This document shows, piece after piece, positions 1 to 32,000 of a stretch of DNA of 32,000 nt (positions are counted from its first letter, which is position 1; each line of letters opens with the position of its first letter). This DNA comes from Mycolicibacterium smegmatis (GTDB taxonomy: Bacteria; Actinomycetota; Actinomycetes; Mycobacteriales; Mycobacteriaceae), in contig NZ_LN831039.1 in the NCBI RefSeq assembly GCF_001457595.1, forward strand, positions 2,310,001 to 2,342,000, written 5' to 3'. The notes under the pieces are model-generated. The model did not search any database. It saw nothing but the letters and a program-made list of their open reading frames with translations, and had not been told where the DNA came from. The position numbers and the translations under genes are program-made.

Positions 1-1
1 C

Positions 2-1942
2 GGCGACAGCCCGCTGGTGCGCCAGATCTACATCTACGGCAACAGTGCACGCGCCTACCTGCTGGCCGTGGTCGTCCCCACCGAGGACGCGCTGCGTCAC
101 AGCGGCGGCAACATCGATCAATTGAAGCCCGCGATCAGTGCGTCTTTCCAGGACATCGCGAGGGCTGCGGGGCTGCAGTCCTACGAGATCCCACGCGACT
201 TCCTCGTCGAGACCACGCCGTTCAGCCTCGAGAACGGCCTGCTCACCGGTATCCGCAAGCTGGCCCGCCCGAAACTGAAGGCACACTACGCCGAACGGCT
301 CGAAGCCCTCTACGCCGAACTGGCCGACAAGCAGGCCGACGAACTGGCGGCCCTGCGTCGCAACGGCGCGCAGCGGCCGGTGCTGGAAACCGTCAGCCGC
401 GCGGCCGGTGCGCTGCTCGGGGCGACGGCCGACACCCTGGCACCCGACGCGCACTTCACCGATCTCGGCGGAGATTCCCTGTCGGCGTTGACGTTCGGCA
501 ACCTTCTCCGGGAGGTCTTCGGCGTCGACGTACCGGTGGGTGTGATCGTCAGCCCGGCCAGTGATCTGCGGTCCATCGCGAACTACGTCGAAGCGCAACG
601 CGGGTCAGGTGCGGCCGGGCCCTCGTTCGCGTCGGTGCACGGCCGGAACGCCACCCAGGTGCGCGCGGTCGACCTCACCCTGGAGAAGTTCCTCGACTCG
701 CAAACGTTGACCGCGCCGCGGTCGGCGCCGAGTGCCGACGTGCGCACGGTGCTGCTGACCGGGGCGACCGGTTTTCTCGGGCGCTACCTGGCCCTGGAGT
801 GGCTCGAGCGGATGAGCGAGGTCGGCGGCACCGTGATCTGTCTCGTACGGGCCAAGGACGACGCGTCGGCCCGCCGCCGGCTCGATCGGACATTCGACAG
901 CGGCGATCCAGAACTGCTGCACCACTATCTGGATCTGGCCGACCGGCACCTGCGGGTGATCGCGGGGGACAAGGGCGAAGCGAACCTGGGGCTGGACCCG
1001 GGTACCTGGCAACAACTTGCCGACACGGTGGACGTCATCGTCGACCCCGCGGCGCTGGTCAACCACGTGTTGCCGTACCAGGAGTTGTTCGGCCCCAATG
1101 TCGTGGGCACGGCCGAACTGATCCGGCTTGCGCTGACGACGAAGCCGAAGCCCTACACGTATGTGTCGACCATCGGCGTGGGAGACCAGATCGAACCGTC
1201 GATGTTCACCGAGGATGCCGACATCCGGACCGTCAGCGCGGTGCGTGCCATCGACGACAGCTACGCGAACGGATACGGCAACAGCAAGTGGGCCGGAGAG
1301 GTGCTGCTGCGGGAGGCCCATGACCGGTGTGGGCTGCCGGTCGCGGTGTTCCGCTGCGACATGATCCTGGCCGACACCACATGGGCGGGCCAGCTCAACG
1401 TGCCGGACATGTTCACGCGGCTGATGCTGAGCCTCGTCGCAACGGGCATCGCGCCCGGTTCGTTCTACGAACTCGACGCGCACGGAAACCGGCAGCGCGC
1501 ACACTACGACGGCCTGCCGGTCGGGTTCATCGCCGAGGCGATCGCGACCCTGGGAGCCGCTGCGGCCGACGGATTTTCGACATACCACGTGATGAACCCG
1601 CACGATGACGGTATCGGTCTGGACGAATTCGTCGACTGGCTCGACGAGGCGGGGTACCCGATCGAGCGCATACCGGACTACGCCGCGTGGCTGCAACGGT
1701 TCGACACGGCGCTGCATGCGCTGCCGGACGCGCAACGCCAGGCGTCGCTGCTGCCGCTACTGCACAACTACCAGCACCCCGAGAAGCCGATCCGTGGGTC
1801 GCAGGCACCCACGGATCGGTTTCGGGCAGCGGTGCGTCAGGTGAAGATCGGTGCGGGTGAGGGCAGCCGGGATATTCCGCAGGTGTCCGCGCCGATCATC
1901 GTCAAGTACGTCACCGATCTGCAGAAGGTCGGCCTGTTGTAA
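2..1942 (+). CDS. car: Carboxylic acid reductase (CAR/FadD9 family), 3' portion: end of the adenylation domain, carrier domain and terminal thioester-reductase domain. The 5' end lies outside the window.
   Basis: The frame is open from the window edge ([27 protein letters not shown]...). It carries the carrier-domain motif [11 protein letters not shown] (about nt 455-487). The R domain shows the Rossmann motif [13 protein letters not shown] (about nt 752-790) and the SDR-type YGNSK. Stop TAA at 1940-1942. Confidence 0.9.
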
Positions 1943-2032
1943 GGGGCGGCGGCGGCCGTCTTGATCGACGACGGCTCCCGTCGTGGCCGGAGTGGTCCTT
2001 CAGGAGCACCATTGCGTCCGGCGATCCGAAAG

Positions 2033-2059
2033 CGGTAAAGTGGCTAAGCCGCTTTACCG
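2033..2059. promoter_or_regulatory. 27-bp near-perfect palindrome (12 of 13 arm pairs), CGGTAAAGTGGCT-A-AGCCGCTTTACCG, abutting the RBS of the LLM gene. Candidate repressor operator; alternatively an RNA hairpin.
   Basis: Read directly from the sequence. The core TGGCTAAGCCG (2041-2051) belongs to the TGGCT-N-AGCCA family seen at 5417, 14284 and 14400. AGGAGG at 2061-2066 and ATG at 2074 follow immediately. Confidence 0.5.
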
Positions 2060-2073
2060 AAGGAGGATTGCGG

Positions 2074-2913
2074 ATGCCGGTACGGCTTGGAATCGGGATT
2101 CCCACCACCATCGGTCCGCCCCGTGCGCCCGAGCTGTCGCGATGGTGTCGGGAAGCCGAAGAACGTGGAGCCAGCAGCCTGTCCTGCGTGGACCGCCTCA
2201 ATTACCCGAACCTTGACTCTTTCCTGGCCCTCGCCGCGGCGGCTGCCGTCACCCACACGGTCCGGCTCCTCGCCACGGTCGTGGTCGCGCCCCTGCGCGG
2301 CAATGGGGAGCTGCTCCGAAAACAGCTCGCCAACCTGCACCACTTCTCCGGTCGCCGCTTCGACGTCGGTCTGGGTGTCGGTCGGCGCGACGACGACTAC
2401 GTCGCCTCCGACGTCGACTTCTCCACTCGTGGAAAGCGGTTCGACGCCCAACTCGACCGGCTCTTCGGGACTGGCGAAGACAAGAGCCCCGAGCTTCCCT
2501 GTGTGATGTTCGGCGGACAGAGCCCGGCGACCCTTCGGCGAATTGCCCGGTGGGGCGGAGGGTGGGTCTCGGCGGCCGGGCTGGGCGGGCTGCAATCGAC
2601 CATCGAGTTCTCCCAGCAGGTCCACGAAGCCTGGTCGAGCGCAAATCGGCCCGGAAAACCACGATTGGTCGCCCTCGCGTACGCGGCAGTCGGGAAGCAG
2701 GCGGCCACCCACGCCCGCACCCACATGCAGGAGTACTACGGGTTCCTCGGTACCGAGGGTGTCGATCGGCTCACCCGCCAGGTCATCAAAGGACACGATC
2801 AACTCACCGACGCCCGCGGCCGACTCGCCGACGCCGGGTTCGACGAACTCATCGTGCTCCCGACCTCCGACTCACTGGACCAACTCGCGCTCCTCGACGA
2901 ATCCACCGCATAA
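2074..2913 (+). CDS. Luciferase-like (LLM class) oxidoreductase, about 280 aa, F420- or flavin-dependent type
   Basis: ATG 2074 sits 7 nt after AGGAGG (2061-2066). The track ORF begins at TTG 2068. The sequence MPVRLGIGIP...AEERGASSLSCVDRLNYPN...RFDVGLGVGRRDDDY is typical of short LLM/F420-type TIM-barrel oxidoreductases. Confidence 0.85.
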   Translation: MPVRLGIGIPTTIGPPRAPELSRWCREAEERGASSLSCVDRLNYPNLDSFLALAAAAAVTHTVRLLATVVVAPLRGNGELLRKQLANLHHFSGRRFDVGLGVGRRDDDYVASDVDFSTRGKRFDAQLDRLFGTGEDKSPELPCVMFGGQSPATLRRIARWGGGWVSAAGLGGLQSTIEFSQQVHEAWSSANRPGKPRLVALAYAAVGKQAATHARTHMQEYYGFLGTEGVDRLTRQVIKGHDQLTDARGRLADAGFDELIVLPTSDSLDQLALLDESTA

Positions 2914-2932
2914 GCCCAGGTGAAAGACCTCT

Positions 2933-4375
2933 ATGAAAGGAACGCAGACGATGCACGACGGTCCGACGGCCATGTATATCAACGGCGAATGGGTCGCCGA
3001 GGGGGAGAACGGCACAACCACTCTCACCGCACCGTTCGACGGACGCGAGTTGGCCGTCATCCCCGTCGGAGGGCGCCGCGACGTCGAACGCGCGGTGCAG
3101 GCCGCCCACAATGCGCGACGTACAGGTCTCCCGCTGGACCGGCGGCTGACCATCCTTGAGGCGGTGGCGGCGTCGATCGCCGCGCGCAGCGAGGATTTCG
3201 CCCGCGCGATCGCGCTCGAATGCGCCAAACCCATCAAGACCGCACGCGCGGAGGTGCTGCGCGCGATCGATACGATCAAGTTCTCGGTCGCCGCCGCACG
3301 CACACTCGGTTCGGAAAGCGTGCCGCTCGATGCAACGGCGCCGGGCGCGGGCAAGACCACCTTCACCAAGCGTGTCCCCGTCGGGGTCGTGGCGGCGATC
3401 GCGCCGTTCAACTTCCCGCTCAACCTCGTGGTGCACAAGGTCGCACCCGCACTCGCGGTGGGATGCCCGGTTGTCCTCAAACCCGCGACCCAGACACCGC
3501 TGTCGGCCCTACTGCTCGCCGAGGTGTTCCATGAGGCCGGACTGCCGGCGGGGTGGCTCAACGTCGTGTGCGGATCAGGAGCCGAGGTCGGGGGGGCGCT
3601 CGCCACGCATCCCGATGTCGCGTACGTGACGTTCACCGGGTCGCCCCAGGTGGGTTGGGGCATCGCCGAGGCCGCCCCCAAGAAGAAGGTCCGCCTGGAG
3701 CTCGGGTCCAACGCGCCGTTGATCGTCGACCGTGAGTCCGACTGGGAAGCAGCGGCCGATCAGGCGGTCTTCGGGGCGTTCGTGCAGGCCGGCCAGTCCT
3801 GCGTGTCGACGCAGCGCATCTTCGTCCACGAAGACGTTGTCGACGCGTTCACCGAGCGTATGGCGGCCGCGACCCGGGACCTGGTGGTCGGTGATCCACT
3901 CGACGAGACCGTCGACGTCTCGGCCGTCATCAACGAAGGCGAGGCCATCCGGGTGGAGAAGTGGATCGCCGAAGCAGAAGCCGGCGGCGCGAAAGTAGTT
4001 GTGGGAGGCGAGCGTTCCGGAGCTGTTGTGACGCCCACGATCATCAGGGGTGTCGACCGGGCCGCCAAGGTGCAGTGCCAGGAGGTGTTCGGTCCGGTGG
4101 TGACCATCAACTCGTTCGCCGAGTTCACCGAGGCCCTCGCCGCGGCGAACGACTCCGTCTTCGGTCTCAACGCCGGCGTGTTCACGACGAATCTTCGGCA
4201 TGCGCTGCAGGCCATCGAGGAGCTCGAGTTCGGAAGTGTCTACATCAACGATGTGCCCACCGTCCGCGCTGATCAGCAGCCCTACGGCGGGGTCAAGGAA
4301 TCGGGAAACACGCGGGAGGGTCCGCGGTACGCGATGGAGGAGATGACCGAGCTGAAGTTCATCACGCTCCGTTGA
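2933..4375 (+). CDS. NAD(P)+-dependent aldehyde dehydrogenase (ALDH superfamily)
   Basis: 480 aa. ALDH motifs are FNFPLNLVVHKVAPALAVGCPVVLKP, catalytic Glu in ELGSNAP, catalytic Cys in GQSCVSTQR, and C-terminal PYGGVKESGNTREG. The start could alternatively be ATG 2951. Confidence 0.92.
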   Translation: MKGTQTMHDGPTAMYINGEWVAEGENGTTTLTAPFDGRELAVIPVGGRRDVERAVQAAHNARRTGLPLDRRLTILEAVAASIAARSEDFARAIALECAKPIKTARAEVLRAIDTIKFSVAAARTLGSESVPLDATAPGAGKTTFTKRVPVGVVAAIAPFNFPLNLVVHKVAPALAVGCPVVLKPATQTPLSALLLAEVFHEAGLPAGWLNVVCGSGAEVGGALATHPDVAYVTFTGSPQVGWGIAEAAPKKKVRLELGSNAPLIVDRESDWEAAADQAVFGAFVQAGQSCVSTQRIFVHEDVVDAFTERMAAATRDLVVGDPLDETVDVSAVINEGEAIRVEKWIAEAEAGGAKVVVGGERSGAVVTPTIIRGVDRAAKVQCQEVFGPVVTINSFAEFTEALAAANDSVFGLNAGVFTTNLRHALQAIEELEFGSVYINDVPTVRADQQPYGGVKESGNTREGPRYAMEEMTELKFITLR

Positions 4376-4446
4376 GCGGTCGGCTCACCGGACATTCCTG
4401 CCCGCGGAACTACCATGGTCGGAGTTTTGGTGACTGAGGAGTGTCA

Positions 4447-5235
4447 ATGACGCGTGGCGGGCCATCGAGGTCGGAGAGCAATGCGGCTGCTCGCCGGGCA
4501 ATGGACGAGCAGTACCGCCAGAGCTTTCAGCTCGAGCCCGTCACGCGCATCGCCGATCGGGTCGCCGACCAGGTCCGCGATTACATCGTGGCCAACGACC
4601 TGGAGCCTGGTGCCCGGCTGCCGTCCGAGCGGCGTCTCGCCGAGCTCGTGGGCAGTTCGCGCCCCACGGTCAGCCAGGCGCTGCGAAGCCTCGCTGTGAC
4701 CGGGCTGATCGAGATACGGCCGGGTGCAGGGGCTTTCGTCCTGCGCAAACCCACCACCGCGGTGGGCACAGGTCTGCAGATGATGATCGAGCTGGAGCCG
4801 GACAGCATCGGCGAGGCCGTGGACATGCGCCATCTGCTGGAGATGGCCGCCATGGAACGCATCACGACAAGGCCCACGCTTGACCTCGGCAGCATCGACG
4901 AGGCGCTGGAGCGCCTGCGGGCGGCCAAAGGGAGTGCGGCGGAATGGATCGCGGCCGATACCAACTTCCACGTCGCGTTCATCCGTCTCGCGGAGAACCG
5001 CTTCTTGACCAGCGTGTTCGAGAGCGTCCACGATGCGGTTGTCGCGAGGGCCTATCAGAGCTGGATCGTCGCGAACGAGCCGCCGCCCTGGCTGGCAGGT
5101 AAAGAGTTCGCGGCGCAGATCGCCCTGCATGAGCCGATCGTCGCTGCGCTGCGGGCAAGTGACCGTGCGCAATTGGCCACGGCGCTGACGCGCCACCAGG
5201 AGGCTCTCGAAGCGCACATGCGTCTTCACGGCTGA
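4447..5235 (+). CDS. GntR-family transcriptional regulator, FadR subfamily (N-terminal wHTH plus FCD-type C-terminal domain)
   Basis: wHTH signature LPSERRLAELVGSSRPTVSQALRSLAVTGLIEIRPGAGAFV. ATG 4447 sits 5 nt after GAGGAG (4436-4441). The track ORF begins at GTG 4441 in the same frame. Confidence 0.9.
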   Translation: MTRGGPSRSESNAAARRAMDEQYRQSFQLEPVTRIADRVADQVRDYIVANDLEPGARLPSERRLAELVGSSRPTVSQALRSLAVTGLIEIRPGAGAFVLRKPTTAVGTGLQMMIELEPDSIGEAVDMRHLLEMAAMERITTRPTLDLGSIDEALERLRAAKGSAAEWIAADTNFHVAFIRLAENRFLTSVFESVHDAVVARAYQSWIVANEPPPWLAGKEFAAQIALHEPIVAALRASDRAQLATALTRHQEALEAHMRLHG

Positions 5236-5265
5236 GTCCACGCGCCGAGAACAGCGCGCACTTCG

Positions 5266-5301
5266 AAAGCCGGTTCCCTGACCTCAGGGGGCCGGCTTTT
5301 T
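5266..5301 (+). terminator. Intrinsic terminator ending the LLM-ALDH-GntR unit
   Basis: AAAGCCGGTTCCCTGA / TCAGGGGGCCGGCTTT forms a GC-rich stem of about 12 bp (two G-U pairs) with a small loop, followed by TTTTT (5297-5301). It lies 31 nt after the GntR stop. Confidence 0.7.
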
Positions 5302-5368
5302 CATGTCACTCGTCGCCGGATGCGGCCGAAAGCTTTGTCCCCGTTCGGGGTTGATCTTCCTCAGGCAG

Positions 5369-5398
5369 TTGACATTCGTGTGGTACCAGACACACAAT
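5369..5398 (+). promoter_or_regulatory. Candidate sigma-A-type promoter of the transketolase operon (TTGACA, 18 nt, CACAAT)
   Basis: TTGACA at 5369-5374, an 18-nt spacer, then CACAAT at 5393-5398. It lies about 45 nt upstream of the TTG start at 5443 and directly upstream of the dyad at 5402-5427. Confidence 0.4.
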
Positions 5399-5401
5399 AG
5401 C

Positions 5402-5427
5402 GGCTAAGCGGCTAGGTGGCTTAGCCA
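5402..5427. promoter_or_regulatory. Candidate GntR operator: GGCTAAGC-N9-GCTTAGCC, containing the perfect 11-bp dyad TGGCTTAGCCA (5417-5427)
   Basis: The inverted repeat was read directly. It lies between the putative -10 element and the RBS GGAGGA (5432-5437) of the transketolase N-subunit gene. Confidence 0.5.
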
Positions 5428-5442
5428 AATTGGAGGAAGTAA

Positions 5443-6339
5443 TTGTCTACATGCACCATCCCCGCAGCGACGCCGGCGGCCGGCGACCGGCAGTTCAGCG
5501 ATGACGACATCCGACGGGCCGCCTGGCGCATCCGCCGGCGTGCACTCGACATGGTGGCGCGGGAGGGGTTCGGCTACCTGGGCCAAGCACTCTCGGCAGC
5601 CGAGCTTTTCGCTTCGCTGTACGTCGGCGCACTGACCCCCGATGACGAACTCGTCGTCTCACCAGGGCATTACGCGATCGCCCACTATGCCGCGGGAGTT
5701 GAGGTCGGACGTATCGACGAGGCAGAGCTCGCGACCTACGGCGTCGACGGTTCGCGGCTGGAGTCCATCGGAACCGAACGCACTCCGGGCCTTTCGGTCA
5801 CGTGCGGATCGCTCGGACAAGGGCTGTCGGTCGCCGCGGGGCTGGCGCTCGGCGCGAAGTTGCAGGACGCCTCGAAGTTCACGTATGCCGTGGTCAGCGA
5901 CGGCGAGATGGAAGAAGGGCAGACCTGGGAGGCCGCGCTGTTCGCAGCGCACCACGGACTGTCCGATCTCATCGTCCTGCTCGACCGCAACGACAGTCAG
6001 GTCGACGGCCCGACGCACACGGTCACCACCCTCGAGCCGGTGACCGACAAGTGGGCGGCCTTCGGCTGGGACGTGCGCGCCGTCGACGGACACGACGTCG
6101 GACAACTTCGCGCCGCCGTGCGCGCGGCGCAAGAGACGTCGGCGCCGTCGGTCATCGTCGCCAAGACCTGGACGCTCTCGGGCCTCGACCACATCCTTCC
6201 CGACGAGGCCGACGGCCACTTCCTCAAGGTCTCGCCCGATCAGATCGCACGAGCACGCAAGCACCTGGTCGAGGCAGAGCAGGAGGCACGAAAAGTCCAA
6301 CCCGCCCCGTGGGGTGACCGTGAGGAGGCACGGGCATGA
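5443..6339 (+). CDS. Transketolase, N-terminal (ThDP/PP-binding) subunit of a split transketolase
   Basis: 298 aa. It carries the ThDP-binding region VVSDGEMEEGQTWEAALFAAHHGLSDLIVLLDRND and the HYA...GSLGQGLSVAAG motifs. TTG start sits 5 nt after GGAGGA. The stop overlaps the next start (ATGA at 6336-6339). Confidence 0.88.
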   Translation: MSTCTIPAATPAAGDRQFSDDDIRRAAWRIRRRALDMVAREGFGYLGQALSAAELFASLYVGALTPDDELVVSPGHYAIAHYAAGVEVGRIDEAELATYGVDGSRLESIGTERTPGLSVTCGSLGQGLSVAAGLALGAKLQDASKFTYAVVSDGEMEEGQTWEAALFAAHHGLSDLIVLLDRNDSQVDGPTHTVTTLEPVTDKWAAFGWDVRAVDGHDVGQLRAAVRAAQETSAPSVIVAKTWTLSGLDHILPDEADGHFLKVSPDQIARARKHLVEAEQEARKVQPAPWGDREEARA

Positions 6340-7370
6340 GCAAGGCGCAATCCCTTCGCGCTCCCTACGCCACCGTGCTGAAGCCCTATGGCTCGGCACT
6401 CGTGGACCTGGCGAGGCGGAAATCGAACGTCGTCTGCCTCGGGGCCGACCTCACGCGTCAAACCGAGACCGACCTGTTCCGCGACCAACTCGGCGACAGG
6501 TTCTTCAACGGCGCCATGAGCGAACAGAACCTCATGGGCGTGGCGGCCGGCCTTGCGCGGACCGGCCATCAGGTCTTTGTGAACACGTTCGGCGTGTTCG
6601 CGACGCGACGCCCCTACGAGCAGGTCGCAATGCAGATCGCCTATGCCGGCCTCGATGTGAAGATCGTCGGGCTCATGCCGGGCCTGTCGACGCCGGGCGG
6701 ACCCAGTCATCAGGCAACCGACGACATCGCCCTGATGCGCGCGCTGCCGAACATGACGGTGATCGACGTCGCGGACGCGCGTGAGATCCCGCAGGCCGTC
6801 ACCGCGATCTCCGAGATCCCCGGCCCGGTGTACATGCGGCTCAAGCGCGGCGAGATCCCGGTCCTGTTCGACGAGGATCATCGCCTGGACCTCGACAACG
6901 TGGTGGTGGTCGACGGCGAGGCCGACGAGCGCGAACCCGTCGACCTCACCATCTTGGCGACGGGCATGATGGTCGCGACCTCGCTCGCCGCGGCCGACGC
7001 TCTTCGCAGCATCGGGATCTGCGTCAACGTCGTCAACGTCGCGTGCCTCAAGCCCCTCGACACGGCCGGTGTCCTTCGCCAGGCGCGTCGCTCGGCCGCG
7101 GTCGTCACCGCGGAAAACCACAGTGTGATCGGAGGACTCGGCAGCGCGGTCGCCGAGGTGATGGCCGAGGCGGGCCTGGCGGTACCACTTCGCCGCGTCG
7201 GTATCCAGGACACCTTCGCGCGCGCGGCGAGTGCGCGTTATCTCTTCGAGCACTACGGCCTGAGCAGCCAGCACCTGGTGGACACCGCAGCCGCGCTGTG
7301 CGGGCGCGACGCGCCCTATCCGCAGGTTGTCGAAGTGCCTCAGGAAGTCGGCGCCTACTCGCCGGTCTGA
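6336..7370 (+). CDS. Transketolase, C-terminal (pyrimidine-binding plus C-terminal domain) subunit
   Basis: 344 aa. FFNGAMSEQNLMGVAAGLARTGHQVFVNTFGVF is the Pyr-domain signature with the conserved Glu. A 4-nt ATGA overlap couples it to the upstream subunit gene. Confidence 0.9.
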   Translation: MSKAQSLRAPYATVLKPYGSALVDLARRKSNVVCLGADLTRQTETDLFRDQLGDRFFNGAMSEQNLMGVAAGLARTGHQVFVNTFGVFATRRPYEQVAMQIAYAGLDVKIVGLMPGLSTPGGPSHQATDDIALMRALPNMTVIDVADAREIPQAVTAISEIPGPVYMRLKRGEIPVLFDEDHRLDLDNVVVVDGEADEREPVDLTILATGMMVATSLAAADALRSIGICVNVVNVACLKPLDTAGVLRQARRSAAVVTAENHSVIGGLGSAVAEVMAEAGLAVPLRRVGIQDTFARAASARYLFEHYGLSSQHLVDTAAALCGRDAPYPQVVEVPQEVGAYSPV

Positions 7371-7413
7371 GACCGCCTCGAACGTCGGAAGTCAAACCCG
7401 TTAGGAGAAGAAT

Positions 7414-8805
7414 GTGAGTGCAACCGATACCAGCCTGCCCACGGGCTGGCGGCCGAGCGAACTGGGGGCCCACGCCGTGCCGGTGGGCTCGCCGGGGACC
7501 ACCATGGCGGTCGACTGGGAGCGCCGGATCGACTTCGATCGCCTTCGCACCCAGCGGCTCACCCGAGCCCTCGACGCCCTCGAGCGCAGTGAACTCGGGG
7601 CGCTGCTGCTCTTCGACATGAACAACATCCGCTACACGACGGCCACCCACATCGGAAACTGGGCCAGGGACAAGCTGTTCCGGATGGCCCTTCTGATCCG
7701 CGGTCAGGCGCCGATCCTGTGGGACATCGGTTCGGCCGCCCGGCTGCACCAGATGCAGGCTCCGTGGCTGCCTCAGGACAGCTGGCGGGCCGGACTCTCG
7801 ACATGGCGCGGCGCGATCGACGACGAGGTCGGCGTGCAGACCGGCAACGCGAAGAAGGTCGCCGACCTCCTGCGCGAGCACGGACTCGCCAACGATCCCG
7901 TCGGCGTCGACGTGGTCGAACTTCCCATGCTCAAAGCCCTTGAGGCCGAGGGCCTCACCATCGTCGACGGTCAGGGCCTCATGCTCGATGTCCGATCGAT
8001 CAAGACCGTCGACGAGATCGCCCTGCTGGACCACGCCGCTGCGTGCGTCGACGCGGCCTACGAGGAGCTCTACAAGTTTCTCCGCGTGGGCGTCAAAGAG
8101 AACGAGACCGTCGCACTGGTCAACAAGGTCCTCTACGAACTGGGCAGCGAAGAGGTCGAGGCCGTCAACGCCATCAGCGGCGAGCGTTGCAGCCCGCACC
8201 CACATGTGTTCAGCGACCGCATGATCCGGCCGATGGACACCGCGTACTTCGACATCGTCCACTCGTACATGGGTTACCGGACGTGCTACTACCGCACGCT
8301 GAACGTCGCAGGCGCGACACGTGCCCAGCGTGACGCGTACAAGCGGGCGCGCGAATACATCGACCTGGCCATCAGCGAGGTGAAACCGGGTGTGCTGACC
8401 TCCGACATCGTCAAGCACTTCCCGGCCGCACAGGAATTCGGCTTCGCCAGCGAGGAGGAAGCGTTCGGGCTGCAGTACTGCCACGGTGTCGGCCTCTCGG
8501 TCTGGGAGAAGCCGCTGATGAGCCGCTACCACTCCTTCGACCATCCGGTCGAGATCAAGGAGGGGATGGTGTTCGCGCTCGAAACCTACTGGCCGACTGC
8601 CGACGGATCTTCGGCGGCGCGCATCGAGGAGGAGGTCGAGGTGACCGCGACCGGAGCCAGGGTGATCACCCGTTTCCCGGCCGATGAGCTTCTCGTGGCA
8701 GGCACCAGGTACTGGAACGGCTTCGATTTCCCCGAGATCAAGGCGCCGATCGGGCGGGGTGTCGCCTCCGGGGTGGCGGCGACCAACGGGGCCGGCGCGA
8801 GCTGA
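7414..8805 (+). CDS. M24-family (creatinase/prolidase fold) hydrolase, DddP/creatinase-like branch
   Basis: 463 aa. The creatinase-type N-domain reads LGALLLFDMNNIRYTTATH. The pita-bread C-domain carries YFDIVHSYMGYRTCYYRT, YCHGVGLSVWEKP, GMVFALETYW and ARIEEEVEVT. GTG start follows AGGAGAAG (7403-7410). Confidence 0.85.
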   Translation: MSATDTSLPTGWRPSELGAHAVPVGSPGTTMAVDWERRIDFDRLRTQRLTRALDALERSELGALLLFDMNNIRYTTATHIGNWARDKLFRMALLIRGQAPILWDIGSAARLHQMQAPWLPQDSWRAGLSTWRGAIDDEVGVQTGNAKKVADLLREHGLANDPVGVDVVELPMLKALEAEGLTIVDGQGLMLDVRSIKTVDEIALLDHAAACVDAAYEELYKFLRVGVKENETVALVNKVLYELGSEEVEAVNAISGERCSPHPHVFSDRMIRPMDTAYFDIVHSYMGYRTCYYRTLNVAGATRAQRDAYKRAREYIDLAISEVKPGVLTSDIVKHFPAAQEFGFASEEEAFGLQYCHGVGLSVWEKPLMSRYHSFDHPVEIKEGMVFALETYWPTADGSSAARIEEEVEVTATGARVITRFPADELLVAGTRYWNGFDFPEIKAPIGRGVASGVAATNGAGAS

Positions 8806-9032
8806 TGTCGCGATCACGAGGCGTGGGCGAAACCGATGTGCGCACGGACCGGCGTCGCCACCTCGCCGTTGCCGGAGCCGGAGCAGTCGCCGTGATGCTC
8901 GCCGTTGCGTCGGCCGGCTGTTCCGGGGGCGGTTCCGGCGATGCCGGTGCGACCGACAAGGGTGTCCGCTCGGTCGACGTGGATGTCGTTCAGGGACCGA
9001 TGATCACGACACGGCCCTCATGGCTCCGGTAG
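8805..9032 (+). CDS. Small (75 aa) ORF with a Tat/lipoprotein-type signal (RRRHLAVAGAGAVAVMLAVASAGC); possible short lipoprotein or remnant of one
   Basis: The ATG overlaps the M24 stop (TGATG) and the ORF end overlaps the next gene by 13 nt. This frame looks better than the Arg-rich alternative frame across the 8806-9019 gap. Third-position GC looks only moderate. Confidence 0.3.
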   Translation: MSRSRGVGETDVRTDRRRHLAVAGAGAVAVMLAVASAGCSGGGSGDAGATDKGVRSVDVDVVQGPMITTRPSWLR

Positions 9033-10000
9033 CACGGGACGCCGTCACGCGCCGGGTCGGGTTCCTGGGTCTCGGGAACATGGGTCGTCCGATGGCGAGA
9101 CGGCTGGCCGCGTCGGCAACCCCGCTCACGGTCTACAACCGGACGACGGCCAAGTGCGCGGAATTCGCCGATCTAGGTTGCGAAGTCGCCGAGTCAGTGG
9201 CCCGGATGGGCCACTGCTCGGTGCTTCTCACCATGCTCGGAACCGACGATGACGTGGCGCAGGTGTACCTCGGCGATGACGGGCTCGTGGCCAACGCCCG
9301 TGCGGGTGCGGTGCTCGTCGACTGCTCGACCATCTCGCCCGACATGTCGGCGCGCGTGCGGGCGCGGTGTGACCGAGCGGGCGTGCACTTCTTGGCGGCG
9401 CCCGTCGCGGGAGGCCCGCCGGTCATCGAAAGTGGTGGCCTCGCAATGGCAGTCAGCGGTGACCGACAGGCCTTCGAACATGCCGCAGACGTTCTTCGCG
9501 TCGTCGCGCCCAATCTCATCTACGTGGGCCCGGGCGATACCAGTCGCCTGGTGAAGATCTGCCACAACCTCCTGGTCGCCGCGACTTTGGAAGTGCTGGG
9601 GGAGTTGTGTGTCCTCGCTGAATCCCATGGGGCGAGTCGTCAGGCTCTGCTGTCCTTCCTGCGCAGCACGGCGATCAGCAGCCGCTTCATCGAGTACAAG
9701 GCGCCACTGCTGGAATCCCTCGATTTCACACCGGCATTCACCAGCAGCCTCATGCAGAAGGATCTCGAGTTGGGCCTCGGGTTGGCGGGTCAGGCCGACG
9801 TGACGATGCCGGTGACCGCCCAGGTGCACGCGACGTACCGGGCCGCCAACGAGTCCGGGCTCGCCGAACTGGACGCCGCGGCGGTCTACCTGTACCTCGC
9901 CGGTTCTAACCCGCCTGAGCGAGCAGGTGGTGGCGACGACCGATCCGGTCGAAACGGCGGGCCCGCTCGGCCAGACGGCGCGCCGGATCCTCACCGGTGA
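9020..10000 (+). CDS. NAD(P)-dependent beta-hydroxyacid dehydrogenase (3-hydroxyisobutyrate / 6-phosphogluconate dehydrogenase-like family)
   Basis: Rossmann start VGFLGLGNMGRPMARRL, then the family core. ATG 9020 is the first plausible start in the long track ORF 8684-10000. The last 35 or so codons are low complexity and overlap the convergent gene. Confidence 0.85.
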   Translation: MAPVARDAVTRRVGFLGLGNMGRPMARRLAASATPLTVYNRTTAKCAEFADLGCEVAESVARMGHCSVLLTMLGTDDDVAQVYLGDDGLVANARAGAVLVDCSTISPDMSARVRARCDRAGVHFLAAPVAGGPPVIESGGLAMAVSGDRQAFEHAADVLRVVAPNLIYVGPGDTSRLVKICHNLLVAATLEVLGELCVLAESHGASRQALLSFLRSTAISSRFIEYKAPLLESLDFTPAFTSSLMQKDLELGLGLAGQADVTMPVTAQVHATYRAANESGLAELDAAAVYLYLAGSNPPERAGGGDDRSGRNGGPARPDGAPDPHR

Positions 10001-11414
10001 GCGCCCACAACTCCGCCTGTATGGCCGCACCCGTCCGGCGGCTGAACATCTCGGGTTCGCTTGCGGCGTCGGGATGCTCGGCGATGATGCGGTCGACGAG
10101 GCCGTGCTCGAACAGGTCTGTCGAGCGCACGCCTTGTTGTTCGGCCATCTCGGCGGCATGAGCGGTGTCGCGGTGCAGGATGGCGCTGGCACCCTCGGGC
10201 GGAAGAGGGGACAGCCAACCGTGCTGCGCGGCCAGGACACGATCGGCCGGCACCAGGGCCAGCGCGCCGCCGCCGGTGCCCTGACCGAGCAGCACCGACA
10301 CCGTCGGCACGGGAAGACTGACCATCTCGGCGATACACCGGGCGATCTCCCCGGCCAGGCCGCCCTCCTCGGCCTCCTTCGACAGTGCCGCCCCGGCGGT
10401 GTCGATGACGGTCACCAGGGGCAGGTCGAGGTCGGCGGCCAGGCGCATGCCGCGGCGCGCCTGTCGTAGCGCGCCGGGTCCGAGCGGTGTCTGCGGGGTC
10501 TGCCCGCGACGGTCCTGACCGAGCACCACACACGGCAGATGCCCGAACCGGGCCAGCGCGAGGAGCAGGCCGGGATCGGTTTCACCCTGCCCGGTTCCGC
10601 TGAGCGCGAGGACGTCACCGGCCGCGTGGTGCAGGAGTTCGCGCACACCGGGTCGGTCCTCGCGACGCGACGCGCACACCGACTGCCACGCGGGGACGTC
10701 GACGCCCACCGACACTTTCGCGGTGGCGGGTGCCTGCGTGGTCCGTCGCGCACGCATCATGACGCTCAGGGCCCGGTCGACCACCTCGGGCAACCGGTCG
10801 AGCGGCAGCACCCCGTCGATCAGCCCGCACGCCTCGAGGTTCTCGGCGGTCTGGACGCCTTCGGGGAACGGCGCGTCGTAGAGCGCCTGGTACACGCGCG
10901 GGCCGAGGAAGCCGATCATCGCGCCCGGTTCGGCAAAAGTGATGTGTCCCAACGATCCCCACGAGGCGAACACGCCACCTGTGGTGGGATGGCGCAGGTA
11001 CACCAGATAGGGCAGGTGCGCGGCCTTGTGGTCGACCACGGCCGCGGTGATCTTGACCATCTGCAGGAAGGCGGCCGCGCCCTCCTGCATGCGGGTGCCA
11101 CCCGAGGTGGGCAGCGCGAGCAGCGGCAGTTTCTCCGCGGTCGCGCGGCGGATCGCGGCGGTGAGCCGCTCGCCCGCGGCGATGCCGATCGATCCGCCGA
11201 GGAAGCGGAAGTCGCACGCAAGCAGGGCAATCCGGTGACCTTGTACGTAGGCTGCTCCGGTGATCACGGCCTCGTCGAGACCGGTGACAGCGCGTGCGTG
11301 CGCGAGGTCCCGCGCATAGACGGGATCGAGATCCTCATCGGTGACGGGGGAGTCCCATGAGGTCCACGAGCCGTGGTCGACCACCGTGGTGATCACCTCG
11401 TGCGCGGCGGTCAT
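9906..11414 (-). CDS. Fused carboxyltransferase: AccD-like beta half plus AccA-like alpha half, with no zinc-finger N-terminus
   Basis: Start MTAAHEVITTV at 11414, in a 4-nt ATGA overlap with the upstream CoA-transferase stop. The beta-type motif is DFRFLGGSIGIAAGERL...SGGTRMQEG. The alpha-type motif is PLVTVIDTAGAALSKEAEEGGLAGEIA...LLGQGTGGGALA. The track ORF extension 11415-11606 was rejected. Confidence 0.85.
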   Translation of the reverse strand: MTAAHEVITTVVDHGSWTSWDSPVTDEDLDPVYARDLAHARAVTGLDEAVITGAAYVQGHRIALLACDFRFLGGSIGIAAGERLTAAIRRATAEKLPLLALPTSGGTRMQEGAAAFLQMVKITAAVVDHKAAHLPYLVYLRHPTTGGVFASWGSLGHITFAEPGAMIGFLGPRVYQALYDAPFPEGVQTAENLEACGLIDGVLPLDRLPEVVDRALSVMMRARRTTQAPATAKVSVGVDVPAWQSVCASRREDRPGVRELLHHAAGDVLALSGTGQGETDPGLLLALARFGHLPCVVLGQDRRGQTPQTPLGPGALRQARRGMRLAADLDLPLVTVIDTAGAALSKEAEEGGLAGEIARCIAEMVSLPVPTVSVLLGQGTGGGALALVPADRVLAAQHGWLSPLPPEGASAILHRDTAHAAEMAEQQGVRSTDLFEHGLVDRIIAEHPDAASEPEMFSRRTGAAIQAELWALTGEDPARRLAERARRFDRIGRRHHLLAQAG

Positions 11415-12631
11415 CGCCGTCCTGCCGTGAGCTCGTCGATCAGGTGGTTGTCGGCGCCCAGCACGGGCGGGGCACTGTGGTCCCGTCGCGTGCGCTCGGG
11501 ACCCGCGACATCGAAGAAGCGCAGCGGCGGCCCGGGCAGGGTGATCTTGCCCAGGGTTGCGTGGTCGACGTCGATGAGCAGTCCCTGTGACCGGGTCTGC
11601 TCCCATTCGTAGACCTCCCGCAGATTCCGGATCCGCCCGGCGGGTACCCCGATCTGGTCGAGGATGCCGAGCAGTTCGTCGGTGGAGTACAGCGAGAACA
11701 CGTTCTGGACAAGGTCGTTGACGCGTTTCTGGTTGGCGACGCGCTCGGGGTTGGTCGCCATGCCGGGCGCGTGGGCGTCGAGGTGGAAGCCGTCACAGAA
11801 GCGTTTCCACAGGCCTTCGCTGCCGACGGCGATCTGTACGGCACCGTCGGCGGTGTCGAACAAGCCGTACGGGCAGATCGACGGATGATGGTTGCCGGTC
11901 GCCTCGCCGATCTGACCGGCGACGGTCCACTTGGTGCCCTGGAAGGCGTGTACGCCCACCACGGCCGCCAGCAGCGACGCGCGGACCACCTGACCCCGTC
12001 CTGTGCGGGCGCGTTCGTTGAGGGCCGCCAGGACACCGAAGGCGCCGTACATGCCCGCCAGCAGGTCGGCGATCGGCACCCCGACGCGTTGCAGGTCATG
12101 GGGATTGGCTCCGGTCAGTGACATCAGGCCCGCCTCGCCCTGGGCGATCTGGTCGTACCCGGCGCGGCCGGCCTCGGGGCCGTCGTGCCCGAATCCGCTG
12201 ATCGACAGGATGATCAGGCGCGGGTTGAGTTCCTGCAGCACTTCTTCGGAGAAGCCGAGCCGGTCGAGCACGCCGGGGCGGAAGTTCTCCATGAGGACGT
12301 CGGCGCGGCGCAGCAGTTCGGTCAGCGCGTCGCGACCCAAGGGGCTCTTCAGGTCGAGCGTGACGGACTTCTTGTTGCGGTTGGCGCTCAGGAAGTAGGT
12401 CGATTCCCGTTCTGCCCCGGTGGGTTCGATGAACGGTGGCCCCCAGCCGCGGGTGTCGTCACCGCCAACGGGACTCTCGACCTTGATGACGTCGGCGCCG
12501 AGATCGCCCAGCATCATCGCGGCGTGCGGGCCTGCGAGTGCGCGGGTCAGATCGACGACCGTGAGGTCGGCCAAGGGGCCGGCCGACAACGCCAACTGTG
12601 GTCCGTCGCTCGGGTGGATGGTGTCCGTCAT
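11411..12631 (-). CDS. Type III (CaiB/BaiF family) acyl-CoA transferase
   Basis: 406 aa. The family hallmarks are LADLTVVDLTRALAGPHAAMMLGDLGADVIKVE and the catalytic-Asp region ISGFGHDGPEAGRAGYDQIAQG. GGGAGG (complement of 12637-12642) lies 5 nt upstream of ATG 12631. Confidence 0.9.
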   Translation of the reverse strand: MTDTIHPSDGPQLALSAGPLADLTVVDLTRALAGPHAAMMLGDLGADVIKVESPVGGDDTRGWGPPFIEPTGAERESTYFLSANRNKKSVTLDLKSPLGRDALTELLRRADVLMENFRPGVLDRLGFSEEVLQELNPRLIILSISGFGHDGPEAGRAGYDQIAQGEAGLMSLTGANPHDLQRVGVPIADLLAGMYGAFGVLAALNERARTGRGQVVRASLLAAVVGVHAFQGTKWTVAGQIGEATGNHHPSICPYGLFDTADGAVQIAVGSEGLWKRFCDGFHLDAHAPGMATNPERVANQKRVNDLVQNVFSLYSTDELLGILDQIGVPAGRIRNLREVYEWEQTRSQGLLIDVDHATLGKITLPGPPLRFFDVAGPERTRRDHSAPPVLGADNHLIDELTAGRR

Positions 12632-12666
12632 GGGGGCCTCCCTGAATCGGTCTGGCTCGGAGATCT

Positions 12667-12689
12667 AGTGGCTGAGTGGACTAGCCACT
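12667..12689. promoter_or_regulatory. Inverted repeat AGTGGCT-N9-AGCCACT in the CoA-transferase operon upstream region; candidate GntR operator
   Basis: Read directly. It lies 36-58 nt upstream of the CoA-transferase start. Its half-sites match the TGGCT/AGCCA arms found at 2041, 5417 and 14284. Confidence 0.4.
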
Positions 12690-12795
12690 TCAGCACAACA
12701 CCGGATGTCACTGAAGTCAACGGGTGGCCCGGAAAAATGAGGTGACTTGAGCCACAAGGAAATTTGGCCTCAACTCGCGCGTGATACGACGAATG

Positions 12796-12819
12796 CCCGA
12801 GGCGGGATTCCGCCTCGGG
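12796..12819 (-). terminator. Perfect 10-bp GC-rich hairpin (CCCGAGGCGG-gatt-CCGCCTCGGG) downstream of the permease gene; terminator without a strong U-tract
   Basis: The perfect stem was read directly. It lies 21 nt beyond the permease stop (12840) on the minus strand. The tail is only weakly U-rich, which is common in mycobacteria. Confidence 0.6.
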
Positions 12820-12839
12820 TCGATTCGCCTATGGGGTGG

Positions 12840-14240
12840 TTACAGCCAGCCGGGCAGGACCAGCGCCGCCCAGGCCACGAGCGGTCCGATCGCGATCACC
12901 AGGCCGCTGTATTTGAGGATCTGCCGGTAGAACACGTCGCGGTCGACCCCCTGGGCGTTCGCGAGCACCAGCGCGCCGTTGGTCGAGAACGGGCTGACGT
13001 CGACGATGGTCGAGGCGATCGCGAGTGCGACGACCACCCCGATCGGTCCGATGTCACCGGCCAGCAGCAGCGGAACCGCAAGGGGGATGGTGGCTCCCAG
13101 GATCGCGGTCGAGGATGCGAACGCCGAGACGATCCCGCCGAGGTAGCACAGCAGCAGCGCCACCAGAAGCGGCATGCCGAGCTTCGCAACGCCGTTGCCG
13201 ACCCATTCGACCGTGCCGGCCTCCTGCAGGACGCCCACGAAGGTGAGCACGCCGCCGATCAGCAGCACCGTGGACCAGCTGATCTGCGACACCGCGCCCT
13301 TTTGGGCCTTGGGCGAGGCGAGGGCCAGCACCGCGGCCACGGTCATCGCGACGAAGCCGACGTCGAGGTCGAGGATCAGCGAGAACAGCCCGAGCGCGCC
13401 GAGGCCGATGAGCGTGAGGATCTGGTCGAAGGATGCCGCGCGTCGGGGCAGGGGGCTGGTTGGCGTGTTCGGCGGTGCGGTCAGCGTGGCCGCCGAGGCC
13501 TGCGTGCCGTGGCCGGAGAAAACCGGGCTGCCCCCGCCCGACGGTGCGGAGCCACCACCGCCCGTGGAGCCTCCCGGGCCTCCGGTGCCGTCGGCCTCGA
13601 TCGCGCCGTCACCTTCGAAGCTCGCGGTGGTCTGCCCGAGCAGTTTGCGGCCGCCCAGGAAGATGAACAGCAGAACGCCGATGGCGGCGTTGAAGAAGAA
13701 GCTGCCGAGGAACAGCGCCAGCGGGCTGTTGAGTAGGCCGGCCTTGGCGACGATGTTGTTGACGGTGACGCCGTAGATGCTGATGGGGGAGAACCCGCCG
13801 GCCTGGGCGCCGTGGATGACCATCATGCCCATCAGCAGGGCGTTGATGCGGTATTTGCGGGCGAAGGTCAGCGCGATCGGCGCGATGATGGCGACCGCGG
13901 CGGGTCCGAGGGCGCCCAGTGCGGTCAGCACCGCGGTGATGCCGAACATCACCCACGGTATGAAGGCCACACGGCCTCTGACCAGGCGTAACGCGCCGCG
14001 GACCATGAGGTCCACGGTGCCGTTGTTCTGCGCTATGGCAAACAGATAGGTGACGCCGACCAGCGTCAGGAACAAATCGCTGGGAAACCCGGCGATGATG
14101 TCGTCGGTATCCATACCGACGGCGATCGTGCCGACGAGGAAGGCGGCGACGAAGCCCAGCGTGCCCATGTTGATGGGGAGCAGCGTCGCCGCTGCGAACA
14201 TCGCGATGAGGGCAAGAATCGGGATCAGTTCGAGCGGCAT
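12840..14240 (-). CDS. Ion-transporter-superfamily permease (SLC13/DASS, CitMHS or ArsB-NhaD-like anion/carboxylate permease) with a central Gly/Ser/Pro-rich linker
   Basis: Start MPLELIPILALIAMF at 14240, preceded by a GGAG-type RBS. Two multi-helix hydrophobic halves are separated by a low-complexity loop (about nt 13431-13628). The track ORF extension to 14300 was rejected. Confidence 0.8.
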   Translation of the reverse strand: MPLELIPILALIAMFAAATLLPINMGTLGFVAAFLVGTIAVGMDTDDIIAGFPSDLFLTLVGVTYLFAIAQNNGTVDLMVRGALRLVRGRVAFIPWVMFGITAVLTALGALGPAAVAIIAPIALTFARKYRINALLMGMMVIHGAQAGGFSPISIYGVTVNNIVAKAGLLNSPLALFLGSFFFNAAIGVLLFIFLGGRKLLGQTTASFEGDGAIEADGTGGPGGSTGGGGSAPSGGGSPVFSGHGTQASAATLTAPPNTPTSPLPRRAASFDQILTLIGLGALGLFSLILDLDVGFVAMTVAAVLALASPKAQKGAVSQISWSTVLLIGGVLTFVGVLQEAGTVEWVGNGVAKLGMPLLVALLLCYLGGIVSAFASSTAILGATIPLAVPLLLAGDIGPIGVVVALAIASTIVDVSPFSTNGALVLANAQGVDRDVFYRQILKYSGLVIAIGPLVAWAALVLPGWL

Positions 14241-14271
14241 CGGGAACTCCGAACGTCGTGCGAGCGGTGAA

Positions 14272-14305
14272 CCAGTGGAGCACTGGCCTAGCCAGTACAC
14301 CAGTG
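14272..14305. promoter_or_regulatory. Cluster of CCAGTG/CACTGG half-sites, including the dyads CCAGTG-gag-CACTGG and ACTGGC-cta-GCCAGT (contains TGGCCTAGCCA 14284-14294), in the divergent permease/GntR intergenic region
   Basis: Hexamers occur at 14272, 14281, 14292 (5 of 6) and 14300. Further copies lie at 14314 (5 of 6) and 14355. All were read directly. Confidence 0.45.
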
Positions 14306-14374
14306 GGACGAATCACTGTCAATAGGCGGGTGTGAGCCGTCCTACTCATCCTGTCACTGGTCGGCGGGTATTGT

Positions 14375-15091
14375 TTGGTTCAGAGAGTGGGTGAGCTAGT
14401 GGCTGAGCAACTGAGACCAGTAACGCGTCCGCGGCTCTACGAGGTCATCGTCGAGCAGTTGTGCGCATACATCTACAGCAATGAGATGGAGCCGGGGGAT
14501 CGGCTGCCCGCCGAGCGTGACCTGGCGGCCAAGCTGGGGGTGAGCCGTGCGTCGCTCAGCCAGGCGCTCGTGGCCCTCGAGGTGCAGGGCGTGCTGTCGG
14601 TACGGCACGGCGACGGCGCGATCCTCATCCGCAGGCCCACCGAGGAGGGCTCCATCCGGGCCCTGCGTGAGCACGCCGACCGTATCCCCGACATCATCGA
14701 GGCCCGCGAGGCACTCGAGGTCAAGCTCGCCGAACTCGCGGCGGCGCGGCGCACCGACGCCGAGATGGCGGCGATCGACGCGGCCATCGCGACGATGGAA
14801 AAGGAAGTCGAAGCCGGCGAACGCGGCGTCATGGGCGACGAAATGTTCCACGAGGCAATCACATCCGCGGCGCATTCGTCGTTGCTGGCCAAGCTCATGC
14901 ACGAGATCGCGGGGTTGATCCGGGAAACGCGGATCGAGTCGCTGTCGCAGGAGAACCGGCCGCGCGCGTCGCTGGAAGGCCATCGGCGTATCGCCGACGC
15001 GATCCGCAAGCAGGATTCGCAGGCCGCGGCACAGGCCATGGCCGAGCACATCCGCATGGTGTCCGACGTGGCGCTGCTGCGCGAGGGCTGA
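14375..15091 (+). CDS. GntR-family transcriptional regulator, FadR subfamily (LldR/PdhR-like architecture)
   Basis: wHTH signature LPAERDLAAKLGVSRASLSQALVALEVQGVLSVRHGDGAIL plus an FCD-type helical C-terminal domain. The start is uncertain: TTG 14375, GTG 14387 or GTG 14399, all in frame. Confidence 0.88.
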   Translation: MVQRVGELVAEQLRPVTRPRLYEVIVEQLCAYIYSNEMEPGDRLPAERDLAAKLGVSRASLSQALVALEVQGVLSVRHGDGAILIRRPTEEGSIRALREHADRIPDIIEAREALEVKLAELAAARRTDAEMAAIDAAIATMEKEVEAGERGVMGDEMFHEAITSAAHSSLLAKLMHEIAGLIRETRIESLSQENRPRASLEGHRRIADAIRKQDSQAAAQAMAEHIRMVSDVALLREG

Positions 15092-15174
15092 GCCTCGATC
15101 GGTCGGATCTGCGACGATTCGTCGCGCCGCCGAGTGCGGCGTACTCTTGCTCTTTCACCATACCGCCGGGACGG

Positions 15175-15191
15175 GGTCTTGCGGCAAGACC
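15175..15191. promoter_or_regulatory. Perfect 17-bp palindrome GGTCTTGC-G-GCAAGACC, resembling the rifamycin-associated element (RAE) of actinomycete rifamycin-resistance genes
   Basis: Read directly. It is flanked by G-runs (15173-15195) and lies 55 nt upstream of the HelD-type start codon. The match to the RAE consensus is from memory and unverified. Confidence 0.6.
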
Positions 15192-15246
15192 GGGGTGGTG
15201 GTGCAAAATCGCTGGCCCAAGCCAGAACTCGAAGATGTGAGGGTAC

Positions 15247-17457
15247 GTGTCAGGTCGGGACTACGAGGACGAACTGCAGTCCGAGCGCGAGTACGTCGCC
15301 GGGCTCTACGCGCGGCTGGACGCCGAGCGGACGCAGTCACAGCGCAGGTACGCCGCCGCGCTGCGCGAGCACGGTGGCACTGCCGTGGAACGCGACGCCG
15401 AGGTCCGGGCGCTGGCCAAGGACATCGCCCGGCTCAACGTCGCCGACAACGGATTGTGCTTCGGCCGGTTGGACACGCTCGACGACGAGCGGCTCTACAT
15501 CGGACGTCTCGGCATCTTCGACCGTGACAACGACTTCGAGCCGCTGCTGCTCGACTGGCGCGCCCCGATGGCGCGCCCGTTCTACGTCGCGACGGCAGCG
15601 AACCCGGAGAACATGCGGCGCCGCCGCCAATTTCACACCCTGGGCCGCAAGGTGGTCGACTTCACCGACGAGATCCTCGGACGGCCGACGGGCTCCGAGC
15701 ACGACGCCACCAACGACGCCGCGCTGCTCGCGGCCGTCAACGCTCCGCGCGGCGAGGGCATGCGCGACATCGTCGCGACCATCCAGGCCGAGCAGGACGA
15801 GGTCATCCGCCTCGACCACACCGGCGTGCTGGTGATCGAGGGCGGCCCGGGCACCGGCAAGACCGTGGTGGCGCTGCACCGCGTGGCGTATCTGCTCTAC
15901 ACCTACCGCAAGCAGATGGAGCGCCACGGTGTGCTCGTGGTGGGGCCCACCCCCGCGTTCCTCAACCACATCGGCCGGGTGCTGCCGTCGCTGGGTGAAT
16001 CGGACGCGGTGTTCATGACGCCCGGCGACTTCGTACCCGGCCTGCACGTCACCGCTGAGGACACGCCCGAGGCGGCCGAGGTCAAGGGCTCGCTGAAGAT
16101 CCTCGACGTGCTCAAGGCCGCTGTGGCCGACCGGCAGGAACTGCCGTCCGAGCCGATCCCGATCGATCTGTCCGACGTCACGATGCGCATCGACGCGGAG
16201 ACCGCGAAATGGGCCCGCGACGAGGCCCGCAAGACCGGCCTGCCGCACAACGAGGCCCGTGCCGAGTTCGTCGACGTCGTCACCTATGTGGTGACCGAGC
16301 GGGCGGTGGCCCGTATCGGGCGGGGCTGGCTGACGCGCGACGACAAGCACGCGTGGGAGAAGATGCGCGCCGACGTCGTCGGAGAGCTTGAGGACCACGA
16401 GCAGTTCAATGCCGCACTCGACGCGCTGTGGCCGATCCTCACGCCGGAAGACGTTCTCGCGCAGCTCTATACGTCGCACGAACGGCTGCGCGCGGCCGGG
16501 GCGCCCGAGTGCCTGTGGCGCGCCGACGGCGAGGCGTGGACGGTGTCCGACGTCCCACTGCTCGACGAACTGGTCGACCTGTTGGGGCGCAACAAGGCCG
16601 CCGACGAGGCCGCCGAGCGTGAGCGCCGCGAAGAAGAGGCCTACGCCGCGGGCGTGCTGGACCTCATGGTCGACCGCGAGGACCTCATGGACGACGAGGA
16701 TCACCTGCTGGCACAGGACCTCATCGACGCCGAGGAACTGGCCGACCGCTTCAAGGAGCAGGACAACCGCGAGCTCAGTGAGCGCGCGGCCGCCGACCGC
16801 GAGTGGACCTACGGCCACGTCGTGGTCGACGAGGCGCAGGAACTCTCCGAGATGGACTGGCGACTGCTGATGCGGCGCTGCCCACGGCGCTCGTTCACCA
16901 TCGTGGGAGACCTGGCGCAGCGACGGTCACCCGCCGGTGCCCGGTCGTGGGGTGCCATGCTCGATTCGTACGTGCCGGGCCGCTGGGTCTACAAGTCGCT
17001 TTCGGTGAACTACCGCACGCCCGCCGAGATCATGGCCGTCGCGGCTGCCGTGCTCGCCGAGTTCGCGCCGGACGCCACGCCGCCGGACTCGGTGCGCGCG
17101 TGCGGTGTGGCGCCGTGGGCGCGGCAGGTCACCGACGACGACATCACCTCGGCCATCGCCGAATTCGTCAGCGAGGAAGCCGGGCGGGAGGGCACCAGCG
17201 TGGTCATCGGGCCACCGGATGTGCCGGGAACCGTGCCGCCGTCGGAAACCAAGGGCCTGGAATTCGACGCGGTCCTGGTGGTCGAACCCGAACAGATCCT
17301 CGCCGACGGGCCGCGCGGCGCGGCCGAACTCTACGTCGCGCTCACGCGCGCCACCCAGCGCCTCGGCGTGCTGTACCGGGATGCGTTGCCGCAGGCGCTC
17401 GCCGGGCTGGCAGAGGGCGAGGCCGCCGCGACGGTCGAGCAGCGCACGTCGGCATAG
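15247..17457 (+). CDS. helD: HelD/HelR-type UvrD-like helicase-like protein (RNA-polymerase-associated recycling / rifamycin-displacing factor)
   Basis: 736 aa. The N-terminal coiled-coil-type segment is MSGRDYEDELQSEREYVAGLYARLDAER. Walker A reads IEGGPGTGKTVVALHR. The DEAQ-type motif is HVVVDEAQELSEMDW and the C-terminal 1B/2A motif is VALTRATQRLGVLY. GTG start follows GAGGG. Confidence 0.9.
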   Translation: MSGRDYEDELQSEREYVAGLYARLDAERTQSQRRYAAALREHGGTAVERDAEVRALAKDIARLNVADNGLCFGRLDTLDDERLYIGRLGIFDRDNDFEPLLLDWRAPMARPFYVATAANPENMRRRRQFHTLGRKVVDFTDEILGRPTGSEHDATNDAALLAAVNAPRGEGMRDIVATIQAEQDEVIRLDHTGVLVIEGGPGTGKTVVALHRVAYLLYTYRKQMERHGVLVVGPTPAFLNHIGRVLPSLGESDAVFMTPGDFVPGLHVTAEDTPEAAEVKGSLKILDVLKAAVADRQELPSEPIPIDLSDVTMRIDAETAKWARDEARKTGLPHNEARAEFVDVVTYVVTERAVARIGRGWLTRDDKHAWEKMRADVVGELEDHEQFNAALDALWPILTPEDVLAQLYTSHERLRAAGAPECLWRADGEAWTVSDVPLLDELVDLLGRNKAADEAAERERREEEAYAAGVLDLMVDREDLMDDEDHLLAQDLIDAEELADRFKEQDNRELSERAAADREWTYGHVVVDEAQELSEMDWRLLMRRCPRRSFTIVGDLAQRRSPAGARSWGAMLDSYVPGRWVYKSLSVNYRTPAEIMAVAAAVLAEFAPDATPPDSVRACGVAPWARQVTDDDITSAIAEFVSEEAGREGTSVVIGPPDVPGTVPPSETKGLEFDAVLVVEPEQILADGPRGAAELYVALTRATQRLGVLYRDALPQALAGLAEGEAAATVEQRTSA

Positions 17458-17490
17458 CTCGGCTCGCACACGCCTGGCTAGTCTCGTGGC

Positions 17491-17817
17491 ATGGATGCGG
17501 ACCCGACGAGTGACGACGCCGCGAGTGACGGTGAGAAGCGACTGGTCATCAGGATCAACTCGAACGCCAAGATGTCGCGCGGCAAGGCCGCGGCGCACGC
17601 CGTCCACGCAGCGCTCAAGCTCTACGGCATCGAGTACGGGCATCCGGTCATCGTGATCGGCGGCAAACCACACGAAATCCTGGAACAGACGGTCCACGTG
17701 CGTGATGCAGGACGCACCGAACTCGAACCGGGCACCCTGACCGCGGGCGCGAGTTGGGAGTGGAAGCCGCGCGAGGATCCCGGCCAAGAGCCTGGCGAAA
17801 ACCCTGACGCGGACTAA
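17491..17817 (+). CDS. Short PTH2-like (peptidyl-tRNA hydrolase 2 fold) protein, 108 aa
   Basis: By eye, LVIRINSNAKMSRGKAAAHAVHAAL and VRDAGRTELEPGTLTAGA align with the two conserved PTH2 blocks (..GKGK.AAQ..HA.. and IRDAG.T.. PGT.T). The middle segment is shorter than in canonical PTH2. The gene lies 33 nt after the HelD stop on the same strand. Confidence 0.6.
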   Translation: MDADPTSDDAASDGEKRLVIRINSNAKMSRGKAAAHAVHAALKLYGIEYGHPVIVIGGKPHEILEQTVHVRDAGRTELEPGTLTAGASWEWKPREDPGQEPGENPDAD

Positions 17818-19190
17818 CCGGTGGCCGCGGCGGGTTCGGCGCCGCGATCGGGGTGCGCCAGGCCGAGATGGTCGCGCAGCGTCGTGCCCTCGTACTCGGT
17901 GCGGAACACGCCACGTTCCTGCAGTAGCGGCACCACCTTGTCGACGAACGGGTCGAGCCCGCCCGGCGTCACGTGCGGCACCAGGATGAAGCCGTCACTG
18001 GCGTCGGACTGCACCAGATGATCGATCTGCTCGGCGACCGTGGTGGGCGAGCCGATGAAGTTCTGCCGCCCGGTGACCTCGATGATCAGCTCACGTGTGG
18101 TGAGGTTCTCGGCCTCGGCCTTGGCGCGCCACTCGTTGGCCGTGGCGATCGGATCGCGGTACATGCGCACGCTCGCGCGGCCCTTGGCGATGGTGTTCTC
18201 GCCGACCACCGGATCGACCGAGGGTAGTGGCCCGTCCGGGTCGTGGTCGGAAAGGTCCCGGTTCCAGAGCTGTTCGAGGAACTTGATCGCCGTGGCCGGA
18301 GAGACCTGGGCCAGCCGCACCTCGTGGGCGATGTCGGCGGCCTCGGCATCGGTGTCCCCGAGCACGAATGTCGCGGCGGGCAGGATCAGCAGGTCGGAGT
18401 GGCGCCGCCCGTACTTGGCGAGGCGGCCCTTCACGTCGGCGAAGAACTGTTGGCCGGCCTCCAGCGTGCCGTGCCGGGAGAAGATGGCGTCGGCGGCGGC
18501 CGCGGCGAACTCGCGGCCGTGATCGGAGTCGCCGGCCTGGAAGATCACCGGGCGGCCCTGTGGGCTGCGCGGCACGTTGAAGCGGCCACTGATGTCGAAA
18601 TGGTCGTTGTGGTAGGAGAACTCGCCCGCGGTGGGATCGGACAGGAACACCCCGGTGGTCTTGTCGGCGATGATCTCGTCGCCGCGCCATGAGTCGAACA
18701 GGGTGTGCGCGGCGGCCAGGAAGCTCTCGGCGCGCTCATACCGCTGGTGCTCCGGCAGGAACCCGCCGCGGCGGAAGTTCTCCCCGGTGAACGCATCCCA
18801 CGATGTGACGACGTTCCAGGCGGCCCGGCCGTCCGAGAGGTGGTCGAGCGACGCGAACTGGCGTGCCACCTCGTAGGGCTCGTTGAACGTGGAGTTGATG
18901 GTGCCGGTCAATCCGAGACGGTCGGTGACGGCCGCCAGCGCGGCGAGCACCGTGAACGTGTCGGGGCGGCCGACGACGTCGAGATCGTATATGGCACCGC
19001 CCTGTTCGCGTAGGCGCAGGCCTTCGGCGAGGAACATGAAATCGAACTTGCCGCGCTCGGCGGTCTGGGCGAAGTGCACGAACGACGCGAAGTCGATATG
19101 GCTGCCCGACGCGGGATCACTCCACACCGTGGTGTTGTTGACGCCGGGGAAGTGGGCGGCGAGGTGAATCTGCTTGGTCGGCTTGCTCAT
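17814..19190 (-). CDS. LLM-class flavin-dependent monooxygenase, NtaA/SnaA/DszA/SoxA family
   Basis: Start MSKPTKQIHLAAHFPGVNNTTVWSD at 19190; 458 aa. The N-terminal block and FDFMFLAEGLRLRE are typical of the family. The track ORF extension 19191-19400 was rejected because it overlaps the upstream gene and is Arg/Pro-rich. Confidence 0.9.
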   Translation of the reverse strand: MSKPTKQIHLAAHFPGVNNTTVWSDPASGSHIDFASFVHFAQTAERGKFDFMFLAEGLRLREQGGAIYDLDVVGRPDTFTVLAALAAVTDRLGLTGTINSTFNEPYEVARQFASLDHLSDGRAAWNVVTSWDAFTGENFRRGGFLPEHQRYERAESFLAAAHTLFDSWRGDEIIADKTTGVFLSDPTAGEFSYHNDHFDISGRFNVPRSPQGRPVIFQAGDSDHGREFAAAAADAIFSRHGTLEAGQQFFADVKGRLAKYGRRHSDLLILPAATFVLGDTDAEAADIAHEVRLAQVSPATAIKFLEQLWNRDLSDHDPDGPLPSVDPVVGENTIAKGRASVRMYRDPIATANEWRAKAEAENLTTRELIIEVTGRQNFIGSPTTVAEQIDHLVQSDASDGFILVPHVTPGGLDPFVDKVVPLLQERGVFRTEYEGTTLRDHLGLAHPDRGAEPAAATG

Positions 19191-19210
19191 CGGGATGTCT
19201 CTCGTCGGAT

Positions 19211-20389
19211 TCAGGCAGTCGCGTAGCGGTTGGCGGGCCTGGGCAGGCCCAGCAGACCGCGTAGGGTCGTGGTGTCGTACCCGTCGCGGAAAGCACCGCG
19301 CCGCTGTAGTTCCGGCACCAGGCCGTCGGTGATCTGGCGCAGATCGTGGGGGAGTGTCGCCGGACGCAACCGCAACCCGCTGGCACCCGCGGCGTGCCAC
19401 TGTTGCACCAGGTCGGCCAGCTGCGCCGGTGTCCCCGCGAAGATCTCGGCGTCGCTGACGTATTCGGACCCGGCCACCTCGTCGAGCCGGTCCCGCCGGG
19501 CCTGCGCACCGGCCGCGGTGTCATCGAGGAAAACCACGACGTCGGCGAACACGCGGACGGGTTCGGTGTCGGCGGGCCGGTGCCCTGCGATGGTCTCGAC
19601 CAGCGACGTGACCTCCTGCGTGCTGTGCGGCGTGATGAAACCGACGTCGGCGCTCGTGGCGATCAGTCGGTACGCGGCGTCGACGTGGCCGAGCGCGGCC
19701 ACGACAGGCTGTCCCTGCGGCGGCCGCGGCGTGATGGACGGGCCCTTTACCGAGAAGTGTGGGCCGACGAAGTCGATGTAGTGCAGCTTGTCCCGGTCGA
19801 TGAACCGTCCGGTGGAGACGTCACGGATCTCGGCGTCGTCCTCCCACGAGTCCCACAGCCGGCGGAGCACCTCGACGTAGTCGGTGGCCTCGCCGAACAG
19901 TTCGGCGACCAGCGCGGCCCGGTCGTCGGGGAACTGCCTGCGCCCGAAGTGCGCCGCGGCGTCACGCCGTGACGACACCTGGACACGCACCCCGGCCCGC
20001 CCGGTGCTGACGTAGTCGAGCGTGGCCACGGCCTTGGAGATGTGGAAGGGCTCGGTGAACGTGGTGACCGCGGTCGGGATCAGCCCGATGTGGCGGGTGG
20101 TCGGTGCGACACGGGAGGCGATCAGGACCGCGTCGAGTCGCCCGCGGAGCCGGTCGGTGCGGTCGTCGGGCCGGAACGGGTGATCGGACTGCAGCGTGAG
20201 GCCGTCCTCGATGGTCACGAAGTCGATCAGGCCGTGTTCGGCCGCACCGATCAGATCTGTCCAGTAGCCCGCGCGCAGCACCTCGGCGGGCCGGGCATCG
20301 GGTTCACGCCACGACGCCGGATGCCATCCCGTGCCGTCCAGGGCCACGGCAAGGCGGGGCAGATGCGCAGGATCCGAAGGAGTAGCCAC
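19211..20389 (-). CDS. LLM-class flavin-dependent oxidoreductase, 392 aa, first gene of the two-gene LLM operon
   Basis: The luciferase-like pattern is LAVALDGTGWHPASWR...IDFVTIEDGL...RFIDRDKLHYIDFVGPHFSVKGPSITPRPPQGQPVV. GTG start at 20389. The gene ends 20 nt before the next LLM start. Confidence 0.85.
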   Translation of the reverse strand: MATPSDPAHLPRLAVALDGTGWHPASWREPDARPAEVLRAGYWTDLIGAAEHGLIDFVTIEDGLTLQSDHPFRPDDRTDRLRGRLDAVLIASRVAPTTRHIGLIPTAVTTFTEPFHISKAVATLDYVSTGRAGVRVQVSSRRDAAAHFGRRQFPDDRAALVAELFGEATDYVEVLRRLWDSWEDDAEIRDVSTGRFIDRDKLHYIDFVGPHFSVKGPSITPRPPQGQPVVAALGHVDAAYRLIATSADVGFITPHSTQEVTSLVETIAGHRPADTEPVRVFADVVVFLDDTAAGAQARRDRLDEVAGSEYVSDAEIFAGTPAQLADLVQQWHAAGASGLRLRPATLPHDLRQITDGLVPELQRRGAFRDGYDTTTLRGLLGLPRPANRYATA

Positions 20390-20556
20390 GGTCGGTGCTC
20401 ACTTTCAGTCGCGGTCTCACCGGGCAACGCACGCCGGTGTCCGGGTAATCCCGGCGACCGGTGTTCCAGTGTCCAACGGGTCCCTGACCTGCGGGGAGAG
20501 ATCGACGCATCGTGATGCCAACTCTGTTCGCCGCTGCCCGCAGGCGCTGGTTGCGC

Positions 20557-20754
20557 CTAGCGGGCCCGGTTGCGTGATGCCTTGACGGCGTCCACCAGGG
20601 TCCACAGAGAAAGGCCAAGCAAGGGAACGTCTTTCAACAGGAACTGGCCGGTCGATGACAGCGCCGGAAATCCTCCGCCTGCGGGCTCGCCCACACCGGG
20701 TGTGGTGAACAGGAAGCTGACCGTGGCGCGCGCGAAACCGGGACCGCAAGACAC
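20557..20754 (-). pseudogene. C-terminal remnant (about 65 codons) of a DUF417 (YkgB/RclC-like) membrane protein
   Basis: VSFLFTTPGVGEPAGGGFPALSSTGQFLLKDVPLLGLSLWTLVDAVKA matches my memory of the C-terminal third of DUF417 proteins. Upstream of about 20760 the same frame is merely antisense to the TetR gene and loses all membrane character. Confidence 0.4.
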
Positions 20755-20823
20755 GATCTGGTGGTCCCCGACGTGCCGAGTGGGCACCGTGGGTGTGGGG
20801 CGGACGGTAAACTTGCCCGGCAA

Positions 20824-22128
20824 ATGGTCACGACAGGCCTCTCCGACGGCGAGCGGTTCACCGCCAAAGGGCGCGCCACGCGCGAACGCATCCTCCAGGC
20901 TGCGGCACAGGTGATCCTCGAAGAAGGGCTGTCCGCGCTCAGCCTTGACCGCGTCCGGCAGGTGGCCTCGGTCAGTGGATCGCAACTCAGCCACTACTTC
21001 ACCGACAAACGGGCCCTGGTGCGGGCGGTGCTCGAACGTCAGATGGGCCTCGTCCTGGACTTCCACCGCCAACCCGCCCTCGGCGGCCTTGACTCGTTCG
21101 ACGACTTCGAGCGCTGGCTCAACCTGACCGTCCGGCAGCTACGCAAGATCGGTTACACGGGCACGCCGACCTATCACGCGCTGGCCGGGCAGTTGGCCAA
21201 GTCCGACGCCGCGACGCGCGAGACGCTGGCCGCCGGCTACCGGGAGTGGATGGCGCTGCTCGAAGCCTCCTTCGAGCGCATGCGCGATCGCGGGCTGCTG
21301 GTGGCGACCGCCCGCCCTCGCGAACTCGCGATGGTCTTCGTCGCAGGTCATCAGGGCGCGGGCATGCTCACGTTCACCTACCGGCAGGAATGGCCGCTGA
21401 GCGACACGTTCAGGTTCATGGTGAACTACCTTCGCCTGTTCGCGACCGATCCGGCCGAGCGGGTCCCGCGCCCACCTCGCCCGGTGCGCGACCGGCGCGC
21501 ACGGTCGGTCGCCAACGACGGTGCCGCGCAACGATTCACGCGCAAAGGGCTCGCGACGCGCACCCGGATCATCGACGGTGCGGCGGACCTGATGTTCCGC
21601 AACGGCGTCCTGAGCACCAGCCTCGACGACGTCCGCCGGGAAGTGGGGGTCAGCGGTTCGCAACTGACGCACTACTTCGCCGACAAGTCGGATCTGATCC
21701 GGCAGGTCGTCGCGGCGCGCGCGGCCGAGGCGACCGCGCAACCCGAACTGGCCGGTCTGGACAGCATCGACGCGCTGCGGGAGTGGGCGAAAGCCTGTGG
21801 CCGCCAAGCGGAAACGGTGTACCTGCGCGGCGGTTGCATCTACGGGTCGCTCACCGGCGAGCTGCTCGAGCAGCGAGATGTCCTCGACGATCTCGCCGCG
21901 GGTTACGACCGGTGGTTGCAGTTGTTCCGGGACGGCGTCGACGTGATGTGCCGCAACGGTGAACTCGGTGAAGGGGTCGAGCCGCGGCATCTGGCGGTGG
22001 CGCTGCTCGCCGCGCATCAGGGCGGCACGATGGTGGCCTTCGCGATGGGCGACCGGGAACCCGTCGACGTGACGGTCGGTGCGGCGGTCGAGTACGTGGC
22101 GTCATTCGCGGCCGCCCGGGCGCGGTGA
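20824..22128 (+). CDS. Tandem (double) TetR-family regulator: two complete TetR units (HTH plus ligand domain) in one 434-aa chain
   Basis: Unit 1 starts RFTAKGRATRERILQAAAQVILEEGLSALSLDRVRQVASVSGSQLSHYFTDK (nt 20854). Unit 2 starts RFTRKGLATRTRIIDGAADLMFRNGVLSTSLDDVRREVGVSGSQLTHYFADK (nt 21532). The period is 226 aa. The C-terminal blocks LAAGY..W and HQG also recur in both units. Confidence 0.85.
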   Translation: MVTTGLSDGERFTAKGRATRERILQAAAQVILEEGLSALSLDRVRQVASVSGSQLSHYFTDKRALVRAVLERQMGLVLDFHRQPALGGLDSFDDFERWLNLTVRQLRKIGYTGTPTYHALAGQLAKSDAATRETLAAGYREWMALLEASFERMRDRGLLVATARPRELAMVFVAGHQGAGMLTFTYRQEWPLSDTFRFMVNYLRLFATDPAERVPRPPRPVRDRRARSVANDGAAQRFTRKGLATRTRIIDGAADLMFRNGVLSTSLDDVRREVGVSGSQLTHYFADKSDLIRQVVAARAAEATAQPELAGLDSIDALREWAKACGRQAETVYLRGGCIYGSLTGELLEQRDVLDDLAAGYDRWLQLFRDGVDVMCRNGELGEGVEPRHLAVALLAAHQGGTMVAFAMGDREPVDVTVGAAVEYVASFAAARAR

Positions 22129-22158
22129 GACGGCTTCGTACCCGACCGTCGCGGTGGA

Positions 22159-22683
22159 TCAGTGCGCCGGTGACGGTTCCCACGGCGTGACCCGCGGAAT
22201 CCACCGCGGCACATGCCTCCGGTAGGCCTCGTACTCGGCGCCGAAGCGCCTGCGCAGGTGTGGTTCCTCCACGACCGGGATGGCGATCGCGGTGGCGGTG
22301 CAGAACAGCGCGAACCAACCGAACAGCCACGGTGACATCGTCGCGACCGCGGTGCCGAGCTGGATGCAGAACACGGCCGTCATCATCGGGTTGCGGACGT
22401 GACGGTAGGGGCCGCGCAGCACCAGGTGAACGGGTGACCCGATGGCCAGCGTTCCCTCGCCGACGCGGTCGAACAGCACCACCGTCCACACCAGGAAACT
22501 CAGCCCGATCGCGATCAGGACGGCACCCGCGGCGGCCGCGAGCCATCCGCCTGCCGTGCTCAGATCGGGTGCTCTGGTGTCGGTCACCGCGGCGATCGCC
22601 GAGGGGATGAACACCGTCATCATCGCGGGTGCCAGCAGCACCGAGAGCAGGTGCCGCCACCACAGTCGTCGTTGTTCGGTCAT
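22159..22683 (-). CDS. ICMT/PEMT-family membrane methyltransferase (isoprenylcysteine carboxyl methyltransferase-like)
   Basis: 174 aa with multiple hydrophobic helices. It carries the family motif LVLRGPYRHVRNPMM and C-terminal EEPHLRRRFGAEYEAYRRHVPRWIP. AAGGAG (complement of 22690-22695) lies 6 nt upstream of ATG 22683. Confidence 0.8.
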   Translation of the reverse strand: MTEQRRLWWRHLLSVLLAPAMMTVFIPSAIAAVTDTRAPDLSTAGGWLAAAAGAVLIAIGLSFLVWTVVLFDRVGEGTLAIGSPVHLVLRGPYRHVRNPMMTAVFCIQLGTAVATMSPWLFGWFALFCTATAIAIPVVEEPHLRRRFGAEYEAYRRHVPRWIPRVTPWEPSPAH

Positions 22684-22697
22684 TGCCGGCTCCTTTC

Positions 22698-22713
22698 TTC
22701 AACTGCCGTTGAA
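22698..22713. promoter_or_regulatory. Candidate TetR operator 1: TTCAAC-tgcc-GTTGAA
   Basis: Perfect 6-4-6 palindrome directly upstream of the methyltransferase RBS. A second copy lies at 22743-22759. Confidence 0.5.
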
Positions 22714-22742
22714 CAAAACGGTACGCCGCGTCCCGCGAATAG

Positions 22743-22759
22743 GTCAACGGGTGTTGAAC
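22743..22759. promoter_or_regulatory. Candidate TetR operator 2: GTCAAC-gggt-GTTGAAC
   Basis: It has the same TCAAC-N4-GTTGAAC core as operator 1 and lies 13 nt upstream of the TetR ATG (22772). Confidence 0.5.
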
Positions 22760-22771
22760 TAAACTTCCATC

Positions 22772-23371
22772 ATGGCCGAGAACCGGCGCAGCGGCCGGTG
22801 GCGCACCGGTCAGCAGAACAAGCAGCGCATCCTCGACGCGGCGCGCGACCACTTCATGCGCAGTGGTTACGAGAAGGCGACGGTGCGCGGGATCGCCGCG
22901 GAAGCCGGCGTCGACGTGGCGATGGTCTACTACTTCTTCGGCAACAAGGAAGGCCTGTTCAACGCCGCGGTCCTCGACACCCCCGAGCATCCGCTGCACC
23001 AGCTCGCGGCGCTGCTCGACGACGGACCCGAGGAGATCGGCGCGCGGCTGGTGCGCGAGGTCATCCGGCGCTGGGACGAGGGCGGCTCATTCGACCTGCT
23101 GCTGACGGTGTTCAAGTCCGCCGACATCCATCCGCTGGCCCGCAAGCTGCTGCACGATTCGCTTGCCGGTCCGGTCGCGCAGCGCGTGGCCGCCGAGTTC
23201 GGCGTCGACGACGCCGAACTGCGCGTCGAGTTGGTGACCGTGCACATGGTCGGTCTGGCGTTCGCGCGGTACCAACTCAAGATCGAGCCGCTCGCCTCGG
23301 CGGGCCTCGACGATCTGGTGTCGTGGCTCGGCCCGACCGTGCAGCGCTATCTCACCGCTCCGGATCCCTGA
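22772..23371 (+). CDS. TetR-family transcriptional regulator
   Basis: 199 aa with the HTH region RILDAARDHFMRSGYEKATVRGIAAEAGVDVAMVYYFFGNKEGLF. It is divergent from the methyltransferase gene. Confidence 0.9.
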   Translation: MAENRRSGRWRTGQQNKQRILDAARDHFMRSGYEKATVRGIAAEAGVDVAMVYYFFGNKEGLFNAAVLDTPEHPLHQLAALLDDGPEEIGARLVREVIRRWDEGGSFDLLLTVFKSADIHPLARKLLHDSLAGPVAQRVAAEFGVDDAELRVELVTVHMVGLAFARYQLKIEPLASAGLDDLVSWLGPTVQRYLTAPDP

Positions 23372-24162
23372 GCCAGCGACCGTCTCAGTATCGCGACGAA
23401 CGGCCGGGGATCGGCATGGCCATTCGTCGCGATGCGGCGCCGGGAAGGCATCGAATCGCGTGACGCGCCGATCCATTCGTCGCGCGTGACCGTGTCCAGG
23501 CGCAGCCGACGGCCCGCGCGGTAGGCGAGCAGATGCAGCAGCAGCGTCCCGGTCCGCCCGTTGCCCTCGCGGAAGGGGTGGATTGCGTTGTACTCGGCGT
23601 AGATCCGTGCGAGCCGGAACGACAACGCACCGTCGTCGAGACCGCGTCCGTCACGCGCGAGCGCACAGATCTCTGCGTGCACCTCCGCGAGCCTGTGGCG
23701 TATCTGCGCGCACGGCCCGAAAGTCTGCTCGCCACGGCGGAGTTCGACGATGCGCGGCTGGCCGGCCCACGCATACACGTCGCCGAACACGTGCTGGTGC
23801 AGGTGGCACACGTCGAGGTCGTGCGTGTCGGGACGCATGTGGGCCTGCAGCATCCGGCCTGCGGTGGCCACGAACTCGACATGCGCCAGTGTCGGGGCGT
23901 GGGTGATCCCGAAGTTGTTGCGCAGCACGGACGTACCGGGGATGAAGTACGGTCTGCGCCGCGCGAACACCGGTCGCCGGCGTGGGTTCGGCGTGCGGCG
24001 GGGGAGATGGGCCGCGAGGTATTCGCCGAATGTCACCGTGCCGCCCAGCAGTTCGGTGAGCGCCGATATCTGCTCGTCGGCCGGCTGCCAGCCCTCGAGG
24101 CGTTCGGCCGCGATGGTCTGGGCCAGGGCGTGGCGTGCGTCGACGCGGAGTTCGGCTACCAC
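23347..24162 (-). CDS. Class-II Fic-domain protein with an N-terminal VbhA-like inhibitory helix
   Basis: The Fic motif reads HPFREGNGRTGT. The N-terminal ELRVDARHALAQTIAAERLEGW resembles the VbhA/alpha-inh element [S/T]xxxE[G/N]. GTG start at 24162 lies 1 nt after the TAG stop (24156-24158) of the upstream gene. The track ORF extension to 24360 was rejected. Confidence 0.82.
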   Translation of the reverse strand: MVAELRVDARHALAQTIAAERLEGWQPADEQISALTELLGGTVTFGEYLAAHLPRRTPNPRRRPVFARRRPYFIPGTSVLRNNFGITHAPTLAHVEFVATAGRMLQAHMRPDTHDLDVCHLHQHVFGDVYAWAGQPRIVELRRGEQTFGPCAQIRHRLAEVHAEICALARDGRGLDDGALSFRLARIYAEYNAIHPFREGNGRTGTLLLHLLAYRAGRRLRLDTVTRDEWIGASRDSMPSRRRIATNGHADPRPFVAILRRSLAQGSGAVR

Positions 24163-25157
24163 GGTGAGAACGTCGAGGTCGACGCCAGGTAGTCGAGTTT
24201 GCGCTGCAGACCGCTGACGTCGCGCCCGATGCTGCGCAGTGCGGTGCGGTCCTGGGGCGAGAATGCCGACATCGCGACGTGATCGGTGATCTCGCCGCCG
24301 GAAGACGTGATCTGGTCGGCGCGCGTGCGCCACCGGATGCTCGACCCGATGGCGTGACACCGCGTCAGAACGGCCGCGTCCTCGTCGTCGAGAAAGCGGC
24401 CACCGGCCGCGTCGTGGATCCGGTCGGGCGTACCGCGTTCAGAGGATCCGCAGCACAGCGCGGCCCACCGCGCGATGCGCACCACGGGGTCGATCGTCGC
24501 GGCCTTGAGGTCGACGGCGGTGTCGCGAGTGGCGAGCACCCGCAACCGCGACGGCACATGGGCCCGTAGGTACGTCGCGTCCTGCAGCATCGCCGCGAGC
24601 GCGTCGGGATGGTCGCCGACGGCCGTGCGAGCCCGGGCCGCCAAATCCGGCCCGTCGGTGAGCGGGAACGCATCGGCGAGCAGTCCGATCATCACCACAC
24701 CGCGGTCGGCGGCGGCGTCACCGGCCCAGCGGGCGATGCCGTCCTCCCACTGCGACGCCGAGCGGTTGAACCGCGCACGGGCCGCGGTGACCCCTTTCTC
24801 GTCGCCCGGGATCCCGCACGCGCTCAACAGGTCGTGCACCTCGAGCGCGTGGTGCAAGGCCGCGTCGACCGGTGTGCCCTCGTCGCGCACGAACAGGGTG
24901 TCGAGATCGGATCCGGGCAGTGCCTCACCGCGGCCCACGCTGCCCGAGGCGTACCACGTGCCTGGCGCGGGGCCGGTGACCCGCGCGGCGGTGCGCAGTG
25001 CCGCGCGCAGCAGCGCCGACCACGCCTGTGCCACCGTCGCGGCACGCGCGCCGACGAGTTCGCGCGCAGCCGCGGGCAGTTCGGCCGTGGCGGCGCGCAG
25101 ACCGGCCACCGAGGTCGCCGCGTCGATGTGGCGCTGCACGAGGTCGGGGGCGGGCAT
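24156..25157 (-). CDS. Stand-alone DUF294-type (GlnD/GlnE-like, pol-beta superfamily) nucleotidyltransferase with DUF294_C-like substrate-binding domain
   Basis: 333 aa. The pol-beta NTase signature is ASGSVGRGEALPGSDLDTLFV (G-S-x10-D-x-D). The helical C-terminal half carries the ...RIARWAAL...TPDRI... pattern. No cNMP or CBS sensor domains are present. Confidence 0.75.
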   Translation of the reverse strand: MPAPDLVQRHIDAATSVAGLRAATAELPAAARELVGARAATVAQAWSALLRAALRTAARVTGPAPGTWYASGSVGRGEALPGSDLDTLFVRDEGTPVDAALHHALEVHDLLSACGIPGDEKGVTAARARFNRSASQWEDGIARWAGDAAADRGVVMIGLLADAFPLTDGPDLAARARTAVGDHPDALAAMLQDATYLRAHVPSRLRVLATRDTAVDLKAATIDPVVRIARWAALCCGSSERGTPDRIHDAAGGRFLDDEDAAVLTRCHAIGSSIRWRTRADQITSSGGEITDHVAMSAFSPQDRTALRSIGRDVSGLQRKLDYLASTSTFSPW

Positions 25158-25269
25158 ACCGGCGATTGTGACAGGCCCACGGGCGGTGAGGGTTCTGCAA
25201 CCGAATGCTTACCGACGGCTACATGAACGAAACATTCGGGTGACGCCGAGGACACGCGCCCATTGTTAT

Positions 25270-25283
25270 CTGTCATCTGACAG
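25270..25283. promoter_or_regulatory. Palindrome CTGTCA-tc-TGACAG in the divergent NTase/permease intergenic region; a third TGACAGG copy lies at 25169-25175
   Basis: Read directly. It lies 42 nt upstream of the permease ATG. Function is unknown; it could be an operator or part of a leader structure. Confidence 0.3.
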
Positions 25284-25324
25284 GTAAGAGCTGGCGGCAG
25301 CGCCCCTAGCCAGAGAGAAAACCC

Positions 25325-26866
25325 ATGACCAGCAGCGCAACAGCACCGGGACCCGACGTGGCCGACCCGTCCGGCGACCACCGCGACCTCGCGGAGTTCG
25401 GTTACGACCAACAACTGCATCGCCGGCTCGGCCGGTTCGAGTCGTTCGCCGCGGGGTTCTCCTTCGTGTCGATCCTGACGACGATCTTCCAGTTGTTCGG
25501 TCTGGGCTTCGGCTTCGGCGGGCCCGCCTTCTTCTGGACCTGGCCCGCGGTGTTCGTGGGGCAGTTCCTCGTCGCCCTGTGTTTCGCCGAACTCGCCGCG
25601 CGTTACCCGATCTCGGGCGCCATCTACCAGTGGTCGCGACGCATGGGCGGTGAGGTGATCGGCTGGTTCGGGGGCTGGTTCGTGATCCTCGCCCAGATCG
25701 TCACCGCATCGGCCGCCGCGATCGCCCTGCAGGTGGTGCTCCCGACGATCTGGCCGGGATTCCAGATCATCGGCGACGACCCGGCCCTCACCTCGGCCAG
25801 CGGCGCCACCAACGCGGTGCTGCTCGGCACCGTCCTGCTGGTGGTCACGACCACCATCAACTGCCTTGGCGTCAAATGGATGTCACGCGTCAACAGCGCA
25901 GGTGTGGTGTGCGAGATCGTCGGCGTCATCGCGGTCATCGGCGTGTTCTTCACGCACGCCCAGCGCGGTCCGCAGGTCGTGTTCGACACCGGCCACGCCG
26001 GCGGGCAACCCGGCTACATCTGGGCCTGGATCGTGTCGGGCCTGATGGCCGCCTACGTCATGGTGGGCTTCGGTTCGGCGGGCGAACTCGCCGAGGAGAC
26101 CCGCAACCCGCGCCGGGTGGCGCCACGCACCATCCGCCTGGCGCTTTCGGTGTCCGCGCTCGGCGGTGGCCTGATGATCCTCGGGGCGCTCATGGCCGCA
26201 CCGAGCCTCACCGACGGCCGGTTGGCCACCGAGGGCCTGCCGTATGTGCTCGACACCGTGCTGTCCTCGCCGTGGGGCACCGTCCTGCTCATCGACGTGT
26301 GCATCGCGATCACCATCTGCACGTTGGCAATTCAGACCGCGGCCTCACGGCTGATGTTCTCGATGGCCCGCGACGGCCGGCTGCCCGCCTCGGCGATCCT
26401 GGCAAAGGTCAACGGCCGCACCGGAACCCCGATCTGGCCGTCGGTGCTGATCGGCGTGCTGTGCATCGCGGTGCTGCTGGTCAACGTGGGCAACTCCGCG
26501 ATCTTCGCGACCCTGGCCAGCGTGTGCATCATCCTGATCTACCTGGCGTACCTGATGGTCACCGCGCCTCTGCTGTACCGCAGGTTCAAAGGCTGGCCCG
26601 CACAACGCAACCAGGTCGACGCCGAAGGACTGCCGCTGTTCTCGCTCGGCAGGTTCGGCATCGTGGTCAACGTGCTCGCGGTGCTGTACGGCGCCGTGAT
26701 GATCGTCAACCTTGGCTGGCCGCGAGCCGAGATCTTCAACCCCACCGGGGAATACCCCGTCCTGCAGTGGGCGGGCCCGCTGAGCATCGCCGCCACGGTG
26801 CTGCTCGGTGCGCTGTGCTTCCCGCGCGGCAAGACACATCCGAAACCCGTCACGATCGGAGCCTGA
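25325..26866 (+). CDS. APC-superfamily amino acid/polyamine-type permease
   Basis: 513 aa with about 12 hydrophobic segments. The N-terminal block FSFVSILTTIFQLFGLGFGFGGPAFFW and AELAARYPISGAIYQW are typical APC signatures. Confidence 0.9.
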   Translation: MTSSATAPGPDVADPSGDHRDLAEFGYDQQLHRRLGRFESFAAGFSFVSILTTIFQLFGLGFGFGGPAFFWTWPAVFVGQFLVALCFAELAARYPISGAIYQWSRRMGGEVIGWFGGWFVILAQIVTASAAAIALQVVLPTIWPGFQIIGDDPALTSASGATNAVLLGTVLLVVTTTINCLGVKWMSRVNSAGVVCEIVGVIAVIGVFFTHAQRGPQVVFDTGHAGGQPGYIWAWIVSGLMAAYVMVGFGSAGELAEETRNPRRVAPRTIRLALSVSALGGGLMILGALMAAPSLTDGRLATEGLPYVLDTVLSSPWGTVLLIDVCIAITICTLAIQTAASRLMFSMARDGRLPASAILAKVNGRTGTPIWPSVLIGVLCIAVLLVNVGNSAIFATLASVCIILIYLAYLMVTAPLLYRRFKGWPAQRNQVDAEGLPLFSLGRFGIVVNVLAVLYGAVMIVNLGWPRAEIFNPTGEYPVLQWAGPLSIAATVLLGALCFPRGKTHPKPVTIGA

Positions 26867-26868
26867 TC

Positions 26869-27711
26869 ATGTCTGTGACCACAGCCGCCACGGCTACCAC
26901 GGCAGGCGCGCGCGCCCACGCCCGCGCCCAGGCCGGAACCATCACCGACTCGATGCCCGTCGTCCCGGCGTCACGCTGGCCCAACCCGCCCGCCGGCGTG
27001 GCCGCCGAGAATCTGACCTGGGCCGAGACCGTCCCGGGCGGCCGGTACACCACCAAGGTGCTCGCACGCGGCACACGACTACGCCTGCGGGACCTGACCG
27101 GTACGGCGTGCGCGCACCTGCTGCTCTGGCGCGCCGACGCCCCGTGGGAACGACTCAACGTCGCCGACACCGTGAAAGTACCCTGGCAGGCCTACCTTTC
27201 GACAGGGCACCCACTGCTCAGCGATCAGGGCCGGGTGCTGGCCACCATCGAGTCGGACACCTCGGGTCACCACGACGCGCTGTGCGGCACCACGACCCTG
27301 GCGGGCAACACCGCGAAGTACGGCGCGGGCAGTGCCGAATCGGCAAGTCCCGCAGGGCGCGAACTGCTGGCCCTCGCCGCGCTCAAGAACGGCCTCACCC
27401 GCCGTGACGTCGCACCCAGCGTGTCGTTCTTCCACGGCATCTGGGTCGACGGCGACGGCGCGCTGGTGTCCACCGGTTCCGCGGGCGCCGACACCGCAGT
27501 CGAACTCATCCTTCACCTGCCGCTGATCGTGGCCATCGCCAACACGGCCCACCCGCTGGATCCGGCCCCCGAGTTCGAGGTCGGGTCCCTGGAGGTCCTC
27601 GCATGGCGTGCCCAGGAGGACCTCGCCGGGATCGGGGCGTCGCTGCACGACCGCGATCCCGAATACCAACGCGCGTACCTCAATTCCGAAGACGTCTGGA
27701 GTGCCCGATGA
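26869..27711 (+). CDS. DUF1989 protein (urea-carboxylase-associated family; carboxyguanidine-deiminase-type subunit)
   Basis: ATG 26869 lies 2 nt after the permease stop. Its paralogy to the next gene and its context with the carboxylase and allophanate hydrolase support the call. The upstream part of the track ORF (25876-26868) was rejected. Confidence 0.8.
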   Translation: MSVTTAATATTAGARAHARAQAGTITDSMPVVPASRWPNPPAGVAAENLTWAETVPGGRYTTKVLARGTRLRLRDLTGTACAHLLLWRADAPWERLNVADTVKVPWQAYLSTGHPLLSDQGRVLATIESDTSGHHDALCGTTTLAGNTAKYGAGSAESASPAGRELLALAALKNGLTRRDVAPSVSFFHGIWVDGDGALVSTGSAGADTAVELILHLPLIVAIANTAHPLDPAPEFEVGSLEVLAWRAQEDLAGIGASLHDRDPEYQRAYLNSEDVWSAR

Positions 27712-28331
27712 CCACCACGTTCGAAGCTCAGATCATCGCCGACGAGACCGTCGCGCCCCGCGCGCCGTGGTCGAAGATCGTGCGGGCGGGGGACGTGCTC
27801 ACCATCGTCGACCTGCACGGAAATCAGGCCGTCGACACGTTGTTCTACGGTGCCGACGACCACGGCATCCGCTACAGCGCCCCGGCCACGATCGCCGCAC
27901 AGGGCAACATCTTCCTGACCACGGGCACGGTGCTGCGCGACAGCGACGGTGCGCCGATGCTGACGATCATCGACGACGAGGTGGGCAACCACGACACCCT
28001 CGGCGGCGCGTGCTCGCAGGAGTCCAACACCCTGCGCTACGGACACCACACCAAACACCAGCACGCGTGCGTCGAGAACTTCATCGGCGAAGGCGCGCGG
28101 TGGGGCCTGACGAAGGCCGACATCGTCAGCAACATCAACTTCTTCATGAACGTCCCGGTGGATCCCGACGGTTCGCTGGGCATCGTCGACGGCCTGTCGG
28201 CGCCTGGCAAGAAACTGTCGCTGCGCGCCGAGATCGACACGCTGGTGCTGATCTCCAACTGCCCGCAGATCAACAACCCGTGCAACGGTTTCGACCCCAC
28301 CGCGGTGCGCATGGTGGTGACCCGGGGATGA
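27708..28331 (+). CDS. DUF1989 protein (urea-carboxylase-associated family, second subunit)
   Basis: ATGA overlaps occur at both ends (27708-27711 and 28328-28331). The blocks DLHGNQAVDTLFY, HDTLGGACS and NCPQINNPCNG are typical of this family. Confidence 0.82.
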   Translation: MTTTFEAQIIADETVAPRAPWSKIVRAGDVLTIVDLHGNQAVDTLFYGADDHGIRYSAPATIAAQGNIFLTTGTVLRDSDGAPMLTIIDDEVGNHDTLGGACSQESNTLRYGHHTKHQHACVENFIGEGARWGLTKADIVSNINFFMNVPVDPDGSLGIVDGLSAPGKKLSLRAEIDTLVLISNCPQINNPCNGFDPTAVRMVVTRG

Positions 28332-30322
28332 GGACAGCGGAGGTCCTCAGGCCCGGCATGGCCACCACGATCCAGGACTGGCCGGGCCGGATCGGGTACT
28401 GGCAGGTCGGCGTCCCGCCGTCCGGGCCCATGGACGACGTGTCGTTCCGGCTCGCCAACATCGCCGTCGGCAACCCCGAGGGTGCACCCGCCCTGGAGGC
28501 CACGATGGGTGGCCCGGCACTGCGGTTCGACACCGACACCTGGGTGTGCGTCACCGGCGCGCCCGCGCCGGTGAGCATCGACGGCACCAGAGTGCCCCAG
28601 TGGCAACCGGTTCTGGTGCAGGCAGGCCAACTGCTCGACGTCGGCATGGTCGCCGGACCCGGACTGCGGATCTACCTCGCCGTCGCAGGCGGCCTGCACG
28701 CCGACGAATACCTCGGCAGCGCAGCCACCTTCACCCTCGGCGGCTTCGGGGGACACCAGGGACGGGTGCTCGGCGCGGGCGACAAACTCGAGATCACCGA
28801 CAACCTGACCGGAACACGCAGGCGCATCCTGTCCGACGAGCAACCGGCGATCACCTCGCACTGGAACATCGCCGTCACCGTGGGCCCGCACTCGGCGCCG
28901 GAGTTCTTCACACCGGCCGACATCGACACCGTGCTGGGGCACGACTACGAGGTGCACTTCAACTCCGACCGCACCGGCGTGCGCCTGATCGGGCCCAAGC
29001 CCGAATGGGCGCGGCCCGACGGAGGCGAGGCCGGGCTGCACCCGTCGAACATCCACGACAACGCCTACTCGGTCGGCTCGCTCGACTTCACCGGAGACAC
29101 ACCGATTCTGCTCGGCCCCGACGGGCCCAGCCTGGGCGGCTTCGTCTGCCCGGTGACCGTCACCTCCGCCGACCGCTGGAAGCTGGGCCAACTCGCCCCG
29201 GGCGCCACCGTGCGATTCGTCGCGGTCCGCGAGGCCGCCGCGGCGCCTGCCGACACCGTGACACGCGCGCGACGCGCCTACCTGCCCGCGGTGTTCTCCA
29301 CCGGCGGTGACACCGACAACGGGATCCTCGGCCACACCACCTCGTCGGACGGCACCGTCGATGTGACGTACCGGCGCACCGGCGACGACAACGTGCTGGT
29401 CGAATACGGCGAGATGCGACTCGATCTCGCGCTGCGCGCACGGGTACACGCCCTGCACCACGCGCTGGAGAACCACCGGCCCGACGGTCTGATCGACCTG
29501 ACGCCCGGGGTGCGCTCACTGCAGGTGAAGGTGGACCCGGTGCGCCTGCCGGTCTCGGCACTCGTGCCGTTGCTCACCGAGATCGAGGCGTCCCTGCCGG
29601 CGGCACAGGAGCTCGTCGTGCCCAGCCGCACGGTCCGCCTGCCCCTGAGCTGGGACGACCCCGCCACGCGCGAGGCCATCGAACGTTACATGCACGGTGT
29701 GCGCGCCGACGCGCCGTGGTGCCCGTGGAACATCGAGTTCATCCGGCGCATGAACGGGCTGGCGTCGGTCGACGACGTCCACCGGATCGTCTACGACGCC
29801 GAGTATCTGGTGCTCGGGCTGGGTGATGTCTACCTCGGTGCGCCGGTCGCGACGCCCCTGGACCCGCGGCACCGGCTGGTCACCACCAAGTACAACCCGG
29901 CCCGCACCTGGACCCCGGAGAACGCGGTCGGCATCGGCGGCGCCTACCTGTGCATCTACGGCATGGAGGGCCCGGGCGGCTACCAGTTCGTCGGCCGCAC
30001 CACCCAGATCTGGAATCACCGCCACCCGCTGCCCGCGCACGGCTTCGAGCCCGAACATCCGTGGCTGCTACGCTTTTTCGACCGCATCAGCTGGTATCCC
30101 GTCTCGGCGGAAGAACTGCTGGACCTGCGTGCCGACATGGCGGCGGGCCGCGGCCACGTCGACATCACCGACGGGGTGTTCGCGCTCGCCGAGCACGACG
30201 CGTTCCTCGCCGAGAACGCCGACGACATCGCCGCGACGCGCGCGACAATGGAAGCCGCGCGCGCCGAGGAACGTCAACGCTGGTCGGACGCAGGAGAATT
30301 CGCACGAAAGGAATCCGCGTGA
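28328..30322 (+). CDS. Urea/guanidine carboxylase carboxyltransferase component (KipA/AHS2-like plus KipI/AHS1-like domains only). No biotin carboxylase or BCCP domain.
   Basis: 664 aa. The N-terminus LRPGMATTIQDWPGRIGYWQVGVPPSGPMD is AHS2/PxpC-like. The middle VDVTYRRTGDDNVLVEYGEMRLDL is AHS1/PxpB-like. The protein ends where the BCCP linker of full-length urea carboxylases begins. No ATP-grasp motif or AMKM biotinylation motif occurs anywhere in the ORF. Confidence 0.82.
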   Translation: MRTAEVLRPGMATTIQDWPGRIGYWQVGVPPSGPMDDVSFRLANIAVGNPEGAPALEATMGGPALRFDTDTWVCVTGAPAPVSIDGTRVPQWQPVLVQAGQLLDVGMVAGPGLRIYLAVAGGLHADEYLGSAATFTLGGFGGHQGRVLGAGDKLEITDNLTGTRRRILSDEQPAITSHWNIAVTVGPHSAPEFFTPADIDTVLGHDYEVHFNSDRTGVRLIGPKPEWARPDGGEAGLHPSNIHDNAYSVGSLDFTGDTPILLGPDGPSLGGFVCPVTVTSADRWKLGQLAPGATVRFVAVREAAAAPADTVTRARRAYLPAVFSTGGDTDNGILGHTTSSDGTVDVTYRRTGDDNVLVEYGEMRLDLALRARVHALHHALENHRPDGLIDLTPGVRSLQVKVDPVRLPVSALVPLLTEIEASLPAAQELVVPSRTVRLPLSWDDPATREAIERYMHGVRADAPWCPWNIEFIRRMNGLASVDDVHRIVYDAEYLVLGLGDVYLGAPVATPLDPRHRLVTTKYNPARTWTPENAVGIGGAYLCIYGMEGPGGYQFVGRTTQIWNHRHPLPAHGFEPEHPWLLRFFDRISWYPVSAEELLDLRADMAAGRGHVDITDGVFALAEHDAFLAENADDIAATRATMEAARAEERQRWSDAGEFARKESA

Positions 30323-31989
30323 CGGGCAAGATCGACGAGATCTACCGCAGGATCGAGCAGAGCGGCCGGTCCGAGGTGTTCATCCACCTGCGGCCGCAGG
30401 ACCAGGTGGAGGCCGACCACGCGTCCGCCACGAGTGGCCCGCTGGCCGGTCTGGTGCTCGCGGTCAAGGACAACGTCGACGTCGCCGGACTGCCCACCAC
30501 CGCGGCCTGTCCGGGATACAGCTTCGTGCCCGACACCGACGCCCCCGTCGTGGCCGTCCTGAAGGCCGCGGGCGCTGTCGTCATCGGCAAGACCAACCTC
30601 GACCAGTTCGCCACCGGCCTCGTCGGAACCCGCAGCCCCTACGGCCCGGTACGCAACGCCCAACGTCCCGAATACATCTCGGGCGGTTCGAGTTCCGGGT
30701 CGGCCGTTGCGGTCGCACTCGGCTTCGCCGACATCGCGATCGGCACCGACACCGCAGGCTCCGGGCGTGTGCCCGCCGGACTGCAGGGCATCGTCGGTAT
30801 CAAGCCGACCCTCGGCGTGGTCCCGAACACCGGTGTGGTGCCCGCGTGCGCGAGCTATGACTGCGTGACGATCTTCGCCGCCGACCTGCCGACCGCACAG
30901 GCCGCGATGGGTGTCATGGCCACCGCCGAACCGCACCGCGCGTGGCCCGCCGATCTCATGTTGGCCGCGCCGCCTGCGCCCAGGGTCGCGGTGCCCGCGC
31001 AGGTGCCCGAACTCGACGTGGCGTGGCAGGCTGCGTTCACCGAGGCGGTGCAGCGCGCGCAGGCCGCCGGGTTCGAAACCGTGCCCATCGACATGACGCC
31101 GTTCTTCGCCGCGGCGGACCTGCTGTACAACGGGGCACTCGTGGCCGAACGATGGGACGCCGTCGGCGAATTCATCGAAAGCGCCGGGCCGGGCGCCGGG
31201 CTGGACCCGACCGTGTCGGCGATCATCAGCGCCGCGGGCAGGCACTCGGCCGCCGACCTGCTGCGCGACCGTCGCCGCGTCGAGCACCTCCGCGACGAGG
31301 CGTTCGCAGCCCTCGCGGGATGCGATGCGCTGTTGGTGCCCACCGCGCCCGAGCATCCGCGTATTGCCGACGTCGCCGCCGACCCGATCGGGGTGAACGC
31401 GCGCATGGGGCGGTTCACCAATTTCTGCAACCTGTTCGACATGTGTGCCATCGCGATCCCGGCGGGCACCACCTCCGACGGCGCGCAGTTCGGCATCACG
31501 CTGCTGGCGCCGGCGTTCGGTGATGCCGTCGTCGCCGATCTCGCGGCGCGTTTCCTCGCTGTGCCCGCCGCGGCGTCGTGGGCTGAGGCCGCCACGGAGG
31601 TCACCGAGATCGCCGTGTTCGGAGCGCATCTGCGTGGGCAACCGCTGGAGCACGAGCTCACCGGACGCGGTGCGCGCTGGGGCGGGCCGGTGGTCACCGC
31701 GCCGCACTACCGGCTGTTCGCCCTCGACACCGAGCCCCCCAAACCGGGCCTGGTGCGCGTCGACAGCGACGGATCCGCGATCGAGGGGGAGCGGTGGGTG
31801 CTCTCACCCGCGGCACTCGGTGAGTTCCTCGCCGAACTGCCCGCCCCGATGCTGCTCGGCAAGGTCGAGTTGAGCGACGGCCGTTGGGTGACGGGTTTCG
31901 GCTGCGACCATGCCGCGCCTGCACACGGCCGCGACATCACGGAGTTCGGCGGGTGGCTCCGGGCCCAGTCGGCCCTTTCGGCTCGATAG
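30319..31989 (+). CDS. Allophanate hydrolase (amidase-signature family with AH C-terminal domain)
   Basis: GTGA overlap with the upstream stop. The amidase signature is LAVKDNVDVAGLPTTA...GGSSSGSAVAVALGFADIAIGTDTAGSGRVPA. The C-terminal domain reads IAVFGAHLRGQPL...GKVELSDGRWVTGF. Stop TAG at 31987-31989. Confidence 0.92.
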   Translation: MTGKIDEIYRRIEQSGRSEVFIHLRPQDQVEADHASATSGPLAGLVLAVKDNVDVAGLPTTAACPGYSFVPDTDAPVVAVLKAAGAVVIGKTNLDQFATGLVGTRSPYGPVRNAQRPEYISGGSSSGSAVAVALGFADIAIGTDTAGSGRVPAGLQGIVGIKPTLGVVPNTGVVPACASYDCVTIFAADLPTAQAAMGVMATAEPHRAWPADLMLAAPPAPRVAVPAQVPELDVAWQAAFTEAVQRAQAAGFETVPIDMTPFFAAADLLYNGALVAERWDAVGEFIESAGPGAGLDPTVSAIISAAGRHSAADLLRDRRRVEHLRDEAFAALAGCDALLVPTAPEHPRIADVAADPIGVNARMGRFTNFCNLFDMCAIAIPAGTTSDGAQFGITLLAPAFGDAVVADLAARFLAVPAAASWAEAATEVTEIAVFGAHLRGQPLEHELTGRGARWGGPVVTAPHYRLFALDTEPPKPGLVRVDSDGSAIEGERWVLSPAALGEFLAELPAPMLLGKVELSDGRWVTGFGCDHAAPAHGRDITEFGGWLRAQSALSAR

Positions 31990-32000
31990 GCTCTATAGCC

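Follow-up and report, generated by a model that had tools for sequence, protein, structure and literature searches.

What metabolic route is served by a family III CoA-transferase that is coupled to a fused AccD-like/AccA-like carboxyltransferase (CT), next to a carboxylate carrier and a transcriptional regulator? We analysed such a four-gene module within a 32-kb stretch of DNA (referred to here as the window). The four genes lie at the positions given in the original prediction and their Pfam domains agree with it, with three gene starts corrected by a GC3 log-odds gene call.

Organization and transcription of the module

The CoA-transferase gene (11411..12631, minus strand; 406 aa) and the CT gene (9906..11414, minus strand; 502 aa) are coupled by a stop/start overlap, ATGA, which was present in the sequence at 11411..11414 on the same strand. 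An upstream ATG at 11606 was rejected as the start of the CT, the GC3 value being 0.50 over 11415–11606. The genes flanking the pair encode the MatC-type dicarboxylate carrier (12840..14240, minus strand; 466 aa), the GntR/FCD regulator of the FadR type (14399..15091, plus strand; 230 aa), a helicase and a hydroxyacid dehydrogenase. The carrier matched the PF07158 MatC_N profile over positions 1–149 of 149 (4e-60, 202.6 bits) and the CitMHS profile at 95 bits. It thus belongs to the MatC type by domain content, and malonate transport is predicted; carriers of this type may also take substrates other than malonate, namely other dicarboxylates. The regulator matched the GntR HTH (59.8 bits) and FCD (92.2 bits) domains of Pfam, placing it in the FadR subfamily of the GntR family, and its length of 230 aa equals that of MSMEG_2173, a FadR-type regulator of Mycolicibacterium smegmatis (PMC2018728).

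Stranded RNA reads were unbroken over 9885–12705, including the ATGA overlap, and were close to zero upstream. This continuous coverage indicates co-expression of the two enzyme genes, at a depth that was low and apparently constitutive in runs of unknown growth conditions. In three runs, the RNA depth was also close to zero in the bin 12706–12922. A 208-nt gap separates the carrier gene from the enzyme pair and contains a GC-rich hairpin past the carrier stop codon (12796..12819, minus strand), the probable end of the carrier transcript from its sequence and the RNA depth. The proposed operon is therefore supported as a co-transcribed enzyme pair; it does not include the carrier, which the gap, the hairpin and the near-absence of RNA coverage indicate to be a separate transcript.

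A dyad shared by the promoters had been proposed. The analysis confirms it and narrows it to the 11-mer TGGCTAGKCCA, of which the 6.98-Mb genome contains exactly two copies, both at promoters of the module. The first operator candidate, TGGCTAGTCCA (12677..12687, minus strand), precedes the CoA-transferase gene and lies just downstream of a promoter-like TTGACT-N17-TGTGCT, whose hexamers were read by eye and were not called by a consensus promoter scan. The second candidate copy, TGGCTAGGCCA (14284..14294, minus strand), is located in the divergent carrier/regulator intergenic region, where the regulator transcript starts at approximately 14391, as judged from the accumulation of read ends in three RNA runs. 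In four orthologous loci from Rhodococcus and Mycolicibacterium, the motif is kept at the position that it has before the CoA-transferase gene. In our model, the GntR/FCD protein would hold both promoters off via this element until the substrate arrives.

Conservation of the enzyme pair and contexts that point to malonate

The co-occurrence of the two genes was confirmed across many actinobacterial families. Of 81 CT loci, 33 have a CoA-transferase orthologue (59–80% identical) as the immediately preceding gene in the same orientation, and the pair was found in Mycobacteriaceae, Nocardiaceae, Microbacteriaceae, Brevibacteriaceae, Intrasporangiaceae, Geodermatophilaceae, Streptosporangiaceae and others. 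Stop/start overlaps of 4 or 8 nt recur in many of the orthologous loci. On the CT tree, the label paired or solo changed 4 times, compared with approximately 23 times with shuffled labels.

The CoA-transferase matched PF02515 over the whole profile (1–366 of 366; 2e-114, 382.8 bits against a cut-off of 23.3), and its closest solved structures were 4ed9, SUGCT and YfdE, with Frc also among the nearest. Its predicted catalytic Asp, D189, aligned without gaps with Frc Asp169, which we take to be the catalytic residue of Frc, and is invariant in 25 orthologues. The protein scored under the cut-offs of all named equivalogs, that is, succinate-glutarate (322 vs 750 bits, the best), YfdE-type oxalate (238 vs 522), Frc (197 vs 504) and mesaconate (237 vs 700).

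The substrate had been predicted to be malonate-like, and three independent contexts point to malonate or malonyl-CoA. First, a MatC-type carrier adjoins the enzyme pair in approximately 12 loci. Second, an AtzD-like neighbour of the pair was identified as barbiturase, with 660 bits to PDB 5hwe compared with approximately 313 bits to cyanuric acid hydrolases. Barbiturase acts in the pathway from uracil via barbiturate and ureidomalonate to urea and malonate (PMC3758960), and its position beside the pair links the pair to malonate, since the uracil route ends in malonate. Among 401 Actinomycetes genomes, 90 contained barbiturase; reading two tables together, the CT was present in 60 of these 90 and in 56 of the 311 barbiturase-negative genomes. 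In 36 of the 60 genomes with both, the two genes lay 20 kb or less apart. The order CoA-transferase, CT, carbamate kinase, barbiturase was observed in 19 of 20 fetched regions, sometimes with other genes interspersed; one region was without the kinase, and in one the CoA-transferase was cut by the contig end. This core was flanked by unrelated housekeeping genes, with one region beginning with MatC. Third, translational coupling to a MatB-like AMP ligase was observed for a distant fused CT (L154, 34% identical). Barbiturase was not found in the window's genome, so the evidence for malonate there comes from the MatC-type carrier and from orthology.

Taken together, the module probably serves malonate uptake, CoA transfer and decarboxylation of malonyl-CoA to acetyl-CoA, with a close analogue such as methylmalonate as a possible substrate. 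According to this model, the MatC-type carrier would import the dicarboxylate, the CoA-transferase would form malonyl-CoA with acetyl-CoA or succinyl-CoA as the acyl-CoA donor, and the CT would strip the free carboxyl group in a crotonase-type active site, yielding acetyl-CoA. We infer all of the catalytic steps, the CoA donor and the fate of the CO2. If the model is correct, the missing final steps of the oxidative pyrimidine (barbiturate) pathway, from malonate to acetyl-CoA, would be supplied.

The barbiturase clusters also bear on an improbable reading, in which the acid differs (methylmalonate, another short dicarboxylate or, in these clusters, ureidomalonate or malonamate) and the CT performs a chemistry other than malonyl-CoA decarboxylation; for example, its ureido-binding half would act on the ureido group and feed carbamate kinase. 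Such a difference would agree with the sub-cut-off scores of the CoA-transferase, with the four-gene barbiturase core, which includes carbamate kinase and no recognisable ureidomalonase, and with thymine, which by the same route would yield methylmalonate. However, in the window's genome the pair lies beside a MatC-type carrier without barbiturase or carbamate kinase, AccD/AccA-type CTs use acetyl-CoA and malonyl-CoA, and on chemical grounds a CoA ester of ureidomalonate would carry no removable free carboxyl group.

Family membership of the CT and the fate of the carboxyl group

The CT contains the PF01039 (1e-52) and PF03255 (6e-48) domains, and its closest solved structures were AccD and AccA chains, with MdcD at only 3e-7. 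It keeps the motifs SGGxRMQEG, PTxGGV, IDTxGA and GxGxxGGALA, and the key residues do not vary among 25 orthologues. An M. smegmatis protein with 94% identity to the CT is annotated as 'carboxyl transferase subunits beta/alpha' and is taken to be MSMEG_2169, an extra accD3-like gene of this species (PMC5311964). Database names for the CT read acetyl-CoA carboxylase (ACC) carboxyltransferase. A second copy elsewhere in the genome, which together with Rv0904c represents mycobacterial AccD3, is a paralogue with 65% identity and the same fused architecture, and it also lacks the zinc ribbon.

A role of the CT as an anabolic subunit of an ordinary acyl-CoA carboxylase is very unlikely. As such an additional AccD3, it would make malonyl-CoA or methylmalonyl-CoA with an AccA3-type biotin carboxylase/BCCP and would be adjacent to the CoA-transferase incidentally. 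The database names and the full set of CT motifs are consistent with this role. The CT also shares the fold of the ACC carboxyltransferase. In contrast, the CT scored roughly half of, and below, the NCBIfam cut-offs for TIGR00515 (171 vs 317.45), TIGR00513 (125.7 vs 319.3), NF004344 (161.3 vs 357) and NF041504 (163.7 vs 300), whereas the true fused ACC carboxyltransferase (L153), with BCCP and biotin carboxylase adjacent, passed the accA/accD cut-offs (351.8, 340.2 and 368.7). The N-terminal Cys4 zinc ribbon of AccD is absent from the CT, whose profile match begins at position 59, and in the alignment it was present in the true ACC protein only. Also against an anabolic subunit are the CoA-transferase coupling kept across families, the catabolic contexts (carrier and barbiturase), the operator candidate common to the pair and carrier promoters, and the patchy distribution of the module in the genus, a second CT copy being present in 2 of 15 sampled genomes.

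The CT had been compared with the malonate decarboxylase subunits MdcD and MdcE. This analogy holds for function and not for membership: the CT scored 56.4 bits against a cut-off of 278 for MdcD (TIGR03133) and 25.2 bits against 237 for MdcE (TIGR03134), and neither the MdcA transferase nor the MdcC acyl carrier protein was among the genes flanking the pair. Functionally, MdcD-MdcE, which has the same fold as the CT, decarboxylates malonyl-CoA without biotin in vitro (PMC5534430).

The description of the CT as biotin-carrier-less is true of its neighbourhood. A tblastn search of the window gave no match to a biotin carboxylase, a BCCP or a free biotinyl protein. Across 101 loci, spanning 1.94 Mb, the CT was likewise unaccompanied by biotin carboxylase or BCCP genes, the sole biotin-carboxylase-like match lying at a contig edge (L015), approximately 6.5 kb from the pair and on the opposite strand. 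The biotin carboxylase closest to the module is approximately 220 kb away. In E. coli, accA and accD are likewise unlinked to accBC, so the missing biotin neighbour is weak evidence. Beyond the neighbourhood, a biotin carrier may act in trans, because the AccA-like half, the carboxybiotin-binding part in ACC, shows no relaxation. It matches the AccD-like half in conservation (35% invariant columns in each), has 43% identity to a true fused ACC carboxyltransferase compared with 42% for the AccD-like half, and retains the motifs IDTxGA, GxGxGGGALA and PEGxSxI. MdcE diverged strongly after biotin binding ceased (PMC5534430), and the unrelaxed AccA-like half, unlike MdcE, favours biotin or another ureido ligand. 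A long shot is that, in the barbiturase clusters, this half binds urea or a similar ureido compound instead of biotin, with this compound as the acceptor of the carboxyl group.

The canonical CT reaction, in vitro with biocytin, works toward biotin carboxylation from malonyl-CoA. A biotin-dependent CT in the same pathway would run in this direction, passing the malonyl-CoA carboxyl group to a biotinyl carrier encoded elsewhere. This carrier would be an AccA-type subunit, through its BCCP domain, or a free TB7.3-like protein of 71 aa. The resulting carboxybiotin would decay or serve other carboxyltransferases, as in a transcarboxylase or a reversed ACC. We consider this version somewhat unlikely. 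The equally constrained AccA-like half with all of the AccA signature motifs argues for it, and potential partners are available in the genome: a biotin-carboxylase C-terminal domain is present in five of its proteins, and a free biotinyl protein is encoded at 2,064,192–2,064,404. Against it, a biotin carrier gene was near the CT in 0 of 101 loci, the scores were far under the accA/accD equivalog cut-offs and the zinc ribbon is missing. Furthermore, the free biotinyl protein occurred in 281 of 401 genomes irrespective of the CT and could not be detected in several complete genomes that carry the CT (e.g. G003, G011, G049 and G051), and M. tuberculosis AccD3 is an orphan for which no AccA partner was pulled down (PMC4347857).

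For the CO2, we lean slightly towards direct, biotin-free decarboxylation and away from a handover to a biotin carrier whose gene lies elsewhere. Tentatively, the whole CT clade may represent a carrier-free malonyl-CoA decarboxylase acting on plain CoA esters from the coupled CoA-transferase, and AccD3, which is conserved among mycobacteria, M. tuberculosis included, would under this reading decarboxylate malonyl-CoA in a housekeeping role and would not be a carboxylase subunit. If so, the ACC carboxyltransferase fold would have been recruited for decarboxylation independently a second time, after MdcD/MdcE.

Relation to known malonate systems and to AccD3

Malonate is an acid that occurs commonly in plants and soil, and it inhibits succinate dehydrogenase. 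The bacterial malonate routes known to us are Mat, Mdc and Mad. If the proposed function is correct, the module would be a fourth route, widespread in actinobacteria, in which a CoA-transferase is combined with an enzyme derived from a carboxylase. This would fill an annotation gap, as the present naming as 'acetyl-CoA carboxylase' subunits misleads lipid-metabolism models.

The matABC genes of Rhizobium are under a GntR-type regulator. As far as An & Kim (1998) is cited in PMC6491548, matABC shares with the module a MatC-type carrier and the conversion, proposed for the module, of malonate via malonyl-CoA to acetyl-CoA and CO2. The two systems differ in activation, by the ATP-dependent ligase MatB in matABC and by a CoA-transferase in the module, and in the decarboxylase, MatA of the MCD family (PF05292) as opposed to the fused AccD/AccA CT. 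PF05292 was unmatched in the window's genome and equally unmatched in all 14 control genomes. The ligase-coupled, Streptomyces-like fused CT of L154 resembles the window CT in its translational coupling to a malonate-activating type of enzyme and differs in its low identity and its AMP ligase partner. SACE_3856 has been labelled 'MatA', and such CTs have been called malonyl-CoA decarboxylases for malonate assimilation (PMC6491548); the label stems from citing the unrelated rhizobial MatA, and the paper reports no assay. In the literature, we found no paper testing the pair of CoA-transferase and CT.

In the Mdc system (MdcA/C/D/E), a beta/gamma pair of AccD/AccA fold decarboxylates a malonyl thioester, and a transferase reloads malonate onto the acetyl thioester, giving a self-priming cycle (PMC5534430). 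Mdc has its own acyl carrier protein, which bears a special prosthetic group; its subunits are separate, and the gamma subunit has diverged strongly. The module, by contrast, would use CoA esters, a single polypeptide with an AccA-like second half and reloading by a family III transferase. The oxalate systems (Frc/Oxc and YfdE) similarly combine a family III CoA-transferase with a decarboxylase, and the CoA donor is restored from the decarboxylation product; their decarboxylase, however, is a thiamine-diphosphate enzyme acting on oxalyl-CoA.

To our knowledge, AccD3 is the only mycobacterial AccD without a known partner or substrate. The module suggests a testable hypothesis for its role, including that in M. 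tuberculosis, and orthologues are present in M. smegmatis. AccD3 was detected in 17 of the 19 other Mycobacteriaceae genomes sampled; it stands alone, without an adjoining CoA-transferase or carrier, and the window copy is accessory.

Gene organization, transcription and a candidate operator

The module was located in the 6.98 Mb, single-contig genome of Mycolicibacterium, with gene starts set by a GC3-based gene call in combination with family scans. It comprises a fused AccD-AccA carboxyltransferase (CT) of 502 aa, with the AccD-like half preceding the AccA-like half (9906-11414, minus strand), a family III CoA-transferase of 406 aa (11411-12631, minus strand), a carrier in which a complete MatC_N domain (E 4e-60) is combined with a CitMHS domain (12840-14240, minus strand), and a GntR/FCD regulator (14399-15091, plus strand). 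The gene content of the original prediction was confirmed, including the overlap between the CoA-transferase and CT genes, which share an ATGA. A CT start at ATG 11606, taken from a plain ORF list, was rejected because the stretch there has non-coding codon statistics. The CT is 94% identical to one M. smegmatis protein, which we take to be MSMEG_2169, a gene mentioned in PMC5311964 only as an additional accD3-similar gene. The second CT copy in the genome, the orthologue of the stand-alone mycobacterial paralogue AccD3, is 65% identical, and no CoA-transferase was found in its neighbourhood. At the other end of the enzyme genes, a tartronate-semialdehyde/3-hydroxyisobutyrate-dehydrogenase-like gene (9197-10000, plus strand) is convergent with the CT gene, their 3' ends overlapping by 95 nt.

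Four stranded RNA-seq runs bearing the best holders' species labels were mapped to the region, and three of these provided usable depth. In the three runs, antisense-mate coverage was unbroken over 9885-12705, spanning the CT and CoA-transferase genes together with their overlap, while coverage of 12706-12922 was practically nil and that of the carrier gene was low. These results indicate that the enzyme pair forms one transcript and the carrier another, in agreement with the predicted co-expression of the pair. The CT transcript reads on antisense into the dehydrogenase-like gene, for which sense reads were almost absent. The regulator gave a strong transcript, which exceeds all other RNAs of the region in abundance by a wide margin; its 5' ends stack at 14391, only 8 nt ahead of the GTG start codon, indicating a nearly leaderless mRNA.

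The gap between the carrier and CoA-transferase genes is 208 nt long, with a hairpin after the carrier gene and a promoter-like TTGACT-N17-TGTGCT immediately followed by TGGCTAGTCCA. This promoter was identified by visual inspection of the conserved upstream regions; a sigma-70 consensus scan of 9700-14500 called no promoter. Only two exact copies of the 11-mer TGGCTAGKCCA are present in the genome, in the 208-nt gap and in the carrier/regulator intergenic region, compared with 55 copies of the reversed control pattern; the dyad motif predicted to be shared by the promoters is, as this exact 11-mer, restricted to the two intergenic sites of the module. Four orthologous loci from Rhodococcus and Mycolicibacterium share the motif at this position, just past a TTGACA-type promoter. 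TGGCTAGKCCA is therefore a candidate operator of the adjoining GntR protein, and such binding would join the carrier and the enzyme pair in one small regulon. A one-mismatch copy, TGGCTAAGCCA, is found at 5417-5427, a short distance ahead of the split transketolase genes and beside a second GntR/FCD regulator (4501-5235), of which it may be the cognate site; alternatively, it may be a site of cross-talk.

Conservation of the gene pair and its substrate contexts

A pattern scan of species-representative genomes identified 80 loci with this CT, or 81 including the present one. A CoA-transferase orthologue (59-80% identical) was located directly upstream on the same strand in 33 of the 81, and stop and start of the two genes frequently overlap among the CT loci. 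In the CT tree, of which the backbone is unresolved, the labels 'pair' and 'solo' were strongly clustered, with 4 changes compared with approximately 23 for shuffled labels; the solo clades were the mycobacterial/Rhodococcus AccD3 group and a Nocardioides group. The reading of the two genes as one functional unit, for which co-occurrence across actinobacteria had been proposed as a check, was thus strengthened. A complex prediction from the CoA-transferase and CT alignments scored 0.01 and carries no weight either way.

Three gene contexts, namely, a MatC-type carrier, a barbiturase and a MatB-like ligase, point to the same substrate and strengthen the earlier proposal of a malonate-like compound. 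The MatC-type carrier adjoins the pair in approximately 12 loci, which represent several families. Loci of many other families have genes for carbamate kinase and an AtzD-family protein downstream of the pair. The NCBIfam name of the latter, 'cyanuric acid amidohydrolase', was dropped in favour of barbiturase, since the protein matched PDB 5hwe with 660 bits (approximately 83% identity) compared with approximately 313 bits for cyanuric acid hydrolases. Barbiturase opens barbiturate, and the oxidative pyrimidine pathway ends in urea and malonate (PMC3758960).

Among 401 sampled Actinomycetes genomes, barbiturase was detected in 90 and the CT in 116. Reading the two tables together, the CT was present in 60 of the 90 barbiturase genomes (59 without the unpublished genome G035) compared with 56 of the 311 others. 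The two genes were within 20 kb of each other in 36 genomes, mostly within 4 kb; neither these genomes nor the fetched loci include unpublished ones. The order CoA-transferase, CT, carbamate kinase, barbiturase was observed in 19 of 20 fetched regions, with other genes interposed in some; locus L125 lacks carbamate kinase, and in L119 the contig end precedes the CoA-transferase. The flanks were unrelated housekeeping genes (infC-rplT-pheS, fmt-rsmB and rbpA), and a MatC-type carrier gene heads one of the regions. The third context came from a Streptomyces-like genome, in which the gene for a distant fused CT (34% identity) and the stop of a 485-aa AMP ligase gene overlap; the second-best family of this ligase is malonyl-CoA synthase. 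No barbiturase was found in the genome of the present module, which here would therefore serve imported malonate.

The four-gene core was found in loci L119-L138 (e.g. L122 and L126) and in L030, L041 and L044, from many actinobacterial families. Hydantoinase A/B-like genes are common upstream of it, five core loci carry a 328-aa gene between the CT and carbamate kinase, and no recognisable ureidomalonase was detected in the core of any of these loci. In L079 (4970-9980), and upstream in L014 and L039, genes for a molybdenum enzyme of the xanthine dehydrogenase family and for an enzyme with the amidase signature precede the pair, the latter gene overlapping the CoA-transferase gene start; the two products may represent uracil/thymine dehydrogenase and ureidomalonase.

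CoA transfer and the participation of biotin

The nearest solved relatives of the CoA-transferase were an uncharacterised CaiB/BaiF protein, SUGCT, a formyl-CoA transferase and YfdE, of which the characterised ones all use short dicarboxylates. The protein scored under every curated equivalog cut-off. Its Asp189, invariant in the family, aligns gap-free with Asp169, the catalytic residue of the oxalate-system CoA-transferase Frc. With acetyl-CoA as the donor, the self-priming cycle of the original prediction would operate, with net conversion of malonate to acetate and CO2; succinyl-CoA, an equally possible donor, would give a net gain of acetyl-CoA.

The CT scores at about half of the curated accD/accA cut-offs, and its sequence has no zinc ribbon; it differs from AccA/AccD in failing the equivalog tests, but retains their motifs. 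At 101 loci (1.94 Mb), the CT was accompanied neither by a biotin carboxylase nor by a biotinyl partner in the form of a BCCP domain or a free protein. The sole biotin-carboxylase-like match was at the contig edge of L015, approximately 6.5 kb from the pair and on the opposite strand, and the absence noted for the present neighbourhood extends to these CT loci. The same Streptomyces-like genome also carries a cut-off-passing fused CT with the ribbon, and the genes for BCCP and biotin carboxylase come directly after it (locus L153, 8344-11894). Together, the three genes encode a complete ACC of the E. coli type; they adjoin an af470-like monooxygenase gene and probably belong to a polyketide cluster.

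Pull-down experiments with M. tuberculosis AccD3 recovered none of AccA1-3, and its role as a carboxylase subunit was questioned by the authors (PMC4347857). In the biotin-independent malonate decarboxylase (Mdc), the same fold, as MdcD-MdcE, decarboxylates malonyl thioesters, malonyl-CoA included, without biotin (PMC5534430). The divergence of MdcE was ascribed to the loss of biotin binding (PMC5534430), and in this respect the AccA-like half of the CT, which binds carboxybiotin in ACC, suggests that biotin may take part in the reaction: it is unrelaxed, with 35% invariant columns as in the other half, is 43% identical to a true ACC protein (42% for the other half), and retains IDTxGA, GxGxGGGALA and PEGxSxI. 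A free 71-aa biotinyl protein with the motif ESMKME is encoded in the genome (G000:C1:2064192-2064404; L147:1474-1686). This protein, which resembles TB7.3 of M. tuberculosis, was set aside as a CT partner, as it showed no specific co-occurrence: free proteins of this kind were present in 281 of the 401 genomes irrespective of the CT, and the search detected none in some complete genomes that carry the CT. Taken together, we lean slightly towards a carrier-free CT, a biotin-mediated reaction being nearly as probable.

Relation to known systems

The module would resemble rhizobial matABC in function, with the same type of carrier and the same intermediates, and Mdc in combining a transferase with an ACC-fold decarboxylase and recycling the thioester, but its enzymes belong to neither the matABC nor the Mdc enzyme family. 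A search with PF05292 (MatA/MCD) gave no match in this genome and likewise none in the control genomes. The nearest printed statement found is one sentence in PMC6491548, in which fused CTs (SACE_3856, 'MatA') are called malonyl-CoA decarboxylases for malonate assimilation, citing only the rhizobial paper and without assay. Searches with the M. smegmatis locus tags, AccD3, malonate CoA-transferase and barbiturate clusters, with most subscription journals outside their range, retrieved no experimental work on the pair. Judged from sequence, the module appears to be a new version of a known type of system, and its main value lies in a testable function for the AccD3 family.

The adjoining catabolic gene set includes an M24 'creatinase-like' protein (7477-8805), for which the top curated match was the DMSP lyase DddP, with 133 bits compared with a cut-off of 600.

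What the first reader, a model, noticed from the sequence alone, without database searches (positions are those of the whole stretch)
23347..25157. Coupled operon of a sensor-less DUF294 nucleotidyltransferase and a class-II Fic protein with non-canonical inhibitory and catalytic motifs
Two different nucleotidyl-transfer folds are encoded back to back. The NTase stop TAG (24156-24158) lies 1 nt from the Fic GTG (24162).

The DUF294 enzyme has the pol-beta G-S-x10-D-x-D signature. It lacks the cNMP/CBS sensor domains that usually precede this domain.

The Fic protein carries an N-terminal VbhA-like inhibitory helix, but its motif reads AERLEG (Ala where Ser/Thr is expected). Its active-site motif reads HPFREGNGRTGT, so the final Arg of HxFx(D/E)GNGRxxR is replaced by Thr. 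Together these features suggest an atypical donor or activity, or regulation of one enzyme by the other.

The operon is transcribed divergently from a nitrogen-releasing guanidine/urea-type operon. GlnD/GlnE-like nucleotidylylation is the classical mode of nitrogen control. A post-translational switch acting on that pathway is an attractive, purely speculative, possibility. A toxin-antitoxin-like or defence role is an alternative. I know of no description of this gene pair.
Basis: partly seen in the sequence, partly recalled or inferred. Interest (0 to 1): 0.7.

Follow-up and report, generated by a model that had tools for sequence, protein, structure and literature searches.

The report
Nitrogen-operon-linked nucleotidyltransferase–Fic enzyme pair
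Two overlapping genes for a GlnE/DrrA-like nucleotidyltransferase and an unusual self-inhibited Fic enzyme form a conserved, undescribed pair. In many Mycobacteriales it sits beside, or in one operon with, the GlnR/AmtR-controlled nitrogen-scavenging permease operon, so it most likely switches a protein of that pathway on and off by adding and removing a nucleotide.

Summary
The NTase (24156-25157, minus strand) has DUF294 and DUF294_C domains, an intact GS-x10-DxD motif and no sensor domain. The Fic gene (23347-24162, minus strand) starts at a GTG that overlaps the NTase stop. Its protein carries a fused VbhA-like N-terminal module (AERLEG) and the motif HPFREGNGRTGT.

These deviations are family-wide: Glu23, His195 and the first Arg are invariant, and the second Arg is never present.

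- **Pair conservation.** It is found in Mycolicibacterium, Aldersonia, Antrihabitans, Dietzia, Gordonia, Rhodococcus and Corynebacterium. Fic follows the NTase in 40 of 55 metagenomic NTase loci.
- **Link to the permease operon.** The pair is nearly always divergent from, or at the 3' end of, the 'urea-carboxylase-system' permease operon. In M. smegmatis that operon is GlnR-activated and AmtR-repressed. Matches to both published operator motifs lie in the window's intergenic region.
- **Link to amtR.** In Rhodococcus the order is CBS-NTase, Fic, AmtR, HIT, each with a 4-nt overlap.
- **Alternative partner.** Where Fic is missing, an RNase T-like exonuclease usually abuts the NTase instead, and the two never occur together.

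Best reading: a post-translational nucleotidylylation module for this pathway, with the NTase as writer and Fic as probable eraser. A toxin-antitoxin or defence role is unlikely. The target and the chemistry are untested.

The parts
24156..25157 (-). Sensor-less DUF294 + DUF294_C nucleotidyltransferase, 333 aa
   Evidence: Pfam DUF294 4e-20 and DUF294_C 3e-27. AlphaFold pLDDT 94.5. Best PDB fold matches are the DrrA AMPylation domain and both GlnE domains.
24900..24944 (-). NTase catalytic signature G72-S73-x10-D84-x-D86
   Evidence: Read directly from the sequence. G72, S73 and D84 are invariant and position 86 is always Asp or Glu in 92 homologues.
24156..24162 (-). GTGGTAG overlap: the Fic GTG start lies inside the end of the NTase gene, just before its TAG stop (translational coupling)
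   Evidence: Orthologous loci show 4-nt or 7-nt overlaps.
23347..24162 (-). Fic protein, 271 aa: VbhA-like N-terminal module, flexible linker, then a VbhT/FicT-type Fic core
   Evidence: Pfam Fic 5e-14. NCBIfam VbhT-like and EcFic-like hits fall far below the equivalog cut-offs. PDB VbhT 4.6e-21. AlphaFold pLDDT 87.6 with a low-confidence linker between about residues 55 and 80 (residues 68-78 below 50). Foldseek best match is VbhT.
24091..24108 (-). Inhibitory-helix motif A19-E-R-L-E23-G24, followed by an invariant Trp25
   Evidence: E23, G24 and W25 are invariant in 90 sequences. All NTase-linked Fic proteins have A/V-x3-E-G.
23545..23580 (-). Fic active-site motif H195-PFREGNGR203-TG-T206, with the second Arg replaced by Thr
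   Evidence: H195, N201 and R203 are invariant. The last position is T, A, N or M in every NTase-linked Fic, against R in 62 of 86 motif instances across all sampled loci.
25218..25234 (+). Match to the GlnR binding motif (GCTACATGAACGAAACA = Gn2AC-n6-GnAACA) in the NTase/permease intergenic region
   Evidence: It is the only match in the 32-kb window. The same position carries a match in L001-L003. The motif and the GlnR ChIP peak between MSMEG_2183 and MSMEG_2184 come from PMC3662644.
25266..25287 (+). AmtR-operator-like palindrome TTATCTGTCA-TC-TGACAGGTAA, 38-59 nt upstream of the permease ATG
   Evidence: The core CTGTC...GA.AG is conserved in all 7 aligned intergenic regions. It matches the actinomycete AmtR consensus TAtCTGTCa-n2-cGACAGATAT quoted in PMC8864220.
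25325..26866 (+). APC-family 'urea carboxylase system' permease, first gene of the divergent operon
   Evidence: Pfam AA_permease_2 9e-41. Source names appear. It is 97% identical to the M. goodii orthologue.
26863..31989 (+). Rest of the operon: DUF1989 (about 26863-27711), DUF1989 (27708-28331), carboxyltransferase CT_A_B + CT_C_D (about 28328-30322), allophanate hydrolase (30319-31989)
   Evidence: Pfam. The gene order matches msmeg_2184-2189 as described in PMC4222082. Start positions are inferred from ATGA overlaps.

Best explanation
The two genes encode a co-translated, co-evolving regulatory module. It is an accessory of the actinobacterial GlnR-activated, AmtR-repressed nitrogen-scavenging operon (permease, two DUF1989 proteins, carboxyltransferase, allophanate hydrolase).

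The NTase is a GlnE/DrrA-type protein nucleotidylyltransferase and acts as the writer. It attaches an NMP to a protein of this circuit. Candidate targets, in order, are the repressor AmtR or its partner, then the permease, then a pathway enzyme.

The Fic protein is a VbhT-type Fic domain whose antitoxin-like helix is permanently fused to it. It keeps the catalytic His, the first Arg and the helix Glu, but has lost the second Arg, which binds the gamma-phosphate of ATP. It therefore most likely works as the eraser, hydrolysing the NMP-protein bond as the Fic-1-AntF complex and Glu-engaged FICD do.

Shown here: domain identities, conservation of catalytic residues, conservation of the pair, and linkage to the operon and to amtR. 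Inferred: that the substrate is a protein, the writer/eraser polarity, and the identity of the target.
For: **NTase looks like a protein-modifying enzyme.**
- Its only significant PDB fold matches are protein AMPylators: DrrA (E 6e-8, TM 0.65) and the GlnE N- and C-terminal domains.
- Its catalytic residues are invariant.

**Fic keeps its catalytic core.**
- His195, Asn201, Arg203 and Glu23 are invariant over 90 sequences at about 50% identity.
- Loss of the second Arg marks the whole NTase-linked clade.

**Published biochemistry fits an eraser.**
- In Fic-1-AntF the second Arg (R146) is the Fic-1 residue that contacts the antitoxin Ser24 and Glu28. The Glu is required for deAMPylation. An R146E mutant deAMPylates without the antitoxin (PMC13327609).
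- In FICD the deAMPylation-competent Glu is held by the first Arg, which is retained here (PMC9994480).

**Genomic linkage.**
- The NTase-Fic pair is divergent from the permease operon in the window, L001-3, L083, L081, L082 and L012.
- In Gordonia L008 the pair follows the operon on the same strand.
- In Rhodococcus L087, CBS-NTase, Fic, AmtR and HIT follow one another with 4-nt overlaps.
- In C. variabile L088 the order is NTase, Fic, AmtR-like TetR.
- In Rhodococcus L159 the order is CBS-NTase then AmtR, with no Fic.
- Among metagenomic NTase loci, 40 of 55 have Fic downstream and 41 of 53 have the permease upstream.

**An alternative partner suggests a removal function.**
- Fic and an RNase T-like exonuclease are mutually exclusive neighbours of the NTase 3' end. 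The exonuclease is present in 10 of 15 Fic-less loci and in none of the Fic-containing loci.
- Both enzyme types could release a 5'-NMP from a phosphodiester bond (inference).

**Regulatory context.**
- Matches to the GlnR and AmtR operator motifs lie in the shared intergenic region.
- M. smegmatis AmtR did not respond to urea or amino acids in vitro (PMC4222082).
- In C. glutamicum, AmtR is released by adenylylated GlnK.
- A COG2905/RNase T-type gene is co-fit with an adjacent transporter in fitness data (bioRxiv 072470).

**Co-evolution.** The NTase and Fic diverge fastest and in step within the synteny block.
Against: - No biochemical data exist for any member of either family, and no target has been identified.
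- Patient cells carrying FICD R374H, a mutation of the second Arg, show more AMPylated BiP, not less (PMC9994480). Loss of this Arg could therefore loosen auto-inhibition rather than create an eraser.
- The exonuclease partner is convergent, not co-operonic, in 9 of 10 loci. It could equally point to a nucleic-acid substrate for the NTase.
- Fic persists without the NTase and permease in L005 and L010, so it has or had some independent role.
- Comparing permeases from loci with and without the pair showed no distinguishing residue.
- Many orthologous operons work with AmtR alone.
Confidence: 0.5

Rival explanations
1. Signalling cascade with Fic as the effector. The NTase senses nitrogen or energy state (through CBS in Rhodococcus) and nucleotidylylates Fic itself, for example on its inhibitory module or on Tyr48. 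This relieves or enforces auto-inhibition. Fic then AMPylates the real target, which could be AmtR, the permease or a FicT-type target such as GyrB/ParE. The logic resembles GlnD acting on PII and then GlnE, or MntA acting on HepT.
For: - Translational coupling and matched evolutionary rates suggest a physical partnership.
- The Fic catalytic core is intact.
- Loss of the second Arg removes the salt-bridge partner of the inhibitory Glu, and FICD R374H cells accumulate AMPylated BiP.
- MNT-type NTases that AMPylate their partner toxin appear as weak fold matches (7bxo, 6m6u).
- Fic survives alone in L005 and L010.
Against: - The NTase occurs without Fic far more often than the reverse: 15 of 55 metagenomic loci, plus L159 where the NTase directly precedes AmtR. 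This makes the NTase, not Fic, the constant element.
- The Glu and first Arg needed for deAMPylation are invariant, while the gamma-phosphate-binding Arg is lost.
- Replacement of Fic by an exonuclease does not fit an AMPylating effector.
Confidence: 0.2
2. The NTase acts on nucleic acid, for example by 3' tailing of the operon mRNA or an antisense RNA. The partner, either the RNase T-like exonuclease or Fic, modulates that activity, so the module controls expression of the permease operon post-transcriptionally.
For: - An RNase T (DEDD) exonuclease is the alternative partner.
- DUF294 genes are reported next to dnaQ-like genes elsewhere (PMC3412718).
- Price et al. speculate that the COG2905/RNase T gene is needed for expression of an adjacent symporter.
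Against: - No RNA-specific NTase appears among the significant fold matches. The significant ones are protein AMPylators, followed by aminoglycoside NTases.
- Fic domains are known as protein-modifying enzymes (established knowledge of the family).
- Rfam finds no structured RNA in the window.
Confidence: 0.12
3. A toxin-antitoxin-like or anti-phage defence module. A FicT-type toxin is held in check by its fused antitoxin helix and by the NTase, and its position next to the nitrogen operon is incidental.
For: - The closest characterised relatives are the FicT/VbhT toxins.
- There is a strong hit to the PADLOC candidate family PDC-S04 (E 5e-45).
- The two genes evolve fast.
- Classical two-gene VbhA/VbhT modules exist in related actinomycetes (L038).
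Against: - The chromosomal neighbourhood is stable across at least seven genera and always next to the same metabolic operon or amtR.
- No integrase, transposase or other defence gene lies adjacent.
- The NTase has no PADLOC hit.
- The PDC-S04 match covers only the generic Fic core.
Confidence: 0.08

Closest known systems
VbhT-VbhA, EcFicT-FicA and Fic-1-AntF (class I Fic toxin-antitoxin modules)
   Same: The Fic core is closest to VbhT in sequence and fold (PDB VbhT E 4.6e-21; Foldseek TM 0.83 on the target). An inhibitory helix carries an E-G motif. [quoted passage not shown]
   Different: The antitoxin module is fused to the N-terminus rather than encoded by a separate gene. The second Arg of the motif is absent in the whole clade. 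Ser/Thr is replaced by Ala. The protein is paired with an NTase and embedded in a metabolic operon neighbourhood. It scores far below the NCBIfam equivalog cut-offs (89.8 against 800; 88.4 against 181).
FICD/HYPE and EfFic (bifunctional AMPylase/deAMPylase Fic enzymes)
   Same: The inhibitory Glu sits on the same polypeptide. The Glu plus the first Arg and the His are the deAMPylation residues, and all are retained.
   Different: FICD keeps the second Arg, performs both reactions itself, and switches through its oligomeric state. Here a separate NTase-fold enzyme is proposed to do the writing.
GlnE (glutamine synthetase adenylyltransferase), GlnD, and Legionella DrrA with SidD
   Same: The NTase fold plus a helical substrate-binding domain gives the best structural matches. 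The logic is nitrogen-linked reversible protein nucleotidylylation. DrrA/SidD sets the precedent of a writer and an eraser from different enzyme families.
   Different: There is no sequence-level membership in the GlnE or GlnD families. The eraser would be a Fic domain rather than a second NTase domain, an HD domain or a PP2C-like enzyme. The target is unknown.
Canonical COG2905 proteins (cNMP-binding + CBS + DUF294 + DUF294_C), usually next to a DnaQ/RNase T-like exonuclease
   Same: The same catalytic and C-terminal domains are present. Related loci show the exonuclease partner. A transporter gene lies adjacent.
   Different: The window protein lacks all sensor domains, and Fic takes the place of the exonuclease.
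AmtR / GlnK-AMP control of nitrogen genes in Corynebacterium glutamicum
   Same: The same repressor family and the same target operon type are involved. A nucleotidylylated protein is the signal that releases AmtR.
   Different: There GlnD adenylylates GlnK. Here a dedicated NTase-Fic pair is encoded at the locus, and no link to GlnK has been shown.

Membership tests
Fic/Fido AMPylating Fic domain | Pfam Fic domain above the gathering score | tested here: met
   PF02661 scores 53.4 bits against 24.
Fic/Fido AMPylating Fic domain | Complete motif HxFx(D/E)GNGRxxR, including the second Arg | tested here: not met
   The motif is HPFREGNGRTGT. The last position is T, A, N or M in all NTase-linked relatives.
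Class II Fic (inhibitory helix N-terminal on the same chain) | [S/T]xxxE[G/N] motif on a helix N-terminal to the Fic core in the same polypeptide | tested here: inconclusive
   The topology is met: helix 7-21 leads into the motif at residues 19-24, with pLDDT about 98. E-G is invariant. Ser/Thr is Ala, or Val in Dietzia. By homology the module is VbhA-like, which is class I.
VbhA antitoxin family (PF18495) | HMM score above the gathering cut-off | tested here: not met
   The window protein scores 16.6 bits against 25.9. Orthologues score 23.3 and 22.6 bits, also below the cut-off. Precomputed hits are recorded for some homologues.
VbhT / EcFic equivalogs (NCBIfam NF045983, NF007672) | Score above the curated equivalog cut-off | tested here: not met
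   89.8 against 800, and 88.4 against 181.
Type II toxin-antitoxin system | Separate antitoxin gene, toxicity of the toxin alone, variable or mobile genomic context | tested here: not met
   The antitoxin-like module is fused. The context is conserved and metabolic across genera. Toxicity cannot be tested here.
PADLOC candidate defence family PDC-S04 | HMM match together with a defence-island context | tested here: inconclusive
   The HMM match is E 5e-45 over the Fic core. No defence genes are nearby. The synteny is metabolic.
DUF294 nucleotidyltransferase (PF03445 + PF10335) | Both domains above the gathering score; GS...DxD pol-beta signature | tested here: met
   72.5 against 21 and 95.7 against 22.5 bits. 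The signature is invariant.
Canonical COG2905 architecture | N-terminal cNMP-binding and/or CBS sensor domains | tested here: not met
   None are found in the window protein. A CBS domain is present in the Rhodococcus orthologue (29.2 against 24 bits).
GlnE/GlnD/DrrA protein nucleotidylyltransferases | Fold similarity across the NTase and helical domains | tested here: met
   Foldseek gives DrrA 6e-8, GlnE N-domain 4.5e-7 and GlnE C-domain 1.2e-5, with TMq 0.58-0.65.
GlnE/GlnD/DrrA protein nucleotidylyltransferases | Demonstrated transfer of NMP to a protein side chain | not testable with these tools
   This needs an in vitro assay with labelled NTPs and mass spectrometry.

The most novel reading that the evidence does not exclude
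A dedicated writer/eraser pair built from two unrelated nucleotidyl-transfer folds. A GlnE/DrrA-like NTase nucleotidylylates the repressor AmtR (or the permease), and a Fic domain with a permanently engaged Glu and no second Arg acts purely as the de-nucleotidylylase. This would be the first housekeeping bacterial Fic dedicated to erasing a mark made by a non-Fic enzyme. It could also supply the missing signal input for AmtR in GlnR-containing actinomycetes.
Probability: 0.25. Interest if true: 0.8.

Novelty: new variant of a known kind. Interest (0 to 1): 0.62.

Why it matters
- **Function for two poorly understood families.** It would assign a physiological role to DUF294 (COG2905), a widespread family with no known function, and to a clade of chromosomal Fic proteins that are otherwise filed as toxins or defence candidates.
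- **A candidate input for AmtR.** In M. smegmatis the published tests found no ligand for AmtR. A locus-encoded nucleotidylylation module is a concrete, testable candidate for the signal.
- **A natural test of Fic mechanism.** It would show that fusing the inhibitory Glu and deleting the second Arg converts a Fic AMPylase into a dedicated deAMPylase. This extends the recent Fic-1-AntF and FICD mechanisms.
- **Annotation.** Fic genes in this context should not be annotated as toxins.

Tried and rejected
- **Riboswitch control.** An Rfam scan of the whole window found no guanidine or other riboswitch. Riboswitch control of the neighbouring operon was therefore dropped.
- **Promoters and terminators.** The E. 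coli-type scan found nothing in 23000-25500. This is uninformative for a high-GC actinomycete.
- **PDB sequence search.** The search with the NTase found nothing.
- **Target residues in the permease.** Permeases from loci with and without the pair were compared for a lineage-specific Tyr or Thr that might be the target. Nothing discriminating appeared.
- **M. smegmatis MSMEG_2183.** I tried to learn whether this 'conserved hypothetical' gene, which sits on the other side of the GlnR peak, is the NTase orthologue. No M. smegmatis sequence was retrievable. The nearest large mycobacterial genome sampled (L084) has AmtR at that position instead. This remains unresolved.
- **Window TetR as AmtR.** The TetR convergent with Fic (22772-23371) was tested. 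Its best PDB match is 2np3, and AmtR aligns only over the HTH region, so it is not AmtR.
- **Defence role.** This was considered because of the PADLOC PDC-S04 hit and rejected on context.
- **Ala as a partner of the lost Arg.** The Ala at the Ser/Thr position was considered as a specific co-variation with loss of the second Arg. This is only partly tenable, because a Saccharothrix antitoxin has Asn there while the second Arg is retained.


Full report
**1. The observation**

The window is high-GC actinobacterial DNA. Its genes are closest to Mycolicibacterium; the permease is 97% identical to that of M. goodii.

*The NTase gene.* On the minus strand, ORF 24156..25157 encodes a 333-aa protein. 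It matches Pfam DUF294 (E 4e-20) and DUF294_C (E 3e-27) and nothing else above threshold. No cNMP or CBS domain is found. The pol-beta signature G72-S73-x10-D84-L-D86 is encoded at 24900..24944.

*The Fic gene.* The next gene starts at the GTG at 24162-24160, and the NTase TAG is at 24158-24156. The minus-strand text reads GTGGTAG, so the two frames overlap by 7 nt. Homologues of about 270 aa that all begin 'MV' support this start rather than the upstream GTG at 24360.

The 271-aa product matches Pfam Fic (E 5e-14). It matches VbhA only weakly: 16.6 bits against a cut-off of 25.9. Two orthologues reach E 6.5e-5 and 1.1e-4. AERLEG is residues 19-24 and HPFREGNGRTGT is residues 195-206. VbhT has HPFREGNGRTLR at the aligned position.

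**2. The deviations are family traits, not decay**

A protein search found 507 Fic relatives and 234 NTase relatives at E <= 1e-5. Those that carry a source name are almost all from Mycobacteriales.

- In a 90-sequence Fic alignment (mean column identity 56%), E23, G24, W25, H195, P196, F197, R198, G200, N201, G202, R203 and G205 are invariant. The final motif position is never Arg.
- In the 92-sequence NTase alignment, G72, S73, D84 and D162 are invariant. Position 86 is always Asp or Glu.

Both active sites are thus under purifying selection.

I then surveyed 86 Fic motifs in the loci fetched up to that point. The last position is Arg in 62. It is T, A, N or M in every Fic that sits next to this NTase. 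All of these Fic proteins have A-x3-E-G except the Dietzia one, which has V-x3-E-G.

A Saccharothrix locus (L038) shows the classical arrangement. A separate VbhA-like ORF (...NVRLEG...) is followed, after a stop codon, by a Fic gene with HPFREGNGRAQR. The window protein is therefore best described as a class-I module whose antitoxin has become fused. It is class II only by topology.

**3. Structures**

*NTase.* The AlphaFold model is confident (pLDDT 94.5, pTM 0.92). The only PDB matches with E < 1e-3 are protein AMPylators:

| Match | E-value | TMq |
|---|---|---|
| Legionella DrrA bound to Rab8a | 6e-8 | 0.65 |
| GlnE N-terminal domain | 4.5e-7 | 0.64 |
| GlnE C-terminal domain (chains B / A) | 1.2e-5 / 1.5e-5 | 0.58 / 0.62 |

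Aminoglycoside NTases and MntA-type minimal NTases follow only at E >= 0.01. No RNA-specific NTase is significant.

*Fic.* The model has pLDDT 87.6. It shows a very confident N-terminal helical module (residues 10-50, about 98), a poorly confident linker between about residues 55 and 80 (residues 68-78 below 50), and a confident Fic core. The best matches are VbhT, Bartonella Bep Fic domains, EcFicT and the 'Fic-1-AntF deAMPylase' complex 8wt0.

**4. Is the pair conserved?**

*Fic-centred view.* Among the 12 loci closest to the window Fic, eight have the NTase immediately upstream: L001-3, L006-9 and L012 (Dietzia, where Fic is only 36% identical). L011 is cut off at its 5' end and cannot be scored. 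L004, L005 and L010 lack the NTase.

*NTase-centred view.* Of 55 metagenomic NTase loci with at least 400 nt of downstream sequence, 40 have Fic directly downstream.

*Named genomes.* Look-ups add M. goodii, Aldersonia kunmingensis, Antrihabitans, Rhodococcus sp. MTM3W5.2 and Corynebacterium variabile.

*Rates.* Within the synteny block the two genes diverge fastest and in step:

| Comparison | NTase % identity | Fic % identity | Operon genes % identity |
|---|---|---|---|
| M. goodii (L083) | 77 | 77 | 86-97 |
| L001 | 58 | 70 | 75-92 |
| Aldersonia (L081) | 47 | 52 | 68-84 |
| Dietzia (L012) | 42 | 36 | 57-79 |

**5. What the pair is attached to**

*The neighbouring operon.* The divergent operon encodes an APC permease (named 'urea carboxylase system permease' by some sources), two DUF1989 proteins, a CT_A_B + CT_C_D carboxyltransferase and an allophanate hydrolase. 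This matches the M. smegmatis msmeg_2184-2189 cluster in gene content and order. That cluster is induced by nitrogen starvation through GlnR and repressed by the TetR-type regulator AmtR. A GlnR ChIP-seq peak lies between MSMEG_2183 and MSMEG_2184 (PMC3662644, PMC4222082).

*Operator motifs in the window.*
- The published GlnR motif Gn2AC-n6-GnAACA has a single match in all 32 kb, at 25218-25234, inside the 167-bp NTase/permease spacer. About 0.64 matches are expected by chance in the whole window. The same position carries a match in L001-3.
- At 25266-25287 a palindrome TTATCTGTCA-TC-TGACAGGTAA is conserved in all seven aligned intergenic regions. It fits the actinomycete AmtR consensus TAtCTGTCa-n2-cGACAGATAT.

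*Arrangements next to the permease gene.*

| Arrangement | Loci |
|---|---|
| NTase then Fic, divergent from the permease | window, L001-3, L083, L081, L082, L012 |
| NTase then Fic at the 3' end of the operon, same strand | Gordonia L008 |
| CBS-NTase, Fic, AmtR, HIT, each with a 4-nt overlap | Rhodococcus L087 (AmtR against PDB 5e57: E 4.5e-67) |
| NTase, Fic, AmtR-like TetR | C. variabile L088 |
| CBS-NTase then AmtR, no Fic | Rhodococcus L159 |
| AmtR alone | L084, L089, L090, L091, L158 |

*A second Mycobacterium lineage.* In L006, L007 and L009 only a 50%-identical paralogous permease accompanies the pair. In the syntenic loci L005 and L010 the permease and the NTase are missing together, while Fic remains.

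*Overall count.* 41 of 53 metagenomic NTase loci with enough upstream sequence have the permease divergently upstream.

The NTase is thus the constant companion of the permease and amtR. Fic is a frequent add-on.

**6. An alternative partner**

Ten of the 15 Fic-less metagenomic NTase loci carry an RNase T-family DEDD exonuclease abutting the NTase 3' end (PF00929, above the gathering score). It is convergent in nine loci and co-directional in L094. This exonuclease is absent from the window and from every Fic-containing locus.

DUF294 genes next to dnaQ-like genes have been noted before (PMC3412718). In fitness data a COG2905/RNase T-type gene is co-fit with an adjacent symporter (bioRxiv 072470).

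The mutual exclusion suggests that Fic and the exonuclease fill the same slot. Both chemistries can release a 5'-NMP from a phosphodiester bond. This last step is inference.

**7. Mechanism**

*What published work shows.*
- The second Arg of Fic-1 (R146) is the Fic-1 residue that contacts antitoxin Ser24 and Glu28.
- The R146E mutant deAMPylates without the antitoxin (PMC13327609).
- In FICD the deAMPylation-competent Glu234 is held by the first Arg (R371) (PMC9994480).

*How the window Fic compares.* It has the Glu fused in place, keeps His195 and the first Arg, and lacks the Arg that binds the ATP gamma-phosphate. Loss of that Arg also removes the reason to keep the Ser/Thr.

*Proposal.* The NTase, a GlnE/DrrA-like writer, nucleotidylylates a protein of the AmtR/permease circuit, and Fic removes the mark. 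AmtR is the most attractive target, for three reasons. It is encoded directly after Fic in Rhodococcus (4-nt overlaps) and on the same strand 43 nt downstream in Corynebacterium. The ligands tested on M. smegmatis AmtR had no effect. The C. glutamicum orthologue is controlled by an adenylylated protein, GlnK-AMP.

*Counter-evidence.*
- Patient cells with FICD R374H accumulate AMPylated BiP. Loss of the second Arg may therefore unleash AMPylation rather than abolish it.
- The exonuclease partner could instead mean a nucleic-acid substrate.
- Nothing has been tested biochemically.

*Confidence.* I put about 0.5 on the general model of a nitrogen-operon-linked nucleotidylylation switch with the NTase as the core. 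I put about 0.25 on the specific version in which the NTase writes on AmtR or the permease and Fic erases.

**8. Rivals**

- A cascade with Fic as the effector: 0.2.
- An RNA-directed NTase: 0.12.
- A toxin-antitoxin or defence module: 0.08. The PADLOC PDC-S04 hit (E 5e-45) covers only the generic Fic core. The conserved metabolic synteny and the absence of mobile or defence genes nearby argue against this reading.

**9. Novelty**

Full-text searches for DUF294, COG2905, PF03445, PF10335, and for Fic together with AmtR, found no description of this pair. Each enzyme family is known. New here are their pairing, the antitoxin-fused Fic clade that lacks the second Arg, its linkage to the AmtR operon, and the Fic/exonuclease alternation. 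I rate it a new variant of a known kind, with interest 0.62.

Noticed in passing
window 28328-30322; L088 1-3378: The operon's 'urea carboxylase' is only the carboxyltransferase part (CT_A_B + CT_C_D, about 663 aa), with no biotin carboxylase or BCCP domain. The same holds in all the Mycobacteriales loci seen except C. variabile, which has a full-length 1227-aa enzyme nearby. The biotin-carrying partner must be encoded elsewhere. A 2026 PNAS paper (PMC13012033) on the binding of MSMEG_0435-0436 to the AccA3 complex may be relevant.
   Followed up: no
window 25218-25234 and 25266-25287: Matches to the GlnR motif and to the AmtR operator palindrome lie in the 167-bp spacer shared by the NTase-Fic operon and the permease operon. 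A further conserved block, TGTCACAATC, sits just upstream of the NTase ATG and may be a -10 element for a leaderless transcript.
   Followed up: partly
L094, L106, L122, L129, L130, L134-136, L145, L152 (for example L106 4962-5543, minus strand): An RNase T-family DEDD exonuclease abuts the 3' end of the sensor-less NTase wherever Fic is absent, and it never co-occurs with Fic.
   Followed up: partly
L087 1406-1828 (minus strand): A HIT-family hydrolase is the last gene of the Rhodococcus NTase-Fic-AmtR operon, with a 4-nt overlap. HIT enzymes cleave nucleotide-phosphoramidate and related bonds, so this is a further hint of nucleotidylylation chemistry.
   Followed up: no
L008 8910-10394 (plus strand): In the Gordonia MAG, a MASE7 + adenylate/guanylate cyclase gene directly follows Fic on the same strand.
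   Followed up: no
window 23347-23371: The 3' ends of Fic and of a convergent TetR gene (22772-23371, TetR_C_16 type, not AmtR) overlap by 25 nt. The same TetR + PEMT neighbourhood is conserved in M. goodii, L001 and L003 (L002 keeps only the TetR).
   Followed up: partly
window 20761-22128: A 455-aa protein carries two complete TetR units in tandem (TetR_N twice, plus TetR_C_13 and TetR_C_13_2).
   Followed up: no
L014, L015, L019, L024, L045, L051, L025: Other FicT-like proteins outside this clade also lack the second Arg. Examples are HPFREGNGRTQL in several Pseudomonadota MAGs (for example Rhizobiales and other Alphaproteobacteria) and a fused Tsukamurella protein with ...SSK. Loss of this residue is therefore recurrent in the family.
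   Followed up: no
window 24156-25157 and 23347-24162 compared with L083: The NTase and Fic are each 77% identical to the M. goodii orthologues, while the adjacent permease is 97% and the other operon genes 86-93%. The cause of this fast, matched divergence is unexplained.
   Followed up: partly
window 17814-19400 and 19211-20389 (minus strand): Two luciferase-like monooxygenase ORFs overlap by about 190 nt as listed, so the start of the downstream gene (17814-19400) is probably mis-set. The pair is also conserved in L001, L002 and M. goodii.
   Followed up: no
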